DNA from: an uncultured Bacilli bacterium
Lineage (GTDB): Bacteria; Bacillota_I; Bacilli_A; RF39; UBA660
Direction: 5' to 3'
Assembly: GCA_947627925.1 (NCBI GenBank)
Contig: CANQXW010000001.1
Location: forward strand, 13,314 to 77,313
Length of the DNA: 64,000 bases
The number at the start of each line of letters is the position of its first letter. The first letter of the stretch is position 1. The translations under genes were made by a program, and so were the position numbers. Under the pieces are notes generated by a model. That model had not been told where the DNA came from and did no database searches. It saw nothing but the letters and a program-made list of their open reading frames with translations. Shown here one piece after another: positions 1 to 64,000 of the stretch.

Positions 1-200
1 TTCGTCATTTGTTTAATTTTTAAATTTTCCCCATTTATATAAACGACTTTATTATTTATTTTTAAAACTATTTCTGTATCACTTAATTTATTTAATTTAG
101 TAAAATTAAAGACATGCAAAGTATCATCATAGATGGTTATGAAGTTATCTAAATCAAATAAAAAATTTTTAAAAGACTCTTTAAAATGTAAATTATTCAT
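1..200 (-). CDS. yqfC: sporulation protein YqfC/YabP family (partial; start at 200, 3' end beyond window start)
   Basis: Minus-strand translation from ATG at 198-200 gives MNNLHFKESF...VLKINNKVVYINGENLKIKQ, matching the YabP/YqfC 'i.l.t..g.l.I.GenL.I' pattern. The conserved neighbourhood with yqeY-rpsU supports the call. Confidence 0.4.
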   Translation of the reverse strand, partial: MNNLHFKESFKNFLFDLDNFITIYDDTLHVFNFTKLNKLSDTEIVLKINNKVVYINGENLKIKQMT

Positions 201-289
201 CTCTTAATTATATTCCTGACTTAAGTTTATAAAACTTGAATACTAAAAAAATATATATTATAATAGCCTAACAAGTTGGTGATTTATTT

Positions 290-1159
290 ATGGCAATTAG
301 TTATGAAGCATTTAAAAATTTAGAAGAGTTTGAAAGAATAGAAATGGGAATTATAGATTTTTATCCCTTTTGTAATATCAAAAAAGATTATAAAAGCGTT
401 AACAATCTTGCCCGTCGCTATGCCATTACTCGTATTTACTGGCTATATAAAAATTTAAAAGATACCCCTCTAGAAGAAATGACAGAGCAATTTTTAGAAG
501 ACCAAATGAAATGGTATTTTAATTCTAACAGAATTATTAAAGAAAATAATTGGTTTGTATATTTAAAAAGTATTATTTTTATTTTAATTCTTAATGGCTC
601 TTGGTTTCAAATAGAAGAAGATAAATTATTAAAAGCAATTGAATTTTGTTTAAAAAAAGGTGAAGATGTTAATGAAAAAGTATTTACTGAACCATCTTAT
701 TATCGTTATCATTCTTATGTCTTAAAAGGAGATTACATAGATAATTGTAGTTTTATTCATTTAGCCCTTAATACGCACTATTCAACTCAATTTATTGTTT
801 CCTTAATTGAACTATGCAAACAATATGGTTTTAATGTAAATAATATTTCCGCTTATTTTAATAGAACTATCGCTCATGAAGCCATAGAAGCAAAATGTCA
901 TGAAAAATATGAGGGTGATATATTACCTATAATAGAAGCATTAGGGACTAATTTTGATACCTCAATTACTGATAGTAATAATAATAATGTTTATCAATTA
1001 ATTTTAGAAATATTAGAAAAAGCAAAAATAAATTTTGAATATTTTAAAGGCGACGAACGGGCCAAAATGAAAATATTTGAATTTATTAAAGATTTAGAAG
1101 CTTGTAAAGAATATATTCAAAATTTATCTAATCCTAATATTAAAAGAAGACAAAAATAA
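290..1159 (+). CDS. hypothetical protein
   Basis: 289-aa ORF. No recognisable motifs. Confidence 0.45.
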   Translation: MAISYEAFKNLEEFERIEMGIIDFYPFCNIKKDYKSVNNLARRYAITRIYWLYKNLKDTPLEEMTEQFLEDQMKWYFNSNRIIKENNWFVYLKSIIFILILNGSWFQIEEDKLLKAIEFCLKKGEDVNEKVFTEPSYYRYHSYVLKGDYIDNCSFIHLALNTHYSTQFIVSLIELCKQYGFNVNNISAYFNRTIAHEAIEAKCHEKYEGDILPIIEALGTNFDTSITDSNNNNVYQLILEILEKAKINFEYFKGDERAKMKIFEFIKDLEACKEYIQNLSNPNIKRRQK

Positions 1160-1200
1160 TATTTAGCCATACTAAAAGGTGTTATGATTTTCATAACACC

Positions 1201-1638
1201 TTAATTATTTAATTTCTCTTTAACCATTTGGCTTACTTTAGACATATCAGCATTACTTAAATGTTCCGTTACATATTTCATAACTTTGCCCATATCTTTC
1301 ATACTAGTAGGATTAATACTTACAAAAGCCTCATCCACACATTTAGCTATTTCTTCTTCACTAGCTTCTTCCGGCAAATAACAAGATAAAATTGCAATTT
1401 CTTTTTGTAAATCATCAGCTGTTTCTTTTTTACCTAAATCTAAATATTCTTTAACAGAATCATTTCTTTGCTTTACTTGTTTTTTTAAAACACTAATGAC
1501 TACTTCATCTGTTAGTTCACATTTCTTATTAATGGCTTCTAATTGTAAAGCACTCTTTAACATTCTTAAGACTGATAGTTTAAATTTATCGCCACTTTTT
1601 AAAGCATCTTTTAAATCATTATTAATTTGTTCAACCAT
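1201..1638 (-). CDS. yqeY: GatB/YqeY domain-containing protein
   Basis: 145 aa with MVEQINNDLKDALKSGDKFKLSVLRMLKSA, typical of the YqeY family. It is adjacent to rpsU as in Bacillus. Confidence 0.85.
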   Translation of the reverse strand: MVEQINNDLKDALKSGDKFKLSVLRMLKSALQLEAINKKCELTDEVVISVLKKQVKQRNDSVKEYLDLGKKETADDLQKEIAILSCYLPEEASEEEIAKCVDEAFVSINPTSMKDMGKVMKYVTEHLSNADMSKVSQMVKEKLNN

Positions 1639-1652
1639 TTTGTTACCTTTCC

Positions 1653-1838
1653 TTAATTATGATTTCTTTTGTGAGAATTTTTAATGCCTTCTTCTTTTTT
1701 AATTCTTCTTTCAACTCCAGGTTTAATATGGAATTTTCTCTTCTTAAGTTCTGAAGGGACACCGCTTCTAGCAACTTTAACTTTAAATTTTTTTAAAGCT
1801 CCATCAATGTTACCATTTTGCACTACAACCTTTGTCAT
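1653..1838 (-). CDS. rpsU: 30S ribosomal protein S21
   Basis: 61 aa, MTKVVVQNGNIDGALKKFKVKVARSGV...KRKFHIKPGVERR with a basic C-terminus. This is the S21 signature. Confidence 0.9.
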   Translation of the reverse strand: MTKVVVQNGNIDGALKKFKVKVARSGVPSELKKRKFHIKPGVERRIKKEEGIKNSHKRNHN

Positions 1839-1936
1839 ATTTTTCGCCCTCCCTTCGCTTTTTTCTACAAGATATTATAACACCTAGAAAGGTATTTGAC
1901 AACAACAAAGTGCCAAATGAACGTTAATTTAATGAC

Positions 1937-2107
1937 TTATCTAATTGTGACTTGAACACACCTTCTTTTTGTAAAAAGTTTGGCTAGGGAGTCGCCAATG
2001 GAAGTACCTATTTCATAGATTTTATCCATGATTTTAATTATTCCTTCTAAAACGGGTCCTGATAAAGACCCACCTTTTATTTCTAATAATTCTTCATTAC
2101 TTAACAT
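1937..2107 (-). CDS. class IIb bacteriocin precursor, peptide 2 (double-glycine leader)
   Basis: Hand translation of the minus strand gives MLSNEELLEIKGG|SLSGPVLEGIIKIMDKIYEIGTSIGDSLAKLFTKRRCVQVTIR, 56 aa. The leader is a textbook LSxxELxxIxGG. The GGAGG RBS (rc of 2112-2116) overlaps the stop of peptide 1. This ORF is not in the ORF track because it is under 60 aa. Confidence 0.7.
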   Translation of the reverse strand: MLSNEELLEIKGGSLSGPVLEGIIKIMDKIYEIGTSIGDSLAKLFTKRRCVQVTIR

Positions 2108-2115
2108 AGGACCTC

Positions 2116-2268
2116 CTACTTACAAGCCTTAGAGTTCACGGTGCCATTTAAAACTCCAGCGAAAAACACTACAATTCCGGAAACAATTCCCGTAATTAAA
2201 GTAACCATACTGGCACTCATCGCTCCTCCTTGTAACTTTAACATTTCTTCATTATTTAATTTAATCAT
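2116..2268 (-). CDS. class IIb bacteriocin precursor, peptide 1 (double-glycine leader)
   Basis: Minus strand: MIKLNNEEMLKLQGG|AMSASMVTLITGIVSGIVVFFAGVLNGTVNSKACK, 50 aa. It has a GG leader, a GxxxG-type helix-helix motif (GIVSG) and a cationic C-terminus. The RBS is GAGGAGG (rc of 2271-2279). Confidence 0.7.
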   Translation of the reverse strand: MIKLNNEEMLKLQGGAMSASMVTLITGIVSGIVVFFAGVLNGTVNSKACK

Positions 2269-2278
2269 TATTACCTCC

Positions 2279-2692
2279 TCATTTAAATAATTTTAAAATA
2301 AATGTTATAATTTTTTCTTTACCATAATAAAGAGTAACTAACCCTGCTTCATTATCATATAGTTCTTTATCTAGATTAAGATCTATTTGTTGATATATTA
2401 CTTCATCAATCACTTCATATTCGCCATACTCATCAATTTCATAATTTACTTTTTGCTTGTTAAAATATAAGGTTCGGTTTTCGCTTAAGGCATCAGAGAG
2501 TGTTCCGTTGGCCATAATGCTTAAAACTAAACCATCATAAACGCCATAACAAGTTATCTTTTTCGTTATGTAATGCGTATTAGAATAAATAATTAAAAAG
2601 ATGATTAATAAAGCAAATAATAAATCGAGAAAGATACCTCTAGGAATTTTCAGGTGCAATAGTTTTTGATAATTGATTTTTAAGTAATTCAT
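2279..2692 (-). CDS. short membrane-anchored protein in the bacteriocin operon (truncated LcnD/HlyD-like accessory protein or immunity protein)
   Basis: 137 aa with an N-terminal TM helix (FLDLLFALLIIFLIIY) followed by a short extracytoplasmic segment. It overlaps the ABC transporter 3' end by 53 nt. It is far shorter than the ~460-aa LcnD/PlnH accessory proteins. Confidence 0.3.
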   Translation of the reverse strand: MNYLKINYQKLLHLKIPRGIFLDLLFALLIIFLIIYSNTHYITKKITCYGVYDGLVLSIMANGTLSDALSENRTLYFNKQKVNYEIDEYGEYEVIDEVIYQQIDLNLDKELYDNEAGLVTLYYGKEKIITFILKLFK

Positions 2693-4766
2693 TGTGACCC
2701 TCTACTTCAATAATATTTTTAAATAATCTTTTTTGATTTTTATGAGATATATAAATAATGGTTTTATTCTTAAAATAATTCTTAATATTTTTAATTATTT
2801 TACTTTCTAACTTTTTATCTACTTCACTTAAAGCCTCATCTAAAATAATAATACTCGCCTTCTTCAAAAGTCCTCTTGCTAAAATTATTCTTTGCCTTTC
2901 ACCTCCTGATATGTTTTTAGATGCACTTTCTACTAAAGATTCATATCTTAATCCTTTTTTCGAAACAATATCTTCAATTTCACAGATATCACAAATATCT
3001 AAAAAATCTTGATGGGCAATATCTCTACTGGCTAAAATATTTTCTCTAATTGTGCCCGTAAATAATTCTTCATGTTGGCCAATATATAAAATATTATTTC
3101 TAATCGTATTAATATCAATATCCTTAATATTTTCTTTACCTATGAGTATTTCTCCTTTATTTATTTGGTAATCTTTATTAAGTAAATGACATATTGTACT
3201 TTTCCCTGATCCACTGGGTCCATCTAATAAAATATGCGTATTTTCTTTAATCGTAAAAGAAACATCATCTAAAACATTAAAATAATTATTGTAAGAGTAA
3301 CTAACATTTTGAAAGACAATATCGCCTTTTAGACTATCTTTAATTTTATTATTATCTTCTTCTTCAATTCCTAAAAACTCTGCAATTTTTCCAAAAGAGG
3401 CTTTAATATAATTAAATGTCGGAATAACCCCAATTAAATTTTTAAGAGAATCAATGCCATAAGATAAAATAATATTAAAAGTAAATAAATTAATTAAATC
3501 TAACTTTTTATGAATAACTAAATATAATCCCACCGAATTTAGAATAAAGAAACAAAGCTCTAGTAAAACATCTTTTCCTAAATTAGTGAAATTTAAATAA
3601 CTATTAAATTCATAATTATTCCAAAAATATTTAGCTAAGACTTTTTCAATTTTCTCTAAAGCAATATTTTTAATATTTAAATTTTTAATACTTTCTAAAT
3701 TGGTAATATTTTCATATATTACACTATTAAAATCAGTTTCATAATTTAAATTTTCTAAAACTTTATAGTAAATACTTTTACTAATAACTATCCCATAAAA
3801 ACTATAGATAATAATAAAGATTATTAAAATAATTGTTAGTGTTTTATTTAAAATAAATAAAATCACTAATGATAATATAAGCAAGAGCATATCCAAGAAA
3901 GATGAAACAAAAAGATCCGTAAAAAGTTTTTTAATGAAAGAAAGTTCTGATATTCTTGTTACTATCTCTCCTGGCATTCTACTCTTTATATGTTTTAAAG
4001 GAAGGTTAAATAAATGATTTAAAAAACTAGGATAAATGATGGTATCAAGGCGATTACTTAAATGGTTTTCATAATAACTTTTAGCATATATTGTTAATAT
4101 TTTACATATAGTTAATAAACCAAAGGCCATAATTAAATACTTAAAATAGTTCTGATTATAACTAATTAAATTACTTCCTACTTTTAAGTAAAAAGAAGTA
4201 ATAATAGCTAGGATTGTCCAAATAAAACTTAAATAAATTATTTTACTAATAAGAAACTTTTCCTTAAAAAGAATATTAATAAATAACTTTTTAATGGTTA
4301 GAGATTCATCCATTTTAATTAAATTATCTCTTACTTTAGAAAGGATGATATGACCGGTAAATAATTTATTAAATTCTGTTAAAGCCATTTTCCTATATCC
4401 AATGCTTGGGTCCATGAGATATACCATATTTTTCCTAATGTCTTTAACAACGACAAAATGCTCTAAACCATTTTCGAGTTTTAAATGGGCAATAAAGGGA
4501 AAAGTTAAACTATTTATAGTTAAATCATGCTCCAAAACCCCTTCGGAATCAAAGCCCCATTTATTGAAAGCTCTAACTATTTGATAAGCATTCGTGCCAT
4601 TATAATCCGTTAAAGTATCTTCCCTTAACTTTTCTAAGGTAATATAACCACCATAATACATAATAATCCACTGCATACAACATACGCCACAGTCTTTAAA
4701 ATCATGTTGCAAAACTGGTTTTAAATTTTGCATATTTTTCCTCCCTTCACTATTATTATTCGTCAC
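2640..4766 (-). CDS. bacteriocin-processing ABC transporter, peptidase C39 + permease + ATPase (LagD/ComA family)
   Basis: 708 aa. The N-terminal C39 motif is QHDFKDCGVCCMQ with catalytic Cys, then EHFVVV (His) and VYLMDPSIG (Asp). Six TM helices follow. Walker A is LDGPSGSGKST, the ABC signature is LSGGERQRIILAR and Walker B is IIILDEA. Confidence 0.9.
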   Translation of the reverse strand: MTNNNSEGRKNMQNLKPVLQHDFKDCGVCCMQWIIMYYGGYITLEKLREDTLTDYNGTNAYQIVRAFNKWGFDSEGVLEHDLTINSLTFPFIAHLKLENGLEHFVVVKDIRKNMVYLMDPSIGYRKMALTEFNKLFTGHIILSKVRDNLIKMDESLTIKKLFINILFKEKFLISKIIYLSFIWTILAIITSFYLKVGSNLISYNQNYFKYLIMAFGLLTICKILTIYAKSYYENHLSNRLDTIIYPSFLNHLFNLPLKHIKSRMPGEIVTRISELSFIKKLFTDLFVSSFLDMLLLILSLVILFILNKTLTIILIIFIIIYSFYGIVISKSIYYKVLENLNYETDFNSVIYENITNLESIKNLNIKNIALEKIEKVLAKYFWNNYEFNSYLNFTNLGKDVLLELCFFILNSVGLYLVIHKKLDLINLFTFNIILSYGIDSLKNLIGVIPTFNYIKASFGKIAEFLGIEEEDNNKIKDSLKGDIVFQNVSYSYNNYFNVLDDVSFTIKENTHILLDGPSGSGKSTICHLLNKDYQINKGEILIGKENIKDIDINTIRNNILYIGQHEELFTGTIRENILASRDIAHQDFLDICDICEIEDIVSKKGLRYESLVESASKNISGGERQRIILARGLLKKASIIILDEALSEVDKKLESKIIKNIKNYFKNKTIIYISHKNQKRLFKNIIEVEGHNELLKNQLSKTIAPENS

Positions 4767-4910
4767 TAAGTACCCAATTTCCTTTTTTTTAAAGCAAATT
4801 TTTTTAAAAAATTAAAACTTTTTTACCAATTATTATATATTTGGTAACAAATCTGGTAATTTTATTAAAATTTAGAACATAAAATATACTAAGTTTATTT
4901 TAGGAGGATA

Positions 4911-5408
4911 ATGATGATTAATAAACAAAATTTATGGTTTGTAACTTTATTTTCTTTAATATTAATATTAGGAATTTATTATGTAAGTATCGATGATGAA
5001 GTAACCTCTGTTTTAAAAGCGGAAAATGATAATCAAAGTAATGAGGTTATCGAAATAAATGAGTCCGATGTTTTAGTCGCTTTAGAAGTGGAAAACGATG
5101 AAGAAAAACAAGCTTTAATGGAAGAGTATCAAAATATCTTATTAGATGGCGATAGTACCATCGAAGAAAAGAATGTCGCCTATGAAAATATGCAAAAGTT
5201 AAATAATGCTAAAACAGAAGAAGAAAAAATTAAAAACTTAATCAAAGAAAAATTTTCTCTTAATTCTTTTGTCAAAATAAAAGATACCTCTATTAGTATA
5301 GTAGTATCTTCTAAAGATCATAATAACGAAAAAGCTAATAAAATCATTAGAGCCATCCAAGAATTATACGAAGATGAAAAATATATAACCGTTAAGTTTA
5401 ATTCATAA
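4911..5408 (+). CDS. spoIIIAH: stage III sporulation protein AH-like
   Basis: 165 aa. The N-terminus MMINKQNLWFVTLFSLILILGIYYV aligns with B. subtilis SpoIIIAH MLKKQTVWLLTMLSLVVVLSVYYI. The C-terminal ...KANKIIRAIQELYEDEKYITVKF follows the same pattern as ...AIIRLVRSELGGVQSVAVEF. Confidence 0.6.
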   Translation: MMINKQNLWFVTLFSLILILGIYYVSIDDEVTSVLKAENDNQSNEVIEINESDVLVALEVENDEEKQALMEEYQNILLDGDSTIEEKNVAYENMQKLNNAKTEEEKIKNLIKEKFSLNSFVKIKDTSISIVVSSKDHNNEKANKIIRAIQELYEDEKYITVKFNS

Positions 5409-5514
5409 ATGGGCATACCCATTTATTTTTTTAAGGCATTGCTTTAAAAATTATCAACTTTTTATATTAACATTTTTAACTGTCTGAATTTAAGTTTTAC
5501 ATATCTGGCGGCGG

Positions 5515-5550
5515 ATCGCCATGATGAGAACCTCAACCCATCATGGCGAT
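5515..5550. terminator. GC-rich 12-bp perfect inverted repeat (ATCGCCATGATG...CATCATGGCGAT) between convergent genes
   Basis: Seen directly in the sequence. A T-rich tract follows on the + strand. It lies inside the GC-rich patch at 5505-5830. Confidence 0.5.
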
Positions 5551-5568
5551 TATATTTGGGATTTATCA

Positions 5569-6819
5569 TTAACCTAAAACTACGTATGGATTCCCAATGG
5601 AACCTTCTCCACCGACCCCAATATTTACATCGGATTCAAGATAGAAGACAGGACGAACCGCATGCGACCAGTTTAGCACGTGGTAGCTCTCCTCTTGGTC
5701 ATTTGGCACGGCCCATGAAGTGTAACGGCCGCCGACCCAGCCGCTGCCCTCTCCATCCCTGGTCATCGACCATTCATGATCCGTTGTTGGTGCAATTGAG
5801 CCTTTTGGAGTGTTCGTTGTTCCATTTAATCCATTTTGAATAAATAACCAATTACTTGTATTTTGACTTCCTGCATATAAATAGTCACTTAAGTACATTA
5901 ACCCTATTTTATTTCCAGTAAAATTTTTTGTCCTTTCATTTTGAAATACTGTTGGATTACTACTTGATGGTGAATCTCCTATATAATATGTTGTTGGTGA
6001 TATCCATGTTGTCCATTTCTCTTCTTTCATATAACTGTATTTGCCATTTTTTATAAATATATTTGGATATGTTGATGTATTTGTAGTGTTTCCGTTTAAT
6101 CTCTTATATAAATCCGCATCTGGCCAGGTTGTATTTGATCCAGCACTATTGTGCCATTGAAATGTGCTTGTACTACTTCCTTGAACTAATTTTGTCGCTT
6201 TGATTAGTTTTAATCTTCCTTCTGTATCTATTCCTATTATTCTATACATGTATATATCCATATTGTCTTTACACTCTTGTTGATTTTTTGCTCCGAAACA
6301 GATAAAGTTATCTGTTACTGTATCTTTATCTCCAACGAATCTTCTTAAATCATCTTTGACATTACCTGTTATTGTTTCATTTCTTACTTTTAAATCATCT
6401 TCTGATTCCAAACTATGTGAATTGGCTATTATTTCATCTAAAGTCATTCTATGTACAAAATATAATGCACAATATACTGTTGTTGCTGTATTTACCGTTA
6501 TTTCAAAAGAACTATTATTAAACGTTATTACATCTGATGTATTTAATTCTTTTCCATCGCCATCATAACATTCTGCTTTAAGAAATCCAATGTCAGAAGA
6601 ATCTGTTGGCCATGTATTTCTATTTTCTTGTGGTTCACCATCTAAATAATATGCTAATGTACTTTTAGTTTTAATATTTTCTTGTTCACTATAACTCACT
6701 TTATTTATGTCTTTATCTCTATTGGCATATGATTTAAATGTTAGATACAACATAGGTATTTCTAATACCAATAATGCTATTACTACATTTCTAAACACTT
6801 TTCTCTTCATTACATTCAC
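5569..6819 (-). CDS. secreted/membrane-anchored protein with GC-rich C-terminal domain (possible DUF1566/Lcl-like C-terminus)
   Basis: 416 aa with an N-terminal signal anchor. The last ~87 aa (…GWVGGRYTSWAVPNDQ…AVRPVFYL…) are encoded by ~50% GC DNA, against ~26% elsewhere. Confidence 0.5.
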   Translation of the reverse strand: MNVMKRKVFRNVVIALLVLEIPMLYLTFKSYANRDKDINKVSYSEQENIKTKSTLAYYLDGEPQENRNTWPTDSSDIGFLKAECYDGDGKELNTSDVITFNNSSFEITVNTATTVYCALYFVHRMTLDEIIANSHSLESEDDLKVRNETITGNVKDDLRRFVGDKDTVTDNFICFGAKNQQECKDNMDIYMYRIIGIDTEGRLKLIKATKLVQGSSTSTFQWHNSAGSNTTWPDADLYKRLNGNTTNTSTYPNIFIKNGKYSYMKEEKWTTWISPTTYYIGDSPSSSNPTVFQNERTKNFTGNKIGLMYLSDYLYAGSQNTSNWLFIQNGLNGTTNTPKGSIAPTTDHEWSMTRDGEGSGWVGGRYTSWAVPNDQEESYHVLNWSHAVRPVFYLESDVNIGVGGEGSIGNPYVVLG

Positions 6820-6821
6820 TC

Positions 6822-7517
6822 CTAACTCTCTTTAACAAAATAAGCATAGCAAGTATTTGGCTTGCCTGCTTTAAAACTAAACTTGCCATTTTCATAACCA
6901 GTTATTGTTATGCCATCATTACTACTACATTTGGCTTCTAAATAAGAATAACTACTTAAATCAGCACTACTATTAACAAAACGATAATGTTTGTCTTTAT
7001 ATTCTTCAACGCCAAATTCTTCATCTTCCACTAATACATAGACTGTTATATCAGTATTGAAATCTTTATCGTAATATATATGACATACTACTTGCTTTGG
7101 GCCAAGTTTTCCACCTTCATCTTGAACTGTAAATTTTATTATTCCATTTTCTAAACTATAATTAGAATAAGTTAATTCTTCTTTAGATGGAGTACAATTA
7201 CTCATTTCTTCATTTAAATGATAACCATAAACTGGTATATTTGTTGATAAATTATATTTTTTACTATCAGTTCGATCTTGTAAATAAATTTGAACATTTA
7301 AATCAGCTCCTGCTACTTTACTAGGCAGTCCTTCCCCACTACTTTTAGCAAAATTACCTATTTTGGTACTTAATATAGGTATTTCATTATTACTACTATA
7401 ATAGGCATATGAATTATGTGATGAAATAAGCCATATAACTTGAATTATAATTACTAAAGCAATAATTATTAAACTTTTATGTTCTTTAAAGATTTTTAAT
7501 AATTTACTTACTTGCAT
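6822..7517 (-). CDS. secreted/membrane-anchored hypothetical protein (operon partner of 5569..6819)
   Basis: 231 aa with an N-terminal TM anchor. Its stop is 2 nt upstream of the next gene's start. Confidence 0.5.
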   Translation of the reverse strand: MQVSKLLKIFKEHKSLIIIALVIIIQVIWLISSHNSYAYYSSNNEIPILSTKIGNFAKSSGEGLPSKVAGADLNVQIYLQDRTDSKKYNLSTNIPVYGYHLNEEMSNCTPSKEELTYSNYSLENGIIKFTVQDEGGKLGPKQVVCHIYYDKDFNTDITVYVLVEDEEFGVEEYKDKHYRFVNSSADLSSYSYLEAKCSSNDGITITGYENGKFSFKAGKPNTCYAYFVKES

Positions 7518-7723
7518 ATTCTCTATCCTTTTCTATTTTTATCATGAATTATTTTTCATATTTTATACAAATTCTTAAAATGTTGTAAATGCCGAAATTA
7601 ATAAATATAAAAAATATTTTCCTATCCTATATATCTATTCTAACATATATTGTCGTATTTTTGTACTATTAAATTAAAAATATTAAGAGAAAGTTTACAA
7701 TTTAGTAAAAAGGATGGATAAAA

Positions 7724-8167
7724 ATGGTAAAAGAATATTTATTTGAAAACTTAATTGATTTAAGAGAATCTAGAGGATTAAAGCAAAAAGATATGGCTAA
7801 AATATTACATGTATCAAGACCTAATTATACAAGATGGGAAACTAAAGCCACTATTATACCTTTAAAAAAACTTAATGAATTATGTAACTACTTTAAAGTT
7901 GATATGGATTATATTGTAGGTTTTAAAAGAAAAGCTAAACCTATGCATAATGATAATGTTTTAGATAAAAAAGTAATTGGGGAAAATATTCGTAAAATAA
8001 GACACAAATATAATTTGAGTCAAAATGATTTAGCTAATATTTTAAACACTACTCATTCAGTTATAAGTTATTATGAAAATGGTAAAACTTTAATTCTTAC
8101 TGCCTTCTTAATTGAAATATGTGAAAGATATAATGAATCAATGGATCAAATATGTAATCGGAAATAA
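7724..8167 (+). CDS. XRE-family transcriptional regulator with two tandem HTH domains
   Basis: Two Cro/C1-type HTH segments: LKQKDMAKILHVSRPNYTRWE and LSQNDLANILNTTHSVISYYENG. Confidence 0.75.
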   Translation: MVKEYLFENLIDLRESRGLKQKDMAKILHVSRPNYTRWETKATIIPLKKLNELCNYFKVDMDYIVGFKRKAKPMHNDNVLDKKVIGENIRKIRHKYNLSQNDLANILNTTHSVISYYENGKTLILTAFLIEICERYNESMDQICNRK

Positions 8168-8172
8168 TTTTC

Positions 8173-8199
8173 AATTTGGCGAGCACTGATCGCCAAATT
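8173..8199. repeat. 27-bp hyphenated palindrome P1 (AATTTGGCGA-GCACTGA-TCGCCAAATT)
   Basis: Perfect 10-bp arms. It sits in a degenerate block translating F-N-L-A-S-T-D-R-Q-I-N-F, a decayed copy of the YhcG FSIGQ..QLTWSH segment. Confidence 0.8.
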
Positions 8200-8389
8200 A
8201 ACTTTATTTCACTATCTTAAGTTATTACGAAAGAATTTATTATATTAATTATGTTATTTAAAATAACTTATCTAGCAGAAAGTTTAGAAATTAAATTAAA
8301 AGTAAAATTATGGAAAGAATATAAAGAAAATATTAAATTAATAATTAATATATAATTTTAAAAAAATTGATAATTAATAATACTTTGCA

Positions 8390-8416
8390 ATTGGCCAATC
8401 ACTGATTGACCAATTT
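8390..8416. repeat. palindrome P2 (AATTGGCCAATCA-C-TGATTGACCAATT)
   Basis: Same family as P1. The flanking frame reads FAIGQSLIDQFT*. Confidence 0.8.
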
Positions 8417-8558
8417 ACTTAACCTTATATTAGAGAACTTTTATAGTAAAAATTAATATTTGTAATAAAAAAATTATTTTTTTAATATGTTCGACAAAAA
8501 GTGACAAAATAAACATTTCTTGTTTGATATAATACAACCTTATTAAGGAGAAATTATT

Positions 8559-9494
8559 ATGCATGAACAAGATTATTTTAATGAAATAAGAAGTATTATT
8601 GAAAATGTGGAAGTAAATAAAAAAGTTAGAGAGTATAAAAATAATTATGATGATTTAATAGCTAAATGGAATATTGGGAAATTACTAGTAGAAGCCCAAG
8701 GTGGAGAAAAAAGAGCCAAATATGGTAATAACTTAATAAAAAGATGGTCAGAAATATTTGTGAATGAATATGGAAAACAATACAGTGTTACAAATTTAAA
8801 ATACATGAGACAATTTTATTCAGCATTCTCAATTGGTCAACCAGTGGTTGGCCAATTAACATGGTCTCATATCATCAAATTATTACCCATTAAAAATGAA
8901 AATGAAAGAAATTATTATATTAACTAAGTTATTTTAAATAATTTGTCTAAAAGAGAATTAATTAATGAAATTAAAAGTAATGCATTTAATAGACTGTCCT
9001 ATGCTGATAAAGAAAATATTAAATTAATTAATAATGAAGAAGATAAATATAATTTAACTCTATCAGATATGATTAAAGATCCTATTATTATTAAAACGGA
9101 TAAAAATATAAATAACTTAAATGAAAAAGCTATTCATAAATTACTTATTGAAATGCTAGAGCAAAGATTTCTAGAGTTAGGTGTGGGATTCACTCTTGTT
9201 GGTCATGAATATAAAATAATTAAAGATAATATAACTTATAAAATTGATTTATTATTCTTTAATGTTAAATTAAATTGTTATATACCTATAGAAATTAAAA
9301 ATCGAAATATAACACCAGAAGATATTGGACAAATAGAATTTTATACACATTTAATAGATGATAATATTAAAGAAATATATAACAATCCAAGTATTGGTCT
9401 TATATTAGTTAAAAAGAAAAATAAATATGTTTTAGAATATGCTACAGGAAAAAACAATATTTTTGTTTCTAGTTATTTATTAGAAAAAATTTAA
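8559..9494 (+). pseudogene. yhcG: YhcG/DUF1016 PD-(D/E)XK nuclease gene, copy A, split by an in-frame TAA at 8925-8927
   Basis: ORFs 8559..8927 and 8943..9494 together carry NLKYMRQFY, QLTWSH, SKRELINEI, FTLVGHEY..IDLLFF..IEIK and PSIGLILVKK, the hallmarks of DUF1016_N plus YhcG_C PDDEXK. Copy B has CAA (Gln) where copy A has the TAA. An extended -10 (TGaTATAAT) is at ~8523. Confidence 0.75.
8831..8857. repeat. palindrome P3, inside the yhcG-A coding sequence (AATTGGTCAACCA-G-TGGTTGGCCAATT)
   Basis: It encodes I-G-Q-P-V-V-G-Q-L, immediately before the conserved TWSH motif. Confidence 0.85.
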
Positions 9495-9624
9495 AAAATA
9501 ATATATTATTGGTTTTATACCTCATTATTTGAATTAAAACTATATTAAAAATGTCAGAAATGTTTGTTTAGAACAATATTGTCAAAATAACGGTTTTATA
9601 TACAATAATTTCTTATGAGTTTCC

Positions 9625-9651
9625 AATTGTCCAATCAGTGATTGGACAATT
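9625..9651. repeat. palindrome P4 (AATTGTCCAATCA-G-TGATTGGACAATT, perfect 13-bp arms)
   Basis: The flanking frame reads YEFPIVQSVIGQLSLSY*. Confidence 0.8.
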
Positions 9652-9728
9652 AAGTTTGTCATATATAATATAATTATTAATACTCTAAAGAAATGGTTAA
9701 AATATGAGCAATTTTATTCAACATTTTC

Positions 9729-9755
9729 AATTGGTCACGCAGTGCGTGGCCAATT
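9729..9755. repeat. palindrome P5 (AATTGGTCACGCA-G-TGCGTGGCCAATT), in a ~65-codon YhcG N-domain pseudogene fragment
   Basis: The frame reads YEQFYSTFSIGHAVRGQFNLTWIHIKSLLIEQKKLGNFYNVSKRW..., homologous to copy A RQFYSAFSIGQPVVGQLTWSHIIKLL. Confidence 0.8.
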
Positions 9756-9831
9756 CAATTTAACATGGATTCATATTAAAAGTTTATTAATAGAACAAAA
9801 GAAATTAGGCAATTTTTACAACGTTTCAAAA

Positions 9832-9852
9832 AGGTGGCGCAATGGGCCACCT
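9832..9852 (-). terminator. GC-rich hairpin G1 (AGGTGGC-gcaatgg-GCCACCT) downstream of the DUF4143 ATPase gene
   Basis: A T-run follows on the minus strand (…GCCACCTTTTTG). It shares GGTGGCGCA…GCCACC with G2. Confidence 0.55.
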
Positions 9853-9915
9853 ATTTATTTGGACTTATATTAAATTTTCTTACTAGCAAAAGATGAAAAC
9901 GAATAAATTATATTT

Positions 9916-11232
9916 TTAACATAAAGTATTAATTAGAAATGCAGCATATAAAGGAACTGATTTAATTCTTGTTTCAGAACTATAACCAAAATCTTTTAAA
10001 CTAATTCTAATTTTATATTTAGGATGATATAAATCATCATAAACTTTTAAACTTTTAGCCTGAGTATGTTCCTCAGCCTTAACTTCAATAGGAATTATTC
10101 CATCATTCTTAGTTGAAATTAAAAAATCAACTTCAGAATCCCTTAATCCTTTCCAATATAATAAATCTAATCCATTAGCTTTCAGTTGATTAGCTACATA
10201 ATTTTCCGTAATAATGCTTTTATATATTTTCATATCATCAAGAAGAATAGTTTTAATATCATTGTTTACTAACCTATTAAAAATTCCTACATCTGAATAA
10301 TAAACTTTGAATTTTTCATTATCTACAAATCCCAATAATGGCTTTTCTGGTTTTTTAACACATTTACATAATTGAACAATATTGCTTTCAATTAACCATT
10401 CTAATGGCAATAAGTATTCTCTAGATTTAGCATCTGTTTCAATTACGGAATATTGAAACTTTTTAGAGGCATTTTGTAATTGTGATGGTAGCGAATTATA
10501 TATATTTTTTATTTTAAGGGTTTCGTATATATTTTTCACATGATTATTCATATCATTCATATAATCTTCTATTATATTATTAAGTATAGATAAATCATAA
10601 TTATAATTATCATCTTTGCAACTAACCAATGCTTTGACACTTTCTGGCATTCCTCCAGATAACATATATCTTCTATAATACTCTATCGCTTTTGTATGAG
10701 TTACTCCCATCGATTCATTATTTTTAAAACAAGATTTTATTTTATTTAATAATAGGTCTTGATCAAACGCCATTAAAAATTCTTCAAAATCCATTGGATA
10801 CATATATAGTCTAGTAACTTTTCCAACCGGAAAAGGTTTATCTAGTCTAGCAAGTTTTACTCCAAGTAAAGAACCAGCGCAAATAATTCTAACATTGCTA
10901 TGCTTCTCATTAAAAAATTTTAGCTCTGAAATCAACTCTTCGCTAACTTGTATTTCATCAATAAATAAAACACTATCTTCTTTATCAAAATCAAAATCTA
11001 ATAATATTTTTAAATCATTATACTTTTTTTCTGATGAAACATCAGAAGCATATAATTTAACAACTTCTTTATCATTTAATAAATTTATTTTTTTATAATT
11101 TTTAAATTCATTTTTACAAAATTCATCAATTATAAACGTTTTTCCACATTGTCTAACTCCCAAAACAAGTAATGGTTTAAAATCCGTTTCGTTTTTCCAA
11201 TTAATTAAATCATTATATATCTTTCTTTTCAT
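9916..11232 (-). CDS. AAA+ ATPase with DUF4143 domain (COG1373-type ATP-binding protein)
   Basis: 438 aa. The Walker A LVLGVRQCGKTF and overall architecture match the DUF4143 ATPase family. Confidence 0.8.
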   Translation of the reverse strand: MKRKIYNDLINWKNETDFKPLLVLGVRQCGKTFIIDEFCKNEFKNYKKINLLNDKEVVKLYASDVSSEKKYNDLKILLDFDFDKEDSVLFIDEIQVSEELISELKFFNEKHSNVRIICAGSLLGVKLARLDKPFPVGKVTRLYMYPMDFEEFLMAFDQDLLLNKIKSCFKNNESMGVTHTKAIEYYRRYMLSGGMPESVKALVSCKDDNYNYDLSILNNIIEDYMNDMNNHVKNIYETLKIKNIYNSLPSQLQNASKKFQYSVIETDAKSREYLLPLEWLIESNIVQLCKCVKKPEKPLLGFVDNEKFKVYYSDVGIFNRLVNNDIKTILLDDMKIYKSIITENYVANQLKANGLDLLYWKGLRDSEVDFLISTKNDGIIPIEVKAEEHTQAKSLKVYDDLYHPKYKIRISLKDFGYSSETRIKSVPLYAAFLINTLC

Positions 11233-11444
11233 CAGTTTTCACCTTTGCTTTAATTAACCTAATTATAGCATACTTACACCTTTTTGCACCCACTTTTCAT
11301 GAAAATTTACACTTTTTTGTAATCACATTTGAATTTAATTAATTGAAAATCAATTAAATTCTTGTTAAAATTTCATTTTTATGCATTCTTATAGTATCAT
11401 TAACAAAATTTAAAATATATGCATAAATTTTATCAATTATTTCC

Positions 11445-11471
11445 AATTTGGCCGGCATTGTCGGCCAAATT
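11445..11471. repeat. palindrome P6 (AATTTGGCCGG-CATTG-TCGGCCAAATT)
   Basis: The frame reads SNLAGIVGQIT*. Confidence 0.75.
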
Positions 11472-11511
11472 ACATAATCTCACTTTCTTAAACTATTATC
11501 AATAATGATGA

Positions 11512-12225
11512 GAGCAAAAGAAATTAGACAATCCTACTTTCCAAATTGGGCCCACACTGTGTGCCCAATTGACATATTCTCATTTTAGAGAATTATTACC
11601 CATTAAAAATGAAAATGAAAGAAATTATTATATTAACCAAGTTATTTTAAATAATTTATCAGTTAGAGAATTAATTAATGAAATTAAAAGTAATGCATTT
11701 AATAGATTATCTTATGCTGATAAAGAAAATATTAAATTAATAACTAATGAAGAAGATAAATACAATTTAACACTTTCTGATATGATTAAAGATCCCATTA
11801 TTATTAAAACGGATAAAGATATAAATAATTTAAATGAAAAGGCTATTCATAAGTTATTAATTGAAATGCTAGAGCAAAGATTTCTAGAGTTATGTTTAGG
11901 ATTTGCTCTAGTTGGTCATGAATACCCTTTAAAAATAAATAATAAAACTTATCGTACTGATTTATTATTTTTTAACTATGAAATAAATGCTTTTGTCGTT
12001 GTCGAAGTTAAAAATGAAGAATATAAACCATCACAAATTGGTCAAATAAAATTTTATATGGATTATATAAATAAGAATATTAAAAAAGAACATCATGCTA
12101 AAACAGAAGGAATATTAATAGTTAAAGAAAAAGATAAATATGTTATGAAGTATATAAATGATAAAGGAATTTATATAACATCATTTAAATTATTAAATAA
12201 TATGAAAGATAAAATTTTAAAATAA
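11512..12225 (+). pseudogene. yhcG: YhcG/DUF1016 PD-(D/E)XK nuclease gene, copy B, N-terminally truncated (no ATG; frame opens at 11512)
   Basis: LLPIKNENERNYYINQVILNNLSVRELINEIKSNAFNRLSY…LVGHEY is near-identical to copy A (~90% nt, ~95% aa over ~110 aa). The PDDEXK core that follows is only ~45% identical. The upstream N-domain is missing. Confidence 0.6.
11544..11570. repeat. palindrome P7 (AATTGGGCCCACAC-TGTGTGCCCAATT), in frame with yhcG copy B
   Basis: It encodes FQIGPTLCAQLTYSH, continuous with ORF 11569..12225. Confidence 0.8.
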
Positions 12226-12230
12226 TTATT

Positions 12231-12257
12231 AATTTGGCACGCAGTGCGTTCCAAATT
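12231..12257. repeat. palindrome P8 (AATTTGGCACGCA-G-TGCGTTCCAAATT)
   Basis: The frame reads INLARSAFQIK. It lies 6 bp after the yhcG-B stop. Confidence 0.75.
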
Positions 12258-12271
12258 AAGATAATGGAAAA

Positions 12272-12290
12272 GGTGGCGCAGCGTGCCACC
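12272..12290. terminator. GC-rich hairpin G2 (GGTGGCGCA-g-CGTGCCACC), bidirectional terminator between yhcG-B and the CDP-alcohol phosphatidyltransferase gene
   Basis: T-runs on both strands. Confidence 0.55.
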
Positions 12291-12293
12291 AAT

Positions 12294-13001
12294 TTATTTC
12301 TTAGATATTTTAGTTACTTTTTTAATATTAACATCATTTTTATGTTTAGCATAATATTCTGGATTTAACCACACATTTTTAAAATCAGTCCAACTTACTT
12401 TAGAATTATTAGTTTTTTCTTTCACTATTTTACTAGAATTACTTTCTGTAAATATTTCTCTTATATAACTTATTAAAGTTAAAAATTCCATGACAATTGC
12501 GGGAGTTAAAAGCCAAAAGTATAAACTAGTCCTAGAGGCATTAATAATTAAATTTCGAAATTCTAAAGGGAGAAAGGTTGCTTTAGTTATATCACTTACG
12601 AAAAAAGTTAAAATAACACAGATAGCTAAAATCCAAGTTTTAACTTTGCCAACCATATTAGATTGGACATTATAGTTATAGTTATATTTCATTACTTGAA
12701 CTAAAACAATTAATAATTCAATTACAATGGGAATAATGGCATAAGGTGTAATTAAATATAAAACAATAAAATTCATAATCGTAAATAATTTATCAGCGGC
12801 ACCATCAAATAAAGAGCCAAAGAAAGTAGAAGCTTTAAACTTACGGGCTAGGATACCATCAATACTATCTGTCAAATAACAAATTAAGGCAAGTATACTA
12901 GTATAATAACCACCATAAGTTCTATAGATAGGAACTAGAATAATAGTTCCAATAACTCTAATAAATGTTAATAAATTAATAATTAATAATTTGAAAACCA
13001 T
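12294..13001 (-). CDS. CDP-alcohol phosphatidyltransferase (PgsA-like)
   Basis: DSIDGILARKFKASTFFGSLFDGAADK fits D-G-x2-A-R-x8-G-x3-D-x3-D. Multiple TM helices. Confidence 0.7.
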   Translation of the reverse strand: MVFKLLIINLLTFIRVIGTIILVPIYRTYGGYYTSILALICYLTDSIDGILARKFKASTFFGSLFDGAADKLFTIMNFIVLYLITPYAIIPIVIELLIVLVQVMKYNYNYNVQSNMVGKVKTWILAICVILTFFVSDITKATFLPLEFRNLIINASRTSLYFWLLTPAIVMEFLTLISYIREIFTESNSSKIVKEKTNNSKVSWTDFKNVWLNPEYYAKHKNDVNIKKVTKISKK

Positions 13002-13009
13002 AATGCCTC

Positions 13010-13921
13010 CTACTTATTTTTTTTACCATTAAGATAACTTTTAATATCCATTATATTTTTACCAATCGGTTTTACCATATCAAAATAAATAATTCCATCT
13101 AGGCAACCAATACCTAAACTATTCTTATCTTGATAAATCTTTCCTACTTCTTTATTACCCTCATCATAATGAGCTTTCACGATTTTAACTTCTTCATTAA
13201 AGATAGTCGTTTTCGATAATGGCCAAGGACTAAAGGCTCTTATTTTATTATAGACATCTTTAACAGGCATGCTAAAATCTAACTCTTCCATTTCTCTTTC
13301 AATCATTGGAGCAAGAGTAGCGTATCCATCATTTTGTTTTATCCTTTTAATATTACCACTTATTATATTTTCTAAATTATTAAGTAAAATATTTGCTCCT
13401 AAACTACTTAATTTATCATGAAGAGTCCCAACATCATCACTATCTAATATAGGACACTCATAAATATCTATAATATCTCCCGTATCCATTCCTTCATCCA
13501 TATACATTAGAGTAACACCCGTTTTATCTTCGCCATTTAATAAAGCCCATTGAATGGGGGCACTACCCCGATATTTTGGTAAAATAGAGGCATGAATATT
13601 AATACAACCAAACCTTGGATAATCAAGAATAACTTTGGGTAATATCTTGCCATATGCACAAGTGACAATTAAATCAGGTTGATATTTTAAAATATCTTCA
13701 TATTCTAATTTTAATTTATCGGGAGTTAACACGGGAATATGATGCTCTAAAGCATAAGCTTTCACAGGAGATGGTGTTAATACTTTTTTTCTTCCTACTT
13801 CCGCATCCTTTTTAGTTACCACTAAAACTAAATTAGTCTTTTCTTCTAAAACCTTTAAAGGAGCTAAAGAAAAATCCGGAGTTCCCATAAATACTACTCT
13901 AATGTCTTTCATTATTTTCAC
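13010..13921 (-). CDS. fmt: methionyl-tRNA formyltransferase
   Basis: VVFMGTPDFS…NIHASILPKYRGSAPIQWALLNGE. Confidence 0.9.
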   Translation of the reverse strand: MKIMKDIRVVFMGTPDFSLAPLKVLEEKTNLVLVVTKKDAEVGRKKVLTPSPVKAYALEHHIPVLTPDKLKLEYEDILKYQPDLIVTCAYGKILPKVILDYPRFGCINIHASILPKYRGSAPIQWALLNGEDKTGVTLMYMDEGMDTGDIIDIYECPILDSDDVGTLHDKLSSLGANILLNNLENIISGNIKRIKQNDGYATLAPMIEREMEELDFSMPVKDVYNKIRAFSPWPLSKTTIFNEEVKIVKAHYDEGNKEVGKIYQDKNSLGIGCLDGIIYFDMVKPIGKNIMDIKSYLNGKKNK

Positions 13922-13977
13922 CTACCTATATTATAAAGGAAAAAAGACAAAATAACTAGTCTTCTAGTCATCTTGTC

Positions 13978-16900
13978 TTAAGCTTTATTTATTTCCACTA
14001 AAACTTTAATACCATTAACATTAACTTCTTCTTTTTCTAAATGTTTAGAAATTATTTCTTTAGCTAATGTTTCATTTTGAATATAATCACTAAATTTGGT
14101 AATAACTTCTTTAAATTCCTCACTATCATAATAGATAATAATCCGATCACTAACATCTAAGCCTATAGTTTTGCGCATATTTTGAATTTTCGAAATGAAT
14201 TCTCTCGCATGGCCTTCTAAAATTAAGTCTTCCGTTAAGTTCGTATTTAGAATAATAAATAGATTATCCATTACTCCGACATTAAAGCCTTCTTTAGAAG
14301 CAATTTTTACTTCATACATTTCTTTCGTAATAACTGTATCATTAAATTTCATTTCTTGATGAGTTAAATCATCTAAAGTAGTATTTTGTAAAAATTCTTC
14401 ATATTCTTTAATTTTAGGTCCAAATACTTTACCTACTTCTTTATAATTAGGTTTTAGAGAAATATTCATATATTTAGAAAGTTCAGCTTCATGATTAATT
14501 TCTTTAACATTTAACTCTTCTTCAATTAAAGGAATTAAATCAGTAATCTTATTATAAACAGCACTTTCAATAATGGCTTCTTTAAGAGGTGTTCTTACTT
14601 TAATCTTGGCATCCTCTCTCACCATTCTTCCTAGAGAGATTAAATTACGAACTAAATCCATCTTTTCTTCTAAGGCCTCATCAATTAAACTTTCATCATA
14701 TTTAGGAAAGTCTTCTAAATGCACAGAATAATTGCCGGTTAAATGCGTATAGATTTCTTCACTAATATAAGGAACAACGGGAGCAATTATTTTAGATAGG
14801 CCTACTAAAACCTCATAAGTAGTTTGATAAACAGCTTTTTTAGAATTATCTAGAGTGCTACCCCAGAACCGATTCCGGCATCTTCTTATATACCAATTTG
14901 ATAAATCTTCTGATACAAAATTCGTAATAATTCTGACAACTTTATTTAAATCGTATTCTTCATAACCATTAGTTACTTCTTTTAACATACTATTATATTT
15001 AGAAAGTAACCATTTATCTATTTCTTCTCTATCCTCTACTTTAACATCACATTTATCAATATCAATATTATCCGTCGTGGCATACATACTGAAGAAATTA
15101 TAAGTATTTTTTAAAGGATTAAAGAATTTTGAATAAACTTCTTTTAACCCATCTTCATCAAATTTTAAAGGAGTCCAAACGGGAGATACATAAGGAAGAT
15201 ACCATCTTACAGTATCAGCGCCATACTTCTCCATTATCGTAAATGGTTCAATGGCATTACCTTTCGATTTATGCATCTTTTGCCCATTTTTATCAAGTAA
15301 TAATTCATTGACTAATACATTTTTATAAGGAGATACACCTTTAACAAAAGTGGAAATTACTAAAAGCGAATAAAACCAGCCTCTTGTTTGATCAATGCCT
15401 TCACAAATGAAATCAGCCGGAAATTGACTTTCAAATAATTCTTTATTTTCAAAAGGATAATGGTATTGGGCAAAAGGCATTGAGCCAGAGTCAAACCAGC
15501 AATCAATTACGTCTTTACATCTACTCATGGCTTTGCCACATTTAGGACAAGTTATATGAATATCATCGACATAAGGACGATGAAGTTCAATAGACTCATC
15601 AATATCTTCAATAGCTTTTTCCACTAGTTCACTCCTAGAACCAATCATTTCATCATGACCACATTCACACCGCCATAAAGGAAGAGGTGTTCCCCAATAA
15701 CGGGAACGCGAAATAGCCCAATCATTTAAATTCTCTAACCAATTGCCAAATCTTTTTTCGCCAACATAAGCAGGATACCAATTAACAGAATTATTATTGG
15801 CAATAATTTTGTCTTTTAATTTAGTAACCTCTAAATAAAATGATGGTTTAGAATAATAAATAAGGGGTGATTTACAACGCCAACAATGCGGATAATTATG
15901 GACCATTTTTTGCTTTTTAAATAATTTATCATTTTCTTTTAAATATTTGATAACTTCTTTATCAGCATCAAAAACAAGCATACCCTTCCACGGTCCTTCG
16001 GTATAGCAACCATCTTCACCCACCGGATTTAGATAAGGCAAATTATAATTTTTACCCACATTCGCATCATCAGCACCATAAGCGGGAGCAATATGGACAA
16101 TACCAGTTCCATCTTCCATGGTAACATAATCATCACAAGTGACAAAGAAAGCTTTCTTATTAACTTTTAATTCCGGAATTAATTGTTCATATTCGGTATA
16201 TTCTAAATCTTTACCTTTATAAGTTTCTAGTACTTCATAAGAATCGCCTAAAACTTTAGAGGCTAATTTTTCGGCAATGATAAATTTATAATCCATACTT
16301 TTAACTAAAACATAATCTTCATGAGGATTAACACAAATAGCCACATTAGCAAGAAGTGTCCATGGCGTTGTTGTCCAAACTAAGAAGTAAACATCTTCAT
16401 CCTTTTTCTTCATTGGAACAATAACAGTTTCGACTGCTACTTCTTTATAACCTTGGGCTACTTCATGAGAAGCAAGTCCTGTTCCACATCTAGGACAATA
16501 AGGAAGAATCTTACTACCTTCATAAAATAAACCTTCATCAAAAAATTTCTTTAAAATCCACCATTCGGTTTCAATATAATCATTTTTATAAGTTATATAT
16601 GGATCATTTAAATCAATAAATTGACCCATTTTATTAGTTAAATCAGCAAAAGCTTTTTCATTTTCCCAAACCGCTTTTCGACATTCTTCATTAAATTTTT
16701 CAATGCCATAGTTTTCAATATCGCCTTTAGATGAAAAACCTAAATTTTTTTCCACTTGGACTTCTACGGGAAGACCATGAGTATCCCAACCAATTTTTCT
16801 TAATACTTTATAACCTTGCATCGTTTTATATTTACAAAAAGTATCTTTTAAAAATTTGGCTAACATATGATGAAGTCCTGGCATTCCATTCGCCGTAGCG

Positions 16901-17052
16901 GGTCCATCATGAAAAACCCAATATGGACTATTATCCCGATTTTTAATACATTGATCTAAAATATCATCTTTGAGCCATTTTTCTCTAATTTTTTCTTCAA
17001 CTTTAGATACTTCGCCATTATCTAAACTTGTAAATTTCCGCATAAACAACAT
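13978..17052 (-). CDS. ileS: isoleucine--tRNA ligase
   Basis: 1024 aa with WDTHGLPVE, KMHKSKGN and a C-terminal Cys cluster. There is a non-canonical HIGH region (PGLHHM). Confidence 0.9.
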   Translation of the reverse strand: MLFMRKFTSLDNGEVSKVEEKIREKWLKDDILDQCIKNRDNSPYWVFHDGPATANGMPGLHHMLAKFLKDTFCKYKTMQGYKVLRKIGWDTHGLPVEVQVEKNLGFSSKGDIENYGIEKFNEECRKAVWENEKAFADLTNKMGQFIDLNDPYITYKNDYIETEWWILKKFFDEGLFYEGSKILPYCPRCGTGLASHEVAQGYKEVAVETVIVPMKKKDEDVYFLVWTTTPWTLLANVAICVNPHEDYVLVKSMDYKFIIAEKLASKVLGDSYEVLETYKGKDLEYTEYEQLIPELKVNKKAFFVTCDDYVTMEDGTGIVHIAPAYGADDANVGKNYNLPYLNPVGEDGCYTEGPWKGMLVFDADKEVIKYLKENDKLFKKQKMVHNYPHCWRCKSPLIYYSKPSFYLEVTKLKDKIIANNNSVNWYPAYVGEKRFGNWLENLNDWAISRSRYWGTPLPLWRCECGHDEMIGSRSELVEKAIEDIDESIELHRPYVDDIHITCPKCGKAMSRCKDVIDCWFDSGSMPFAQYHYPFENKELFESQFPADFICEGIDQTRGWFYSLLVISTFVKGVSPYKNVLVNELLLDKNGQKMHKSKGNAIEPFTIMEKYGADTVRWYLPYVSPVWTPLKFDEDGLKEVYSKFFNPLKNTYNFFSMYATTDNIDIDKCDVKVEDREEIDKWLLSKYNSMLKEVTNGYEEYDLNKVVRIITNFVSEDLSNWYIRRCRNRFWGSTLDNSKKAVYQTTYEVLVGLSKIIAPVVPYISEEIYTHLTGNYSVHLEDFPKYDESLIDEALEEKMDLVRNLISLGRMVREDAKIKVRTPLKEAIIESAVYNKITDLIPLIEEELNVKEINHEAELSKYMNISLKPNYKEVGKVFGPKIKEYEEFLQNTTLDDLTHQEMKFNDTVITKEMYEVKIASKEGFNVGVMDNLFIILNTNLTEDLILEGHAREFISKIQNMRKTIGLDVSDRIIIYYDSEEFKEVITKFSDYIQNETLAKEIISKHLEKEEVNVNGIKVLVEINKA

Positions 17053-17059
17053 CTCCTTC

Positions 17060-17330
17060 TTTAAAAAAATTCATAAACAAAAGGGCGAAAATTATTCACG
17101 GTACCACCTTTATTTATGAATTTAATTCATCTCATCATTTTAACGCATCACTGCGAAACCAAAGTACTTTTAATTCCTCGGGTTAGCTCCTAAGGGATAT
17201 AAATTAAATACTTTTATTAGTTTCCACCAACCACTAACTCTCTTTAAAAAGCTCTTTAATTTACGTGTCTTATTCATCGCCTTTAAATTTACACTTTAAA
17301 TTATATGCAAAATCTCAATGTTAGTCAACC
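17060..17330 (-). promoter_or_regulatory. T-box riboswitch leader of ileS
   Basis: The rc of 17093-17110 is AAAGGTGGTACCGTG, the T-box consensus AAnnGGGTGGnACCGCG. An AGAGAG element sits further 5'. The extent is approximate. Confidence 0.5.
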
Positions 17331-17415
17331 TTAAAATTGCAAAACAACTATTCTTCCTCTATAATTTTTTCTTTTTTTATGATAGAATTATTAATAATAG
17401 AAAAGGGGCATAAAG

Positions 17416-18774
17416 ATGAAGGATAATATATTTAGAGAATATGATATAAGAGGAAAATATCCCACTGATTTAAATGAAGAAGTTGCTTATCAAGTAGGTC
17501 TTGGCTATGGATCATTCTTACAAGAACATTTAAAAATGAAGGCTTGTGTAGTATCCCATGATAATAGACTTTCGAGTCCCGCTCTTCATGAAAGTTTAAT
17601 TAAAGGACTTATTGAAACGGGTATCAATGTTTATGATTATAGCCTTACGACTACTCCGATGCATTATTATGCAAGACACGTTAATAATTTATATGGCATT
17701 ATGATTACGGCAAGCCACAACCCAAGTGATGAAAATGGGTTTAAATTTTCTTTTGATGAATATGCTAATGCCCGGGGACCAATGATTAAAGATTTTCAAA
17801 AATATATTGAAGAAGGGAAATTTTTAAAAGGCCAAGGGGAAGTAATTAAAAAAGATATTAAAGATGAATACATTGATTATGTTATTAGTCATTTAAAATT
17901 TGGGAAAAGAAAAATTAAAGTGGTTTTAGATCCCGCGAATGGAGCAACAACGATGGTAGCAAGAGATATATTTTCCAAACTTAATATTGATTTAACAATT
18001 ATTAATGAAGAAAGTGATGGACATTTTCCAAATCATCATCCCGACCCTTCCATTGAAGAAAACCTTAAAATGTTAAAGGATAAAGTAAAAGAAGTAAAAG
18101 CCGATATTGGAATTGGTTTTGATGGGGATGGAGACCGCATTGGTATTGTTGATGAATTAGGAAATAGAGTATCTATTGAAGATTATGCCATTATTATTTT
18201 AAGAAATATAATTGATAAAGTGGATAATAAAAAATTCTTATATGATCCTAAATGTTCTGATTCCTTTAAAGATGAAATTGAAAGACTAGGAGCTACTCCA
18301 GTTATTTGTAGAACCGGTACTAGTTATGTCCAAGAAAAAGTTTTAAGAGAAAATATTCCTTTTGGCATTCAATATGTCGGTCATATCTCTTTAAATGACC
18401 GGTTATTTAGTACGGAAAGCGCTATGTATTCTTCTTTAAGATTAATTGAGGTATTAAGCAAAACTGACAAATCTTTAAGTGAACTCGTTAGTACTATTCC
18501 TCATTACCCTAATACTCCAGAAGAAAAATTTGCTTCTAAAGATAGTATTAAACATGAAGTTATAGAAAAAATCAAAAAATATTGTGATGATAACCATTGG
18601 CCATATTTAGAAATAGATGGTTTAAAAGTTTTATTTAAAGATGCTTGGGCTTATGTTAGATGTAGTAATACAGGTCCTAATTTAACTTTAAGATGTGAAG
18701 CCAAAAAAAAGGAAGATTTAGATAATCTTCATCAAATATTTACAACTTTAATTAATGTTTATAATAAAATATAG
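17416..18774 (+). CDS. phosphoglucomutase/phosphomannomutase family protein (alpha-D-phosphohexomutase)
   Basis: The active-site Ser loop is TASHNP. The N-terminus IFREYDIRG is of the PMM/PGM type. Confidence 0.8.
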   Translation: MKDNIFREYDIRGKYPTDLNEEVAYQVGLGYGSFLQEHLKMKACVVSHDNRLSSPALHESLIKGLIETGINVYDYSLTTTPMHYYARHVNNLYGIMITASHNPSDENGFKFSFDEYANARGPMIKDFQKYIEEGKFLKGQGEVIKKDIKDEYIDYVISHLKFGKRKIKVVLDPANGATTMVARDIFSKLNIDLTIINEESDGHFPNHHPDPSIEENLKMLKDKVKEVKADIGIGFDGDGDRIGIVDELGNRVSIEDYAIIILRNIIDKVDNKKFLYDPKCSDSFKDEIERLGATPVICRTGTSYVQEKVLRENIPFGIQYVGHISLNDRLFSTESAMYSSLRLIEVLSKTDKSLSELVSTIPHYPNTPEEKFASKDSIKHEVIEKIKKYCDDNHWPYLEIDGLKVLFKDAWAYVRCSNTGPNLTLRCEAKKKEDLDNLHQIFTTLINVYNKI

Positions 18775-18777
18775 GTA

Positions 18778-19710
18778 CTAAAATGTCCTATATTTTTTTA
18801 CTAATTTTAATTTTTTGGCAACTTCTTTATAAATGGGCTTATTTTCTCGATAAAAGTCTTCATATAAAGAAGTTTCTCTAAGACATCTTTCCTTAGTTTC
18901 TTCCATTATAGCCATTTGCTCTTCAAAAGGAATATGACCATTGTTTTCATTTAACCATCTTCTTATTTCCCTATTATCTTTTAAACGATTGGTCATAATA
19001 CTTGTCTTTATTTCCATATCTCCATATAAAGGATTAGCTAAAATAAAATTATCTTTTAATGTCCAAAATGTTATATTAGATGAATCTAAGAAATAATTTT
19101 TTCCATCATATCTTGTGTAGCAAATAGCATGATTTCCCATGATACTACTCAGTGGTTTTTGAATATTGTCATCTTCTTCATCAGCCATGTTACAACAAAG
19201 AAAATGGGTTGGCATCTTACTCAAATTTAAAATATCTTTAAGCATAATCGATGTATGACGGCAAACTCCAAAACCAGTAAAAATTTCTAAAGCTAACGCA
19301 GCATTAATACTATTCATATCTTTTGCGGTAAATTTTCTCCTCTTAGATAAATAGCCATTAAACAAAAGAATTTCATATAAAGTAAAAATCTCAATGGGAT
19401 TAGTAAAATTAAAATATTCATTAAGTTTTTGATAATTAGCTAAAAATTGATGATATAAATTATTCATTTCTTGGTATTCTTTAGTTTTGGTAGCGGCTAA
19501 ACTTAAAAAAGTGTTCATATAAACAGTCATTAACAAAGTCCAATATATATAAAAATTGTCAATGGTAAACCAGTTAACAATTCCTCCAACAGGAATTGTT
19601 AAAAATATTGCTTTTTGTATAGTCTTAAAAGTTTTAATATCAATTTTACTTAATAGATTTTCCATAAAAGCCACACATTCCTTCACTTCGTTCAAGGCAC
19701 ACATAGTCAT
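18778..19710 (-). CDS. hypothetical protein with possible Cys-His-Asp (papain/transglutaminase-like) triad
   Basis: GVCRHTS … GNHAICY … FLDSS. No secure family assignment. Confidence 0.35.
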   Translation of the reverse strand: MTMCALNEVKECVAFMENLLSKIDIKTFKTIQKAIFLTIPVGGIVNWFTIDNFYIYWTLLMTVYMNTFLSLAATKTKEYQEMNNLYHQFLANYQKLNEYFNFTNPIEIFTLYEILLFNGYLSKRRKFTAKDMNSINAALALEIFTGFGVCRHTSIMLKDILNLSKMPTHFLCCNMADEEDDNIQKPLSSIMGNHAICYTRYDGKNYFLDSSNITFWTLKDNFILANPLYGDMEIKTSIMTNRLKDNREIRRWLNENNGHIPFEEQMAIMEETKERCLRETSLYEDFYRENKPIYKEVAKKLKLVKKYRTF

Positions 19711-19797
19711 GAAAAAGATTATTTTTCAGGCTAATCCTTCTTTAAAAATTATATTAACACAGCACTATCTAAAAGACAAGAAATAAACTTAAGGAAT

Positions 19798-20562
19798 TTA
19801 TTTTATAATAGATTCTAAAGCTAAAGTAATCATTTCATTTAAACTATTTTGTCTTTCTTCCCCACTTAAAACCGTCTTACTAAATTTAGAATCAACTGCC
19901 GTTAAAATACAAGATGCTTCTCTTTGAAAATGATTAGCAATATGGAATAAAGCAAATGCTTCCATTTCTTCTCCCATAATATCTAATTCTTTAGGGATTC
20001 TATTTAATACCCGATCATAATCGATGTAAGGACCAAAAACATCCATAGTGGTTATATCGCCCACATGAAGTTTATAGTTTAATTCTTCAGCGGTTTCCAT
20101 AATCGTATTATTTAAGGTATTAGATGGATAAGTAATATGCTTATCATAATTATCAAAAGTATAAGCAAAATTACTTTCCGAATAAGCACTTTGGGCTAAA
20201 ATTAATTCAGGCACTCTAACGGTTGGTTTAACGGCTCCACAAGTCCCAATCCGAATAATTTTTTCGACATCAAAATAATGAAATAACTCCCAAGCATAAA
20301 TACCCATACTAGGCATACCCATACCTGAGGCCATAACGGTTACTCTGATTCCTTTATAAAATCCTGTATAGCCTAACATATTTCTTAAATTAGCCACATT
20401 TTTTTCTTCAATCACAAATTCATCATGAATGGCATTATCTAAAAAATGTTCCGCAATATATTTCGCTCTTAAAGGATCTCCTGGCATTAATACTAATGGC
20501 GCAATACTTCCCTTTTCGGCATTAATATGAATTGGTTCATCTCCAATAAACATTATGATCAT
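19798..20562 (-). CDS. deoD: purine nucleoside phosphorylase DeoD-type
   Basis: LVLMPGDPLRAKYIAEHFL…GFYKGIRVTVMASGMGMPS. Confidence 0.85.
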   Translation of the reverse strand: MIIMFIGDEPIHINAEKGSIAPLVLMPGDPLRAKYIAEHFLDNAIHDEFVIEEKNVANLRNMLGYTGFYKGIRVTVMASGMGMPSMGIYAWELFHYFDVEKIIRIGTCGAVKPTVRVPELILAQSAYSESNFAYTFDNYDKHITYPSNTLNNTIMETAEELNYKLHVGDITTMDVFGPYIDYDRVLNRIPKELDIMGEEMEAFALFHIANHFQREASCILTAVDSKFSKTVLSGEERQNSLNEMITLALESIIK

Positions 20563-20630
20563 CTCCTAATTTAATAATAAAGAAAAAAAAGAATTAAGAA
20601 AATAACTTTCTTTATTCTTTTGACGCTTAT

Positions 20631-21104
20631 TTACATAATAATTTGATTAGCATTTTTAAAATCCAATGATGCTACCTTAACAAAATCTTCACTGCCAATA
20701 ATAGTTACTAAATCATTTAGATACGCATTATAATTAGAAGCATAATCTAATTTTAAAGTAATATTTAGATTATAACTTTGATAAATTTTATTGGCTCTTT
20801 GGATTAAATAAGTATTAACTCCGACATTACCTTCATTAATATGGATGATAAATTCTCCTTCATAAAAAATAATATCATGAATAATCCTTAAAGTAGTTAA
20901 AACGTCACCTTCCGTTAAAATTATTTTGCCCACAATGGGACATTCTAAAATTTTATCACTACTCGAAAACTCTAAAAAATTAATGATATCGTCACTCGTG
21001 GGACTAAGTCCTAAAGAATTATCGGCATTAACTAATATATCAAAAGCCTCTTTATCATCTTTAATATAATCCAGTAATTTTCGATAAATAAAGATATTAT
21101 TCAT
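20631..21104 (-). CDS. hypothetical protein
   Basis: 157-aa ORF overlapping the upstream gene by 8 nt (operon). Confidence 0.4.
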   Translation of the reverse strand: MNNIFIYRKLLDYIKDDKEAFDILVNADNSLGLSPTSDDIINFLEFSSSDKILECPIVGKIILTEGDVLTTLRIIHDIIFYEGEFIIHINEGNVGVNTYLIQRANKIYQSYNLNITLKLDYASNYNAYLNDLVTIIGSEDFVKVASLDFKNANQIIM

Positions 21105-22611
21105 AACTTAAATTCTCACTTTCTAAATTATTCATAAAATCGACCACCGTATTAATTTTTTCTTGCATGCTCTCATTATTAATCGCCTCATATAAAGCCG
21201 TTTGCCAACTTAGAAAAGAAGTATGATATATTCTTTTACTATTCGGAATCGTTTTAATATAACTAATTAGATCCGCTTTAGGCATTTTACTCATTTCTAA
21301 AAAATTATCAATATTCATGACATAAGTTGCGGCATATTTAACAGGCGTTTGAGCTTCTTCATTTTCCCAAAATTTTTCTAAAACAACGACGCCATTAGCA
21401 TAAAAGAAAGCATAATAACCCCCAAAGGTTTGACTTAAGCCTTTAAAAGGGCGCCCAATAAAATTTGAATTTTCTAAAGTGACAATTCTTTCATTGACTT
21501 CTCTTACTAATGTATCATTATCTTTTATTTTACGAGGTTTAGATTTTATTTTTACCCTACCTTGAGGTATACTTTTTCCTTCCGGAAGTAGTTCCCAATT
21601 TAACGTAATTTCTTGATCATATAAGTGATTAAATTTAGCCATAAAATTAATATCCCGATAAGTATTTACTTCTCCTTCTTTAAGCGTAGGTATATTAAAT
21701 TCTTTAATCTCGGGATGCATTATTCTTAAGGCCTGATATTCTTCTTGAAAATTCCATCGTGAATATCTTCTCAATTTCGCCATGCTTGGTAAAATATAAG
21801 TAATTCTGGGGTCATACCTTTTATTAGTTTTAATCATTTCTTCAATGGCTTTTTTATAAAACATTAAATATTGATAACAATTAGGTAAAGGGCCCTCTTT
21901 TTTATTTAAACAATATTCATAAATTATTTTAGCAAACATTAAAGAGAATGTATCATCATCAAAAGAGGATGCTAATTCATAAAAATCAATGGAATGGTCA
22001 AAAAAATCACCAAGGCGAGGTAAGCCATTAATTAAATCTTCTAATAATTGATAACTCTCTTCCACATATTCTCTAAATTCTTTATCTTTTCCATATACTT
22101 CATAATCTTCTCTTGCTACTTCAAAATATTCCGAATTTATCTCTTTATCTATAACATCTTTTAATTTTAAGGCTTTAGCTTTAAAAGCCTCTACTAAAGC
22201 TAAATTGATTGCTTCTCTACCTTTAGAATATTCTTCAATTAAACCATTAATAAAATTTCTTTGTTCTTCTTTCGTTTTCCCATAACGATCTAAATGATGG
22301 TTAACCATTTCCACTAAAGAAGTATAAAAATGGTGTTCTGAATATTTTAAAGTTCTCCCTATTTTATTAGGATTAGGTAAGGATACCATAAAAGCTAAAT
22401 TTTTTAAAATAGTAGGATTATGAAAAATAGCTAGCATAGGTTCTTGATAAGTTTTACGATAAAATTGAGCAAATTTATTTTGGCCATTTTCTTTTAGGGA
22501 ATTTTCCAAAAGATTATCAAGGGAAAAAGTCCAATACCCATCATAAGAAGGAATTGGATTAAACACTGCTTCAACATAATCCATTTGTTTAAAGCATTCC
22601 GCTATGGCCAT
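21097..22611 (-). CDS. hypothetical protein
   Basis: 504-aa ORF. No family recognised. Confidence 0.4.
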   Translation of the reverse strand: MAIAECFKQMDYVEAVFNPIPSYDGYWTFSLDNLLENSLKENGQNKFAQFYRKTYQEPMLAIFHNPTILKNLAFMVSLPNPNKIGRTLKYSEHHFYTSLVEMVNHHLDRYGKTKEEQRNFINGLIEEYSKGREAINLALVEAFKAKALKLKDVIDKEINSEYFEVAREDYEVYGKDKEFREYVEESYQLLEDLINGLPRLGDFFDHSIDFYELASSFDDDTFSLMFAKIIYEYCLNKKEGPLPNCYQYLMFYKKAIEEMIKTNKRYDPRITYILPSMAKLRRYSRWNFQEEYQALRIMHPEIKEFNIPTLKEGEVNTYRDINFMAKFNHLYDQEITLNWELLPEGKSIPQGRVKIKSKPRKIKDNDTLVREVNERIVTLENSNFIGRPFKGLSQTFGGYYAFFYANGVVVLEKFWENEEAQTPVKYAATYVMNIDNFLEMSKMPKADLISYIKTIPNSKRIYHTSFLSWQTALYEAINNESMQEKINTVVDFMNNLESENLSYE

Positions 22612-22689
22612 GTAATCACTTTCTATCCTAAACTTATTATAGCATTATTTTAATTTTTATAAAACAATTAGAATTGGACTTTACATATG

Positions 22690-22713
22690 TTTAAGAACAC
22701 AAAAAACTTTCAA
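22690..22713. repeat. direct repeat DR-L (TTAAGAACACAAAAAACTTTCAAC), a displaced copy of the rlmD 3' end
   Basis: It matches 24337-24359 at 21/24. The minus frame reads …VTLKVFCVLKHM*, compared with the rlmD end …HVESFCVLKMRYK*. Confidence 0.7.
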
Positions 22714-22755
22714 CGTAACTAGTACGTACAGTAGAAATATATCAAATATTACTTT

Positions 22756-23607
22756 TTATATAGTAACCTTTTCTTCGCTTAAATTATTGGTTATGTATTC
22801 TAACGAATCTAATAAACTTTCAAAAGATATATTACTAGAATATGGAGCAGTAATTTGATAACTTTTCCATAATTTTTTAAGCTGTTCACTTGATTTCATA
22901 TTATTTAGTTGCTCTTTAACATTTTCTATATTTAATTCAGTTTTTTTATATCTGAAAGTATTTTTTATTGCTAAAACAAGATTTTTAAAATTTATTTTTT
23001 CTTTATTATCATTTATCAAAACATAAATATCATAAAAATCTTTCATTCTAGTATTATATATATCTCTTTCTATAATAGTTTGATATTTTTCAGCAATAAA
23101 AGTTTCCAATGTATAAGCAAAAATTGGTATTTTCTTATCTTCAAAATGGGAATTATACATATAGAGAATTTCTCTTGGAGTTATTCTATCCCCTGTTGTA
23201 AGTTCTATAGCAAGATAAACTTTTAAATTATCCATTGTTGCTAAAATGTTTATCTTAAATCCACCATACTCATTGTCTTCCCTTATATCTTTAATATTTT
23301 CAATTTTAAATTTTATGCCATCATCAACTTTTGTATTTAATATTTCTGTTATTATTTCTATTACATTATCTTTATTAAGTGGCAAACTCTTTAATGTTGC
23401 GTCCATATCCTTTGTTGTTCTTTCATCATCACCGATAATAGAAGAAAGTAATAATCCGCCTTTTAAAATAATATTATGTTTATATTTGCTTTTTGAAAGT
23501 CTTTCTAAAATATGTTCAAAAAAATACATTTGATATAATTGGGCTGATACATTACTATTTCCTTTTGCCTTCTTTGAAATAATACTTTTTAATTTGTCTT
23601 TATCCAC
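22756..23607 (-). CDS. abiEii: nucleotidyltransferase toxin AbiEii/AbiGii family (DUF1814)
   Basis: 283 aa with the KGG motif (NIILKGGLLL), DxD (TTKDMDATL) and typical length. It overlaps the AbiEi stop by 1 nt. Confidence 0.8.
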   Translation of the reverse strand: MDKDKLKSIISKKAKGNSNVSAQLYQMYFFEHILERLSKSKYKHNIILKGGLLLSSIIGDDERTTKDMDATLKSLPLNKDNVIEIITEILNTKVDDGIKFKIENIKDIREDNEYGGFKINILATMDNLKVYLAIELTTGDRITPREILYMYNSHFEDKKIPIFAYTLETFIAEKYQTIIERDIYNTRMKDFYDIYVLINDNKEKINFKNLVLAIKNTFRYKKTELNIENVKEQLNNMKSSEQLKKLWKSYQITAPYSSNISFESLLDSLEYITNNLSEEKVTI

Positions 23608-24236
23608 TATAACAATACCTCCATATATTCACTTACTTTCTTTTCAATTTTCATAATTTTGGCATACTTGGTAAGTTTGCTTAAATTTTTATTTTTACTT
23701 CTAGCGTACTCTTTTAGGGCTTTCGAAAATATTTCACCATCAATTTTATTTCTATTTTTAATAATATCACAAATTGTTCTCTCAATATCATATACTTTAA
23801 TTTTCATACCAAAAGGAGATGTCATTTCTATTGCACCTAAATCTAAAATATTTCTATTTACAAAGCTAATAATTACATTTTTATCTTTTTGTAAAACTCC
23901 ACTATAATCATTAGGCAAAGTGATATTGTATAAAAGAGGTGTACGATCTGATAAATTATGTAAGTATAAAGCAGTAGCCAATGAAAATCTTACATTTTTA
24001 CTTTTAGAGGCTATTTTATAATATTCATCTTCTATATAATTAGGAAGTCCATAATAGCCTTTTGAAATTCTTATTAATGTTCCTTTCTTTACCATGTTTG
24101 TCAAAAATTTTTTATCAATGCCATTATTTACAACTTCTTTGGTTGTAATACAACCATTATTTTTTTCAACAATTTTTAAAATTTTATCATAATTCATAAT
24201 TTTACACCGTTCTCTTTCTAACTGAAATTCTATCAT
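23607..24236 (-). CDS. abiEi: AbiEi antitoxin-like transcriptional regulator (type IV TA / abortive infection); true start probably ATG at 24197
   Basis: N-terminal winged-helix …ILKIVEKNNGCITTKEVVNNGIDKKFLTNMVKKGTLIRISKGYYGL. Confidence 0.75.
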   Translation of the reverse strand: MIEFQLERERCKIMNYDKILKIVEKNNGCITTKEVVNNGIDKKFLTNMVKKGTLIRISKGYYGLPNYIEDEYYKIASKSKNVRFSLATALYLHNLSDRTPLLYNITLPNDYSGVLQKDKNVIISFVNRNILDLGAIEMTSPFGMKIKVYDIERTICDIIKNRNKIDGEIFSKALKEYARSKNKNLSKLTKYAKIMKIEKKVSEYMEVLL

Positions 24237-24319
24237 TTATCAGTTCAAAAGTGAATAGTTTTTTAAAAATTTTTTATTTTTTTATTCTTTTTAATACGAC
24301 TTAATAGTTGATTTTCGCT

Positions 24320-25522
24320 TTATTTATATCGCATTTTTAGAACACAAAAACTTTCCACATGTTCCGTATTAGGAAACATATCTAAAAGAATAAACTCTTT
24401 AATCTCATATTCATCTAACAATAAATTTAAATCTCTTCCTAAAGTATGAGGATTACAAGAAACATAAATAATCTTTTTAATTTTCTCTTCCTTAATTTGA
24501 TTAATTATTTCTTCTTTAACTCCACTTCTTGGGGGATCTAAAATTATTGTATCAAAATAGGAAGTAATTTTTTCTTTAACTTTACTGGTATCCGATGCAA
24601 TAAATTCTAAATTATCGCGTTTATTAATTACTTTATTTAAATTAGCATCTTTAACCGCATTAGCTACAATTTCTACGCCTAAAGTTTTTTGAACATTTTT
24701 ATTTGTGGCTATACTAAGAGTTCCTACTCCCGAATAAAAGTCTAAAACCTCTTTACTATCTTTTGTATAATCATTAATGAGATTAAATAACTCAGAACAA
24801 ATATAAGGATTTACTTGAAAGAAAGAATCATAACTAATTTTAAATAAATAATCATTTATTTGATCCATTAAATAGTTTTCTCCATAAAGAGAGTTCCCAT
24901 TATGAATAATTCCCACAAGAGGATAATTATGAATTAACCATTCTGTATTTTCTAACGCACCTTCACTTTCACATATTAATAAAATTTCTCCTTTATAATT
25001 AGTCCTGATAGTCACTGTACCATTTTTGATATTTAATTTATTTAAATCTTTTAATAAATTATTAATTGGTTCACTTGCTAAATAACAATAAGCAATTTTT
25101 AAAGGAGAATGGGTTTCTGGTTCATAAAAACAAATTTCATTATTAATAATTTTAACAGTTAATTTATTACGATAATGATATTGCTCTTGACTTTTAATAA
25201 TGTTCTTTACCTCATAAGAAATTTTATTTTTTCTTAAAATAGCATTTACTTTATCCAACTTATAAGATAAGGCTTCACTTAAAGATATGTGCATTAAATC
25301 ACAACCACCACATTTGGCGAAATAAGGACAAATAGGTTTGATTCTTTTTTTAGAAGGCGTAATAATTTCAGTTATTTTGCCTTCATAATAATTCTTCTTT
25401 TCTTTAGTTATTTCTACTTCTACAATATCACCCGGAACAGTTTTAGGCACAAAAATAATTTTATTATTTAAATAACCTATCCCTCTTCCTAAATTGTCCA
25501 TTTTTATAATTTCTACATTCAT
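24320..25522 (-). CDS. rlmD: 23S rRNA (uracil-5-)-methyltransferase RlmD/RumA family (TRAM + SAM MTase, Fe-S Cys cluster)
   Basis: VEIIKMDNLGRGIGY…IIFVPKTVPGDIVEV (TRAM), CPYFAKCGGCDLMH, SAM-binding DFYSGVGTLS. The ORF-track start at 25591 is a TTG extension. ATG at 25522 is preferred. Confidence 0.8.
   Translation of the reverse strand: MNVEIIKMDNLGRGIGYLNNKIIFVPKTVPGDIVEVEITKEKKNYYEGKITEIITPSKKRIKPICPYFAKCGGCDLMHISLSEALSYKLDKVNAILRKNKISYEVKNIIKSQEQYHYRNKLTVKIINNEICFYEPETHSPLKIAYCYLASEPINNLLKDLNKLNIKNGTVTIRTNYKGEILLICESEGALENTEWLIHNYPLVGIIHNGNSLYGENYLMDQINDYLFKISYDSFFQVNPYICSELFNLINDYTKDSKEVLDFYSGVGTLSIATNKNVQKTLGVEIVANAVKDANLNKVINKRDNLEFIASDTSKVKEKITSYFDTIILDPPRSGVKEEIINQIKEEKIKKIIYVSCNPHTLGRDLNLLLDEYEIKEFILLDMFPNTEHVESFCVLKMRYK
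24337..24359. repeat. direct repeat DR-R (TTTAGAACACAAAAACTTTCCAC) inside the rlmD 3' end
   Basis: Pairs with DR-L. The two delimit a ~1.63-kb AbiE insertion. Confidence 0.7.
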
Positions 25523-25590
25523 AAATATAAATATAACATAATTTGAAAAAAGAAAAAAGAGGCAATTACCTCTTAATCCTTTCTCTCTCA

Positions 25591-25721
25591 AGTAATAATA
25601 TAAAAAGAAAAGAACCTAATTCATCATTTATACTTTAGGTTCATTCAAAAATTTTTCTACAACATCCAACGCAAGAATATTTGAATGTTCCTTTTTATTG
25701 TATTCAAGTTTCCTTGACATA
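25591..25721 (-). ncRNA. promoter-sRNA/leader-terminator module, copy 1 (5' of rlmD)
   Basis: -35 TTGAAT (rc of 25739-25744), a 17-bp spacer and -10 TATAAT (rc of 25716-25721). A conserved ~70-nt core GUCAAGGAAACUUGAAUACAAUAAAAAGGAACAUUCAAAUAUUC follows. The terminator is GAACCUAA…UUAGGUUC plus a U-run. Confidence 0.45.
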
Positions 25722-25749
25722 TTCATTATACTATAAAAGGTTTTCTAAT

Positions 25750-27711
25750 TCAAGATGTCTTTTTTTGTAACAGTTCTCTCTTACTAACCTCTTCTATTTC
25801 ATAAGAATAATCATTATCAGTAACTCTAACAAATTCTCCTAGTTCCATAGCTAAATATTCTTTTAAAAATTCATAATCATCAGGACTACTTAGCATCATT
25901 TTGCTAAAGGCACTTTGAATTTCTTGCCAAACACTTATTACTCTTTCATCAGTAGGATACATTTCTAAGAAATATTGTATTTTATCATACATATCTTTAT
26001 ATTTTATTAAAGTATGAACATCTCCTTTTAAATTTTCTTTAAAAGCAGTTTTTAAAAATCTTTGAATTTTATCACTAGAGAAATCAATACGTCTTAATTT
26101 AACAACACAATCAATAATCTCCTCTTCGGTTAAATAACGAATTGGAAACATTTGATCAAAATTATAACACTCATTTAATTCCATCCAAATCCGATTATAC
26201 TCTTTTTTACTAATAAGAGATTTTAACTCCATATTTTGTCTTTCTCTTATAATTGGTTCAGCTTTAGGGGCTTTTGGTTTTCTTAAATTTCTTTTGGTTA
26301 AAGTTGACTTTATTGATTGTAAATATGGTTTAGCAAGTCCTAAATTTTTTAAAGCCACAATTATAGCATCAATATCTTCTCTAGTTAATCTTTCTTTCTT
26401 AAAATAATGTTTATCAATAGTCATTAAATTGTCTTTAAAATTTGAAAAATTAATATCTTTTACATTTGAATTAATAGCTACATATTGATGGGGAGGTGTT
26501 AACATATCATAAGCATAGCGATTTAACATACTTTCGAAAAATAAACCGTCCTCAAAGACCGAATCAAATTGAATTTTTGGCTTATTATCAACAGAATCTG
26601 TGATAGCTTCGGCTTCTGGATCAAAATTCCATATTTCTATATCTCTTTTTAAGCACCAAAAAATAAAGTCAGTTATTTCAACTTTGGTAAAAGAAGATGC
26701 ACCCAATACCAAGTTTAATCCTTCAAAATTAATAATTAAAGTTTGGCTAAAATAGGCTCTCTCAGGATATCTTAAATAATTATAAATGGAAGCACCAGCA
26801 ATAATTTTTGATAAATTATCAAAATCATTTTTGGACATTGTTTCGCTAAAAGTATCTGTATAAGCAACTAATCTTTCTTTATTGGTTAAACGTCTACCTT
26901 GATTAACTTTTTTTAATAGTTGTTCATTGTCAATTAATCTGGAAATATTTATATAGTCAACTATTTTTCTTTCAAAAATTTGCGAAACTTTTTTTAAATT
27001 ATCATATAATTTGGCCAATAGACTTTCTTCGTAAGTTGGTTCTTGTTTTTTTCTATCTTCTTGTTCTTCTCCTAAATATATGGCAAAACATTCTACCATC
27101 TCTGAACTCAAACCTAAAGATTTTAAACTTTCTAAAAAAACATCTATATCTTCTTTTTCTAAGTAAGGATATTTATCAAAAAAGTGTTTTTTAATTTCAC
27201 TAAATATATCAATAGGATTGCCCGAACTTTGTGAAATTATCGTAATGGCTTTATCTAATTCTAATTGTACTTTTTGTTCTTCGGGGCTTAAAAGACTACT
27301 ATCCTTCATTAAAAAATCTGCTGATTTTCCATCTTGAATCAATTCTTCAATCTTAGCTTTTACTTCTTCTTCAAAAGGGTAATTAAGAATTTTTTCCCGA
27401 TCAATAAGAACATTATCTTTATCGAATCCAAAATTATAAACATCTATTCTTAACAAAAATAGAATAATTTGCATTTTTTCTTTTAAAGTTAAATTTCCAA
27501 AATCTAAATGAGAAACTATATTTTTAAAGTTAATTAAAATTTTATCGTCATCTAAAACATCACTTTTGCCATTTTTTAACATTCTTTGAACTCTTTCAAT
27601 AATTTCTTTATATCTAGGATAATTCTTTTTTCCTTCTTCTAAAATTAAATAATATTTTTCTATCGCTTGATCCATTCCTTCAAACATAAAATATTCCCCC
27701 TTAAAAAGCAA
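25750..27711 (-). CDS. hypothetical protein
   Basis: 653-aa ORF. No family recognised. Confidence 0.4.
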   Translation of the reverse strand: MLFKGEYFMFEGMDQAIEKYYLILEEGKKNYPRYKEIIERVQRMLKNGKSDVLDDDKILINFKNIVSHLDFGNLTLKEKMQIILFLLRIDVYNFGFDKDNVLIDREKILNYPFEEEVKAKIEELIQDGKSADFLMKDSSLLSPEEQKVQLELDKAITIISQSSGNPIDIFSEIKKHFFDKYPYLEKEDIDVFLESLKSLGLSSEMVECFAIYLGEEQEDRKKQEPTYEESLLAKLYDNLKKVSQIFERKIVDYINISRLIDNEQLLKKVNQGRRLTNKERLVAYTDTFSETMSKNDFDNLSKIIAGASIYNYLRYPERAYFSQTLIINFEGLNLVLGASSFTKVEITDFIFWCLKRDIEIWNFDPEAEAITDSVDNKPKIQFDSVFEDGLFFESMLNRYAYDMLTPPHQYVAINSNVKDINFSNFKDNLMTIDKHYFKKERLTREDIDAIIVALKNLGLAKPYLQSIKSTLTKRNLRKPKAPKAEPIIRERQNMELKSLISKKEYNRIWMELNECYNFDQMFPIRYLTEEEIIDCVVKLRRIDFSSDKIQRFLKTAFKENLKGDVHTLIKYKDMYDKIQYFLEMYPTDERVISVWQEIQSAFSKMMLSSPDDYEFLKEYLAMELGEFVRVTDNDYSYEIEEVSKRELLQKKTS

Positions 27712-27933
27712 AAATTATTATAGTTAATTTTTCTCTTCAAGTCAATAAATTCTTTGATCTTTTATGTATTCTGTAACTTTTATGTATTAAAAAATTAAAA
27801 AGTTTCTTAATGTCCGCATATTTTTCTTGACTTCAAAAACATTAGTTTGCTATACTTAATTTAGGAATATTCAAATAGTTGGGCGTTGCCTTCATCTTAG
27901 AAGTGAATAACTTTTAAGTTTGGAGGTGATATT

Positions 27934-28014
27934 GTGAATAAAAAAGACTTTATAATTTTATTTCTATTTATAATTATTTATTCACTAATTAGAATAATTT
28001 TTCAGCTTGTGTAA
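27934..28014 (+). CDS. small hydrophobic peptide (type I toxin-like), GTG start
   Basis: RBS GGAGGTGA at 27923-27930, then GTG…: (M)NKKDFIILFLFIIIYSLIRIIFQLV*, 26 aa. The stop lies in the terminator region of the convergent sRNA copy 2. Confidence 0.3.
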   Translation: MNKKDFIILFLFIIIYSLIRIIFQLV

Positions 28015-28137
28015 AAAAACAACGCCTAACTCAGCAATGAATTAGGCACACTCATCATAGATTAGGCAACACTCAACACGACAATATTTGAATGTTCCTT
28101 TTTATTGTATTCAAGTTTCCTTGACATATTCATTATA
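28011..28137 (-). ncRNA. promoter-sRNA-terminator module, copy 2
   Basis: -35 TTGAAT (rc of 28155-28160), 17-bp spacer, -10 TATAAT (rc of 28132-28137). The core matches copy 1. The terminator is GCCUAAUUCAUUGCUGAGUUAGGC plus a U-run. Confidence 0.45.
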
Positions 28138-28238
28138 CTATAAAAATTTCCTTAATTCAAGATGATCGCAAATTGCTATCAAACATGTATTAATTGGTTA
28201 ATTTTGCCAATAATAATTTTAAGTAAGGATGATATTGT

Positions 28239-29648
28239 ATGAATAAAATTGTGGAAAGAGTTAAAAATGAATTTACTAACACTCCTGATTTAAAAATAAA
28301 AGAAGTAAAAATTAATCCTTTTAAATCTGTATATGTTATTTTTATTGAAACTGTCTGTTCTTCTGATAAAGTAAATGATTATATCTTAAAAAATCTAACT
28401 TTAAAAAAAGATGTTGATATTGAAAGTTCTATTCCTGGACCAAATACGGTTCCTTTAGATAATTATGATCAAATTGAATTTTATTTAACTAATGGCTTTG
28501 CCATAGTTATTTATAATAAAGATATTATTGCCATTGAAGTAAGGGGCGATTTAAATCGGAGCATTACTCAATCTTTAAGAGAGCCTTCCTTACTAGGGCC
28601 AGAAGATTCTTTTAATGAAAATTACCAAACTAATATGGGACTTATTAAAAGAAGAATTAAAAGTCATACTTTAAAAACTGAAGAAATAGTAATGGGAAGA
28701 ATTACTAAAACCACTATTAGCATTAATTATATTGATACTATTGCTGATGAAAAAAATGTGCAAATTATTAAAGAAAAACTCCAAAGGATTGATGTGGATG
28801 GTGTTATTGATCAAGGAACAATCATTAACTATTTAGAAAGTGAAAATAAAACTGTTTTTCCCACGATTAAAAGAACCGAAAGACCGGATTTAGCTGTAAC
28901 CTCTCTTTTAGAAGGGAAAATTGTTATCATGATGGATACCTCTCCTTTTGCCATTATCTTACCTACTTTTTTAATTGATTTTATTAATCCGGTTAATGAT
29001 AATTATGTTAAAAGTATTAATGTGGGTTTTATTAAATTATTACGTTTTTTCTCTTTTATCATGTCGATGGTTACCCCAGGAGTTTATATTGCCATTATTA
29101 ATTATAATCAAGAAACTATTCCTTCAAGTTTGCTTATTAATTTTAGTACCCAAAGATCGGGTGTTCCCTTTCCCAGCATTGTGGAACTCATCATGCTTTT
29201 ATTTATTTGTGATGTGTTAAGAGAAAGTGACTTACGATTCCCTTCTAATTTTGGTTCCGCCATTTCTATTTTAGGAGCCTTAATCATTGGTGATGCGGCG
29301 GTTAATGCGGGGTTAGTTTCACCTATTGCTATCATTATTGCTTCTTTTACCTTTATCACTAGTTTAATTTTTACGGAGTTAGAAATTAATAACGCTTTAA
29401 GATATTACCGTTACTTATTTTTATTCTTCGCCGCCTTCTTTGGTTTATATGGTATCTTCCTTTGCGCTATTCTTCTTTTAATAAATTTAATTTCTTTAAA
29501 ATCTTTAAATGCGCCTTTCTTTGCTCCCATTGCTCCTTTTAATAAAGAATATTTCTTTAAAAGTGTTCTTAAAAGAAAAGATATTAAAAATACCAAACGG
29601 AGTAAATTAATTACTAATAAGAATTTAACGAGAGGAAAATTTTCATGA
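28239..29648 (+). CDS. gerAA: spore germination protein, GerA (A-subunit) family
   Basis: 469 aa with a GerA-family N-domain and a C-terminal 4-5 TM region. Operon with the C and B subunits. Confidence 0.85.
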   Translation: MNKIVERVKNEFTNTPDLKIKEVKINPFKSVYVIFIETVCSSDKVNDYILKNLTLKKDVDIESSIPGPNTVPLDNYDQIEFYLTNGFAIVIYNKDIIAIEVRGDLNRSITQSLREPSLLGPEDSFNENYQTNMGLIKRRIKSHTLKTEEIVMGRITKTTISINYIDTIADEKNVQIIKEKLQRIDVDGVIDQGTIINYLESENKTVFPTIKRTERPDLAVTSLLEGKIVIMMDTSPFAIILPTFLIDFINPVNDNYVKSINVGFIKLLRFFSFIMSMVTPGVYIAIINYNQETIPSSLLINFSTQRSGVPFPSIVELIMLLFICDVLRESDLRFPSNFGSAISILGALIIGDAAVNAGLVSPIAIIIASFTFITSLIFTELEINNALRYYRYLFLFFAAFFGLYGIFLCAILLLINLISLKSLNAPFFAPIAPFNKEYFFKSVLKRKDIKNTKRSKLITNKNLTRGKFS

Positions 29649-30724
29649 AAAAAATATTAATATTAATTCTATGTTCTCTATTTCTCGGAGGCTGTTATGA
29701 TAATATTGAGCTTAATAATTTAGCAATTGTAAGTGGCATTGGTATTGACTATGAAGATGATAACTTTATTCTAACTTATGAAGTTTTAAACGATACTAAA
29801 ACCGACGAAAATACGGCGATGCTCAGTTATACCGAAGAAGGAAAAGGCAAATCGATTGTCGAAGCTTTTACCAACACCAATTATAAAATTGGCAAGAAAC
29901 CTTATTTTGCTCATTTACGAGTTGTCTTATTAAGTGAAACAATAATTAAAGATCACTTAGATGAAATAAGTGACTACTTAATAAGAGACACCGATATTCG
30001 CGATGAGTTTATTAGTGTAGTTGTGAAAGATACCACCCCTAAAGAAGTACTTACCCATAATAGTAAAAATATTCCCGTAGTTAGTGATCTGATTATTAAT
30101 CTTTTAGATAATGAAAAATATAATAATAATCTTTCTGTTACCGATACTTTTCAACAAGTTTTAGCTAAATTTATTAGTCATAACCAAGATGCTGTTTTAA
30201 GCTCTCTTACCATAAACGAAAATGATGAGATAACTTTAAGCAATTTTTATCTGTTTAAAGGCTACTATTACCAAGATACTTTAACCGAAGAAGAATCTAG
30301 TTTTTATAATTTACTTACCAAAGATGTTTTTGGTTTAAAAGTAGAAAATAAATATGAAAAAGGTAATGTTGTTATTAATATAAGTCACTCTAAACCCGAA
30401 ATAGAGGTAACAAGTGATAAAATAAAAATAAATTTAAAATTAGATGGAAAAATCTTAGATAATAATGCCGATTTTGATTTAAAAAGTGAAAAGTCTTATC
30501 AAGAATTAAATAAAGATTTCTCTTTAATTATTAAAGATAAAGTTACTAGCTTTATTCAAAAATTACAAGCCAACAAATCCGATATTTTAGGCCTTCAAGA
30601 GATATACTTTAAAAAGTGGCGAAAAGAAAATCATAATCTATGGGAAACTGCAAACATTGAAGTTAAGATTGATTTAAAAATTAATACTAAAGGTTTTATA
30701 TTTGAGGTGGAAAATGAAAAATAA
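29645..30724 (+). CDS. gerAC: germinant receptor C-subunit lipoprotein (Ger(x)C family)
   Basis: The lipobox is LFLGGC. LAIVSGIGIDYED is typical of GerxC. Confidence 0.8.
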   Translation: MKKILILILCSLFLGGCYDNIELNNLAIVSGIGIDYEDDNFILTYEVLNDTKTDENTAMLSYTEEGKGKSIVEAFTNTNYKIGKKPYFAHLRVVLLSETIIKDHLDEISDYLIRDTDIRDEFISVVVKDTTPKEVLTHNSKNIPVVSDLIINLLDNEKYNNNLSVTDTFQQVLAKFISHNQDAVLSSLTINENDEITLSNFYLFKGYYYQDTLTEEESSFYNLLTKDVFGLKVENKYEKGNVVINISHSKPEIEVTSDKIKINLKLDGKILDNNADFDLKSEKSYQELNKDFSLIIKDKVTSFIQKLQANKSDILGLQEIYFKKWRKENHNLWETANIEVKIDLKINTKGFIFEVENEK

Positions 30725-31730
30725 ATTAACTTATTTTATTTCTAGTTCATCAATGTTTGGTATTGGCTTCTTTCTCCTTTTTAAAAATGCCGGCAAGGAT
30801 GCTTGGATTTCTCTTCTTTTAGGTACTCTTCTAGGAATTATGATTATGTATCTTTATAGTAAAATTAAAAAATATTTAAAAGATAATAATTTAAAAGAAA
30901 CTTTAAAAAATACTTTTATGGGAAAAGTTTATTTAGGAATATTTTTAATTTTTTATCTTTATTTAATAACCATTATTTTAATTTTACTACCAATGTTTGT
31001 TAATTCTTTCTACCTTTTATATACTCCTAAAATTATTGTCATTATTCCCTTCTTACTTTTAGCCGTTTATATAACTTATAAAGAAAAAAGAGTTTTAGAA
31101 ACTCTTAGCAATTTTCTTTTTACTATAAGTATTGCTGTCATAATTATTTATATAATTGCTCTTTTTAAATATATCGATTTTAATAATTTAAAACCTGTCT
31201 TTTCCGAAAGCACTTGGGGAATTATGAAAGCATCTTTAATCTATGCCTCTATTACAACTATTCCTAATATTATAACTATTAATTTTAATAATAATGATTT
31301 TAAATATGAACTTAAAGTATATTTAATTTCTAGTTTCATGCTCCTTCTAATTTTACTTTCAACCATTGTTTGTTTAGGAGAACCTTTAATTAAAATTTAT
31401 AGTTTCCCTGAATATGCTGTTTTAAAACAAATTAAAATATTAGATTTTATTGAAAATATTGAAAATTTATCGACCTTTATTTGGTACTTTGATATGTTTA
31501 TAACTCTTTCAGTTCTTACTACTAATGTTAAAGAAATACTTCCTAAAAAAAGAAATTTTATTTATTACCTACTCGCCATTTTTCTCACCATTATTTTAAG
31601 TATTTTTATCATTGGTAGTAACTACCGCTATATAATAACTGTTTTTTATACTTATCCTTTTATCTTATTTGGCTTTCTAGTTCTATTTATATTACTCTTA
31701 TTTATCCTAAAAAAAAGAAGAAAAGATTAA
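30702..31730 (+). CDS. gerAB: germinant receptor B-subunit (spore germination permease, APC superfamily)
   Basis: 342 aa, ~10 TM, with an N-terminal …GKDAWISLLLG motif. Confidence 0.8.
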   Translation: MRWKMKNKLTYFISSSSMFGIGFFLLFKNAGKDAWISLLLGTLLGIMIMYLYSKIKKYLKDNNLKETLKNTFMGKVYLGIFLIFYLYLITIILILLPMFVNSFYLLYTPKIIVIIPFLLLAVYITYKEKRVLETLSNFLFTISIAVIIIYIIALFKYIDFNNLKPVFSESTWGIMKASLIYASITTIPNIITINFNNNDFKYELKVYLISSFMLLLILLSTIVCLGEPLIKIYSFPEYAVLKQIKILDFIENIENLSTFIWYFDMFITLSVLTTNVKEILPKKRNFIYYLLAIFLTIILSIFIIGSNYRYIITVFYTYPFILFGFLVLFILLLFILKKRRKD

Positions 31731-31741
31731 CTTTTCTTTCT

Positions 31742-32098
31742 TTAAATCCATTTACTTATATATATCTTACGAGTAGTATATTCTTCATAATTAGTAAATA
31801 TTCTAATAATAATATCAACTAAAGATTTTAAAATATTATTATCTTTTCTTACTTGAACAGTCACAATTTCTTTTTGAAGAGTACTTCTAAATAAATAATC
31901 TTTAATATAATTAGCTAAAACATTATCTAATTCTTGAACTCTTTCAATATCTTCTCTATTATCTTCATCGATAGAAAAAATATAACTCTTATAAACTTTT
32001 ATCAATCTATCACTTATCATATCAGTTTCGTTAAAATCAAAATTGATAATTGTATAATAATTAGGACAATATTTTAAGATATCTTTGTTTCTATTCAT
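31742..32098 (-). CDS. hypothetical protein
   Basis: 118-aa ORF. Confidence 0.4.
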   Translation of the reverse strand: MNRNKDILKYCPNYYTIINFDFNETDMISDRLIKVYKSYIFSIDEDNREDIERVQELDNVLANYIKDYLFRSTLQKEIVTVQVRKDNNILKSLVDIIIRIFTNYEEYTTRKIYISKWI

Positions 32099-32177
32099 TT
32101 ACTACCACTCTCTATTTAATAAAATAATACTACATGTTTTTTACTGGGTCAAGATAATATAGATAATTTTTTAAAAT

Positions 32178-35100
32178 TTATTTCCAAGATGGCCCAACTT
32201 TATAATCGATATCCCGGTTACTAGTACTATCATACACCATTCCAAAATTAGAAGTATAATAACTTATTTCCTCCGTAGTTCTTACTTCCCAACCTGATTG
32301 GTTAATATTATCCGTTAACCAACTTTTGAAATAACCATTGCTATTATTTTTACGACTTTCTTCACCTGATGGCCTTTCAGCTCCAGCAATTATAATATTA
32401 CCATATCCATCTTTAATCATTTCATCAATGAAAGTACTATAACAATAAACATTTTCATAAGTTTTACCATTTTGTTTTAAATCATAACATTCCATAGTAT
32501 TATTTAAATAATTAGAACCTTTATTTTGCTCTTTAATCCAATTAATAGTTTGCGGATTCATTGTAACTTGCATAGCAAAATCTTCATTATCAGTTGGATG
32601 CTTAAAGTCAACATCGAAAATAGAATTGCCATTATCCATAATTTCTTTTTTGGTTACATAAGCTTTTAATTCAATTGCCGTGTTAATGGTGCCATCAGAA
32701 TACCAGTTATTACCTAATATCCGATCATTTGGATTGATGTCTTCACTTGTTACTTGGCGATAATCTAATTTTAATTCTGCTCCATCATATAAACAACTTT
32801 TACAATAGACTTTACAATGACCATTTGGACAGCATTTTGAGTAATAAATGCCATAGTTAACTTCTTTACCATTTGGATCATAATAGTGATCTATACCCTC
32901 TGTATCTTTTAAAACAACACAACTATTTTTAATATCAGGTGGACAATCTGGACAATAACAATCTGGATCATCCGGACAAGTAGCACTACAAATTCCATCT
33001 TTTTGTGGTGAACAACCATCACCTGGACAATCAGGATCATTTGGACAATCTGGGTCACAATAATCATCCGATTCTTCCTTACATTTATTACATTCATTAA
33101 CATTATAGGTACATCTATATATTCCCTCATCATGATACATATTATCAGTGTAATCCTCATAGACTAGCGCTGTATTTTCATTTCGACATGCTTCATTAGT
33201 TTGAAGAGTTGAAGACACTACGCTATCACTATCACCCCAAATTCGACCTAATTCATTAGAATTAAAGTACTCACCTAAATTTTCAAACCATAATAAGTAT
33301 TTTTTCGTTCCATTTTCAGTTCCTAAAGATACAGGCAAACCATTTTCAAGTGGTGTTCCATTTTTAACATCAGTTCCTACTTCGGCCGCTATAATTGTTC
33401 CCGTTGGATAAATCGTATAAAATTGGGTCGGTGTTATAAATTCAGCTGAGGCTTTCTTAGCTGTTTTTATATATCGAACATTAGATAAAGCATAAGAATA
33501 ATTACTACAACCATCCTCAGTACAAGCACATGCTGAACCAATTGTTACATCAGTACCTCTTGAAAGTGTTGTTTTCCATCCTCCCTCACCATAACATTCT
33601 TCATAATCATCAGAAACACAACTACGACCAGCAGGGCATCCCGTTCTTGTACAATAATAGGTTTCAACATCACTTAAGGTTTCATTAAATTTATCTAACT
33701 TATTATTAATAACATTATTACTATAATAATCTTCTTGATACCAAAAATGCATTTCTGGATCAAAATTATAGTCCATTTCCCAAGTACCAAATGGTGATGG
33801 ATTTATCGTTCCTGGAAAATTGCCACCAGAATAAGAACCAATTACTTTATTATAAAGTAATAAAGCACCATACATACCACCAGTACCTAATTTAGCCTCA
33901 AGACCAAAACCATTTGTACTATTACAATAATATCTAGCATCACCTTTAGTTATATCACCCTCCATATGACAATCAGTTACTTTAGCTTTTTCTCCAATTT
34001 CATTTATTGCTTGATCAAGTAGTGCTCCTGCCAACTCTTCATTACTAAGTGCTCGTCCATTTACATATGAAGCTTTGCATTTCGTAAAAAATCCAAAATC
34101 AAATCCAGAATAAACATGGCTAAATTGTTCAGAAAATGTATTGCAAGTCGATGCACCAGAGTCATATTCGAATTCTACCGTAAACACTGGCGCTACTTGA
34201 CGTTGTGGAATTTCATATCGGCAATTACTACGTTCTGTTTTCTTTTTAGGATTGCCTTCTTCATCAAATTCGCCTTCTATTGTTACTTCTGTTTCATCAC
34301 AAACACAAAAAGCTGGTTCAATATAACATTGATTTGGTGATGCTGGAATTATTTCTGGATCGCACGCTTTAACAGAATATCCTGGATCTTTAATGCAAGT
34401 TCTATCTGCGATACACTCAGCCATTTTTTTATACATACGATAGTCTTTATAAGCATTTCTGGTTAGAGCAGCTTGAGTTTCTACATCAGTCTTGGCAGCG
34501 GCATTACTCTTTATTTCTGATGTATAACATTGCTTAGTACCCTCTAAAGATGCACGCAAACGGAAATATCTTCCACTATCTACATTAATAGATCCAGGTA
34601 AAGTTACTTTATAATCTTCTTTACAATAAATACCACCACCAGAAACAAAATTATTATCACCCGCTTCAGAAGTTAAATTTTCATCTTTTCTAGTATGACC
34701 AGCATTATCAGTAGCAGAATTATTAGTTACACATTTTTTGATATTTAAATCTCTTTCCTCATCAGGTTTATCACATGAATCATCAACATCATATCCTTCT
34801 TTAATTTCGACAACATTATTATTTGTATCACATTGTTTACAAGTAACATCTGTGATATAAGACTTACATGTTGAACCATCAGAATTTAAAGAAGTACACA
34901 TTTTAAATTCTTTTGGATATTCAGATATATTAAAACTTGATGTATTATAATTAGCTAAAACATATAATCTTTGAGACACACCAATTCTACCTCCTGAACT
35001 TATTTCAAAAGCAGAAGTTCCTAAATCATTATCTCTATATTTTAAAATAATTTTATATTTAGAAGAATCACATTCTTCTTTAACTGGAGACGTGAATTCA

Positions 35101-36119
35101 ACTTTAAATATTAATTCATCTCTAAAATATTTTCCTGATTTTAATTGTCCATACTCAGTTACTAAATTTTTAGCTTTAAGCTGAGCTAAAGTTAATGGTT
35201 CATTATTATTTAAATAGAATTTTACTTTACTAAAATTATTACATCCCTCTAAACACATGTAATCTAAATTAATAACACCATTTTCACTAAAATTATTAAT
35301 TTTAATTTTATATTCAAAGGTTGTTTTATATTCACTACTTGTATTTTCTCTTTTTTGGGTAGGATCAGAAATGGTTACATAAGTACCGCCTGATTGTTTA
35401 TATTTTATGGCAGCATCTAAGGCGGCAATAACATAATCAATAGCGCCTTTCTTTTCTTCAGCCGTTCCTTTATTCTTGCCATTAAAAATATCTTCATCTA
35501 ACATTTTAGTGTACTTATATTCTTCTCCATCTACTCCTGTATATTTTGTACCAATTGATGTATCACCTGTTAACTCTTTTAAAGTGTTAATTTTATTTTT
35601 CAAATCACTATTATTATCTAATGCATAATTAACATAGTTTTCCAAATAGTATAATTGGGCAGTAGGTTGATCAACTTCAACGTAACGAACATATACTAAA
35701 CTATAAAATAATAATTCATATATATTTATGGCTAACCATTTATAAGTGTAATTTTTTTTCAAAATATTAATTATACCGGCATCATGGACTTTTTGAAGAG
35801 ATCCAGGAGGATCTGTAGGGTCAAAAACAACTCTTTCACATTTTAATTCTTGATTTCTTTCGCTCCATGCCGAAACACCTGGATTATGACAGGTTGCTGA
35901 CAAAGTTTCAGCCTTTACTGTACCATTATTACTAGAAATATTTACTTTATAATCATAAGCATGCCAACCTGATTGTTTAAAATTAAAAGATACAGCATTA
36001 TCTTGCCAAGGAAGATTAGCAGATTTTACAGTAATCCCAGAACAGCTACCAGCTTTAACGTTAATTATTGCAAAAATAGAAATTATTAATAAACTAAATA
36101 TTTTTAATACTTTTTTCAT
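32178..36119 (-). CDS. large secreted cysteine-rich protein with CP(D/N)DPDC repeats
   Basis: The start was moved to ATG 36117-36119 (MKKVLKIFSLLIISIFAIINVKA signal peptide). ~1313 aa. The C-terminal third contains DYCDPDCPNDPDCPGDGCSP…CPDDPDCYCPDCPPD. Confidence 0.6.
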   Translation of the reverse strand: MKKVLKIFSLLIISIFAIINVKAGSCSGITVKSANLPWQDNAVSFNFKQSGWHAYDYKVNISSNNGTVKAETLSATCHNPGVSAWSERNQELKCERVVFDPTDPPGSLQKVHDAGIINILKKNYTYKWLAINIYELLFYSLVYVRYVEVDQPTAQLYYLENYVNYALDNNSDLKNKINTLKELTGDTSIGTKYTGVDGEEYKYTKMLDEDIFNGKNKGTAEEKKGAIDYVIAALDAAIKYKQSGGTYVTISDPTQKRENTSSEYKTTFEYKIKINNFSENGVINLDYMCLEGCNNFSKVKFYLNNNEPLTLAQLKAKNLVTEYGQLKSGKYFRDELIFKVEFTSPVKEECDSSKYKIILKYRDNDLGTSAFEISSGGRIGVSQRLYVLANYNTSSFNISEYPKEFKMCTSLNSDGSTCKSYITDVTCKQCDTNNNVVEIKEGYDVDDSCDKPDEERDLNIKKCVTNNSATDNAGHTRKDENLTSEAGDNNFVSGGGIYCKEDYKVTLPGSINVDSGRYFRLRASLEGTKQCYTSEIKSNAAAKTDVETQAALTRNAYKDYRMYKKMAECIADRTCIKDPGYSVKACDPEIIPASPNQCYIEPAFCVCDETEVTIEGEFDEEGNPKKKTERSNCRYEIPQRQVAPVFTVEFEYDSGASTCNTFSEQFSHVYSGFDFGFFTKCKASYVNGRALSNEELAGALLDQAINEIGEKAKVTDCHMEGDITKGDARYYCNSTNGFGLEAKLGTGGMYGALLLYNKVIGSYSGGNFPGTINPSPFGTWEMDYNFDPEMHFWYQEDYYSNNVINNKLDKFNETLSDVETYYCTRTGCPAGRSCVSDDYEECYGEGGWKTTLSRGTDVTIGSACACTEDGCSNYSYALSNVRYIKTAKKASAEFITPTQFYTIYPTGTIIAAEVGTDVKNGTPLENGLPVSLGTENGTKKYLLWFENLGEYFNSNELGRIWGDSDSVVSSTLQTNEACRNENTALVYEDYTDNMYHDEGIYRCTYNVNECNKCKEESDDYCDPDCPNDPDCPGDGCSPQKDGICSATCPDDPDCYCPDCPPDIKNSCVVLKDTEGIDHYYDPNGKEVNYGIYYSKCCPNGHCKVYCKSCLYDGAELKLDYRQVTSEDINPNDRILGNNWYSDGTINTAIELKAYVTKKEIMDNGNSIFDVDFKHPTDNEDFAMQVTMNPQTINWIKEQNKGSNYLNNTMECYDLKQNGKTYENVYCYSTFIDEMIKDGYGNIIIAGAERPSGEESRKNNSNGYFKSWLTDNINQSGWEVRTTEEISYYTSNFGMVYDSTSNRDIDYKVGPSWK

Positions 36120-36233
36120 ATAATATACTCCATACCCTATACAAATAAATTGTATCATAAAAAAGCCTTTATTTACATAAAAAACGATAAAAAAATAATA
36201 ATATTGCAAAAAAAATGAGTTTTTTTAAACTCA

Positions 36234-37142
36234 CTATCTATTAATATTATAAGATTCTCCAGATAAATCATTTAAATTGTAATCATTTAATACTGGTTTT
36301 TCAATATTTTCAGTATCTTTCTTTAATGTTGGTAGTTCAATATCATCATCTTTTTTAGGAGTAGGCATTTCCACTTCAGGCGTTTCCTTCTTCTCTTCTG
36401 GAGTATAAACTGAACTAAATACTTCTTTTGGTTTAGCTACAGGTTCAACTGGAGTATCCGCTTGACCCACAATATCAGCAAAATTAAATGTCGGAACTTC
36501 AATTTGAGGTTCTTCATTAATAACAGGTTCTTGTCTTTCTGGAGCAATTGGCTCTACTGAAGTTACAGGTTCTAAATCAACATTACTAAAACTAAAAGGT
36601 TTTTCCGCTGTTTTTTCTAAAACTGGTTGAACTGGTTCTTGTAATGATGAGCTTGCAAATGGATTAATATATTCATTGGTCGAATTACTTAAATTATCTA
36701 TAGAATTATTTACCTCTAATGGCTCAGTAGGAACAGTATTTGGTAAAACAGGATCAACAACTGGAACTTCATTAGGTATATTAACTGAATCTATAGTAGG
36801 AACTATTACTGTATTATTTTCTAAATTAGGTTCTAAAGTAGAGTTTTCAGGCACATTAGGCATAGGTTGATTTAAAGAATTTTCCATTACTGGAGGAACT
36901 CCTACTTCTAAATTATTAGGCACGCTTGTTTCGGCAAAAGCATTAGCGCTACCGATATCATCAGGACTTATTTGTTGCAATTTTTTCGTAGCCTCTATCT
37001 CTCTATTCTTTTGATCTTTTTTGCCAAAAACCAGAATAATAATAAATAATAACACCAAAACAGCAATGGAAATCATCAAATAAGTTCCAAAATATTCATA
37101 GTTATATAATTTGTTTAAAAATTCATCCATTATAACCTGCAC
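36234..37142 (-). CDS. membrane-anchored Pro/Val-rich hypothetical protein
   Basis: One TM (LMISIAVLVLLFIIILVF) followed by a low-complexity P/V/E-rich region. Confidence 0.45.
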   Translation of the reverse strand: MQVIMDEFLNKLYNYEYFGTYLMISIAVLVLLFIIILVFGKKDQKNREIEATKKLQQISPDDIGSANAFAETSVPNNLEVGVPPVMENSLNQPMPNVPENSTLEPNLENNTVIVPTIDSVNIPNEVPVVDPVLPNTVPTEPLEVNNSIDNLSNSTNEYINPFASSSLQEPVQPVLEKTAEKPFSFSNVDLEPVTSVEPIAPERQEPVINEEPQIEVPTFNFADIVGQADTPVEPVAKPKEVFSSVYTPEEKKETPEVEMPTPKKDDDIELPTLKKDTENIEKPVLNDYNLNDLSGESYNINR

Positions 37143-37207
37143 CTCTTTATTCTTACTATATTAGATTATCACAAAAAACAAGATATTGCAATATTTTAAA
37201 ACATCTT

Positions 37208-37450
37208 TTAAAACATCTTATCAATATTTTTTGGTACATCTCCCCCAATTACTTTCGAAATAATTTTATCACTTTGCTCTTTACTAACCTTTTTACCCGT
37301 CATTCTACTTAAAGTATCAATAACTTCTCTTAAAGTTTTTTCATCTTTCATATTTCCATTTTGTAGTTTTTGGGCTAATCCCACAATCGTATTTTTATCA
37401 ACTTTAGTTTTCTTTTCGACTTTATTAAAAAAAGAATCATTTAAATTCAT
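37208..37450 (-). CDS. spoVIF: stage VI sporulation protein F-like
   Basis: 80 aa. MNLNDSFFNKVEKKTKVDKNTIVGLAQKLQ…NIDKMF resembles SpoVIF (MDNSFFKNIEKKTGV…). Confidence 0.45.
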   Translation of the reverse strand: MNLNDSFFNKVEKKTKVDKNTIVGLAQKLQNGNMKDEKTLREVIDTLSRMTGKKVSKEQSDKIISKVIGGDVPKNIDKMF

Positions 37451-37498
37451 ACTTCACCTTCTAATAAATTATATGATTAAACAATTCTTTTGTGCTAA

Positions 37499-38764
37499 TT
37501 ACTCATCTTTTTTAATTAAATCAATTATTATCTTAGCTTTTTTACTCCAATCATTTTCTTTAGCTTCTTTTTGTAATAATTTGTGATATTTACTATCATC
37601 TTTTAATTTATAAGCTTCTTCTAATTTTTTTAAAAAATCATTATGATCCTTGCCAATTAAGACAGATTCATATTTATGACATTCTAATAAATCTGTTGTT
37701 ACAATGGGTTTTTCCATAGCCATATATTCAAATATTTTTACGGGACTTGTGGATTTAGTAATATCATTAAGCAAAAAAGGAATCATTAAAATATCACATT
37801 TAATCGCGTAATATTTTAAAACTTGATAATCTTTAGAACCTAAAAAATACACATTTTTAACTTCATCCATTTTATTTAAATCATATGATTCATCATATTT
37901 TAAGCCAAAGAAAATGATATTATATTTATTAGTTTTAGCAATCTTTTTAATTAAATCATAATCAAACCATTTAGCTAAAGCTCCATAATAACAAAGGTTA
38001 ATTTTGCCATTATTGATGATGTCTAAATATTCTTTTTCTAATTCATAATCTTTCCATTTTTGGAAAAATTCATAATCTACTCCATTAGTGGAATATCCTA
38101 AATTTTTATTACCTCTTCTTTTTTCAATATCTTTTTTGAGTTCCTCGGCCGTGACAATGATATAAACATCTTTATTAGAAATAACATAAGCAAATTTCTC
38201 TAAAATATTTTTAGGTATTTCTTTAGTTCCAGCTAAATCAGCACTTAAATGATCAACATATTCATAGATTAATTTAAATCCTTTACTTAAATAATCTTCA
38301 ATATTAGCTACCGTTAACTTCCAATCAGTACAATAAAGTTGGATATATTTAGGTTTATTTATTTTAGTTAATTCTTTCATTAATATTCGATTAAGTAAAA
38401 TATTATTAAAATTAAATAAATATAAATTTTCTTGTTTTTTACTAATAGTTTTAACTTTATCAGTCATGGTAGTTACTTCATAAAATATTAAAGAATTATT
38501 TTTAACTAAGTTATTAGCAATATGTTGGGGTCTTTGAAATAAAGGAACATTATAACCAAAGCTACTCCGCCATAAAATTAAGCGTTCATACTTTCCATTT
38601 AATATCTCTCTAATTATTTTATGATATCTATAAGGATTTATAAAAACTATTAAACTAACTTTATCTAAATAATTAGCCACAAAATAGCGATAGCATTTTT
38701 TAATAAAACCCCTAAAACCATACTTTTTATAAACATTCACTAACTTGGTTATTTTATCTTTCAT
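37499..38764 (-). CDS. glycosyltransferase family 1 (GT4-like)
   Basis: C-terminal SPVKIFEYMAMEKPIVTTDL matches the GT4 'E..K..EYmA.G.PvI' motif. Confidence 0.55.
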   Translation of the reverse strand: MKDKITKLVNVYKKYGFRGFIKKCYRYFVANYLDKVSLIVFINPYRYHKIIREILNGKYERLILWRSSFGYNVPLFQRPQHIANNLVKNNSLIFYEVTTMTDKVKTISKKQENLYLFNFNNILLNRILMKELTKINKPKYIQLYCTDWKLTVANIEDYLSKGFKLIYEYVDHLSADLAGTKEIPKNILEKFAYVISNKDVYIIVTAEELKKDIEKRRGNKNLGYSTNGVDYEFFQKWKDYELEKEYLDIINNGKINLCYYGALAKWFDYDLIKKIAKTNKYNIIFFGLKYDESYDLNKMDEVKNVYFLGSKDYQVLKYYAIKCDILMIPFLLNDITKSTSPVKIFEYMAMEKPIVTTDLLECHKYESVLIGKDHNDFLKKLEEAYKLKDDSKYHKLLQKEAKENDWSKKAKIIIDLIKKDE

Positions 38765-38842
38765 ATTGATCTCCTCTATTTATAATAGCATCTCCTCTCA
38801 TACTTTTCAAATATTTCTTATTAATTTAAAAAAGATTTAATA

Positions 38843-39952
38843 TTACTTAAATCTCTCAATAATGGCATTAACTATTTTTTCGCTTGCAGTTCCATCCCCA
38901 TAAGGGTTAGATGCTTTGCTCATTTTTTCATAAGATGCTTTATTAGTTAATAACTCTTTGGCTTCTTTATAAATTGTTTCAGTATTAGTCCCGACTAATT
39001 TTAAAGTACCAGCTGTAATACCTTCGGGTCTTTCGGTAGTATCTCTTAAAACCAAAACAGGTTTTCCTAAAGATGGGGCTTCTTCTTGTAAGCCACCGGA
39101 ATCAGTAAGAACTAGATAAGCTTTATTTTGAAAATTGTGCATTTCCGTTACTTCTAAAGGTTCAATTAGACGGATTCGATCACAATCTTTAAAAACTTCA
39201 TTAGCTACATTCCGAACTCGAGGATTTAGATGAATAGGATAAATTATTTTTATATCGGGCACTTCTTCGATTAATTTTCTAATACCTTCAAATATCCTTT
39301 TCATTGGTTCACCTAAATTTTCCCGTCGATGACAAGTCAGTAAAACCATTCTTTCATCATCTTTTATCCAATCTAGTTCGGGATGATGAAAATTTTTAGT
39401 TACGGTAGTTTTTAAAGCATCTATAACTGTATTTCCCGTAACATATATATTACTTTCTTGAATATTTTCTTTTAACAAATTCTTTTTGCTAACATTAGTG
39501 GGAGCAAAAAGCATATCGCTTAAGCGGTCAATCATTTGGCGATTCATTTCTTCAGGATAAGGACTATATTTATCATTAGTTCTTAAGCCAGCCTCCACAT
39601 GACCAATAGAAATTTCATTATAATAAGCCGCAAGAGCCCCGGCAAAAGCAGTGGTAGTATCACCATGAACTAAAACTAAGTCTGGTTTTACTTCTTTAAA
39701 TACTTTTTCCAATCCTTCTAATGAACGAATTGTAATATCGCTTAAAGTTTGTCCAGCTTGCATAATATTTAAATCATAATCTGGTTTTATTTTAAAAGTT
39801 TTTAAAACTTGATCTAACATCTCCCGATGTTGAGCAGTTACACAAACCACACTTTCAATTTCCGCCCTTTTTTCTAATTCCTTAACTAAAGGAGCCATTT
39901 TAATGGCTTCTGGTCGAGTACCAAAGATACTCATTACTTTTATTTTTTTCAC
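38843..39952 (-). CDS. wecB: UDP-N-acetylglucosamine 2-epimerase (non-hydrolysing)
   Basis: MSIFGTRPEAIKMAPLV…HVEAGLRT…. Confidence 0.9.
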   Translation of the reverse strand: MKKIKVMSIFGTRPEAIKMAPLVKELEKRAEIESVVCVTAQHREMLDQVLKTFKIKPDYDLNIMQAGQTLSDITIRSLEGLEKVFKEVKPDLVLVHGDTTTAFAGALAAYYNEISIGHVEAGLRTNDKYSPYPEEMNRQMIDRLSDMLFAPTNVSKKNLLKENIQESNIYVTGNTVIDALKTTVTKNFHHPELDWIKDDERMVLLTCHRRENLGEPMKRIFEGIRKLIEEVPDIKIIYPIHLNPRVRNVANEVFKDCDRIRLIEPLEVTEMHNFQNKAYLVLTDSGGLQEEAPSLGKPVLVLRDTTERPEGITAGTLKLVGTNTETIYKEAKELLTNKASYEKMSKASNPYGDGTASEKIVNAIIERFK

Positions 39953-39984
39953 TCTATCACCTTAAAAATAACACTAATAAAATT

Positions 39985-40824
39985 TTATTTATTATCTTTT
40001 AATTTTTCTAATTCTTTAATACTTAATTTAGTATATTGAGCTATTTTTTCTAAAGGAACATTATCGTTAATCATCGAAATAGCGGTATTTCTGATAGTAT
40101 CTTTAGCCCCATCTTGATAAGCATTCTTCTTAATTATTCGCTCCATCAAAGCATTCTCTTCTTTTGGTGTCATTAAATTTGTTATGGTTCCATCTTCATT
40201 AAATCTTAACATCTTCTCTTCCACCTCTCTTACTTTTCTATCCTTCTTCGCTAAGGCCTTTATCTCTTCTCTATTTGATCCGAGCATTGTTAGATAGATG
40301 TGTCTCTTGTCTCCTCTTATGTTTTTATCATACCACTTATCTTTATATCCCGCAATATTCACATTTATGATTTTAAAATTTTCTACTAATACTTTTCCTT
40401 CTTTATTCCGAAGTAAGTATTCTTCTTTTAATGGTTTATTATTCCCTTCATTAAAATTTAAATTTATTTGAATTATCTCTTTTACTTTGATATATTTATC
40501 TCCTTTTTCTATAGTCTCTGTATATAAAGTAGAATAATAATTTAAATTCCTCTCTTTAATATTTTTATCATAATTAATATTAAGTTCGATATTTATAAGG
40601 ATACCTTCTGTTGTCTCCGCAATAATATCTAATCTTTTTCCTTTGATCTTTTTATTCTTAATTTTTAATTCACTATTTAGATATCTTTTAACTTTGACTT
40701 CTCTTTCTAAAATATCGGATAAGATATTATTCATAATTGTATGATCACTATCATCAATGATAATTCTTTTAAAAACAGCATCATATTTTAAATCATAAAA
40801 TTTCTTGCTTTTCAAAATTGGCAT
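39985..40824 (-). CDS. Rpn/YhgA-like PD-(D/E)XK nuclease family putative transposase
   Basis: N-terminal …YDAVFKRIIIDD…RLDIIAETTEGILINIELN pattern. Confidence 0.45.
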   Translation of the reverse strand: MPILKSKKFYDLKYDAVFKRIIIDDSDHTIMNNILSDILEREVKVKRYLNSELKIKNKKIKGKRLDIIAETTEGILINIELNINYDKNIKERNLNYYSTLYTETIEKGDKYIKVKEIIQINLNFNEGNNKPLKEEYLLRNKEGKVLVENFKIINVNIAGYKDKWYDKNIRGDKRHIYLTMLGSNREEIKALAKKDRKVREVEEKMLRFNEDGTITNLMTPKEENALMERIIKKNAYQDGAKDTIRNTAISMINDNVPLEKIAQYTKLSIKELEKLKDNK

Positions 40825-40946
40825 ATAGTAACCTCTCTTTCGAGGTCTCTATTTTACCGATATTTTTTCTTATTGCAACACTTTCGACAAACGTTGTCAA
40901 AACTTCTATTTTTTCGCCAATTTACGACAAAAAAATAGTTAAAAAA

Positions 40947-42188
40947 CTATTTTAATCTATTTACAGCCATCATTACAGCTAACTTACCATAAGAATAAGT
41001 AAGACCACCTTGTTGATAACAAATAAAAGGTTTTCTTAAAGGGCCATCACAGGATATTTCAATTGATGAGCCTTGAACAAAGGAACCGGAAGCCATAATA
41101 ATTTCATCATCATAACCAGGCATATCAGTAGGGACCGGCAAAGCGTTAGCGTCAATGGCGGACCCCATTTGAATACCTTCACAATATTTAATTAAATCCT
41201 CCCGATTACCAAATATAATGTTTTGAACAATGTCTACCCGATCGTCATTATATTTTGGCTCCACATTATAACCTAACTTTTCTAAAACTTTACTCGTTAA
41301 AATGGCTACTTTTAAACTACTAGCTACCGCCATCGGAGCATGATAAAGTCCCATTAAAATTTCTTTATTAATTCCTAAAGTAGGGCCAACTTCCATACCT
41401 TCTCCGGGAACTGTTAATCTTTCAGCACATAAATTAACTAAATCTTTACGTCCTACAATATAAGCACCATTGGGAGCAATACCTCCCCCTAAATTTTTGA
41501 TTAAAGAACCGACCATGATATCCGCACCAACTTCAACTGGAGTCCTATCTTCAACAAATTCACAATAGCAATTGTCAACCATTATAATAACTTCGGGATC
41601 TATTTCTTTGATAATCTTTATTACTTTTGCTAAAGAGGAGATACTTAAACTTTTTCTTTCGGAATAACCTTTACTTCTTTGAATAGCAATAACTTTAATT
41701 TTTTCACTTCTTAAAACTTGGGCAATTTTTTCATAGTCAAAATCATTATCGACTAAATCTATTTGTTCATAATTAATACCGAAAGATTTTAAAGAACTAG
41801 GGTTTTCTTTGATACCTATTACTTCATGTAAAGTGTCATATGGAAGACCCGAAATACTTAAAAGAGTATCATTAGGTCTTAATAACCCAAAAAGACAAAC
41901 GGTTAAAGCATGGGTTCCCGAAATAAATTGTCCTCTTACTAAAGAAGATTCTCCACCTAAAATTTCAGCAAAAACTTCTTCAATTTTTTCTCTTCCTAAA
42001 TCATTATAACCATACCCCGTCGAGGCATTAAAACAAGCTTCACTTACTCCGGCGTTTTGAAAAGCCTTAAGGACTTTACCACTATTAACAAATTCTTGCT
42101 CATCAATTATTCGAAAAATATCTTTTAATTCTTGTTCTGATTCATTAAATAAACTTACTATTTCTTCTTTAAATTTCATCTTTACCAC
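40947..42188 (-). CDS. YnbB-type PLP-dependent enzyme (aluminium-resistance protein / Met gamma-lyase family)
   Basis: 413 aa. The pattern around …VIAIQRSKGYSERKS…MVDNCYCEF… fits the YnbB family. Confidence 0.7.
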   Translation of the reverse strand: MVKMKFKEEIVSLFNESEQELKDIFRIIDEQEFVNSGKVLKAFQNAGVSEACFNASTGYGYNDLGREKIEEVFAEILGGESSLVRGQFISGTHALTVCLFGLLRPNDTLLSISGLPYDTLHEVIGIKENPSSLKSFGINYEQIDLVDNDFDYEKIAQVLRSEKIKVIAIQRSKGYSERKSLSISSLAKVIKIIKEIDPEVIIMVDNCYCEFVEDRTPVEVGADIMVGSLIKNLGGGIAPNGAYIVGRKDLVNLCAERLTVPGEGMEVGPTLGINKEILMGLYHAPMAVASSLKVAILTSKVLEKLGYNVEPKYNDDRVDIVQNIIFGNREDLIKYCEGIQMGSAIDANALPVPTDMPGYDDEIIMASGSFVQGSSIEISCDGPLRKPFICYQQGGLTYSYGKLAVMMAVNRLK

Positions 42189-42864
42189 TCATTCTAATTA
42201 CTTCGCCACTACGAATATCATCATCAATCATAATTTCTAATATTTTTAAAGCCACTTCTTCTTTTTTTAAGAGATGGTCTTGCCCCACTCTTTCCATTTC
42301 CTTCTTTAAATATTCGGGATCCATATCTAAAACACTATTCGTATCTACCCAATTAGGAGCTAAAGCACATATTTTCAAATTAGGTAGTCTTAAAGCTAAA
42401 TTTTTGGTTAAATTTTCTACTCCGGCTTTACTTGCGGCATAATCCATTGAAATAGGACTAAAAGTATCAGTTGCATCCGTTGATGAAATATTAATTATGA
42501 TGCCTTTTTCCATATTTAAAGAAGCATATTTACAAACCAAAAAAGTACCCACTAAATTAACCTCTAAAACTTTCATAAACTCACTCTTAGTTTTAGTTTC
42601 TAAATCATTATCTATAACCAAAGCAGCACAATTGACGACCACATCTATTTTTTCATGTTTAGAAATTACACTCGCAAATAAATCTTGAATCTCATCTTCT
42701 TTAGTTAAATCACATTTATATGTATCATATAATTCCTCTATTTTATGATTATTATAAGTTCCCACAACAGTTGCTCCATATTCATGCAAAATATTTGCTA
42801 AAGTATGACCAATACCACTGCTGACACCAATAATTAAAACAACATAACCCGCTAAATCCATCAC
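42169..42864 (-). CDS. SDR family oxidoreductase
   Basis: Gly-rich IIGVSSGIGHTLA and the catalytic Y..ASK. Confidence 0.8.
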   Translation of the reverse strand: MMDLAGYVVLIIGVSSGIGHTLANILHEYGATVVGTYNNHKIEELYDTYKCDLTKEDEIQDLFASVISKHEKIDVVVNCAALVIDNDLETKTKSEFMKVLEVNLVGTFLVCKYASLNMEKGIIINISSTDATDTFSPISMDYAASKAGVENLTKNLALRLPNLKICALAPNWVDTNSVLDMDPEYLKKEMERVGQDHLLKKEEVALKILEIMIDDDIRSGEVIRMSGKDEI

Positions 42865-42892
42865 GTCACCTCAAAACATTACTATTATATAA

Positions 42893-43393
42893 TTATTTTA
42901 TTATTGTTGCAATGATATCTCCCGTAAATATTAAACTTAAAATAGTCAAAACAAATATAATTAATTTATTATTTACTTTTGCGATTATTTTTTCAATTAA
43001 AGGATTTAGAAGATAGGTAAAAATTAAACCACCAATACCAAAACAAAAGGCACTTAAAAGACAAACATAACCATTTATATTTAGAAAATATCCTTTATAA
43101 TTCCAAAGACGTATGCCTCCTAGTTTTAAAAGAAGAAAACCACTTAGGCCTTCTAATAAGCCGGTAAGAAAAAATGATAAAAGAAAGATTACTAAAGGTT
43201 TTTTCTTATACTTATTGATTATTAATAAAAGTAAGGCTCCAATGCCATAAATTGGTAACCACGGCCCTTTTAAAAAGCCATGACTATAAAAATTACCTTT
43301 ATAAAAATAGTTTAAAATTAATTCATAAAAATAACCTAATATACTACATAAATAAAAAGTTACGCCAATTTTTATTCCCATATCTTTTTTCAT
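42893..43393 (-). CDS. polytopic membrane protein
   Basis: 166 aa, 4-5 TM. Confidence 0.4.
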   Translation of the reverse strand: MKKDMGIKIGVTFYLCSILGYFYELILNYFYKGNFYSHGFLKGPWLPIYGIGALLLLIINKYKKKPLVIFLLSFFLTGLLEGLSGFLLLKLGGIRLWNYKGYFLNINGYVCLLSAFCFGIGGLIFTYLLNPLIEKIIAKVNNKLIIFVLTILSLIFTGDIIATIIK

Positions 43394-43512
43394 AATTATC
43401 CCGTTAATATTATGGTTTTAAATAATAACTTTACTATTCCATAAATTGGTTTAATATTTTTACATAGATAAAAAACATTAAACCATAATAAAAATAGAAA
43501 GGAAAGAAAAAT

Positions 43513-43740
43513 ATGAATGAAAACTATAAAAAAGCGCCCAATATTTTAACTGATAAAGATTTAGCTTATCTGAAAGATATTTTTGGGTGGAATCATACAG
43601 CATATAAAAATGAAATGGAAGCTTTAAATTATATTGAAGATAAAAGTGTTAAAGATATGATTAATGAAGCGACAAAACTTTTTAAAGAAAATATGAATCT
43701 AGTTTTAGATTTAGTAAAGGATGGGGAAAATGGAAAATAA
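43513..43740 (+). CDS. small hypothetical protein co-transcribed with cotF-like gene
   Basis: 75-aa ORF overlapping the next gene by 20 nt. Confidence 0.4.
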   Translation: MNENYKKAPNILTDKDLAYLKDIFGWNHTAYKNEMEALNYIEDKSVKDMINEATKLFKENMNLVLDLVKDGENGK

Positions 43741-44062
43741 AAAAATTGCTAACCCTAAAACTCCCGTGCCGACGGGATTAGGTTTAAATGATCAAGATTA
43801 TATGACTACGCTTTTAAGTACTTTAAAAGCTATGGTTAAAGACATGACTGTAGCTTTAACCGAAGCCTCTAATAGCGAACTTTATAAAAAATTTAAAGAT
43901 ATGTTTGAAAACTTAATAAAATTACAAAGAGCTTCTTATGAATTAATGTTTAAATTAGGATGGTATACTTTAGAAGAAGCTAAAGATACTAAAGTTAATA
44001 CTTTAGGTAGTGATTTACAAACACAACTAGATAATTTAAATAGTGAAAAGGGAAAATCGTGA
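43721..44062 (+). CDS. cotF: spore coat protein F (Coat_F domain)
   Basis: …NPKTPVPTGLGLNDQDYMTTLLS…ASYELMFKLGWYTLEEA matches the CotF pattern. Confidence 0.7.
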   Translation: MGKMENKKIANPKTPVPTGLGLNDQDYMTTLLSTLKAMVKDMTVALTEASNSELYKKFKDMFENLIKLQRASYELMFKLGWYTLEEAKDTKVNTLGSDLQTQLDNLNSEKGKS

Positions 44063-44094
44063 ATTAAAAAAGCATTTTATAGTATAATGAATAT

Positions 44095-44205
44095 GTCAAG
44101 GAAACTTGAATACAATAAAAAAGGAACATTCAAATATTCTCGTGTTGAGTGGTGCCTAATCTAAATTGAGTTAGCCTAATTCATTGCGGAGTTAGGCGTT
44201 TTTTC
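44095..44205 (+). ncRNA. promoter-sRNA-terminator module, copy 3
   Basis: -10 TATAAT at 44083-44088, the core as in copies 1 and 2, and the terminator GCCUAAUUCAUUGCGGAGUUAGGC (44174-44197) plus a U-run. Confidence 0.45.
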
Positions 44206-44290
44206 TTTTGATAGTAGCCTTTTAAAATACTAAATTGTCAATTTAGAAAACACACTTGCATATTGACAACCAATATGCGTGTGAAATATT

Positions 44291-44578
44291 TTATCTATTA
44301 TGTCTAGGTTCCTCTTCAATATTATTTTGACTTTTAATAATTAATGATTCATAAAAAGCTCTATTAACAGCTTCAGCTTGTTCCATTGTAGCCCATTCTC
44401 TACCATCAACTGATTTAAAAGATATACCCTTACCAAAATCTGTTGTTGGATCAACATCAGGCACCAAACCTTTACCATAATCCGTTCTTGGAGCAATTTT
44501 AGGTTCATATCCTTTTCCGTAATCAGTTAAACTATCAATAGGTTTTTTGTCGTTATAAAAAAGATTATTATTATCCAT
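44291..44578 (-). CDS. hypothetical protein with three TD(Y/F)GKG repeats
   Basis: 95-aa ORF. Confidence 0.4.
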   Translation of the reverse strand: MDNNNLFYNDKKPIDSLTDYGKGYEPKIAPRTDYGKGLVPDVDPTTDFGKGISFKSVDGREWATMEQAEAVNRAFYESLIIKSQNNIEEEPRHNR

Positions 44579-44913
44579 ATTTTAAACCTTCCTTTCATTT
44601 TTAATTATGTACAATTATACATTAATTCTGCACATTTTACATTTTTTATGTTATACTTATATTATTTAATGGCTTATTACTAACTATTATCTAGCCCAAA
44701 AAGTTGTCGTACTTCTTCCTTTAGGGCTCCATTGTTGGAATTACCCGAACACTTTTAAATAGTTCGGTTAGAATAAAAGTTCATAATACTTGATATTATG
44801 GACTTTTTTCATGCTTGGAAGGAGGTTAAAAACTCATGAAAGTATCCATAGAACAATTAGAGTTTCCCTCTTCTATTAAAGATAAAATATTAAAATTAAA
44901 GGATGTTACTCTT

Positions 44914-45375
44914 CTAATATTTTATATCTTTTAATATTTCATCAATATTATTTTTATAATCATGGGTTCCATCAATAAAGATTAAAGTATTTTTAACTCG
45001 AGAAATAACAATATAATCATCAGTTGATTCGGCAACTATTTTAGCAAATATAGCCCCCTTAGTTTCTTGGTTTTGAGTATCCGCTGTAATATAATCTACA
45101 ATGCTATCTTTATATTTTTCGTAAACTTTTTTTGCTTCTACTTCATTTTTAAATTCATAATATTCCACTTGATAAGGCACATCTTCTTTAGTAGCTACAA
45201 GATAAGTATCAGACTCATACTTGGCTTCTTCTTTATCACTTACACTATAGCCAAGAGCGGTAAAATGTTTATTAAATTCTTCTTTTCCTATAGCACTTGG
45301 AAAAACACAACCCGTTGTTATAATGCAAACAATTACAATAATAATTATACCAACAATTATACTTTTATTTTTCAT
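44914..45375 (-). CDS. putative lipoprotein
   Basis: Lipobox ITTGC. Confidence 0.5.
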   Translation of the reverse strand: MKNKSIIVGIIIIVIVCIITTGCVFPSAIGKEEFNKHFTALGYSVSDKEEAKYESDTYLVATKEDVPYQVEYYEFKNEVEAKKVYEKYKDSIVDYITADTQNQETKGAIFAKIVAESTDDYIVISRVKNTLIFIDGTHDYKNNIDEILKDIKY

Positions 45376-45613
45376 TTTTATCTTCTCCTCTATGTCTCTT
45401 ATAAAATATTTCCATTATTTCGGCAAATTCATTATCACTATCTAATTTGACCATATATTCTTCATCATTTTCTTTTAAAACTTTTCTTAAACAAAGTGCT
45501 CGCTCATCATCTCGTTTTTGTAAAACAAGATAATCATTATCTTTATTACTAAAAGCATCGATTACTTCATATTCGAAACCATCTTCCAATGTAACTATAT
45601 CAATATCTATCAT
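45365..45613 (-). CDS. hypothetical protein
   Basis: 82-aa ORF, overlapping operon with the neighbouring genes. Confidence 0.35.
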   Translation of the reverse strand: MIDIDIVTLEDGFEYEVIDAFSNKDNDYLVLQKRDDERALCLRKVLKENDEEYMVKLDSDNEFAEIMEIFYKRHRGEDKNEK

Positions 45614-46626
45614 AATTTCATTGACCCCTCTTGATTCATTTTTTGGACACTTGCTACCGAATTAAAATAAGTTAAACTTTTACTTTGTTTATAAGCTTCC
45701 ATAAATTCGGTTAAAAAATTTTGATCTTCTTCATTTAAGTCATAGAAAGCCATTGGATTTTGTAAATAATTCGAAGCATCATATCTCGAAATAGCGGCCA
45801 AAACTTCTGGAGTACAAAATTCTTGCACCCGACCTGAATTAGCCACATAATCTAAAAAACTATGACAAGTATCTATTTTTTCTTTAATCACTTGTAATTT
45901 TTCATTATTAGTAACGTTTAAACGTAACCTTGCCATAATGGTATCCATATTATATAGGCGATTTTGTTCTAAATCTTTATATACTGAATGCAAAACATCA
46001 TCTAATACATTAGGATCTTTTTCTAACATATCTTCAAGATGTCTGGCAATTATATCTTCACGATAATCATAGTCCACTTGATTAGTTTGTAGATTATATC
46101 CCAAACTTTCTGTGGCTTGCTCCACAATATTTTCGGTTGTTTCACCTCGAGAGGCAAACTGACCAATTTCTTTTTCTAACATATGATTTGTGGTATGGAT
46201 TCTTCCCACATATAAAAGGGATACTACCCCAATTCCCGCGATTAAAATTCCTCTTTCTAATTTTTCTCTAAATTTTTCTTTAGCAGTTTTGGCTCTTTTA
46301 GCATTTAAACGAGTACCTCGCAAAGATGCCGGCTTATTTAAATTAGCCTCTTCTTCAACACTAGCCTCTTGCGCTTTTTGATAACCCATAAAATCCCTTA
46401 TTTTATCGTCAGCTTCATGATTTAGAATTTCATCTTTCGTATAATTACCAATTAAAACTAAATATTTAGCACAGTTAAAAGTTTCATTAACATCTTTAAC
46501 ATCAAAATGATCAACAATATAATGAACTATTTCGGAGTAATCATAATTAGCCCCAGTAGTTTTTTTCATATCGTCTACCATATCATAAACTAGGTTAAAA
46601 AACTTTTCGCCCTTTTCACTTTCCAT
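45610..46626 (-). CDS. hypothetical protein
   Basis: 338-aa ORF. Confidence 0.4.
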   Translation of the reverse strand: MESEKGEKFFNLVYDMVDDMKKTTGANYDYSEIVHYIVDHFDVKDVNETFNCAKYLVLIGNYTKDEILNHEADDKIRDFMGYQKAQEASVEEEANLNKPASLRGTRLNAKRAKTAKEKFREKLERGILIAGIGVVSLLYVGRIHTTNHMLEKEIGQFASRGETTENIVEQATESLGYNLQTNQVDYDYREDIIARHLEDMLEKDPNVLDDVLHSVYKDLEQNRLYNMDTIMARLRLNVTNNEKLQVIKEKIDTCHSFLDYVANSGRVQEFCTPEVLAAISRYDASNYLQNPMAFYDLNEEDQNFLTEFMEAYKQSKSLTYFNSVASVQKMNQEGSMKL

Positions 46627-46719
46627 TTAATCACCTACATGGTCCTATTTTTAATATACTATTTAACTAGTTTAAAGTCAAATTACTCTATTTTCTTTAT
46701 AATATTATTGACATAATTT

Positions 46720-47313
46720 TTACTCAATATTCATCTTTTTAGCCATTAATTTACTAATTAAATAAGCCACGAGTAACATAAAGAAAATGACGATTAATAT
46801 TTTAGGGTTTTTAAAGCTTTCTACTAGACTTGTTCCGATAAAGCCCCAGAAAAAAACTAAAAAGATTTTGCCAATCATAATAGCTACGGCATATTTTTTA
46901 AAAGGCATTTTCGATAAGGCCGAGGCAATATTAATTAAAAAGGCCGGCGTAAAAGGAATAGCGATTAACAAAACTAAATTTGATAAAGATATTTTATCAA
47001 TTTTTTTCATTAATTTATCAAACTTTTCAATTTTTCGAACCTTTCTTTGAAAAACATCTTTTAGGATAGTTCTACATAAATAGAACGCAAAAAAGCAGCC
47101 TAAGCAAGTTAAAAGATAGGCTACTATAAAACCAAGAGTATAACCATAAGCAATAAAAATAATGGTAATAAATACAAATAATGGTAAAACAGGAAGCATA
47201 GATTCTAAAAATATTAAAAGACAAGCAAATAGAGGGCCATAAAAAGTCGAACTATTTACTAAATTCATTATAAAATTGTATCCATTATTTAAAAAATCCA
47301 TCATATTTACCAC
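46720..47313 (-). CDS. DedA/TVP38/TMEM64 family membrane protein
   Basis: Multi-TM with a G-rich re-entrant motif. Confidence 0.55.
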   Translation of the reverse strand: MVNMMDFLNNGYNFIMNLVNSSTFYGPLFACLLIFLESMLPVLPLFVFITIIFIAYGYTLGFIVAYLLTCLGCFFAFYLCRTILKDVFQRKVRKIEKFDKLMKKIDKISLSNLVLLIAIPFTPAFLINIASALSKMPFKKYAVAIMIGKIFLVFFWGFIGTSLVESFKNPKILIVIFFMLLVAYLISKLMAKKMNIE

Positions 47314-47344
47314 ATTATTATTATAATATAAGTATGAGTATTTT

Positions 47345-47602
47345 TCACGAATTTATTACATATGTTACATCATATCCGTAAAAAGCTAATATTCTTACTG
47401 CTTGTTTACTTTTATGTCCTTTATCACACATAATATAATATTTATTATTTTTATTTAATAAAGTTTTATGATTCATTAAAAGTTTATCATAATAAATATT
47501 GATACTATAGGGATTATGTTTTTCCTTATATAAAGTGGGATCTTTAACATCAATTAAAATACCCATACTAGGATTAAATTCACTTTCCTTAATGGTTTTC
47601 AT
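47345..47602 (-). CDS. rhodanese-like domain protein
   Basis: Active-site loop CDKGHKS. Confidence 0.8.
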   Translation of the reverse strand: MKTIKESEFNPSMGILIDVKDPTLYKEKHNPYSINIYYDKLLMNHKTLLNKNNKYYIMCDKGHKSKQAVRILAFYGYDVTYVINS

Positions 47603-47668
47603 CGTATCACCATTTTATTATATGAATATTTTTATTTTCGAAAAATTATATTTAACTAAAAAAGAAGA

Positions 47669-49954
47669 TTATTCATCTTCTCCAAAGAAATCATCAAAGA
47701 ACTCATCATCAGTTATAACATTTTCATTCATTATAACACTATCAACATCGATATTAACTTTTGGCGCCTCTTTCTTTTTCTCTTCCTTTTCTTCTTTAAC
47801 TTCTTTTTCCTTCGGCATATCTAAGGTTTCCACATCTTCTTTTAAATCATCATCTAGATAATCATCTTCTTTAATATTGGCAAGTTCTTTATTAAAATCA
47901 TAATTAGCATTTAATAATTCTTGATTTTGTGCCTTTAATTTATCTTTTTGTCTTTGTTCTTCTTCATCAAGTTCTTTTAACTTCCGATCAATATCTTTCA
48001 TCATAGCATCAATATCCATGTTTTGCATACCACTGCCAAAAGGATTACTTGAAGCACTACCAAACTGATTACCATAAGGATTTGAATGATTCATCGAACT
48101 AGGTGATGCAAAAGGATTAGTCATTTGATTGGCCGGAGCTCCAAAAGGATTAGAACCAGTCATGCCTGGGCCCATTGGTGAAGACATTGGATTAGCCATA
48201 TCTCCTACTCCATTCATCATTTTCTTTCTTTTTTCTTCTGTTACATATTTCTTAATATCAAATAATTCTACTTTATGGGTTTCTCTAATTGGGAAAGAAG
48301 CAGTTGGATAATCTTCACCCCAATTCATTTTAAAGTTAGGAGTATATTTGGTTTTAAATGGATACATTCTTAACCGTATAATAATGGCTTCGCCTAATTT
48401 TAACTTTTGCAAATCACTAACGGTAACTAAAGGAGTTGATGCCGTCTTATCTTTATCTTTCGATTTAACATCGCCACACATCTTACTAATTTCCTCTAAG
48501 GCTTTTAATTCGGTACTAATTAAGTAAATTAAATTACCACAGTTACCTTTAATTACTTGGGCAACTTCTTCGCCATAAACATCATTAAGTTGGGCAAAGT
48601 TTTGAATGATAAAGGTAAAACGAATATCCCGACTTCTAGCGGCCGTTACCATACTATCAATATCTTTTAAAGGTGGCATGTTAGGAAACTCATCCAGAAT
48701 AAAGTTAGTTCGATATTCTAGTTTGCCTCCATTAGCTTGAGCCACATCAATTAAAGTTTCATAACATTGTTTAATAAAAATGGTCATTAAGGTATGATAT
48801 GTTTTCTTTTCATCATGAATAACCATAAAGACCGCCGTTTTTCCTCGGCCAATATCCCGCATATCAAAATCACTATAAGAAAGCATTTCAGAAAGACTTT
48901 CCCTAGTAGAGAAAATTCTAATCTTTTGTCTAAAAGTCGAAAGTAATCCACCTTTAGTATCTCCAGGAGCATTAATGACAGTATTAGCAAACATATAAGC
49001 ATTACTATCTGGCCCTTTTAAATTAAAATATTCCTTAATAAAATTACTTGTCGCGTATCTTTCTTCCCCAACTGTACTCATATAGTTGATACTATTTAAA
49101 TTTACTTCCTTAGGGTCAGCATCTTGGAATAAACCTAAGGCTAAACCTGAGAAATAATCAGCTGATCCTTTTTCCCAGAATTCAGAATCCCCTTTATTAG
49201 ATGGATCATATAAGATATTTAAAGCAACGTCATCTAAAAGTTCGGTAGCTTTATCATAATTTCCTTCTTTATAATATTGATAAGGCAAATATAAAGGGTT
49301 CCAGGCATTACCTTTTTCGGGTTCTCGGAAGTTTAAAACAATAACTTTATAGCCCCGTTCTTTTAAGTTTTGCGCCGTTTTAGTATAAATCTCACCTTTA
49401 GGGTCAGTAATAACCATACTCTCGCCTTTTTTGGCTAAGATATTAACCATTGGAAAAACTAAGTTTTCCGTTTTACCACTACCGGTGGAACCAATAACTA
49501 AGTTATGATAATGACCATTATCAACCCATACTTCTTTACCATTATTGATTAAAGGAATTCCGGCAGCTTTTAATTCTTTATCTGAGGGATTAATTTTTTC
49601 AACATTACTGGATTCTTTAATCTCTTTTTCTTTAGCCCATCTTGCATAACCATCATTACTTTTGGTTTCCCCAACTTTAAGGCCAATTCCTTTACCTTTT
49701 TCTTTATTAAAAATATAATCTGAAACACTCGTAAAAATTAAAATTAAAGCCCCAATAAAAAGTCCTAAAGTAAAAGGTAAATATTTTAAAGAGAAAGCAC
49801 TTATAGGTATTAAACCATAAAAAGTTCCTGTATTAAGTAAACAAAATAAATTAGATACAGCAAGTGCACATAAATATAATAAAATTATGCAATATAATAC
49901 AAATAGAAAAAAATCTTTAGGTTCTACCTTAAACTTCATAATTACCCTCTCCAA
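47669..49954 (-). CDS. type IV secretion coupling protein (VirD4/TraG/TcpA family) with low-complexity NPFG/acidic tail
   Basis: N-terminal TMs, Walker A GSTGSGKT and Walker B FILDEFPN. The C-terminal ~230 aa are a repetitive Gly/Pro/Ser/Met-rich and then acidic tail. Confidence 0.8.
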   Translation of the reverse strand: MERVIMKFKVEPKDFFLFVLYCIILLYLCALAVSNLFCLLNTGTFYGLIPISAFSLKYLPFTLGLFIGALILIFTSVSDYIFNKEKGKGIGLKVGETKSNDGYARWAKEKEIKESSNVEKINPSDKELKAAGIPLINNGKEVWVDNGHYHNLVIGSTGSGKTENLVFPMVNILAKKGESMVITDPKGEIYTKTAQNLKERGYKVIVLNFREPEKGNAWNPLYLPYQYYKEGNYDKATELLDDVALNILYDPSNKGDSEFWEKGSADYFSGLALGLFQDADPKEVNLNSINYMSTVGEERYATSNFIKEYFNLKGPDSNAYMFANTVINAPGDTKGGLLSTFRQKIRIFSTRESLSEMLSYSDFDMRDIGRGKTAVFMVIHDEKKTYHTLMTIFIKQCYETLIDVAQANGGKLEYRTNFILDEFPNMPPLKDIDSMVTAARSRDIRFTFIIQNFAQLNDVYGEEVAQVIKGNCGNLIYLISTELKALEEISKMCGDVKSKDKDKTASTPLVTVSDLQKLKLGEAIIIRLRMYPFKTKYTPNFKMNWGEDYPTASFPIRETHKVELFDIKKYVTEEKRKKMMNGVGDMANPMSSPMGPGMTGSNPFGAPANQMTNPFASPSSMNHSNPYGNQFGSASSNPFGSGMQNMDIDAMMKDIDRKLKELDEEEQRQKDKLKAQNQELLNANYDFNKELANIKEDDYLDDDLKEDVETLDMPKEKEVKEEKEEKKKEAPKVNIDVDSVIMNENVITDDEFFDDFFGEDE

Positions 49955-49999
49955 TTCACACTTATTATACTATAAATAGTATAGAGTTGCAAAACAAAA

Positions 50000-50941
50000 T
50001 TACCAGCCAAAATCAAAGTCAATTTTAAAATCCATGACACTATTTTCTTTAACACTAATTATATTACCATCATCAGTATATTCACTATAAACTTTGCCAT
50101 CATCCTCTGTTGCGGTTTTTAAATTATTATAAGTTTTAGCTAAACCTATATAAATAGTATCCCGATATTGTAAGAATAATGGTTCATCATAACCATCATC
50201 TCTCATATAGTCAGTAAAAAACTCTTTTGCTTGGCCATATAACATATTAAAGGCTTTGGTTGAATCTAAATATAATAAATCTTGAAATAAACTAACATAA
50301 TAAGTTACTTTATTTTTTACAGAAAGACTCTTAGGTTTAAAAACTTCTTCATTATTAGCGGTCATTTCCCCAATATTATAATTTTTCGCAAAAGTTTCCA
50401 TGTCTAAATTATCTTCTAAAGGTTCTAAAATATATTTATTATTATCATCAACCACTACTAAAAAATTAATATGAGGATAGTATTCGATTGTTCCTTCTTC
50501 AACTGGTGTATCTAACACATAACCGGAAACAAAATAATAAGTTACGCTACTTCGAGGATTATAATAAATTTTTTCTGCCACATATGTTGGCGTATAATGG
50601 AAACGCTTTAACTTAGTAGCGGCATCAGAGGTAGTTAAATTATTAGATTCTCTAAATTCATCTAATAGTAAATGAAAAACATGCAAATTATCATCACTTA
50701 TTAAATAAGTAAAGTAGGTATTAATTGCCTCTTGAACCCCAAAAAACACATCTTCTTTAGTTAATAATTCAATTTCCGTACTAATTGTTTGTGGATATTC
50801 TGGCGTTGGTTCTTCATAATTTCCTCCGCCATTATCAGTATTATCATTGTTATTATTCAAACTTAAAACTACCGCCACAATAGAAGTTATAACTAAGATG
50901 ACAATTATTATAATTAACAACATTTTTTGATTGCTTTTCAT
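50000..50941 (-). CDS. membrane-anchored hypothetical protein
   Basis: 313-aa ORF with an N-terminal TM. Confidence 0.4.
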   Translation of the reverse strand: MKSNQKMLLIIIIVILVITSIVAVVLSLNNNNDNTDNGGGNYEEPTPEYPQTISTEIELLTKEDVFFGVQEAINTYFTYLISDDNLHVFHLLLDEFRESNNLTTSDAATKLKRFHYTPTYVAEKIYYNPRSSVTYYFVSGYVLDTPVEEGTIEYYPHINFLVVVDDNNKYILEPLEDNLDMETFAKNYNIGEMTANNEEVFKPKSLSVKNKVTYYVSLFQDLLYLDSTKAFNMLYGQAKEFFTDYMRDDGYDEPLFLQYRDTIYIGLAKTYNNLKTATEDDGKVYSEYTDDGNIISVKENSVMDFKIDFDFGW

Positions 50942-50956
50942 TTTATTTTCTCCCTC

Positions 50957-53848
50957 TTAATCACTACATCCATTTTTAACATAATTTAAAATATTATTAG
51001 CATTGGAAGCTCTAGCGCTACAATCACCGGCTGGATTTTCGTAATATCTACAAAAATAGTAAGCAATATCATAAGCTGATGATGCCGGATCATAAACTAC
51101 CCTTTTAACATTTGGAAAACTAGTATTTATTTCTTCAAGCATAAAACCAACTTGAACATTAATATCCGCGATTGAGGATGCTCTACCCTCGTCTTTTAAC
51201 TCTTCAAAATATCTCAGTAAATTAGCTTTTCTGTTCTCAGCTGTCCATTGAATTAAACCATAACCAGCATGATCTTCAGCAAAATACTGATAAACGCCAT
51301 TACTTACCGCCGTTGTATATGCTTCATCATTACCATATGGTCCTATAAGGCCTCCATAAACACAATAACCATAATTAGCCCCATTGATTATGCAACATTT
51401 ATTGTTTTCATAACAATTTTCCAAGTTATTAGTTTTATAGCCACCTTCAGCTGCAATATTCGTAAGGATACCCGCAGAAGCTTCGTCAGATAGTCCCAAA
51501 TCTTTTATCGCCCGACAAACCCCCGCTTTGTCAACAGAATATGAACATCCATTAGCTCCTGGTCGAGGATTGGTCGCACTGATATAATTAAGGGGATTTA
51601 CTTGCGATCCATTAATTAAAATCTCAAAATGGAGATGGGCTCCCGTTGAAGAACCACTAGAACCAATTAAGCCTAATTTTTGCCCTTGGCTAACTCGCTC
51701 GCCAACTTGAACCACAACTGAACCTTTAGTCATGTGTAAATATCTAGATCCAGTTCCATCATCATGGGTTAAATATACAACATTTCCGCCACCGCCTCCA
51801 CAATCATCTGTAGCTCCACTACTTTTTGTAGGACAGACGTTATTAATATAAGTAACTACACCACTTCTAGAAGCTATAACTACATCATCAAAATTTCCTC
51901 CTATATCGACACCTTTATGGGCTTTTGCCCCATAACCTATATCACGAGAACTAGAAAACTCAGAATAAATATGAGTTAAATCTGGCGTGGGTTCAGCAGA
52001 ATATATACCACCTTCCGAATTTGGAGTACCAATTGGCCACCACCATCCAGCATCACATCCATTACCATTATTTTGATGGTGAAACTCACAATAATCGCCT
52101 AAATCATATAAGTCTCTACCTCCAATGTAACCACTTGAAGATTGAAACAAGCTAAAGATCATTTGATAATCCGATTTACCATAATGAACTCCATCTGATT
52201 CATTCCAATTAATCGAATCTTGCGTTAATCCTAAATCAAGGTAGACTAAATTATCTAATCCAGCATCCGCTATTAATGATGCCATCGTGTTATTAAAATC
52301 TATAACATCTTGATTAGTTCTATGATAAGAATTTTGACTATATTTAGATTCATTTACCGGACCTGTTTGAGCAATATAAAGAGTATGTTTACTCCATTCC
52401 CCTTCCGCTAAGGCTTTATAAACTTCAAAATATTTATTTACATTTTCCGTATCATTTACTCCAAGCCAACTAACAATATTATAACTTTTGCCACTCTTCA
52501 TTTTTTGATTAGCAAGATTAATAGCTCCCAAACCAGAGTCGTTTGTAAATCCAGGACGCCAAGTAACTGAACAATTACTGCCATAATTAGTGCCATATCT
52601 AAACCAACAATAACCTTGAGCCCCATGATAAACTACATGATCTTGATCAACGATGCCATAATTGGCCATGCCGTTCATCCGAGAGTCTCCAATATAAATA
52701 GTTTCTTTAGATTGATCAAGTCTGGTACTACTAGACTTAGAAGATGATGATGATGATTTACTACCACCATAAACTTCTCTTAAAATTGTTTTATAATTAG
52801 AACTTGTAGAATTAGCAATTTTTTCAATATATTCATCACTTATATTTAAAGAATCGGCTCCGGTTAGAAAAGTAATTGGACCAGTATGAGACGCTGAAAT
52901 ATATAAATATCTTTCAATACTTTTATAATATTTTTCATAAGAATCCTTAACATCATCTGGAATAATTTCATATTTAACTGAGCAACCAACACTTACTGAT
53001 TTGGCAGTATTGGTATATTCACCATCTGCTAAGACACTTGTTTTAATAGCAATCATTAAAGCTTTTAAAGCTCCTGTTGAAAATTCATAATCTTGAGAGT
53101 AAGCATAAGCCGAACCTATAACAAAATTTTTTAATGATATTCCCGCAACATTATCATCACAACTATAATCAACGTAAGTTAAATTATAGTCACATTCGCG
53201 ATCAAAATAACCATTTTTAAAATCTTCACTATCAAATAATAGAGAAAATATTAAAATAACCACAATTAACACTATTCCAATTACGATAGCAGCAAAAGGA
53301 TGTCTTATAAAAAATGATGCTACTTTCTTAATTCCATTTACGAGCGTATTTTTGGCGTTTTTGGCCCCCTCTTTAGCTTTTTTAAATTGAAAAGGCTTTT
53401 TCTTAGGCTTTTTTTCAGCTGAAGTTTCAGGTTCTTCATGAGAATCATCATCTTTTTTTAAACCATCTTTAGCCATACCCCCATCATCATTGGAAGAGTC
53501 TTCCGCACTTTCCTCTGTTTGATTCATTTTCGAACTACCTTCATTAATTTTATCTTGTGTTCTATTCCGACTTTCAGCCTTTAATCTTTCTCTATCTACT
53601 TTGTTATTCATAGCGTTTCGATGTTGAAGAGGTACATCTTCATATGTTTCTTCTTCTGTAGTTGTTCCTACATCTTCATGCTCTTCTAACATCGAATCTA
53701 ATGAATTTTCTACTTCATCCAAATCATAATGGCCATCTTTAGCCAGTCCTAAAGAATTAGCTATATTTAAAAGTTCACTACTTTTATCACCGTCACCTGT
53801 AGAAATTCCCAACATTCTTGCTTTACCAATAATTCTATCTATTTTCAT
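50957..53848 (-). CDS. multidomain cell-wall hydrolase (SGNH esterase + M23 peptidase + phage-tail-lysozyme-like domain)
   Basis: TM near aa 190. GDSL blocks IGDSR and SWLGVND. M23: GVDIGG…GSSGSSTGAHLHFEI. C-terminal GYGLIQWT lysozyme-like motif. Confidence 0.75.
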   Translation of the reverse strand: MKIDRIIGKARMLGISTGDGDKSSELLNIANSLGLAKDGHYDLDEVENSLDSMLEEHEDVGTTTEEETYEDVPLQHRNAMNNKVDRERLKAESRNRTQDKINEGSSKMNQTEESAEDSSNDDGGMAKDGLKKDDDSHEEPETSAEKKPKKKPFQFKKAKEGAKNAKNTLVNGIKKVASFFIRHPFAAIVIGIVLIVVILIFSLLFDSEDFKNGYFDRECDYNLTYVDYSCDDNVAGISLKNFVIGSAYAYSQDYEFSTGALKALMIAIKTSVLADGEYTNTAKSVSVGCSVKYEIIPDDVKDSYEKYYKSIERYLYISASHTGPITFLTGADSLNISDEYIEKIANSTSSNYKTILREVYGGSKSSSSSSKSSSTRLDQSKETIYIGDSRMNGMANYGIVDQDHVVYHGAQGYCWFRYGTNYGSNCSVTWRPGFTNDSGLGAINLANQKMKSGKSYNIVSWLGVNDTENVNKYFEVYKALAEGEWSKHTLYIAQTGPVNESKYSQNSYHRTNQDVIDFNNTMASLIADAGLDNLVYLDLGLTQDSINWNESDGVHYGKSDYQMIFSLFQSSSGYIGGRDLYDLGDYCEFHHQNNGNGCDAGWWWPIGTPNSEGGIYSAEPTPDLTHIYSEFSSSRDIGYGAKAHKGVDIGGNFDDVVIASRSGVVTYINNVCPTKSSGATDDCGGGGGNVVYLTHDDGTGSRYLHMTKGSVVVQVGERVSQGQKLGLIGSSGSSTGAHLHFEILINGSQVNPLNYISATNPRPGANGCSYSVDKAGVCRAIKDLGLSDEASAGILTNIAAEGGYKTNNLENCYENNKCCIINGANYGYCVYGGLIGPYGNDEAYTTAVSNGVYQYFAEDHAGYGLIQWTAENRKANLLRYFEELKDEGRASSIADINVQVGFMLEEINTSFPNVKRVVYDPASSAYDIAYYFCRYYENPAGDCSARASNANNILNYVKNGCSD

Positions 53849-53924
53849 ACAGGTACCACCTTCTAGAATAATTTTAGCATAATTTCTGCATAAAAAAAAG
53901 CGCTTTCACGCCCTATTATCGAAA

Positions 53925-54185
53925 TTATTTAGCTTCCACAATTAATTTTATGGCTGTCTTAGCTTCCCCGTTTATCGTAATATCATTGAACGCGGGAATA
54001 ACCACTAAATTATCTCCGGTTGGAGCTACAAATCCCCGACAAATAGCAATAGCTTTAATTGCTTGATTTAAAGATCCTGCTCCAATAGTTTGTAATTCAA
54101 CCATTCCTTTTTCGCGATAAATATTCGCAATGGCACCCGCTACTTTACTAGGATTTGATTTGCTAGATACTTTTAAAATTTCCAT
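53925..54185 (-). CDS. spoVS: stage V sporulation protein S
   Basis: MEILKVSSKSNPSKVAGAIA…IGAGSLNQAIKAIAI is near-invariant SpoVS sequence. Confidence 0.9.
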   Translation of the reverse strand: MEILKVSSKSNPSKVAGAIANIYREKGMVELQTIGAGSLNQAIKAIAICRGFVAPTGDNLVVIPAFNDITINGEAKTAIKLIVEAK

Positions 54186-54242
54186 AACATATTCCTTTCT
54201 TCATAATTAAAATATATGACTTAAGAAATTTAAAAATACCTA

Positions 54243-55406
54243 CTATCGAAATTCTGGAGCAATGACTTTTTCATACATTCTTTTAATAAAATCACGAGTG
54301 AAATTTTGATTGTAACGGTAATGTGTTTTCTCATAATCGGCATTATATAAAGAATAAGGAATTAATTCAAAATGGCGAAAATTCGCATCATAATAATTGA
54401 CGATAGGTTCAGTTTTAATATCTTTAATAACTATTTCATTATTTTCTTTTAAAATTTTTAATTTTGCTAACAAACCGACTTGATAAGCATTATCAAATTC
54501 TTCGCCAGCTCTACTCACATCTTCATCAGCCGAAGTAAAATTGCCTAAAGAATAAAAGACTAAAGTTTTATTTTCTTCCCCAATCCATTTTATAGGCTCT
54601 ATAGAATGGGAGTGACTTCCCACGATTACCTGAACACCTAAGGAATTTAAAAACCTGGCTAAAGATTGTTGCTCTTCCGTCTCTTCATAAGTAAATTCCG
54701 TACCCCAATGCATTAAAACAATAATCACATCGGCTTTCTTCTTTAATTCGGTTACATCACTCTCCATTTTTTCATAAAAAATTTCTTTGGTATCGGGATC
54801 TTTAAATAAAGAAACATACTTTCTTTCATCTTCTGGCACCTTTTGATTAGTGCCATAGCCATAAGCTAAAAATTCTATTTTAAGTCCCTTTACCTCTTTA
54901 ACAACATAATAATTATCATCTAAAGTAGTTCCTACGGTTAAAATATTAGTATTATTTTTAAAATAATCTAATGTCGATTTAATCCCCGCCAATCCCCGGT
55001 CATAAGTATGATTATTAGTAGTTCCTAAGACTTCTAAAGATAAGGATGAAACTAAATCGCCAACATATTTTGGAGCACAAAAATTAAAACCCGTTCCACT
55101 TACCTCTAAGTTATCATTGCCTATAACGACTTCCATATTACCAACTGATATATCATCATCAAGAAAATAATCTTTAACTTTGGCAAAATAATTATAAGGG
55201 TCATCCCCTAAACGGACACTATTATAAAAAGGTTCTTCAAATAAAAAATCGCCAACTAAAGTTAAATTAACTTCTTCCCCATTTGGTTTATTTTCTTTAA
55301 AACTATTTGCTTCTTTTGCAGATTTTTTTTGATCTTGAAAAACAAATACTCCTACTAAAAGTCCAATTAAAAGAAAACTTAAAAAAATAACTTTTTTCTT
55401 CTTCAT
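54243..55406 (-). CDS. capA: CapA-family metallophosphatase (poly-gamma-glutamate/capsule synthesis)
   Basis: LVGDFLFE…, NNHTYD, VIVGSHSHS. Confidence 0.8.
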   Translation of the reverse strand: MKKKKVIFLSFLLIGLLVGVFVFQDQKKSAKEANSFKENKPNGEEVNLTLVGDFLFEEPFYNSVRLGDDPYNYFAKVKDYFLDDDISVGNMEVVIGNDNLEVSGTGFNFCAPKYVGDLVSSLSLEVLGTTNNHTYDRGLAGIKSTLDYFKNNTNILTVGTTLDDNYYVVKEVKGLKIEFLAYGYGTNQKVPEDERKYVSLFKDPDTKEIFYEKMESDVTELKKKADVIIVLMHWGTEFTYEETEEQQSLARFLNSLGVQVIVGSHSHSIEPIKWIGEENKTLVFYSLGNFTSADEDVSRAGEEFDNAYQVGLLAKLKILKENNEIVIKDIKTEPIVNYYDANFRHFELIPYSLYNADYEKTHYRYNQNFTRDFIKRMYEKVIAPEFR

Positions 55407-55437
55407 TAAAATCTCATTTCTTAAAAAAATAAGTAAG

Positions 55438-55965
55438 TTATTTCTTACTCATTATATAACCCGCTAATGGATCCATTAATTCTAAGATACCATTAATTAG
55501 GAAGAAAAATCCCAATACCAATATTTGAATATCATTAGTATAATATAAATTAACGGAAGCGAGAATTCCTGTTAAAATAAAAATAACTAAATTAACTACA
55601 TTAAGTTCCCATAATTTATTTTTTCGATCATGATAATAATCACTTTCTTTTAATTTTATTAAACTCATTAAGATAACCCAAATAAATAAACAAAGAGCTA
55701 AATTCCAAGGAGAATCATTTATATCTAAAAATAAAAGTAAAACTAAAATGGCAACACATGATAAGGATGTACTAAAGCCACTATATTCTTTGGCATTTAA
55801 AATAGCAAAATTCTTAATTAAGTGGATGATACCATATAGGGAAATTATAATAATAAACACTATTCTAACATTAGTTATATTAAAAATTGGTAACAAAGTT
55901 ACAGCACTAGACCCAATTACTAATATCCAACCAACTATAAATTCAACAAGGGTTCTTCTATCCAT
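55438..55965 (-). CDS. membrane protein
   Basis: 175 aa, 5-6 TM. Confidence 0.4.
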   Translation of the reverse strand: MDRRTLVEFIVGWILVIGSSAVTLLPIFNITNVRIVFIIIISLYGIIHLIKNFAILNAKEYSGFSTSLSCVAILVLLLFLDINDSPWNLALCLFIWVILMSLIKLKESDYYHDRKNKLWELNVVNLVIFILTGILASVNLYYTNDIQILVLGFFFLINGILELMDPLAGYIMSKK

Positions 55966-56010
55966 TTAAGTCACTTCCTATTTTAATTATAAAATAATTA
56001 TACCTTTTTT

Positions 56011-56724
56011 TCAATCAGTTTTAACATTACCAAATCGGCGATCGATGGTGTTATAATAATCTATTGCATCCTCTAAATCTTTTTCTAAAAAATCTGGAAA
56101 ATAAGTATCGACAAAATATAACTCAGCATAAGTTGATTGATAAAGCATAAAACTACTTAAGCGGTGTTCTTTACCAGTTCTAATCAGTAAATCAATCGGA
56201 GGTAAATCTTGATACAAATATTGATAAAATTTTTCTTTATTTAAATCTACTTCTTTTAATTTACCATCTTTTAAATCTTTAGAAACTCTTAAAGAAGCAT
56301 CTACTATTTCTTGCTGACCATCATAATTAAAGCAAATATTTAAAATGCAATCAGTATTGTCTTTAGTTCTCTTTGTAACATTGTCCATCGCTTCTAAAAC
56401 ATCTTTTCTTAAATTTTCTTTACGACCACTAAAAACAATTTTAACATTATTATCAATAACTTTATTTAATTTTTCATTAAAATATGTAACAAATAGATTC
56501 ATCAAATAATCTACTTCTTCTTTGCTTCTTTTAAAATTATCAGTAGAAAACGCAAAAACAGATAGGACTTTTATTCCTAACTCTTTAGCATGAATAGCCA
56601 ATTTTTCTAAAGCTTTAGCTCCTTCTTTATGGCCTTCGCTTCGTTTTAGCCCCCGCTCTTTAGCCCAACGGCCATTGCCATCCATAATAATTGCTACATG
56701 ATTTGGTATATTCATTAGATTCAC
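56011..56724 (-). CDS. uppS: isoprenyl transferase (undecaprenyl diphosphate synthase)
   Basis: HVAIIMDGNGRWA, FSTDNFKR. Confidence 0.9.
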   Translation of the reverse strand: MNLMNIPNHVAIIMDGNGRWAKERGLKRSEGHKEGAKALEKLAIHAKELGIKVLSVFAFSTDNFKRSKEEVDYLMNLFVTYFNEKLNKVIDNNVKIVFSGRKENLRKDVLEAMDNVTKRTKDNTDCILNICFNYDGQQEIVDASLRVSKDLKDGKLKEVDLNKEKFYQYLYQDLPPIDLLIRTGKEHRLSSFMLYQSTYAELYFVDTYFPDFLEKDLEDAIDYYNTIDRRFGNVKTD

Positions 56725-56729
56725 CTACT

Positions 56730-57245
56730 TTAATAGCGCATTAAATTAATAATAAATAAAAGATATAAACAAATACTATAACGAACTTTAAACATTCCTA
56801 ATTCAAAAATAGATACTAATAAATCAGAAATACAAACAATGTACCCTTCTTTATATAAAGGTTTGTATTCTTTAGGATTAACTTTACCATCATGATTGAT
56901 AAATGGTAAACACTTTTTAGTTAAAGCATAATGATACATATGCGTTTCAATAATGCTTGCTTCTTTATTAGTTATATGAAAATATTTTTTGGCATTATCA
57001 CTACTAGTTTTAGGATGATTTAAATATGAACTATCACCATTAAAAAAGTCATGAAGTAAACCACTGATACAAGAATCTTTAATATCTCCTTTAAATAATT
57101 TGGCGAGCAAGAAACTAACATATGATACTCTTTTACAATGATCATATCTATTAGTGCCATGATGAGCTTCATTTTTAAGGCTTAAGAAATTCTCATCATT
57201 TAAAATATTTTGGGTTATTTCTTTATATTCTTTATTTAATTTCAT
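56730..57245 (-). CDS. HD domain phosphohydrolase
   Basis: H…HD (GLLHDF). Confidence 0.7.
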   Translation of the reverse strand: MKLNKEYKEITQNILNDENFLSLKNEAHHGTNRYDHCKRVSYVSFLLAKLFKGDIKDSCISGLLHDFFNGDSSYLNHPKTSSDNAKKYFHITNKEASIIETHMYHYALTKKCLPFINHDGKVNPKEYKPLYKEGYIVCISDLLVSIFELGMFKVRYSICLYLLFIINLMRY

Positions 57246-57347
57246 TTATATTCCTCTTAACATAAATATATTTGCAACGGAATAATTATAGCATACTTTC
57301 TTTTAAAAATATACCTCTAAGCAAATATTCGACACTATTTTGATAAT

Positions 57348-58409
57348 TTATTTCTTCTTTCTTTTTCTTGTTTTCTCCATTTGAAGACACAAATCCGGAC
57401 GTTCTAAAGTCGTTTGGAGTATGTGCTCTAAGACATCATTTCTAATGGTTTTAAAAGTAACATTTTCAAATTTACAACGACTAGTAAAAGTAGAAATAAA
57501 TTCACTAATTAAATTATCAAGCTTATCTCTAGTAATTTGCCCATCTTTATAAAGATTCATTAACTTTTCCGCATAACTTTTAACTAAAAATTCATAAATT
57601 TTATTAAAATACCATTGAATTTGCGATTTAATACCAGAAATTTTTTCCTGAAAAGCCACAATATCATTTAAATGATCAAGCATTAAAAGAAAATTAATTA
57701 TTTCCTCTTTAGAATTATATTTCTGAAGCTCATAAATTAGTCCTCGTAAATTGGATCCTAGATATAAACTTTCCATTTTGGCTTCTCCCACAATAATCTC
57801 AACTAAAGAAGCTATATGAGATAAATAATTATAAGGATGAGTATTAAATAATTCTTGACTAAAATACCTTCTAGTTAAAAGTTCTGTATAGCCTTCATTT
57901 AAGCCACTACCTAAGGAATAATGGCCATTATAGTAATATTGTCTAAAACCGGAATAAATAATACCATTTGTAGGGACACAAGAAGATGCATGAAAAAGTT
58001 CATGGTACAAATAATCCCAATTTTCTTTAAAAAAGATTGCATTATTTTTCCCATCATAATAAGCGGCAAAATATTTGAGAATTTTATCCTTATCAATATT
58101 AGAAGGATTTATTTTTAAACTATTTAAGTTATTGCAAAAAGTTATTAAATCTTTGGGATGAAAATTAGCTAATAAAACTTGAATAAACTTTAAAACTCGT
58201 TTTTCACCTTCCGAATTAGCTATTTTTTCATAATCTATTTGTCTTTCTTTTTGAATAATAGGAGGTGGTGGTAAAACTTCTTTAGACTTTAAATCAGAAA
58301 AAGCATCATTAAAACGGGAGAACCTTAAATATTCTGCATAAGTAGCAGGATAAATATTTTCCCAAGGTTTAGGGCTAGTTTTAAATTGGACTTTCTTTAA
58401 ATTTTTCAT
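57348..58409 (-). CDS. hypothetical protein with HExxH motif (putative Zn metallopeptidase)
   Basis: LYHELFHAS … NEGYTE. Confidence 0.35.
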   Translation of the reverse strand: MKNLKKVQFKTSPKPWENIYPATYAEYLRFSRFNDAFSDLKSKEVLPPPPIIQKERQIDYEKIANSEGEKRVLKFIQVLLANFHPKDLITFCNNLNSLKINPSNIDKDKILKYFAAYYDGKNNAIFFKENWDYLYHELFHASSCVPTNGIIYSGFRQYYYNGHYSLGSGLNEGYTELLTRRYFSQELFNTHPYNYLSHIASLVEIIVGEAKMESLYLGSNLRGLIYELQKYNSKEEIINFLLMLDHLNDIVAFQEKISGIKSQIQWYFNKIYEFLVKSYAEKLMNLYKDGQITRDKLDNLISEFISTFTSRCKFENVTFKTIRNDVLEHILQTTLERPDLCLQMEKTRKRKKK

Positions 58410-58612
58410 CTTTTCCCCCTTAATTTAATGGTGCGTCAAACTTCATTAATGTATTATATAACATTTTTCTTCTTTTTTAAACTATAACCACGATGATTAT
58501 GTTAAGATTTTTTTAAAATGAGACATTTCTAAAAAGGATTAACAATAGCCACGATGTATTAACATTAAATTCAAAATGTTGTATAATAAGAAACGAAAAA
58601 GGAGCATGTTAA

Positions 58613-59044
58613 ATGAGCGAAAAAAGTAAAAATATTTTAATTATAGTTTTAATATCAATCATTATAATTTTAGTAATTGGAATGGTTATCCTTGTTTTTC
58701 AAAATATTAGAACAGAAGATAAATTAGATTATCTAGAAGACCATTATGAATATTTAAATGAAAACAACAATCAAAACAATGTTGATGATAACATCATTAA
58801 TAGTGATAAATCTTCCAATAATGATAATCAAAACATTTCTCAAAATGAAGCTTTAGAGATTGTTTTAAAAGATTTAAAAATAGCCCAAAATGATATTCGA
58901 GATTTGGATATTGAACTTGATTATGAACCTAAATATCAAAAAAATGTCTATGAAGTAAGTTTTGAATACAAATACTATGAATATGAATATTATTTGGAAC
59001 CTGCAACAGGAAAGATATTAGATTCTTTTAAAAGTTTGAATTAG
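58613..59044 (+). CDS. PepSY domain membrane protein
   Basis: N-terminal TM, then C-terminal ISQNEALEIVLKDL…. Confidence 0.55.
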   Translation: MSEKSKNILIIVLISIIIILVIGMVILVFQNIRTEDKLDYLEDHYEYLNENNNQNNVDDNIINSDKSSNNDNQNISQNEALEIVLKDLKIAQNDIRDLDIELDYEPKYQKNVYEVSFEYKYYEYEYYLEPATGKILDSFKSLN

Positions 59045-59075
59045 TTAAAAGGCTACTTCTTCTAGAGTGGCTTTT

Positions 59076-59300
59076 TTATTTTTGGCTTTTTTCTCTTTTT
59101 CTTTTTAATATCAAGGCACTAGCAAATAAAATTAAACTTGGTAAAATAAATTCTAAACTTCTAGTTAATATATAGGCATAAAAGGGAGCTGAATTAGAAG
59201 AAGTATCATAATTAACACAATCGATAATTAACCAAATTATAAATATAATTATCAGTACTAAAGAAATTCCTAAAAACAATTTAGAAAGTTTTTCCTTCAA
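59076..59300 (-). CDS. small membrane protein
   Basis: 74 aa, 2 TM. Confidence 0.4.
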   Translation of the reverse strand: MKEKLSKLFLGISLVLIIIFIIWLIIDCVNYDTSSNSAPFYAYILTRSLEFILPSLILFASALILKRKREKSQK

Positions 59301-59360
59301 ATTAATTCCCTACTCTCTAGTCTAATTATACTATGCCTTTTTCAAAAAGCATATTAATTG

Positions 59361-60245
59361 TTATTGATGAAAATATAAGTTGACATCTTCTTGAATTTCC
59401 CATTTTAATTTTTCAATTGTTCCATCTTGCCGAATCTTCGCCATATCTTTTTGCACTTTTCCGGGAAATATTTTGGCCATATCTTTAACATAATAACTAC
59501 CATCCCGAGGAATTTTATAATTTACTACATCGAAAGTATCCTTATTTTTTCTTAACTCAAATTTATAAGGAATTGAAGAACCTGAATCATTTATAATATT
59601 TTCATTTTCTAAATAATATTTTTCTTGTAAAATCCAGGCATAAACAAAAAATTTTGTTTCTGATTTTTTAGTTATTAAATAAGTTTTTAAAGCCACAAAA
59701 GACTTTTCATTATCATGATAATTATTCTCTTCATCATTTTTAATTAAATACTCTTTAATTACATTTTCCATTTTAATACTATCTAAATTTATAGGGGGCA
59801 TATAATCAAACCCCCAGGTACTAAAAAATACCGGTTCATTATGGTACATTCTATTTATATCAATACCAAACAAGATAGATAGAGTTCCTAAAGACAAAAT
59901 AACAAAGCCAATAAAAATAATTAAAATAATTTTTAAATGATTAATCCTTTTATGCGAATAATCAATAGTGTTAACAATATTTTCTTCAAATCTTTCTTGA
60001 TATTCTTCTTTCGTTAATTTTTCCCCACTTAAAAGCTCATTAATAGTTATTCCTAAAATGTCTGTTAATTTTTTTATTAAAGATAAATCGGGCATGGTTT
60101 TACCATTTTCCCAACGACTAATAGATTTGTTAGTGACTACTAGACTTTCCGCTAACTCTTCCTGAGTCATCTTTTTTTCTTTTCTTAAAGTAGCAATAAA
60201 TTTTCCAATTTTCTCTTGGTCCATAGTTTTCCCTCCATCAAACAA
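59361..60245 (-). CDS. membrane-bound XRE-family transcriptional regulator (HTH + TM + sensor domain)
   Basis: MTQEELAESLVVTNKSISRWENGK, then a TM at ~aa 105. Confidence 0.7.
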   Translation of the reverse strand: MFDGGKTMDQEKIGKFIATLRKEKKMTQEELAESLVVTNKSISRWENGKTMPDLSLIKKLTDILGITINELLSGEKLTKEEYQERFEENIVNTIDYSHKRINHLKIILIIFIGFVILSLGTLSILFGIDINRMYHNEPVFFSTWGFDYMPPINLDSIKMENVIKEYLIKNDEENNYHDNEKSFVALKTYLITKKSETKFFVYAWILQEKYYLENENIINDSGSSIPYKFELRKNKDTFDVVNYKIPRDGSYYVKDMAKIFPGKVQKDMAKIRQDGTIEKLKWEIQEDVNLYFHQ

Positions 60246-60324
60246 TATAAACGATTATGCTTATTAAGTACAGGACAGAAAGTGAGAATTAAAAAAAATT
60301 AAAAGTTATTTTTCTTTATTTATT

Positions 60325-61662
60325 TTAATTTTCTTTTTCATATTGAACTTTTAAGTCTTCACTAACTATTACTTTATATTTTCTTTGATTTAATAATTCT
60401 TGATTTTGACTATCAAAAGCCTCAACTTCAATAGTGGTTGTCCCAGTTTTTTTAGGAATAAAATGTAAAGAAATAATATAATTACCAGTTTCCATAATGG
60501 CATTATCATAATCTAATTTAGCCTCTAGAATGGTATCATTTGAATTATTAATTTCGATTCTAGGACTAGAAGTTGTATTATCTATGGTTGGTAGTGCTGT
60601 ACTAAAAGTAATATGACTATACTTAAATTCTTTAGAATATTCAACCTTATAAAAATCTAAATTGTTTTGAATTGTTTTGATATCTACTTCATATTTTGAA
60701 GTATTATGGTTAAGTAAATCTTTCACTAAATATTTATCCCTATTATTGATAATAGCATAAACTTTATCGCTCTTTTGACATGGAAAATAATAAGTATAAA
60801 ATTCATTTTCATAAAACTTGTCTAGTCCTTCTAAACAAGATGTTGACTCATCAACTATTTTCATTTGATATTGAAATACACTAAGATTTTCTTTATAAAG
60901 ATAATTATGGAATAAAATTACTCCCAAGATAGCAATAAATATTAGACCAAATAGACATATTAGCTTAATTAATTTTTTCTTATCTATTTTATTTTTTTCG
61001 AGTAAGAAAATGTTTTTAACCAAATCATCAATAGTTTTAATTTTTAATATTTTAAACATTATTAGAGAGCCACTGACATTTAAGATAATATCATCAATAT
61101 CAAATCTTCCCACTCCCCCAAATAATTGTAATAATTCAATTCCTAAAGTAATTAATAATATAGTTAAGAAAAATGTTTTAAATTTATTTTCTTTTTTAAA
61201 TAAAAGTGGTAAAAAGAAAGCCATTGGCATTAAAGCCGCAAAGTTACCTAATATATTATAGAAAATTGTACTACTAGTTGTTAAATTATTAAAATTTTCG
61301 ATTAAAAATTCATAAATAGTTCGAAAAGGAATTAGATTAATAGATTCTTTTAAATATTCTAAATTAAATGATCCAAAAAATCCTTGCCTTCCCCATGATG
61401 AGTCAAATAAAGTTAAATTTATAAATAATAAAAGATATAATACGAAAAATATCCATAAATTTGTTTTAAGTGGTTTATCATTTTTATAATATTTAAATAG
61501 TAATACTCCTCCAAAATAAATAAGTAAACATGATATAACAATAAACACCATAGTTGTTTTAAAATCAATAATAATATTTGGCCTAATAGCATTAATAATA
61601 TAAAATAACGTTAAAAATAATGCTAAGCCATATAATAAATAGCCAAAAATTTTCTTTTTCAT
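60325..61662 (-). CDS. VanZ-like membrane protein with extracellular C-terminal domain
   Basis: …LIPFRTIYEF… within a multi-TM N-domain. Confidence 0.5.
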   Translation of the reverse strand: MKKKIFGYLLYGLALFLTLFYIINAIRPNIIIDFKTTMVFIVISCLLIYFGGVLLFKYYKNDKPLKTNLWIFFVLYLLLFINLTLFDSSWGRQGFFGSFNLEYLKESINLIPFRTIYEFLIENFNNLTTSSTIFYNILGNFAALMPMAFFLPLLFKKENKFKTFFLTILLITLGIELLQLFGGVGRFDIDDIILNVSGSLIMFKILKIKTIDDLVKNIFLLEKNKIDKKKLIKLICLFGLIFIAILGVILFHNYLYKENLSVFQYQMKIVDESTSCLEGLDKFYENEFYTYYFPCQKSDKVYAIINNRDKYLVKDLLNHNTSKYEVDIKTIQNNLDFYKVEYSKEFKYSHITFSTALPTIDNTTSSPRIEINNSNDTILEAKLDYDNAIMETGNYIISLHFIPKKTGTTTIEVEAFDSQNQELLNQRKYKVIVSEDLKVQYEKEN

Positions 61663-61693
61663 TTTCCCTCCTTACATTATTTATTCATTATTC

Positions 61694-62299
61694 TTATGAA
61701 TAATCTTCTATACAAATATAATCCTTTAAAGAACATTTAACATTAATGTTTTTTGTATCAGCATTCTTTGATGTTATATTTGCATTAAAATAAATATAAT
61801 TATTTTCAATATTTTTTATATTATAAATATCTTGAATAGTGGCATCTTCACTAATTTTTGATAAATCAAAATTTAAAAATTTTTCTTCTACTTTTTCTTC
61901 GTTCAAAATATATTGTTCTATAAATGGCCAGGTAGCTCGATGAACAAAAAGTTTATATTCGTTAGTTTCAACATCCGTATAAAAATAGTTGCTTTTGAAA
62001 TCTAATTCAGGTTCACCAGTACCAATTTCACTAATATATATATAATCATTATAAGAAACCCTATAAAATAAAGCATCACTCTCATCCTCACCATTCTCAA
62101 GATGAGCAATAGCATAAGTTTGAGGATTATTGCTTTCCTCAAAAGTATATTTTATGTTTTTAAGAGTATTTATATTTATATGCTCGTAATTGTTATATTT
62201 ATCATAATTATCATTACTCCCAAGCAAGAACAAATATAAAGTAAATAAGATAATACAAGTCACAAAAATAATTATTATAATAATATTTCTTTTTTCCAT
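61694..62299 (-). CDS. secreted hypothetical protein
   Basis: 201-aa ORF with an N-terminal signal anchor. Confidence 0.4.
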   Translation of the reverse strand: MEKRNIIIIIIFVTCIILFTLYLFLLGSNDNYDKYNNYEHININTLKNIKYTFEESNNPQTYAIAHLENGEDESDALFYRVSYNDYIYISEIGTGEPELDFKSNYFYTDVETNEYKLFVHRATWPFIEQYILNEEKVEEKFLNFDLSKISEDATIQDIYNIKNIENNYIYFNANITSKNADTKNINVKCSLKDYICIEDYS

Positions 62300-62315
62300 A
62301 CTTACCTCTAAATGT

Positions 62316-62516
62316 TTATTTTTTGTTTTTATCTAATAAAGCTGCAATTCCAAATAATGTTCCTGAAAAACCGAATACTAAAATTGGAAGATAAACCCTC
62401 ATAGAACCAGTTGACCATTTCCATAAACGATATTCAAGAAAACCATATAATCCTATAAAAAGAATAAGAATTGAAATTCCTTTTAAAATTATTGAAATTG
62501 TTTTTTCTTTTTTCAT
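62316..62516 (-). CDS. small membrane protein
   Basis: 66-aa ORF, 2 TM. Confidence 0.4.
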   Translation of the reverse strand: MKKEKTISIILKGISILILFIGLYGFLEYRLWKWSTGSMRVYLPILVFGFSGTLFGIAALLDKNKK

Positions 62517-62637
62517 ATTTCCTCCCTTACATTTAATTAACTTAATTATACTATACCATTTTAAAATATACCAACTATTATTTTGAAAAGCAAATAAAAA
62601 ACCAAGCCAATTTTAATGCCTAGCTTTTATTATAAAA

Positions 62638-63030
62638 TTATATATATTTTTTTATCTCATCATATAATTCATCTTTATTGATTTTTTCTTGATAATATTT
62701 AAGTTGTTTAATTATCTTTTTAAATAACATATCATCGACAAAACCATAAGGAGCATAATTATTTATTTCTTGCTTATATATGTTTTTTAAATTGATATAA
62801 TTAACCGGGGCTTTTAATTTATTATCTTTATTTCGCTTTAATGAAAAATGTTGATAATTATTTTTATGTAATGTCTTATTACTTGAACTTGATATTGTTA
62901 AATAATAGAAATGCGTATCTGTAACATAAATTATTAATACAGGATGCCCTGTTAGAGAAAAATCAATTCTTTTAGCATCTTTATAAATAATGTTTTTTAA
63001 ATTGATAATATCTTGTTCTTCAGCAAACAT
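62638..63030 (-). CDS. unknown protein translationally coupled to the Panacea-domain gene (candidate PanT-like toxin)
   Basis: Its start ATG overlaps the upstream TAA (TAATG at 63028-63032). 130 aa with no recognised family. Confidence 0.35.
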   Translation of the reverse strand: MFAEEQDIINLKNIIYKDAKRIDFSLTGHPVLIIYVTDTHFYYLTISSSSNKTLHKNNYQHFSLKRNKDNKLKAPVNYINLKNIYKQEINNYAPYGFVDDMLFKKIIKQLKYYQEKINKDELYDEIKKYI

Positions 63031-63683
63031 TAATATACTATTAAATTCCCTTCACTATCTCTAGAAACATAGTATGTTACATTTTCATCATCATAATTGG
63101 CATTACACAATTCACTATATTCATTATCAGTTAGGGTTATATCAGGCGTTAAGAAAAAATATCTCCCATTAATGATTTCTAATTTTTCATTAAATTCTTC
63201 ATCTTTATAATCATTATATAACTCAAACATTATATCTTTATATTCTTTTAATAAAGCTTCATTAGATATTATGGGATTAAGTTGTTTTTTTACTTTTTCT
63301 TCTAAGGTACTCCATGGTGTTTCTTCATGGGTTTGCTTAGATATAGCATCAGCTTTTAAATAACCATATAATCTGTTGATAATTTGAAGAACTTTAACCT
63401 CATCATCTGATAATTCAATTTTTACATCTAAATTTAAGAGATTATCATATTTATATTTACCATAAACATATGGTAATACCGGGCCATTCTTCCAAGCTTC
63501 TACATCTTTTTGAATTATGTCTTTATTTAAGGCTAAAAACATAGCTTTAGCATAATAACATAATTTATTCAATAAAACATTACCATCATAAGAATTAGTT
63601 TGAATTGTATTGTTATTATTACAAAACCATTTAGCAACCATTAATGTTTTATCCATTATAACACCTCCTTCAACATTTTTCAC
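63030..63683 (-). CDS. Panacea (DUF4065) domain protein (PanA antitoxin-like / SocA-like)
   Basis: …LNKLCYYAKAMFLALNKDIIQKDVEAWKNGPVLPYVYGKYK matches the Panacea consensus kLqKLlYfaqg…f.AWkhGPVvp.vY. Confidence 0.7.
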   Translation of the reverse strand: MKNVEGGVIMDKTLMVAKWFCNNNNTIQTNSYDGNVLLNKLCYYAKAMFLALNKDIIQKDVEAWKNGPVLPYVYGKYKYDNLLNLDVKIELSDDEVKVLQIINRLYGYLKADAISKQTHEETPWSTLEEKVKKQLNPIISNEALLKEYKDIMFELYNDYKDEEFNEKLEIINGRYFFLTPDITLTDNEYSELCNANYDDENVTYYVSRDSEGNLIVY

Positions 63684-63756
63684 ATATATTATATGTAAAA
63701 GTATTATTAAATGTAAAGAAAAAAGCCTTTTGTTAAAGCTTTTTTGTTATCTTAAA

Positions 63757-63832
<76 letters not shown>

Positions 63833-63840
63833 ATAAAAGA

Positions 63841-63929
63841 TGGTGCCCAAGGCCGGACTTGAACCGGCACGGGTGATTAAGCCCGCAGGATTTTAAGTCC
63901 TGTGCGTCTACCTATTCCGCCACTTGGGC
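63841..63929 (-). tRNA. tRNA-Leu (TAA)
   Basis: The rc is GCCCAAGTGGCGGAATAGGTAGACGCACAGGACTTAAAATCCTGCGGGCTTAATCACCCGTGCCGGTTCAAGTCCGGCCTTGGGCACCA. It has a long variable arm. Confidence 0.85.
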
Positions 63930-64000
63930 AGGCACGGTCTTAAAATTTCTTAAGACAATATTGATTATATCGTGTTTTTATAATAATTTCAATACTTTTT

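Follow-up and report, generated by a model that had tools for sequence, protein, structure and literature searches.

A conserved operon for two exported double-glycine peptides in uncultured gut Bacilli, a candidate class-IIb-like two-peptide system

The operon and its two peptides

We suggest that four tightly packed genes on the minus strand of a 64-kb window (the whole stretch of DNA that was analysed, 64,000 nt from an uncultured Bacilli bacterium) form an operon for the production and export of a membrane-active heterodimer, a two-peptide agent of class-IIb-like type that is most likely a bacteriocin; judging from sequence, we would put the probability of this reading at roughly 0.6. The genes encode a C39-ABC exporter (2640..4733), a 137-aa protein (2279..2692) and two small peptides, pepA (2116..2268) and pepB (1937..2107). 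Both peptide ORFs, of 50 and 56 aa, had been proposed in an earlier sequence-only reading of this DNA and were recovered with exactly the sequences given there. The GGAGG ribosome-binding sites claimed for them are likewise present, a GGAGG-type site overlapping the preceding stop codon in each case, and the gap between pepA and pepB amounts to 8 nt. The description of the genes as unannotated has to be withdrawn, as NCBI/ENA gene calls already hold all four exact products. An alternative genetic code with TGA read as Trp was considered and rejected: table 11 reads all genes cleanly, and the organism has sporulation genes. An Rfam search returned no RNA element within or near the operon.

The pepA precursor (50 aa, minus strand) divides into a leader at 2224..2268 (MIKLNNEEMLKLQGG) and a mature peptide of 35 aa at 2119..2223, and the pepB precursor (56 aa, minus strand) into a leader at 2069..2107 (MLSNEELLEIKGG) and a mature peptide of 43 aa at 1940..2068. 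The double-glycine leaders proposed for the pair hold up well: both match the consensus, and the pepB segment LSNEELLEIKGG is an exact LSxxELxxIxGG. Hydrophobic residues occupy positions -4, -7 and -12 in both leaders, and also -15 in pepA. With 15 aa in pepA and 13 aa in pepB, the leaders lie at or below the 15–30 aa range given for class IIb bacteriocins (PMC2850506). Among the 1076 small-ORF candidates of the window, the E[LM]xx[LI]xGG leader pattern occurs in only two, pepA and pepB, which adjoin the only C39-ABC gene there. Because they are the sole ORFs with such a leader and sit beside the sole transporter of this type, we do not regard them as chance frames.

The mature peptides differ in character. 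While pepA is hydrophobic (GRAVY 1.25, net charge +2), pepB is amphipathic and cationic (hydrophobic moment ~0.57, pI 9.5). GxxxG-like motifs had been noted in the first peptide, where GIVSG and GVLNG are indeed present; to this we add that pepB likewise has one, GTSIG. Each peptide also carries a single Cys near its C-terminus, in the context ...NSKACK in pepA and ...KRRCVQVTIR in pepB. An alignment of 14 homologues shows no change in the GG site, in one GxxxG and in one C-terminal Cys of each peptide, and the peptides of L042, which were read separately from this alignment, retain the GG site, the GxxxG and the single Cys. In these alignments the peptide invariants are limited to four things: the GG cleavage site, one GxxxG each and one C-terminal Cys each. 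In six species pairs with synonymous change approaching saturation, dN/dS was 0.10–0.26 for pepA and 0.08–0.17 for pepB; on these values purifying selection acts on both, with a stronger constraint on pepB than on the transporter.

No match to a curated family was strong enough to give the peptides a name, in agreement with the earlier impression that they resemble no bacteriocin that could be named. Neither reaches the threshold of any family in Pfam or NCBIfam. The best NCBIfam match, to lactococcin G-beta, scored 20 bits where 37 are required and lay mostly within the leader; with the lactococcin G/enterocin 1071 profiles (NF038034/NF038035), pepB scored 20.0 and pepA 11.7 bits against the cutoff of 37, the matches beginning in the leader. 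A tblastn search of plasmid records gave no match to pepA or pepB.

The transporter and its small partner

The transporter gene was previously read as a 708-aa ORF with an intact C39 triad and full ABC motifs. The catalytic and ABC features stand, whereas the length probably does not. The frame is open back to a GTG at 4766, but translation most likely starts at the ATG at 4733, giving 697 aa (2640..4733, minus strand), since GGGAGG lies 7 nt upstream of this codon and homologues start there; the public gene call also begins at this ATG. Three Pfam domains occur in one chain, each far above its cutoff (PF03412, Peptidase_C39, 8.9e-31; PF00664, ABC_membrane, 1.6e-24; PF00005, ABC_tran, 1.3e-26), which is the architecture of a peptidase-containing transporter (PCAT), with the C39 peptidase at the N-terminus, a six-helix membrane domain and an ATPase. 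The C39 domain (4332..4721, minus strand; residues 16–145 of the 708-aa ORF) is predicted to cut after the leader GG. Full-length alignments were obtained with PCAT1 of Clostridium thermocellum (4RY2, E = 7e-87) and ComA of Streptococcus (8HF4, E = 6e-84), with which the protein shares its architecture, the catalytic Gln/Cys/His/Asp set (Gln9, Cys15, His92 and Asp108, aligned with the catalytic residues of PCAT1) and the ABC motifs (Walker A, 505 GPSGSGKST; signature, 608 ISGGERQ; Walker B, 628 IIILDEA; H-loop, 662 ISHK). None of the NCBIfam PCAT subfamilies was reached (best TIGR01193, 366.6 against 523.85 bits, and NF045998, 302.9 against 500 bits), and by sequence the transporter is a divergent PCAT subfamily. 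Unlike PCAT1 and ComA, the PCAT of the window lineage has 18 additional C-terminal residues, whose codons run into the following gene. The 53-nt overlap reported between the transporter and the 137-aa ORF is real (2640..2692), but it is specific to this lineage rather than general: in more distant relatives the ABC gene encodes 679 aa, and its stop codon shares bases with the start codon of the gene behind it.

The 137-aa protein (2279..2692, minus strand) is a putative minimal export accessory. Its structure model comprises a cytoplasmic N-terminal helix, a TM helix at ~20–39, an extracytoplasmic six-stranded beta-barrel at 41–127 and a C-terminal helix; the best fold match of the predicted barrel is the beta-barrel of membrane-fusion/adaptor proteins, so that the model combines an adaptor-type barrel with a single N-terminal TM anchor. 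Word-indexed searches did not extend beyond close relatives, with 8 accessory clusters, 5 of pepB and 2 of pepA, and a metagenome scan with a 24-sequence accessory alignment gave only two loci. The wider family emerged only from an exhaustive profile search, as ~90 clusters of unnamed proteins, all of ~135 aa and always following this type of transporter.

The protein had been taken to replace the ~460-aa LcnD/PlnH accessory expected at this position. We consider it more likely that this conserved ~135-aa family with an adaptor-like barrel is itself the accessory in minimal form. The 137-aa protein is probably a minimal export accessory, as judged from its model, because the family is conserved, always lies behind the transporter and has a fold nearest to the adaptor barrel. 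At ~135 aa it is far smaller than HlyD-family/membrane-fusion proteins (~230–480 aa; LcnD, ComB and PlnH, and the solved MacA, Spr0693, EmrA, BesA and ZneB), and it differs from LcnD, ComB and PlnH in having no alpha-helical hairpin, no lipoyl domain and no HlyD profile match. Neither the hairpin nor a lipoyl domain appears in the model, and the protein is too short to hold them. HlyD Pfam models matched none of 46 family members at E ≤ 1, the accessory-family profile found nothing among PDB sequences, and Foldseek against the PDB with a first model gave no significant match; the likeness to HlyD-family proteins is one of modelled fold, with homology no more than possible. PedC and BrcD of the pediocin and bactofencin operons are likewise small, membrane-anchored and PCAT-adjacent and accompany Cys-containing peptides (PMC5465099), but a thioredoxin accessory of this type was rejected: the 137-aa protein has no CxxC (its sole Cys, C48, is not conserved), its fold is not thioredoxin-like, and no NCBIfam match was found.

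It may be that the 137-aa protein is an immunity protein, whether or not it also takes part in export, and that it shields the producer by binding the peptides or their receptor on the outer side of the membrane. We regard this as rather unlikely. As the earlier reading had stated, no obvious immunity gene is present besides this ORF: from the PCAT gene to rpsU, every lineage has the genes of the module and no others, and the 137-aa gene is the sole operon gene besides those of the transporter and peptides throughout. Its small size, its membrane anchor and a domain that faces outward in the model are traits found in many class II immunity proteins, its rate of evolution is close to that of the peptides, and accessory proteins possibly play a part in immunity (PMC2850506). 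Against this, the gene begins before the ABC gene has ended in each of the lineages, an arrangement that points to stoichiometric coupling with the transporter. ABC-then-accessory is also the gene position of LcnD, ComB and PlnH. The 137-aa gene occupies this same position, whereas class IIb immunity genes sit in the operon of the peptide genes (PMC2850506). Its best fold matches are transporter adaptor proteins, and the best conserved segment of the family is the cytoplasmic N-terminus, which could not contact extracellular peptides.

Conservation, position and expression signals

All 15 of the related lineages that were compared have the four genes in one and the same order, including those in which identity of the 137-aa protein falls to ~30%. 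The position of the module is also the same in nearly all lineages, with a spoIIIAH-like gene upstream and rpsU-yqeY downstream. In the window, the spoIIIAH-like gene is a stand-alone, divergently oriented gene of 165 aa (4911..5408, plus strand; Pfam SpoIIIAH, 7e-10); such a gene adjoins the module in eight loci (L001, L006, L016, L020, L022, L033, L036 and L042) and is absent from L040, where the module is present. This adjacency may be synteny only. In the same part of the window, a GC-rich stretch at ~5500–6000 corresponds to the 3' end of a 416-aa ORF.

Identity declines in parallel along the locus, from 98 to 70% in S21, 75 to 52% in YqeY, 62 to 43% in the ABC protein and 58 to 29% in the accessory. 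Searches of plasmids and viral contigs found no homologue of the module. We conclude from these comparisons that the module is a chromosomal one, passed on vertically and kept at one position throughout a deep clade, and not a strain-specific island; the host clade is one of uncultured, AT-rich, spore-forming Bacilli of animal guts. Bacteriocins are typically patchy and mobile. A vertical, position-fixed locus is not what a bacteriocin island would usually look like, so that a role other than that of a bacteriocin is conceivable.

Upstream of the transporter, a putative SigH-type promoter, AAAGGAAAT-N12-GACGAAT (AGGA, 18-nt spacer, GAAT), lies at 4758..4785 on the minus strand and was proposed from its conservation. 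Within it, AGGA-18 nt-GAAT (4783..4758) agrees, as a pattern match, with the SigH motif of a -35 AGGA and a -10 GAAT spaced by 17–18 nt (PMC12456013). All 11 aligned upstream regions, the most distant loci included, share AAAAAGGAAAT without change; GAAT is exact at that spacing in the window, L006, L022, L020 and L042, and roughly half of the distant loci do not preserve it. The strict SigH pattern has two matches in 64 kb against 0.21 expected, the second of which (28152..28128) overlaps a sigma-A-like -10, TAGTATAAT, and is not informative. From its likeness to a SigH promoter we infer that the AGGAAAT...GAAT element may drive the operon. It is preferred over a sigma-70-like site at 4859..4832 found in a consensus scan, because the latter overlaps a palindrome and is conserved in close relatives only. 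The palindrome, TTACCAA-N11-TTGGTAA (4847..4823), and a separate TTACCA (4859..4854) make up operator-like repeats (4823..4859, minus strand) in the region common to the operon and the divergent spoIIIAH-like gene. They are conserved among closer relatives only; in L006 and L022 both arms of the palindrome are altered jointly (TGCCAA...TTGGCA), keeping the symmetry. At the other end, a predicted sigma-70-type rpsU promoter, TTGTCA-17-TGnTATAAT (1874..1902, minus strand), conserved as an element in relatives, marks the boundary. No terminator-like site was predicted between pepB and rpsU in the window lineage, and a hairpin with a T-run follows pepB in L031.

Class IIb likeness and the role of the peptides

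Class IIb bacteriocins are recognised by adjacent genes, GG leaders of 15–30 aa, GxxxG helix-helix motifs and a dedicated ABC transporter with an accessory protein, and an immunity gene beside the two peptide genes is a constant feature of the class (PMC2850506). The proposal of a class IIb pair is borne out as regards the adjacent GG-leader genes, the shared operon with an intact C39-ABC exporter and the GxxxG in both peptides, but not as regards an immunity gene and two-peptide-dependent antibacterial activity. As in lactococcin G, plantaricin EF/JK and enterocin 1071, GG-leader genes stand side by side with a C39-ABC gene and an accessory gene, and each peptide has a GxxxG; also as in the class, a more hydrophobic peptide is paired with an amphipathic, cationic one, and the C-termini are cationic. 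Unlike in class IIb, pepA and pepB fall outside curated families, no immunity gene was found in the operon, the leaders have 13–15 aa, each peptide has exactly one invariant Cys, and the locus is vertical and fixed beside rpsU instead of lying on a plasmid or variable island. Known class IIb peptides have zero or two Cys, and among the papers listed by literature searches on two-peptide and double-glycine bacteriocins none connected such a bacteriocin with an inter-peptide disulfide.

We propose that a transporter dimer would bind the leader helices, cleave behind GG and export 35-aa pepA and 43-aa pepB. The 137-aa protein, translationally coupled to the transporter, would act as a minimal accessory with its TM anchor and outward beta-barrel; coiled-coil and lipoyl domains may be dispensable in a single-membrane cell and hence be absent from it. 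Outside the cell, pepA and pepB would pair via their invariant GxxxG, as proposed for lactococcin G and the plantaricins. We infer, purely from the one invariant C-terminal Cys per peptide, that an inter-peptide disulfide might lock a parallel heterodimer, and the reducing habitat of the gut counts against this step. The heterodimer would then insert into target membranes. Expression could come from the conserved SigH-like promoter at the transition to stationary phase or sporulation.

A possible, though clearly less probable, alternative to the bacteriocin reading is that the peptides are exported and processed but are not weapons, and act as a disulfide-linked heterodimer in or on the envelope of the producing cell as sporulation or stationary phase sets in, or as a cell-cell signal. 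This would agree with a module kept at one locus in every lineage examined and diverging in step with neighbouring housekeeping genes, although the loci were retrieved via the module genes, so that genomes without the module could not enter the count. Strong purifying selection, heavier on pepB than on the transporter, and the lack of an immunity gene in any lineage also favour it, as do the conserved SigH-like element and the almost constant spoIIIAH-like neighbour, but L040 retains the module without flanking sporulation genes. PCATs are known to export signalling peptides as well (PMC7018657); however, no histidine kinase/response regulator or Rgg-type receptor gene lies beside the module in any locus, and pepA, with 35 aa and the hydrophobicity of a transmembrane segment, is unlike diffusible pheromones. 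The invariant GxxxG in both peptides argues against non-weapon roles, being a hallmark of pore-forming two-peptide bacteriocins (PMC2850506). That the small ORFs are chance frames or decaying remnants beside a functional transporter, as the lack of a Pfam or NCBIfam family above threshold might suggest, is effectively refuted by their conserved length, leader, GxxxG and Cys across 15 lineages, their low dN/dS (0.08–0.26 in the six pairs, with synonymous change saturating), their consensus ribosome-binding sites and a leader pattern unique within the window.

Developmentally timed chromosomal toxins offer a further comparison. CibAB is a ComX-dependent two-peptide fratricin of the GG type in pneumococci; like the cannibalism toxins of B. 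subtilis, it is chromosomal and species-wide and has an alternative-sigma or developmental promoter, and both systems have dedicated immunity genes. The module resembles them in being chromosomal and clade-wide, its SigH dependence being putative and judged from a promoter-like motif. More speculatively still, and with low confidence, the module might be, in place of a conventional competitive bacteriocin, a clade-wide, vertical, SigH-driven system secreting a disulfide-linked heterodimer of a TM-like and an amphipathic peptide for cannibalism or fratricide as sporulation begins, or for a role in the producer's envelope or signalling, with the ~135-aa barrel as the irreducible functional core of Gram-positive PCAT accessories such as LcnD and ComB.

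If the peptides are active, uncultured gut Bacilli would have yielded a new family of two-peptide bacteriocins, with an unprecedented feature in the one invariant Cys per peptide, implying a covalent heterodimer. The unnamed and unannotated 135-aa family would offer a minimal, tractable model for how accessory proteins function with PCATs in single-membrane bacteria. The deep conservation at a fixed position, together with a SigH-like promoter and no immunity gene found, raises the question of whether some bacteriocin-like GG-peptide systems are core developmental functions and not accessory weapons.

The four-gene module and its exporter

Four closely packed ORFs, all on the minus strand, fill window positions 1937..4766: a gene for a peptidase-containing ABC transporter (PCAT; 2640..4766, 708 aa if read from GTG), a gene for a 137-aa protein (2279..2692), and the genes of two double-glycine (GG) leader precursors, pepA (2116..2268, 50 aa) and pepB (1937..2107, 56 aa). 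The arrangement confirms as a whole what a sequence-only reading had observed, and both small ORFs exist and match its transcription exactly. That reading had called the pair unannotated, which is true of its ORF track alone, as the NCBI/ENA gene calls already contain the exact products of all four genes. The stop codons before the peptide genes bear ribosome-binding sites, GAGGAGG (2280..2274) and GGAGG (2116..2112). A further site, GGGAGG (4745..4740), precedes an ATG at 4733 by 7 nt; public gene calls and all homologues start the PCAT at this codon, and its length is therefore most likely 697 aa.

The PCAT contains the Pfam domains Peptidase_C39, ABC_membrane and ABC_tran, and its alignments to the solved structures of PCAT1 (4RY2, E = 7e-87) and ComA (8HF4, E = 6e-84) span the full length. 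In these alignments it keeps the oxyanion Gln9, Cys15, His92, Asp108 and every ATPase motif, while scoring below the cutoff of every curated NCBIfam PCAT subfamily (366.6 versus 523.85 for TIGR01193). Judged by these comparisons it is a divergent yet intact PCAT. The earlier claim of an intact C39-ABC exporter stands; the 708-aa length probably does not. The 53-nt overlap with the 137-aa ORF is also real. It is confined to the window's sub-clade and arises there because the ABC protein is 18 aa longer at its C-terminus; at four homologous loci of related lineages (L027-L030) the ABC gene encodes 679 aa and terminates on the accessory start codon.

Among 1076 small-ORF candidates in the window, pepA and pepB alone carry an E[LM]xx[LI]xGG leader. 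Compared with six rabbit-gut MAG species, dN/dS is 0.10–0.26 for pepA and 0.08–0.17 for pepB, next to 0.14–0.30 for the transporter and 0.15–0.32 for the 137-aa gene, with synonymous sites close to saturation in these comparisons. The co-oriented four-gene module is thus real and under selection; on sequence grounds, both leaders are canonical and the processing exporter is intact.

When 14 homologues per peptide are aligned, invariance is limited to the GG cleavage site, a single leader Glu in pepB, one GxxxG motif in either peptide (GVLNG for pepA, GTSIG for pepB) and, close to the C-terminus of both, a Cys (pepA ...N[SP]xxC[NKR]; pepB ...K..C...). This Cys is the only one in every precursor except the pepA of locus L042, which has a second within the hydrophobic stretch. 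By computation, mature pepA (starting at Ala16) has 35 aa, 3487 Da, a GRAVY of 1.25 and a net charge of +2, and mature pepB (starting at Ser14) has 43 aa, 4751 Da, a pI of 9.5 and a hydrophobic moment of ~0.57 across residues 3–33; a disulfide-linked pair would weigh ~8235.8 Da. Neither peptide attains the threshold of any curated Pfam or NCBIfam family, bearing out the earlier remark that they do not resemble known bacteriocins. Locus L038 encodes, in its region 4445..4877, a third GG-leader peptide, an additional pepA-like paralogue likewise with a single C-terminal Cys.

A probable minimal accessory protein

When the 137-aa family served as profile in an exhaustive search, 90 clusters (50% identity level) were recovered; almost all of them measure 131–156 aa and match over their full length, and no long HlyD-type protein is among them. 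Neither the 137-aa protein nor 46 relatives matched Pfam, NCBIfam or PDB sequences. The AlphaFold2 model (pLDDT 81.5, from a 46-sequence alignment) has an N-terminal helix (residues 4–12) in a Lys/Arg-rich and hence cytoplasmic segment, where conservation across the family is highest (MxYxKINYxKL). A transmembrane helix (20–39) follows, then six strands with one short helix (41–127) and a C-terminal helix. The most distant subgroup (P0076, P0097 and P0124, from loci L039 and L042) is 153–156 aa long, with an N-terminal extension and a C-terminal end ...KGG[ED][DE][SP].

The likeness of the modelled barrel to an export adaptor is one of fold and topology, with homology unproven, since other small barrels score only modestly lower (PilZ 6.9, RimM 6.4) and a Foldseek search of the PDB with a first model gave nothing significant. 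The 137-aa gene invariably follows the ABC gene and is coupled to it. Taken with the fold likeness, this means that the 137-aa protein is best read as a minimal accessory for export. It would represent an adaptor cut down to anchor and barrel, lacking the hairpin and lipoyl domains by which such proteins reach an outer membrane. It may also have a role in immunity; a review of class-IIb bacteriocins allows that accessory proteins may contribute to it (PMC2850506).

Inheritance, neighbours and putative promoter

The cluster was traced, by exact-sequence look-up and by scanning genomes, to seven species-level MAGs, every one a rabbit ('Lapin') gut 'uncultured Bacilli bacterium', and is present on many metagenome contigs as well. 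Locus context was retrieved for six distant accessory-family members and two metagenome matches. In all eight the order is identical (PCAT, ~135-aa gene, hydrophobic GG-leader peptide, amphipathic GG-leader peptide) and the start of the ~135-aa gene overlaps the ABC stop; in L036 the second peptide is present but left out of gene calls. The next gene after the module is rpsU-yqeY in all loci but L042. Most loci have a divergent spoIIIAH-like gene upstream and yabP-yqfD downstream; L040 misses the sporulation neighbours and its module still adjoins rpsU.

From near to far relatives, identity falls from 98 to 70% for S21 and from 75 to 52% for YqeY, and in parallel from 62 to 43% for the ABC protein, 58 to 29% for the accessory and 57–70 to 24–37% for the peptides. 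No relatives were found among 72,556 plasmids and 2.9 million viral contigs. The module is, on this pattern of divergence and synteny, vertically inherited at a fixed site and not a mobile island, with the proviso that all loci were found via module genes, a route by which module-less genomes escape counting.

Upstream of the PCAT start (180 nt, 11 loci aligned), AAAAAGGAAAT is invariant in all 11, with a ribosome-binding site ~30 nt later. The window element, AGGA, an 18-nt spacer and GAAT (4783..4758), recurs in four other loci (L006, L022, L020 and L042), the remainder having TAAT, AATA or GATA in place of GAAT. SigH promoters of Firmicutes combine a -35 AGGA and a -10 GAAT with 17–18-nt spacers (PMC12456013), and the strict pattern was seen twice in the window versus 0.21 expected. 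We infer that SigH probably transcribes the module as cells pass into stationary phase or sporulation. Farther upstream, towards the divergent spoIIIAH-like gene, TTACCA half-sites (4823..4859, minus strand) make up a palindrome, TTACCAA-N11-TTGGTAA (4847..4823), of which L006 and L022 have the two arms jointly altered (TGCCAA...TTGGCA). No terminator-like site was predicted in the pepB-rpsU interval of the window lineage, and rpsU has a predicted strong promoter of its own (1902..1874, minus strand).

Several further features were observed around the module. L006 and L022 also contain TTGGCA-N6-TTGCA with sigma-54-like -24/-12 spacing. In L016 and L030 the promoter region upstream of the PCAT gene is tandemly duplicated, including the AAAGGAAAT element, and an ORF of 56 aa that lacks a GG leader lies within the duplication. 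The window's spoIIIAH-like gene (4911..5408, plus strand; 165 aa, Pfam 7e-10) stands alone without further spoIIIA genes as neighbours, is divergent from the module and adjoins it in most related lineages; the adjacency may be synteny only or may tie the module functionally to a protein that is membrane-anchored and forms rings. In L042 an XRE gene takes the place of rpsU after the module, and spoIIIAH is separated from the PCAT gene by a gene for a CmpB-like membrane protein. At 5569..7517 (minus strand) and 7724..8167 (plus strand), two transmembrane-anchored proteins of 231 and 416 aa without a family match adjoin a double-HTH XRE regulator; the two proteins occur in the window, L006, L016 and L020, with a relative in L042, and are missing from L022 and L033, and thus form a variable insert beside the conserved module.

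Elsewhere in the window, a YhcG/DUF1016 PD-(D/E)XK nuclease gene is apparently split into ORFs of 122 and 183 aa (8559..9494, plus strand; its L006 counterpart is intact at 311–315 aa), and a further copy is truncated (11569..12225, plus strand); these fragments are likely pseudogenes or mobile-element remnants. An AbiEi antitoxin/AbiEii nucleotidyltransferase toxin pair (type IV toxin-antitoxin/abortive infection) lies at 22756..24236 (minus strand), a T-box leader (17078..17286, minus strand; Rfam, 121.9 bits) upstream of a 1024-aa isoleucyl-tRNA synthetase gene, and two tRNA genes at 63760..63929. A GerA-family germinant receptor operon (28239..31730, plus strand) and a CotF-like spore coat gene (43721..44062, plus strand) mark the organism as a spore former, despite its ~24% GC and 'Bacilli' MAG label.

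Comparison with class-IIb bacteriocins

Class-IIb systems are recognised by adjacent genes, GG leaders, a dedicated ABC transporter with an accessory protein, and GxxxG helix-helix motifs (PMC2850506). By sequence, the module shows every one of these hallmarks, with a putative accessory, and differs in its paired single cysteines, which are not a described class-IIb feature. To our knowledge, class-IIb members have no cysteines or two, and in our literature searches we found no paper tying an inter-peptide disulfide to two-peptide or double-glycine bacteriocins; the paired residues suggest such a bond here. The class-IIb interpretation of the earlier reading is partly supported, with membership not established: an immunity gene is missing or unrecognised and the peptides fall outside known families. 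Three features leave room for a less likely role of the peptide system, other than as a weapon: it is retained throughout the clade, no immunity gene was recognised, and its putative promoter is of a developmental type.

The system probably works like a class-IIb bacteriocin system, of which it is a putative member. Precursors would be cleaved after GG and the mature peptides exported, with the barrel protein serving as export accessory; pepA and pepB would pair via GxxxG, be joined by a disulfide and permeabilise membranes, with expression timed by SigH. It brings together two new families, one of peptides that each keep an invariant cysteine and one of putative minimal accessory proteins, and its pattern of evolution is unusual.

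Follow-up and report, generated by a model that had tools for sequence, protein, structure and literature searches.

A palindrome built into YhcG/DUF1016 nuclease genes at one codon position, with copies in the remains of a tandem gene array

Introduction

Some cis-acting DNA sites lie inside the gene for the protein that uses them, as do the pT181 origin in repC, the phiX174 origin in gene A, and parS in spo0J. Like the palindrome described here in YhcG genes, these sites are palindromic or hairpin-forming and lie within the coding sequence of a DNA-acting protein. The proteins concerned, Rep or HUH initiators and ParB CTPases, have demonstrated activity on the site, and the pT181 family combines a conserved nick region with a divergent specificity repeat.

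Other palindromes are known as multicopy repeats. REPs are genome-wide, extragenic, built on a single consensus and linked to RAYT transposases, and gene conversion has been proposed as keeping their copies alike. Rickettsia palindromic elements (RPEs), 100–150 bp long, occur in many unrelated genes. Quasi-palindromes, finally, are made 'perfect or more perfect' by template switching (PMC7202029), for which spacer inversion is also a described outcome (PMC8604942).

Here, we analyze a cluster of short palindromes in a 64-kb stretch of DNA (the window) and trace it to a feature of the YhcG/DUF1016 nuclease family. A conserved palindrome in YhcG genes is a feature for which we found no description in the searchable literature.

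Results

Ten 27-bp near-palindromes lie in the 64-kb window, all of them within 8173–12294; a hairpin scan of the whole window showed none resembling the family outside this interval. The initial annotation had reported eight copies; all eight are real (P1 to P8, starting at 8173, 8389, 8831, 9625, 9729, 11445, 11544, and 12231), with P4 scoring 13 of 13 pairs and each of the others 12 of 13, but P9 and P10 had been missed. Every copy is 27 bp long and has the form W4-N7-CA-N-TG-N7'-W4, with outer arms of AATTGG, AATTTGG, or AATTGT; the consensus first proposed, CAATTGG-N6-CA(G/C)TG-N6-CCAATTG, holds for four copies and fails literally for the rest, and the center of P6, for instance, is CATTG. 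The strict pattern AATTGG-N15-CCAATT matches four times in the window, against 0.07 expected. Folded as single-stranded DNA, all window copies form a stem of ~12 bp with a 3-nt loop (-6.5 to -11.1 kcal/mol; z-scores -2.5 to -6.8).

The copies occupy an islet between an HTH gene and a CDP-alcohol transferase gene. The former, an XRE-type double-HTH regulator gene (7724–8167, plus strand; Pfam HTH_3, HTH_19), is a conserved left border, and L001 and L083, which are syntenic, have it on the left side of yhcG as well. P1 (AATTTGGCGAGCACTGATCGCCAAATT, 8173–8199) is the palindrome of a yhcG remnant covering about residues 88–160 (8163–8345, plus strand; tblastn pieces at 8168–8227 and 8229–8321). 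The proposal that the copies are YhcG N-domain fragments was right. P1 aligns with the gene of L083 and is orthologous to the in-gene palindrome there, with 25 of 26 arm positions identical and the center flipped from G to C, while the flanks have diverged by 27%, and a 349-bp deletion ending about 10 bp 5' of P1 has taken the promoter and first 89 codons.

P2 (AATTGGCCAATCACTGATTGACCAATT, 8389–8415) is an orphan copy upstream of yhcG-A, and its right flank resembles that of P7. The gene yhcG-A itself (8559–9494, plus strand), of the 311-codon type with Pfam domains DUF1016_N and YhcG_C, is 81–86% identical to intact 311-aa proteins. It had been taken for a live gene, but is inactivated, with an in-frame TAA at 8925–8927 where yhcG-B carries CAA. 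Its palindrome, P3 (AATTGGTCAACCAGTGGTTGGCCAATT, 8831–8857, plus strand), encodes IGQPVVGQL and starts 31 nt before the Trp-102 codon, following the family position rule given below. Beyond it lie the orphan P4 (AATTGTCCAATCAGTGATTGGACAATT, 9625–9651); P5 (AATTGGTCACGCAGTGCGTGGCCAATT, 9729–9755), within a yhcG remnant covering residues 80–132 (9697–9834); and P9 (AAAAGGTGGCGCAATGGGCCACCTATT, 9829–9855, 11/13), a KGG-type palindrome that is terminator-like on both strands and so looks like a bidirectional terminator. A KGG-type palindrome also occupies the in-gene position in L012.

An AAA_14/DUF4143 ATPase gene (9916–11232, minus strand; Pfam) separates the two yhcG genes. Suggested at first as a possible partner, it is an incidental neighbor and not part of the element; such ATPases are rare beside related loci (3 of 119 neighbors). 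P6 (AATTTGGCCGGCATTGTCGGCCAAATT, 11445–11471) follows in a remnant that translates to NLKYMHKFYQLFPI..., and P7 (AATTGGGCCCACACTGTGTGCCCAATT, 11544–11570, plus strand) is, as initially noted, in frame with the truncated yhcG-B (11521–12225, plus strand), a pseudogene of the 315-codon type that lacks about the first 80 codons and any start, has in-frame stop codons upstream, and retains YhcG_C plus the last 45 positions of DUF1016_N by Pfam. P8 (AATTTGGCACGCAGTGCGTTCCAAATT, 12231–12257) is an orphan 6 nt past the yhcG-B stop. P10 (12272–12290) is a GGTGGC-type hairpin related to P9; it looks like a bidirectional terminator, placed where yhcG-B and the CDP-alcohol phosphatidyltransferase gene converge. 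A YhcG-like flank, earlier claimed for every copy, is clear at P1, P3, P5, P6, P7, and P9, weak at P2 and P4, and absent at P8.

In L001, two intact yhcG genes stand at this place, and both bear a perfect palindrome at nt +273 of the gene. All window copies derive from codons 91–100 of YhcG/DUF1016 nuclease genes, and what stands at the locus is a tandem yhcG array that has decayed and been rearranged, made up of a nonsense-bearing gene, a 5'-truncated gene, and remnants. Ten copies lie within 4 kb because the islet is a graveyard of such an array, in which deletions and a nonsense codon have left two dead genes and remnants of ~50–180 bp in a gene order unlike that of L001.

An alternative is that the additional copies serve as silent donor cassettes, with the palindrome as a recombination hotspot that swaps N-domain segments among yhcG paralogues. 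Tandem arrays of two to four paralogues do exist (L010, L056), some gene pairs have strongly unequal left and right flank divergence, indels in orphan arrays are bounded by conserved hairpin ends, and one E. coli truncation stops exactly at the hairpin 3 end. However, the remnants are short and decayed, with stops and frameshifts, and no recombinase lies nearby in the gut Bacilli loci. Change points cluster past the palindrome, at the start of a highly conserved region, a pattern that rate heterogeneity would explain. Crossovers between unlike palindromes should give hybrid, mismatched ones, which are uncommon. The gene-conversion cassettes of the initial annotation are therefore unsupported, and we consider this explanation very improbable.

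The palindromes are not a local peculiarity: the palindrome is built into the YhcG/DUF1016 family at one spot across bacterial phyla. In nearly all members this spot, which runs from the third base of codon 91 to the second of codon 100, comprises 13-bp arms around one central base. For 103 of 116 YhcG N-domains, the best 27-mer begins exactly 31 nt ahead of the invariant Trp codon, with 45 of those 103 combining this canonical offset with a perfect 13/13 score; 112 of the 116 share one frame. Over all 116, 47 are perfect, 21 score 12/13, and 19 score 11/13. Among plasmid-borne homologues from seven phyla, 11 of 12 have the palindrome at the same position, and it is also found in Proteobacteria, Actinomycetota, Bacteroidota, Cyanobacteria, Spirochaetes, Fusobacteria, and Clostridia. 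Three tandem palindromes, 39 bp apart, lie in yhcG of E. coli K-12. In some subfamilies (L163, L172) a further site in the N-domain is palindromic, while a few intact-looking members have no palindrome (L036, L048, Ilyobacter). A DNA-first metagenome scan returned 127 matches, 106 of them with at least 11/13 pairs; 80 of these 106 palindromic matches lie inside YhcG ORFs, compared to 1 of the 21 non-palindromic ones.

Alternatively, a small palindromic mobile element (REP-, MITE-, or RPE-like) might have landed in yhcG and in DNA close by. There are multiple copies, some in dense intergenic arrays (L021, L040), and metagenome contigs hold some orphan copies without a nearby YhcG gene. Within genes, however, the palindrome never changes codon or frame, its copies are unlike in sequence, and orphan copies have yhcG-derived flanks. 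The other 60 kb of the window hold no copies, agreeing with the earlier view that this is no genome-wide REP-like repeat; no RAYT or other transposase is associated with the loci, and no 27-mers were seen inserted variously in unrelated genes with target-site duplications. We regard a mobile repeat as the least credible of the explanations, with almost no chance of being correct.

In the AlphaFold model, residues 90–101 form a loop between helices 77–89 and 102–108, with a dip in pLDDT to 63, and this loop is the most variable stretch in the protein alignment. We read this surface loop, which the palindrome encodes and which the invariant N-domain Trp directly follows, as permissive.

The palindrome is not explained by the peptide and ordinary codon usage: a synonymous-codon null gave 6.4 pairs, compared to 11.9 observed, with p<0.01 in 96% of genes, in line with the initial reading that codon choice does not suffice. 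The arms co-vary, as had been claimed, and do so very strongly, with 92.4% of cells paired versus 63.3% in shuffles and a covariation score of 0.661 versus 0.145 (a value that none of 500 shuffles reached). Sense-strand mismatches are strand-symmetric in type (20 G.T, 20 A.C), placing the symmetry at the level of DNA rather than RNA. Centers differ among identical-arm sequences mostly by G<->C changes (8 of 11, a small sample). Compensation is fast: in orthologous non-coding arrays, compensated double changes were far more frequent than by chance, with 2 where 0.05 were expected and 4 where 1.2 were, although these six are also a small sample. Remnants found by their flanks alone keep at least 10 of 13 pairs, even at 33–50% flank amino-acid identity.

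Covariation is the classic signature of RNA structure, and a selected hairpin in yhcG mRNA could, for example, act in processing, stability, or translation pausing and thereby limit expression of a toxic nuclease. Its 12-bp stem with a 3-nt loop would be stable, and copies lie in likely 5' and 3' untranslated regions. However, sense-strand mismatches compatible with G.U pairing do not outnumber A.C ones, the bases flanking the center are complementary too, which a hairpin loop would not need, and the center toggles between G and C. Orphan copies also stay palindromic in decayed, probably untranscribed remnants, and no Rfam family matched. We therefore consider an RNA hairpin improbable.

Discussion

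We favor the reading that an inherited coding palindrome, in a permissive protein loop, is kept perfect by arm-to-arm template switching, and we think this probably correct. Substitution patterns point to template switching as the maintenance process, and the data thus support the hairpin-templated repair that was among the first suggestions. Maintenance would act in DNA and not via protein or mRNA: during replication one arm would be copied from the other, by template switching or hairpin-templated synthesis, such that a single-arm mutation is erased or transferred to the other arm, and the single central base would occasionally be inverted. The frame sets the center on a first codon position and pairs second positions with the wobble positions of partner codons, allowing the loop to code for many peptides yet stay palindromic. 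Protein constraints at a few loop positions (Ile, one small and one hydrophobic residue, Gln or Lys, and Leu), together with palindromy, can account for the conserved AATT ends and CA-N-TG center. Because a 1-nt spacer cannot form an intrastrand hairpin loop, the central pairs would need intermolecular switching.

Purely neutral upkeep would predict palindromes in many gene families and frequent loss over deep time, but the palindrome is largely one family's and is kept in almost all members across phyla. Near-universal retention probably also needs some selection. The inner nine pairs are perfect in 64% of intact genes compared to 43% of orphan copies (p=0.016), which suggests selection or a gene-linked process. 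The second N-domain palindrome of some subfamilies (L163, L172) sits less easily with template switching.

A different possibility, raised in the initial annotation, is a functional DNA site in cis that the YhcG nuclease itself uses, whether as a duplex, extruded cruciform, or hairpin. Binding would fall to the helical/HTH N-domain and action on the site to the PD-(D/E)XK domain, for autoregulation, self-marking, or promotion of the duplication or conversion of yhcG cassettes; selection would keep the site perfect, with orphan copies as extra sites or decoys, and template switching could still be the route of compensation. Consistent with such a site, 83 of the 106 palindromic metagenome matches lie in or beside YhcG genes, the palindrome is kept across phyla and is more often perfect in intact genes, some subfamilies have a second one in the gene, and same-sequence extra copies closely flank genes, 5' or 3', in Pseudarthrobacter, Clostridium, and Fusobacterium. 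The N-domain is weakly similar to ParB-HTH, and the C-domain weakly resembles EndoMS/NucS-type nucleases. Integrase or recombinase genes adjoin 4 of 12 plasmid loci; two of the four overlap the yhcG reading frame and so probably form one operon with it. However, arm variation is unmatched elsewhere in the protein and the HTH region is nearly invariant, so that the protein is unlikely to read the arms by sequence. The arms of orphan copies drift about as fast as spacers, a few intact-looking members lack the palindrome (L036, L048, Ilyobacter), and the conserved ends and center can be put down to coding constraints together with palindromy. Decayed yhcG flanks mark the extra copies near genes as remnants rather than purpose-built sites. 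A cis-acting site is a possibility that we hold only tentatively and think less likely than not.

To our knowledge, YhcG is an uncharacterized PD-(D/E)XK nuclease with no known activity on the palindrome. We also know of no case in which the sites of pT181, phiX174, or parS co-vary into many different perfect palindromes, as the YhcG site does. REP/BIME and Rickettsia elements resemble the YhcG copies in being short, GC-rich, imperfect palindromes in many copies, sometimes clustered, and RPEs may likewise be in frame within genes. In contrast to both, YhcG copies belong to one gene family and its remnants, sit at a fixed codon, and differ from one another in sequence. Integron attC sites are also defined by structure, with conserved outer bases, a variable inner stem, and arrays beside cassettes, but they are 57–141 bp long, imperfect with extrahelical bases, placed after ORFs, and require an adjacent IntI, none of which applies to YhcG palindromes.

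Quasi-palindrome template-switch hotspots (the Ripley model; the E. coli thyA and lacZ QP reporters; yeast genes) show the same arm homogenization. As at the YhcG site, single mutations turn into paired ones, several adjacent codons change jointly, and the spacer is inverted, with G<->C flips of the central base as the YhcG counterpart (PMC7202029, PMC8604942). The known hotspots are sporadic, in single genes or strains, whereas the YhcG site occupies one codon position throughout a family and across phyla. Unlike those hotspots, it also has hypervariable arms, with nine wobble positions dictated by the partner arm, and orphan hairpins that outlive the decay of their gene.

Palindromes in a decayed yhcG locus

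A hairpin scan of the whole 64-kb window, requiring ≥10 pairs, of which ≥4 G-C, confirmed the eight 27-bp near-palindromes of the initial annotation, P1 to P8, at 8173, 8389, 8831, 9625, 9729, 11445, 11544, and 12231, each with 12 or 13 of its 13 arm pairs matching. It also returned a related hairpin at 9829 (P9); a tenth lies at 12272-12290 (P10), and the scan found no family palindrome in the window outside 8.1-12.3 kb. The strict core AATTGG-N15-CCAATT occurs four times in the window, compared to 0.07 expected. The consensus first proposed was too narrow, the common form being W4-N7-CA-N-TG-N7'-W4 with each copy exactly 27 bp. Folded as single-stranded DNA, all ten copies form a stem of ~12 bp with a 3-nt loop (-6.5 to -11.1 kcal/mol).

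The genome is low in GC (~27%) and uses the standard code; its nearest relatives are uncultured Bacilli from metagenome assemblies of the rabbit gut and other guts. The locus begins with an XRE-type HTH gene (7724-8167), followed by P1 and P2. Next comes yhcG-A (8559-9494), which carries P3 and is followed by P4, P5, and P9, and then, on the minus strand, a gene for a DUF4143/AAA_14 ATPase (9916-11232). P6 precedes the 3' two-thirds of yhcG-B, which is fused to P7 and extends to 12225; P8 and P10 come after it, and beyond them lies a convergent CDP-alcohol phosphatidyltransferase gene. YhcG/DUF1016 genes combine DUF1016_N (PF17761) with a YhcG_C PD-(D/E)XK domain (PF06250). In Pfam searches yhcG-A matched the N-part at 6e-26 and the C-part at 9e-36, and yhcG-B matched YhcG_C at 1e-29; 3676 homologues were found at E≤1e-10.

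Although yhcG-A had been taken for a live gene, it contains an in-frame TAA at codon 123 (8925-8927), where yhcG-B and relatives have CAA. The stop divides it into open reading frames of 122 and 183 aa, so yhcG-A is a pseudogene or requires readthrough. Approximately the first 80 codons of yhcG-B are missing, with in-frame stops upstream. In L001, the syntenic locus of a related genome, two intact yhcG genes (315 and 311 codons) stand in tandem between these HTH and transferase genes. In L083, from another relative, the same two border genes flank a single yhcG that appears to be frameshifted, as tblastn recovers it in two pieces overlapping near nt 3468. Alignment of the window to L083 identified P1 as the palindrome of the L083 gene: a 349-bp deletion, ending ~10 bp 5' of the palindrome, took the promoter and first 89 codons of the P1 gene, and the remainder of the remnant shows 27% divergence and small deletions. 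Taken together, the dead yhcG-A and yhcG-B, the L001 pair, and the P1-L083 alignment indicate that the ten copies are one per dead gene or remnant of a decayed, rearranged tandem array.

A GC-rich hairpin followed by a T-run, as expected of an intrinsic terminator, is found only at 8173-8199, 9832-9852, and 12272-12290; in-gene copies have no T-run. The GGTGGC-type hairpins at 9829-9855 and 12272-12290, with their T-runs, are likely bidirectional terminators. Both are KGG-type members of the palindrome family, a type found in-gene in comparison locus L012. Since these hairpins belong to the yhcG family, terminators may here have been recruited from yhcG fossils. Several copies outside intact yhcG genes (orphans) lie 5-11 nt past an upstream stop codon at P1, P8, and two comparison loci (L013 3964, L053 3977). 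Separately, a 36-bp imperfect palindrome resembling AAGACAAAATAACTAGTC...GACTAGTCATCTTGTCTT lies between fmt and ileS at 13944-13979, with a counterpart in L001 at 12604.

One codon position across the YhcG family

All four intact yhcG genes of L001 and a further comparison locus, L003, carry a palindrome with 13/13 pairs at gene nt +273, and their inner arms all differ. We extended this with a protein-based scan of species-representative genomes, which gave 79 gut Bacilli loci; many of these genomes carry yhcG in five to ten copies or more, frequently arranged as tandem arrays of two to four. In 103 of 116 non-redundant YhcG N-domains, the top-scoring 27-mer palindrome near the motif started exactly 31 nt 5' of the invariant Trp codon, and in 112 it was in the same reading frame. 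Forty-seven were perfect (45 of them at the canonical offset), with 21 at 12/13, 19 at 11/13, and 18 at 10/13. A few family members with a shorter loop (L036, L048) had no palindrome. This fixed codon position speaks against the palindrome being a mobile REP-like element, a reading we disfavour.

In 12 plasmid homologues with 28-62% identity to E. coli YhcG (loci of ~4 kb), aa 91-101 were the site of the best or second-best 27-mer palindrome in all except Ilyobacter. Pairing was 13/13 in Burkholderia and Clostridium saccharoperbutylacetonicum, 12/13 in Citrobacter and Pseudarthrobacter, 11/13 in Legionella and Hymenobacter, and 10/13 in Nostoc, Aeromonas, Rhodococcus, Thiospirochaeta, and Fusobacterium. 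The palindrome is family-wide, not clade-specific: in organisms as far apart as gut Bacilli and E. coli K-12, the nuclease genes carry it at a single, fixed codon position.

We also searched metagenome contigs from the DNA side with the pattern AATTG-N6-CASTG-N6-CAATT, which leaves six pairs free, so that the chance of all six pairing is 2.4e-4. Of 127 matches, 51 were perfect and 46 scored 12/13. At least 11/13 pairs were present in 106 matches; 80 of these fell inside YhcG-profile ORFs and 3 within 2 kb of one, compared to 1 of 21 non-palindromic matches inside such an ORF. The archetype AATTGTGCAGACA-S-TGTCTGCACAATT, which encodes I-V-Q-T-L/V-S-A-Q-L/F, recurs in unrelated taxa and in genomes of 38-62% GC.

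Several further hairpins were seen in these surveys. In some YhcG subfamilies, seen in two metagenome contigs (L163 5638/5746, L172 4220/4328), a second 27-bp palindrome lies 108 bp upstream of the canonical one, within the N-domain motif RAEYGxQIVxTLSxQL; contig L194 has two copies 78 bp apart. Twenty-three near-perfect family palindromes (for example, L100 943, L104 3255, L150 4031/4059, L186 2603, L202 274) are in intergenic DNA of diverse genomes (GC 38-62%) on stretches where no YhcG gene was detected, some as adjacent pairs; these may be old fossils or free-standing sites. A separate conserved hairpin, GATGTGGTTAAG...TTAACCACATC, unrelated to the CA-N-TG family, recurs in several genomes, ~1.4 kb downstream of a pair of yhcG genes (L046 2615, L052 3105, L055 3406, L067 1927).

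Within the protein alignment, variability is highest in the palindrome-encoded peptide, which is bordered by two conserved motifs, MRQFY..FP and (T/S)W(S/T)H. In an AlphaFold model (mean pLDDT 73), aa 90-101 form a loop between helices 77-89 and 102-108, and pLDDT dips to 63. No sequence match to YhcG was found in the PDB, and Foldseek returned only weak PD-(D/E)XK matches, such as EndoMS/NucS, MGME1, and Cas4-like proteins.

Symmetry is maintained at the DNA level

The centre of the palindrome is the first base of the fifth codon, giving four pairs of first positions with each other and nine of a second position with a partner's wobble base. Nine wobble bases are therefore set by the opposite arm and not by codon preference. 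On the right arm, Leu (TTx) and Gln/Lys (xAA) force the left AATT, hence Ile, and a small residue (xCA) followed by a hydrophobic one (NTG) yields CA-N-TG. The conserved DNA positions can thus be accounted for by coding plus palindromy, and no sequence-specific reader need be assumed there. Sequence-specific reading of the arms by a co-evolving HTH region of the protein is unlikely, as the arms vary and this region is almost unchanged throughout.

We redrew each site with synonymous codons, keeping the peptide and the gene's own codon usage, and obtained a mean of 6.4 pairs, compared to 11.9 observed (p<0.01 in 96% of genes); other same-frame 27-mers of these genes averaged 4.0. This null rules out codon choice or a protein motif as the sole cause. 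The initial annotation had also held that the two arms change together, and an ungapped alignment of 92 distinct sites bears this out: 92.4% of cells were paired, compared to 63.3% after shuffling, and the covariation score of 0.661 (shuffled, 0.145) was reached in 0 of 500 shuffles. The signal collapsed when partner columns were slid by 1-3 positions.

The constraint acts on DNA and is strand-symmetric. Sense-strand mismatches were G.T (G.U in mRNA) in 20 cases and A.C in 20, and palindromy persists in orphan copies, both of which count against the palindrome working as an mRNA hairpin, a reading we disfavour. A structured RNA family was rejected: there was no Rfam match at E≤1 and no sense-strand wobble bias.

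The central base was G in 41 sequences and C in 43. Eleven groups of sequences had identical arms and differing centres, and in 8 of the 11 the difference was G<->C. This change is among the rarest spontaneous point substitutions; it is also the product expected from inverting a 1-nt spacer. In template switching, one arm is copied from the other during replication, and two outcomes are described at short inverted repeats, arm homogenisation and spacer inversion (PMC8604942, PMC7202029). The sequences show the signature of each: changes on both sides in 328 cells, compared to 117 in shuffles, for the first, and the G<->C centres for the second. We infer from these known signatures that template switching within yhcG probably maintains the palindrome by homogenising its arms.

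Hypermutation of the arms was ruled out by seven close gene pairs (flank divergence <10%) with identical arms. In gene pairs at 10-20% flank divergence, arm differences were at or above the third-codon-position rate. For a possible recombination hotspot at the palindrome, breakpoints placed by maximum chi-square were confounded first by indels and then by the switch to a highly conserved region just past the palindrome.

Orphan copies and hairpin arrays

Approximately 60 more copies lie outside genes within ~1.3 kb of yhcG, many with recognisable decayed yhcG flanks, and dense arrays occur upstream of the L021 gene (ten in 1 kb) and in L040 (nine or more). Remnants located by their flanks alone, with the site masked, had at least 10/13 pairs even at 33-50% flank aa identity. 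Such dense arrays of odd hairpins near yhcG can be interpreted as the fossil remains of dead copies of the gene. That the extra copies instead serve as donor cassettes, one of the options first put forward, is disfavoured by the decay of the remnants.

Two pairs of orthologous orphan arrays were compared. At 4.8% spacer divergence, the first had 2 compensated double changes, compared to 0.05 expected, and the second had 4, compared to 1.2; the centre had changed in 2/5 and 2/7 hairpins. Indels between arrays drop whole hairpin units, with boundaries at the conserved hairpin ends, and so orphan arrays grow and shrink like tandem repeats. P1 was more conserved than its flank (p=0.01), but orphan arms in orthologous arrays drift at about the spacer rate, and thus there is no consistent signal of purifying selection on orphan sequence. 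The inner nine pairs were perfect in 43% of orphans compared to 64% of intact genes (p=0.016).

Natural alleles in E. coli

In E. coli K-12, yhcG has three tandem in-frame 27-bp palindromes spaced 39 bp apart (nt 303-407; 8130-8234 of locus L006), and they occupy the corresponding position of the N-domain. The gene is present in 4465 of 5426 complete E. coli genomes, and natural alleles have either three hairpins or one (strain 109, L221). In a cattle strain, an in-frame 78-bp deletion leaves an intact yhcG with one hairpin; in an O111 strain, yhcG carries an 80-bp deletion together with a frameshift. A common truncated form stops exactly at the last base of hairpin 3, beside a gene for a 101-aa transposase (Ec387; L218 2501-3302), and this point could be a hairpin-adjacent insertion or deletion junction. 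Hairpin 1 is the archetype AATTGTGCAGACA.TGTCTGCACAATT in a divergent allele versus AATTCGCCAGACA.TGTCTGGCGAATT in the K-12-type, a triple compensated change. The E. coli alleles display the same palindrome dynamics within one species, and the system is directly testable in K-12, with three hairpins in its yhcG and natural alleles with one. The six length markers of LSPA-6 typing for O157:H7 include yhcG (PMC3514354); judging from the alleles, the hairpin repeat may be the reason for the length variation of this marker.

Neighbours and a possible role in cis

YhcG proteins form a widespread, uncharacterised family, often in restriction-modification and mobile-element loci (PMC9881135, PMC4316617). 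Among 119 neighbours in gut Bacilli loci we found housekeeping genes and XRE regulators and, among the families listed, no recombinase. These neighbour families do not support the DUF4143 ATPase link first suggested, that gene being an incidental neighbour, nor, within this clade, a link to an adjacent recombinase. In 4/12 plasmid loci, yhcG had an integrase or recombinase gene next to it; in a Citrobacter IncHI plasmid, Ilyobacter, Burkholderia, and Hymenobacter, a recombinase of the tyrosine or serine type is encoded beside the DUF1016 gene or overlapping it (L092 245-2508, L097 1459-3050, L086, L091). On an Aeromonas plasmid, the DUF1016 gene lies between hsdM and hsdS. A relative's second yhcG pair, in L003, is beside conjugation genes (TraG-like, TraC-like), with a PDDEXK_2 gene 7 kb off (L003 1-1446 and 18368-19336), so at least some yhcG copies lie beside mobile DNA.

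These comparisons establish the origin of the copies, their conservation across the family, and a clear natural case of DNA-level concerted evolution within a coding sequence. Neutral maintenance leaves four points poorly explained: the near-confinement of the palindrome to one family, its retention in almost all YhcG members across phyla, its greater perfection in intact genes, and the second N-domain site in some subfamilies (L163, L172). These points keep alive the tentative idea, compatible with template switching though on balance unlikely, that the palindrome is a cis-acting site for the YhcG nuclease itself. More doubtful still is a specific version in which it would be YhcG's cognate cruciform or hairpin site within its own gene, the arms an address or immunity code, and the orphans extra sites. 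The palindrome provides a concrete hypothesis for the YhcG substrate. A cis-acting site, if real, would be categorically new. In the specific version, yhcG would be a self-referential nuclease cassette of a novel type, one that regulates or duplicates itself or competes with its paralogues, and the site would offer a first lead on the function of this widespread family, which occurs in defence islands.

Comparison with known repeat systems

The open-access papers found on DUF1016/YhcG deal only with classification, context, and typing, and none of them mentions the palindrome. REP/BIME elements are genome-wide, extragenic, and share one consensus, whereas yhcG palindromes have a fixed in-gene position, differ between copies, and in the window are confined to 8.1-12.3 kb. 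Their absence elsewhere in the 64 kb, together with DNA-first matches mostly in YhcG ORFs, upholds the view that this is not a generic REP-like repeat. The 25 commonest Pfam families in the set of 119 neighbours included no transposase, neither the Y1 transposase RAYT nor any other, and Pfam found no transposase in the window region. Integron attC sites have an adjacent IntI, R''/R' boxes, and extrahelical bases, but yhcG palindromes are perfect, without bulges, and neither the window region nor the neighbour families listed for gut Bacilli loci included an integrase. CRISPR arrays combine identical repeats, unique spacers, and cas genes, whereas yhcG repeats all differ and are irregularly spaced, with no Cas families among the listed neighbour families. 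The known kind to which the yhcG palindrome probably belongs is the short inverted repeat homogenised by template switching, and it is an extreme case: it is conserved family-wide and across phyla, overrides codon choice, and outlives its gene.

What the first reader, a model, noticed from the sequence alone, without database searches (positions are those of the whole stretch)
22690..24359. AbiEi/AbiEii abortive-infection (type IV TA) cassette inserted into the 3' end of rlmD, with 24-bp direct repeats and a displaced original gene end
The 24-mer TTTAGAACACAAAAACTTTCCAC (24337-24359) forms the last codons of rlmD (…HVESFCVLKMRYK*). A 21/24 match, TTAAGAACACAAAAAACTTTCAAC, lies at 22690-22713, 1.63 kb away. 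In the same minus frame this second copy encodes …VTLKVFCVLKHM*, an alternative rlmD C-terminus followed by a stop. Exactly the AbiEi-AbiEii pair (overlapping by 1 nt) lies between them. This is the signature of a small integrative element that targets a gene 3' end and supplies a replacement end. I see no integrase inside, so it may be a decayed or trans-mobilised cassette.
Basis: seen in the sequence. Interest (0 to 1): 0.6.

Follow-up and report, generated by a model that had tools for sequence, protein, structure and literature searches.

The report
Integrase-less AbiE defence cassette in rlmD
A 1.6-kb mobile cassette that carries only an AbiE phage-defence/toxin-antitoxin gene pair has slipped into the very end of an rRNA-methyltransferase gene, bringing its own replacement gene end. 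It belongs to a family of tiny cassettes without a recombinase that build defence-gene arrays at this same spot in uncultured gut bacteria.

Summary
Window 22716-24359 (1,644 bp) is an insertion at the H-V-E codons near the 3' end of rlmD. It carries abiEi-abiEii plus a replacement rlmD end (…SFCVLKMRYK*). The native end (…SFCVLKHM*, now with a +1 T frameshift) is displaced to 22681-22715.

Conspecific contigs with 99% identical flanks show a clean empty site, whose rlmD ends in KHM or KHL. The cassette is 96% identical between two lineages whose flanks are only 86-88% identical. AbiE pairs 74-92% identical sit directly after rlmD-family genes that are only 35-60% identical in at least 9 other gut Bacilli MAGs.

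The cassette ends are shared with other small cassettes that also lack a recombinase. Their cargo includes GmrSD, RhuM, ORF6N, a methyltransferase and a nuclease, and one is a roughly 240-bp cargo-less version. Some are stacked in tandem arrays.

No recombinase was found nearby. The site is the known rumA hotspot of ICEs and prophages that use serine recombinases.

Best reading: a CIME-like, trans-mobilised (or recently immobilised) mini-element that AbiE helps to stabilise. This is a new variant of a known kind and is moderately interesting.

The parts
22716..24359 (-). The whole inserted cassette (1,644 bp): supplied rlmD end, left end, PabiE, abiEi, abiEii and a truncated right end
   Evidence: It is absent from the empty sites L005 and L006 and present in L001-L004 and L027. 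The junctions were placed using SNP logic. It is 96.3% identical to the L001 cassette, against 85.6% and 88.5% for the flanks. GC is 23.2% against 27.4% for the window.
24360..25522 (-). Host-encoded part of rlmD (RumA-family 23S rRNA m5U methyltransferase), from ATG 25522 to the His codon
   Evidence: Pfam TRAM + tRNA_U5-meth_tr. The 400-aa homologues begin M(E/K)VEIIK.
24320..24359 (-). Replacement rlmD 3' end supplied by the element (…(H)VESFCVLKMRYK*)
   Evidence: Translation. The KMRYK/KMQYK tail occurs only in occupied loci. The same tail plus left end is found in L007 behind an rlmD only 35% identical.
24256..24319 (-). Conserved non-coding 'left end' of the cassette family
   Evidence: The nhmmer profile of left ends hits window 24346-24266 (E = 3e-14). 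It also hits L001-4, L007, L024 (three times), L043-45, L048 and L050 (three times).
24210..24255 (-). abiE promoter and operator: -35 TTCACT / -10 TAGAAT with a TG motif, overlapped by a 16-nt inverted repeat
   Evidence: AbiEi-binding inverted repeats in PabiE are described in PMC3985639.
23607..24197 (-). abiEi (antitoxin and autorepressor, 196 aa; the real start is the internal ATG)
   Evidence: Pfam AbiEi_4; PADLOC AbiEi 1.3e-67. Homologues start MNYDKILK.
22756..23607 (-). abiEii (DUF1814 nucleotidyltransferase toxin, 283 aa); GG(50-51)-x15-DMD(67-69) is intact
   Evidence: Pfam AbiEii 1.4e-37; PADLOC 1.4e-88. The motif was read from the translation and compared with motifs I/II in PMC3985639.
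22716..22755 (-). Truncated 'right end' of the cassette (…GATATATTTCTACTGTACGTACTAGTTA)
   Evidence: It aligns with the first and last parts of the ~105-nt right end of L007, L008, L009, L024, L048 and L050.
22681..22715 (-). Displaced native rlmD 3' end (CGTTGAAAGTTTTT[+T]GTGTTCTTAAACATATGTAA), now a frameshifted pseudo-end
   Evidence: Identical, apart from the extra T, to attB of the empty site L005.
22636..22663 (-). Promoter-like site of the downstream 505-aa gene, unchanged by the insertion
   Evidence: The same intergenic sequence is present in the empty sites.

Best explanation
Window 22716-24359 is a miniature integrative cassette with no recombinase gene. [quoted passage not shown]

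**How it got there.** It entered rlmD by site-specific recombination at the conserved …H-V-E… codons, 9-11 codons from the stop. Its left end carries an imitation of the rlmD 3' end, so RlmD stays full length; only the last residues change, from KHM to KMRYK. The native end is pushed 1.6 kb downstream and is decaying.

**What moves it.** The cassette encodes no recombinase. It keeps short left and right ends that it shares with many sister cassettes. I infer that a recombinase supplied in trans cuts and joins it, most probably by a larger rlmD/rumA-targeting element. By precedent this would be an ICE or prophage with a large serine recombinase.

**What it does.** Its only cargo is a self-regulated abiEi-abiEii operon. 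AbiEii is a nucleotidyltransferase toxin and AbiEi is its antitoxin and repressor. From what is known of the family, this pair would give abortive-infection phage defence and would also penalise loss of the cassette.

**The wider pattern.** Repeated integration of such cassettes at the same site builds small defence-gene arrays downstream of rlmD.

**Shown:** the insertion, the clean empty site, the precise boundaries, the supplied gene end, cross-host spread, the shared ends, the arrays and the absence of a recombinase.

**Inferred:** trans-mobilisation, the type of recombinase and AbiE activity.
For: 1. **Empty versus occupied sites.** L005 and L006 have rlmD (398 aa, KHM/KHL) followed directly by the 505-aa gene. 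L001-4, L027 and the window have rlmD (400 aa, KMRYK/KMQYK) + AbiEi + AbiEii + the same gene.
2. **Polymorphism within a species.** L001 and L006 flanks are 99.2% and 98.6% identical. The boundaries are sharp: 4 SNPs lie within the last 10 nt on the left, and SNP density is ordinary elsewhere.
3. **The cassette is younger than the host divergence.** It is 96.3% identical between the window and L001, against 85.6% for rlmD and 88.5% for the right flank.
4. **Spread across hosts.** AbiEi is 80-92% and AbiEii 74-91% identical, directly 3' of rlmD-family genes that are only 35-60% identical, in L007, L010, L011, L013, L014, L017, L018, L024 and L029. Displaced rlmD pseudo-ends lie downstream in L007, L008, L011 and L024.
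5. **Shared ends, variable cargo, no recombinase.** Left- and right-end profiles hit cassettes carrying GmrSD, ORF6N, RhuM + methyltransferase and an EEP nuclease. L009 has AbiLi/AbiLii directly upstream of its AbiE pair, but no left end was detected there. There is also a ~240-bp cargo-less version (L043). Tandem arrays have right end-core-left end junctions (L024, L050).
6. **No recombinase.** None was found in the insert, in the window, or among the neighbours of about 14 rlmD-linked loci.
7. **Precedent for the site.** The same rumA codons are a cross-species hotspot for elements with serine recombinases, which exchange 3' ends and insert in tandem (PMC4120198, PMC4701971, PMC12785378). 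CIMEs and accretion are described in PMC5704250.
8. **The AbiE operon looks intact.** It has a promoter with an inverted repeat and the NTase motifs.
Against: No helper recombinase or full-length parent element was found, so trans-mobilisation remains an inference.

The window's right end is cut down to about 40 nt, against about 105 nt elsewhere. The cassette may therefore no longer be a substrate for recombination.

ParA fragments of different lengths lie between the left end and abiE in L007, L018 and L024. They show that the lineage descends from something larger and has decayed independently several times.

Neither attB nor the attP-like junctions show significant dyad symmetry. The conserved palindrome in the right end shows no covariation.

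The exchange point I map (the His codon) lies 4-6 nt 5' of the GA dinucleotide reported for streptococcal elements. The enzyme may therefore differ.

All the evidence comes from MAGs and metagenome contigs.
Confidence: 0.58

Rival explanations
1. The cassette is a dead relic. A large rlmD-targeting ICE or prophage integrated once, using its own recombinase, and later lost everything by deletion except its two ends and the addictive AbiE module. The cassette is now immobile. Presence or absence in a population reflects ancestral polymorphism or allele exchange by homologous recombination.
For: - ParA gene fragments lie between the left end and abiE in L007, L018 and L024.
- Related AbiE pairs (78% identical) sit inside a T4SS/vanG-type conjugative element that has a serine recombinase.
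- The window's right end is truncated.
- No helper was found.
- L046 shows scars of the ends and of the AbiEi operator without the genes.
- Decay of ICEs to CIMEs is documented (PMC5704250).
Against: - The same abiEii/right-end joint is shared by cassettes in hosts whose rlmD genes are only 35-60% identical. Any recombinase lying between abiEii and the right end, where rumA-type serine integrase genes lie, was therefore already gone before the cassette spread. One located between the left end and abiE is not excluded.
- The identical truncated version is 96% identical in two lineages whose flanks are 86-88% identical.
- At least 6 different small cassettes without a recombinase share the same ends, and one has no cargo at all.
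- The junctions are sharp, with no imported flanking tract.
Confidence: 0.3
2. No site-specific recombinase is involved. The cassette was imported from a relative by homologous recombination, or by homology-facilitated illegitimate recombination anchored in rlmD. The repeat is simply the donor's rlmD end lying next to the recipient's.
For: - Identity between the window and L001 stays somewhat raised (91-92%) for about 450 nt on the right flank.
- Four SNPs cluster in the last 10 nt of rlmD in L001 relative to L006.
Against: - The cassette sits at the same codons in rlmD genes only 35-44% identical, where homologous recombination is not possible.
- Conserved non-coding ends and repeated right end-core-left end junctions occur in arrays.
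- L001 and L006 flanks show no donor tract beyond 10 nt.
Confidence: 0.07
3. The repeat is a chance match or a common motif in AT-rich DNA. abiE is ancestral at this position, and the 'empty' relatives are deletions.
For: Repeats of similar length and identity occur by chance in the same 3 kb. The shuffle test of the 17-mer is not significant.
Against: - The second copy encodes exactly the C-terminus of the empty-site RlmD proteins.
- The L006 attB cannot be produced by recombination within the 12-nt identity shared by L001 attL and attR. It carries the host-type CGTT and A alleles that are found in attR.
- The motif occurs nowhere else in the window.
Confidence: 0.03

Closest known systems
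rumA/rlmD-targeting ICEs and prophages with a large serine recombinase (vanG elements, ICE-r, ICE_…_rumA of streptococci, CTn5 of C. difficile, phiEr670 of Erysipelothrix)
   Same: - The same target: the conserved H-V-E-coding stretch about 10 codons from the 3' end of a RumA-family gene, across hosts whose rumA genes are only about 36-74% identical.
- The element supplies a new in-frame gene end, and the native end is displaced.
- Tandem insertions occur (PMC4120198, PMC4701971, PMC12785378).
- A 78% identical AbiE pair is carried by a vanG-type T4SS element.
   Different: - The window element is 1.6 kb with no recombinase, no conjugation genes and no phage genes.
- In those ICEs the recombinase gene spans attR. 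Here only 40 nt separate the abiEii stop from the junction.
- The supplied tail is 12-13 codons, not about 100-115.
- The exchange point maps to the His codon rather than to the Glu GA.
- Homology of the ends to any serine-recombinase element has not been shown.
CIMEs (cis-mobilizable elements) and site-specific accretion (ICESt1/ICESt3-related islands of Streptococcus thermophilus; Pavlovic 2004 and Bellanger 2011, as reviewed in PMC5704250)
   Same: - The element is flanked by attL and attR and lacks integration and transfer genes.
- Related elements stack in tandem at the 3' end of one gene.
- Mobility depends on a helper's recombinase.
   Different: - These cassettes are much smaller (0.24-3 kb).
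- They form a recurrent modular family of conserved ends plus one small defence operon, spread over many host genera.
- The helper has not been identified, and mobilisation has not been tested.
Integron gene cassettes
   Same: Small units of one or two genes without a recombinase, each bounded by a conserved recombination end, stacked head to tail in arrays next to a fixed site, and moved by a recombinase encoded elsewhere.
   Different: - No integrase, attI or Pc platform lies next to the array.
- The cassettes carry their own promoters.
- The attachment site is inside a housekeeping gene whose end each cassette imitates.
- Folding of the right end like an attC site is not supported by covariation.
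AbiE (AbiEi/AbiEii) type IV toxin-antitoxin / abortive-infection systems (Dy et al. 2014, PMC3985639)
   Same: - A bicistronic, overlapping abiEi-abiEii operon.
- A winged-HTH AbiEi and a DUF1814 NTase with GG-x15-DxD.
- Inverted repeats over the promoter.
- The family is known to sit on ICEs and to stabilise plasmids.
   Different: Here the operon is the sole cargo of a minimal integrative cassette. Its activity has not been tested.

Membership tests
AbiE type IV TA / Abi system | AbiEi antitoxin with an N-terminal winged-HTH (COG5340 / AbiEi_4) | tested here: met
   Pfam PF13338 2.2e-09. PADLOC AbiEi 1.3e-67 over residues 1-195.
AbiE type IV TA / Abi system | AbiEii DUF1814 nucleotidyltransferase with motifs I/II (G[G/S]-x15-DhD) | tested here: met
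   Pfam PF08843 1.4e-37. PADLOC 1.4e-88. G50 G51 …x15… D67 M68 D69 was read from the translation and compared with the motif definition in PMC3985639. Motifs III and IV were not checked.
AbiE type IV TA / Abi system | Bicistronic operon, antitoxin first, with a promoter overlapped by inverted repeats (the AbiEi operator) | tested here: met
   The genes share nucleotide 23607. The 16-nt inverted repeat at 24210-24225 / 24240-24255 overlaps the -35/-10 site at 24255..24227.
AbiE type IV TA / Abi system | Toxicity neutralised by AbiEi; phage resistance | not testable with these tools
   Needs expression and phage assays.
Site-specific integrative element at the rumA/rlmD 3' end | Insertion at the conserved H-V-E codons, with an empty site in relatives | tested here: met
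   The junctions are at 24360|24359 and 22716|22715.
Site-specific integrative element at the rumA/rlmD 3' end | The element restores an in-frame gene end | tested here: met
   RlmD is 400 aa in occupied loci and 398 aa in empty ones.
rumA-type ICE / prophage (vanG, ICE-r and similar) | A large serine recombinase gene spanning the right end (attR lies inside the integrase gene) | tested here: not met
   No recombinase ORF is present. Only 40 nt separate the abiEii stop from the junction. The right end carries a conserved in-frame stop. The cassette is therefore not filed as an ICE.
rumA-type ICE / prophage (vanG, ICE-r and similar) | A conjugation (T4SS) or virion module | tested here: not met
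   The only ORFs are abiEi and abiEii.
CIME (cis-mobilizable element) | Retains attL and attR but lacks integration and transfer genes | tested here: met
   Both junctions are defined, and the conserved left and right ends are shared with sister cassettes. There is no recombinase.
CIME (cis-mobilizable element) | att sites are those of a related autonomous element that can excise or mobilise it | tested here: inconclusive
   No autonomous relative was found in two viral-contig scans, one metagenome scan, plasmid and phage BLAST, or the ParA-fragment search.
Integron cassette | An adjacent intI/attI/Pc platform | tested here: not met
   No integrase lies next to rlmD in any locus.
Integron cassette | An attC-like imperfect palindrome at the cassette end that folds as a hairpin | tested here: inconclusive
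   The palindrome TCATAAT…ATTATGA is conserved, but there is no covariation.

The most novel reading that the evidence does not exclude
The rlmD 3' end of these uncultured gut Bacilli hosts an integron-like system without a resident integrase. It would consist of a pool of 0.24-3 kb cassettes, each made of a ~90-nt left end that imitates the rlmD tail, a promoter with one small defence operon, and a ~105-nt right end. A recombinase encoded elsewhere (a helper ICE, prophage or chromosomal gene) would excise, exchange and stack these cassettes. Defence repertoires would then be shuffled one cassette at a time across genera.
Probability: 0.25. Interest if true: 0.75.

Novelty: new variant of a known kind. 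Interest (0 to 1): 0.5.

Why it matters
It shows how a phage-defence operon can travel as an almost bare gene pair. Short recombination ends and a built-in copy of the target gene's last codons appear to be enough to place it in a housekeeping gene across distantly related hosts without damaging that gene.

If the cassettes are indeed moved in trans, the rlmD/rumA hotspot is more than a landing pad for big resistance-carrying ICEs such as the vanG elements. It would also be a cassette-exchange site that assembles defence islands in gut Firmicutes.

The conserved ends give a simple sequence handle for finding more such cassettes and the recombinase that serves them.

Tried and rejected
- **Searches for a parent or helper element.** Two viral-contig scans with left-end patterns found nothing. 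BLAST of a right end-core-left end junction against plasmids and phages found nothing. The single metagenome scan found more arrays (L048, L050) but no recombinase.
- **ParA-fragment search.** It returned only short ParA fragments. The two contexts I looked at (L059 after rpsI; L060 with ICE-like ParA-ParB-sortase-SNF2) are not at rlmD.
- **Is the right end a decayed 3' end of a serine recombinase ORF?** In the H-V-E frame all copies share a conserved stop (…IL*HSQL…), so this is not supported in that frame. The question remains open.
- **Dyad symmetry of attB and attP.** The best centre of attB falls at GTT|GAA, but the score is no better than shuffled sequence. I dropped this as evidence.
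- **RNA or attC-like structure in the right end.** There is no Rfam match, no consensus structure and no covariation for the conserved palindrome.
- **Direct 'arm-type' repeats in the right end.** My first impression was wrong. The repeat finder shows that these motifs form an inverted repeat, not direct repeats.
- **Inverted terminal repeats between the left and right ends.** Nothing convincing was found.
- **Looking for an integrase among the window ORFs.** None was seen by eye. Most of these ORFs were not run against Pfam.
- **Ends of the phage record phi-SgaBSJ31_rum.** It carries a 40% identical AbiEii. Its ends were inspected but were uninformative.
- **Source contig of the window.** Look-up of P0121 failed because it is not on record.
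Full report
**1. The observation**

- On the minus strand an rlmD/RumA-family gene (TRAM + tRNA_U5-meth_tr) runs from ATG 25522 to a stop at 24320. It ends …HVESFCVLKMRYK*.
- Downstream lie abiEi (23607-24197; the ORF finder's start at 24236 is probably too early) and abiEii (22756-23607), which share one nucleotide.
- Both proteins match AbiE models strongly: Pfam 2.2e-09 and 1.4e-37, PADLOC 1.3e-67 and 1.4e-88.
- A second copy of the last rlmD codons lies at 22690-22712. It matches the first 19/23 without gaps and 21/24 with one indel. It reads …VTLKVFCVLKHM*.
- Removing one T from its T-run gives VESFCVLKHM*.

Statistically the repeat alone is unremarkable in 27% GC DNA, although its 12-mer core occurs only at these two places in the window. 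The case rests on comparison with related loci.

**2. Empty and occupied sites**

The closest RlmD proteins fall into two classes.
- The 400-aa proteins end in KMRYK or KMQYK (P0001-3).
- The 398-aa proteins end in KHM or KHL (P0004-7), which is exactly the end encoded by the displaced copy.

Their contigs match this split.
- P0003 loci (L001-L004, L027) have rlmD-abiEi-abiEii followed by a 505-aa gene.
- P0004 and P0006 loci (L005, L006) have rlmD followed directly by that same gene.

Alignments of both junctions show the insert replaced by a single uninterrupted rlmD end. L001 (occupied) and L006 (empty) are 99.2% and 98.6% identical in their flanks, so the site is polymorphic within one species.

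**3. Boundaries**

Both empty sites, and attR of both occupied lineages, carry …CA(C/T) GTT GAA AGT TTT TGT (G/A)TT CTT AAA CAT…. The two attL copies instead carry CAT (G/A)T(G/A) GAA AGT TTT TGT GTT CTA AAA ATG….

In L001 compared with L006, four SNPs fall within the 10 nt upstream of GAAAG in attL, whereas attR keeps the host alleles CGTT and A. The simplest reading is an exchange at the His codon.

This places the host|element junction at 24360|24359 and the element|host junction at 22716|22715. The insert is 1,644 bp.

The '24-bp direct repeat' is therefore an element-borne imitation of the rlmD tail plus the native tail. It is not a target-site duplication.

**4. Mobility**

Between the window and L001 the cassette is 96.3% identical, against 85.6% for rlmD and 88.5% for the right flank.

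A genome-collection scan with AbiEii returned 26 loci, mostly rabbit, mouse and other gut MAGs labelled uncultured Bacilli or Tenericutes. In L007, L010, L011, L013, L014, L017, L018, L024 and L029 an AbiE pair (AbiEi 80-92%, AbiEii 74-91% identical) sits immediately 3' of an rlmD-family gene that is only 35-60% identical to the window's.

Displaced rlmD pseudo-ends lie downstream of the cassette in several of these loci:
- L007: SHVECIVFL*
- L008: YAERVCILN*
- L011: SHMESFCVLEKK…
- L024: SHVECVSLL…

The cassette is thus far better conserved than the gene it sits in, and it is always found at the same codons.

**5. A family of cassettes**

The non-coding sequence after the supplied tail is the 'left end': …ATAAATAAAG(C/G)GAAAATCAACTATT.AGTCGT.TTAAAAAGAA.AAAAAAATA. 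It is shared by the window, L001, L007, L018, L024 and L043.

A 'right end' of about 105 nt has the core TGTATATTATGACATAGTCAGTTATAA and the terminus CATAATGT.C.AA.TAGT(C/T)A(T/C). It follows abiEii in L007, L008, L009 and L024, and is partly retained in L011, L018 and L029. The window and L001 keep only its first and last parts.

The same ends bound other cargo.
- **L024** is a tandem array downstream of rlmD:
  - first cassette: left end, ParA fragment, AbiE, right end;
  - then a core and a partial left end, ORF6N, an 88-aa ORF and a short right end;
  - then a core and a left end, followed by a GmrSD-type enzyme.
- **L050** has rlmD followed by at least three cassettes. Their cargo is a methyltransferase plus RhuM, and an EEP nuclease plus a RhuM fragment.
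- **L043-45** hold a ~240-bp version consisting of a left end and a right-end terminus with no gene.
- **L046** keeps only scars.
- **L051-58** have the supplied NRR tail, a partial left end and ORF6N.
- **L009** has AbiLi/AbiLii just upstream of its AbiE.

Most of the identified cargo matches known or candidate defence families.

**6. No recombinase**

No recombinase is encoded in the insert. None was seen among the window's ORFs by eye. None was found among the neighbours of the rlmD-linked loci examined.

ParA fragments of different lengths between the left end and abiE in L007, L018 and L024 show descent from something larger. A 78% identical AbiE pair is very widespread inside a T4SS/vanG-type conjugative element that has a serine recombinase.

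**7. What is known**

- Srinivasan et al. 2014 (PMC4120198) showed that vanG elements and 'ICE-r' insert in the Glu codon, 11 codons from the end of rumA, in streptococci, E. faecalis and Roseburia. These insertions restore in-frame fusions, occur in tandem, and have a large serine recombinase gene spanning the right end.
- Ambroset et al. 2016 (PMC4701971) describe a clade of single serine integrases that target rumA, with 2-21-bp direct repeats and a reciprocal exchange of 3' ends.
- An Erysipelothrix prophage with a serine recombinase also lies next to rlmD (PMC12785378).
- Elements that have lost their integration genes but keep attL and attR are called CIMEs. Their stacking with incoming elements is called accretion (PMC5704250).
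- AbiE is a type IV TA/Abi system. It comprises a GTP-binding NTase toxin and an autorepressing antitoxin that binds promoter inverted repeats. It is found on ICEs and is able to stabilise plasmids (PMC3985639).

The window's operon has the expected promoter with an inverted repeat and an intact GG-x15-DMD motif.

**8. Mechanism proposed**

*Shown:*
- a precise insertion at the H-V-E codons of rlmD, with a supplied gene end;
- a clean empty allele in conspecifics;
- spread of the same small unit across divergent hosts;
- ends shared with sister cassettes and arrays;
- no recombinase on board.

*Inferred:*
- The ends are the half-sites of an attP. A recombinase supplied in trans by a larger rlmD-targeting element recombines this attP with the rlmD site.
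- A large serine recombinase is the best guess by precedent, and such enzymes need only short sites. This would explain why the 40-nt right end still travelled between two lineages.
- AbiE gives abortive-infection defence and penalises loss of the cassette, which would explain why it is the part that survives.

My confidence is about 0.85 that this is a site-specific insertion and about 0.55 that it is, or very recently was, mobilised in trans. It is about 0.4 that the enzyme is a serine recombinase.

**9. Rivals**

- A dead relic of a decayed ICE is the main alternative (0.3).
- Import purely by homologous recombination (0.07) fails for hosts whose rlmD is only 35-44% identical.
- A chance repeat with abiE ancestral at this position (0.03) is contradicted by the empty-site sequences.

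**10. Verdict**

The finding is real and correctly interpreted. In kind it is known: the rumA/rlmD hotspot, CIME-like derivatives and AbiE on mobile elements have all been described.

What is new is the recurrent, modular family of very small cassettes without a recombinase. They have conserved ends, mostly defence-related cargo and tandem arrays, and they occur in uncultured gut Bacilli.

I rate it a new variant of a known kind, with interest 0.5. All the evidence is from MAGs and metagenome contigs. The occupied architecture recurs in the window and in L001-L004 (L027 is a second retrieval of the same contig as L001), which argues against assembly artefacts.

Noticed in passing
window 8229-9494 and 11539-12225, flanking 9916-11232: Several fragments of a gene that looks DUF1016/YhcG-like by eye (…VVGQLTWSH…) are repeated. 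They include a 300-nt direct repeat (8826-9125 / 11539-11838, 88% identical) on either side of a 438-aa ATPase-like ORF on the opposite strand. A 47-nt motif around CAATTGG…CCAATT recurs five times. Similar fragments (…DEIVS.LVRQL…) lie next to the rlmD cassettes in L010, L011, L013, L018, L029 and L046.
   Followed up: partly
window 22701-22706 (the A-run on the + strand): The displaced native rlmD end carries one extra base in its homopolymer run compared with L001 attR and with the empty sites. It is therefore already a frameshifted pseudo-end.
   Followed up: yes
L037-L042 (loci of AbiEii homologue P0159, 78% identical): A very widespread AbiE pair (indexed in 175 blocks of the collection) sits between T4SS genes (PrgI, VirB4-like, sortase, CHAP) and a vanG-type operon (VanW, D-Ala-D-Ala ligase family, VanY, acyltransferase, alanine racemase). 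PemK and a serine recombinase lie about 10 kb further on. This is a vanG-like conjugative element.
   Followed up: partly
L048:1-510: The rlmD reading frame breaks at about residue 375 and runs straight into a cassette right end. This looks like a deletion between rlmD and a downstream cassette that left only the last H-V-E… codons.
   Followed up: partly
One search hit list; L059:10001-10429; L060:2602-3428: The top 120 relatives of the ParA fragment are all short (65-139 aa), and some sit on long contigs. Split or truncated parA genes therefore seem common in these bacteria. One lies after rpsI next to an Abi_2 gene, at another classic integration site.
   Followed up: partly
window 21097-22611, 20631-21104 and 19798-20562: A 505-aa and a 157-aa protein with no Pfam match, followed by a purine nucleoside phosphorylase-family gene, are conserved directly downstream of rlmD. 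They occur in relatives whose RlmD is only about 58-60% identical (L010, L014, L018, L046, L051). The function of this syntenic pair is unknown.
   Followed up: no
window 17078-17286 and 13978-17052: A T-box leader (Rfam 121.9 bits) lies upstream of a 1,024-aa ORF that looks like ileS. The homologous gene in L001 carries tRNA-synt_1, Anticodon_1 and DUF5915 domains.
   Followed up: no
window 28239-31730: Three ORFs syntenic with the GerA, GerAC and spore-permease genes annotated in L001 suggest that the host forms spores. The window reads with the standard bacterial code (long ORFs under table 11) at 27% GC.
   Followed up: no
phage records MN270259.1 and MN270258.1: Two roughly 106-110-kb Streptococcus gallolyticus 'phage' records whose names end in _rum carry a 40% identical AbiEii homologue. 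This is a possible further link between rumA-integrated elements and AbiE. The record ends I inspected were uninformative.
   Followed up: partly
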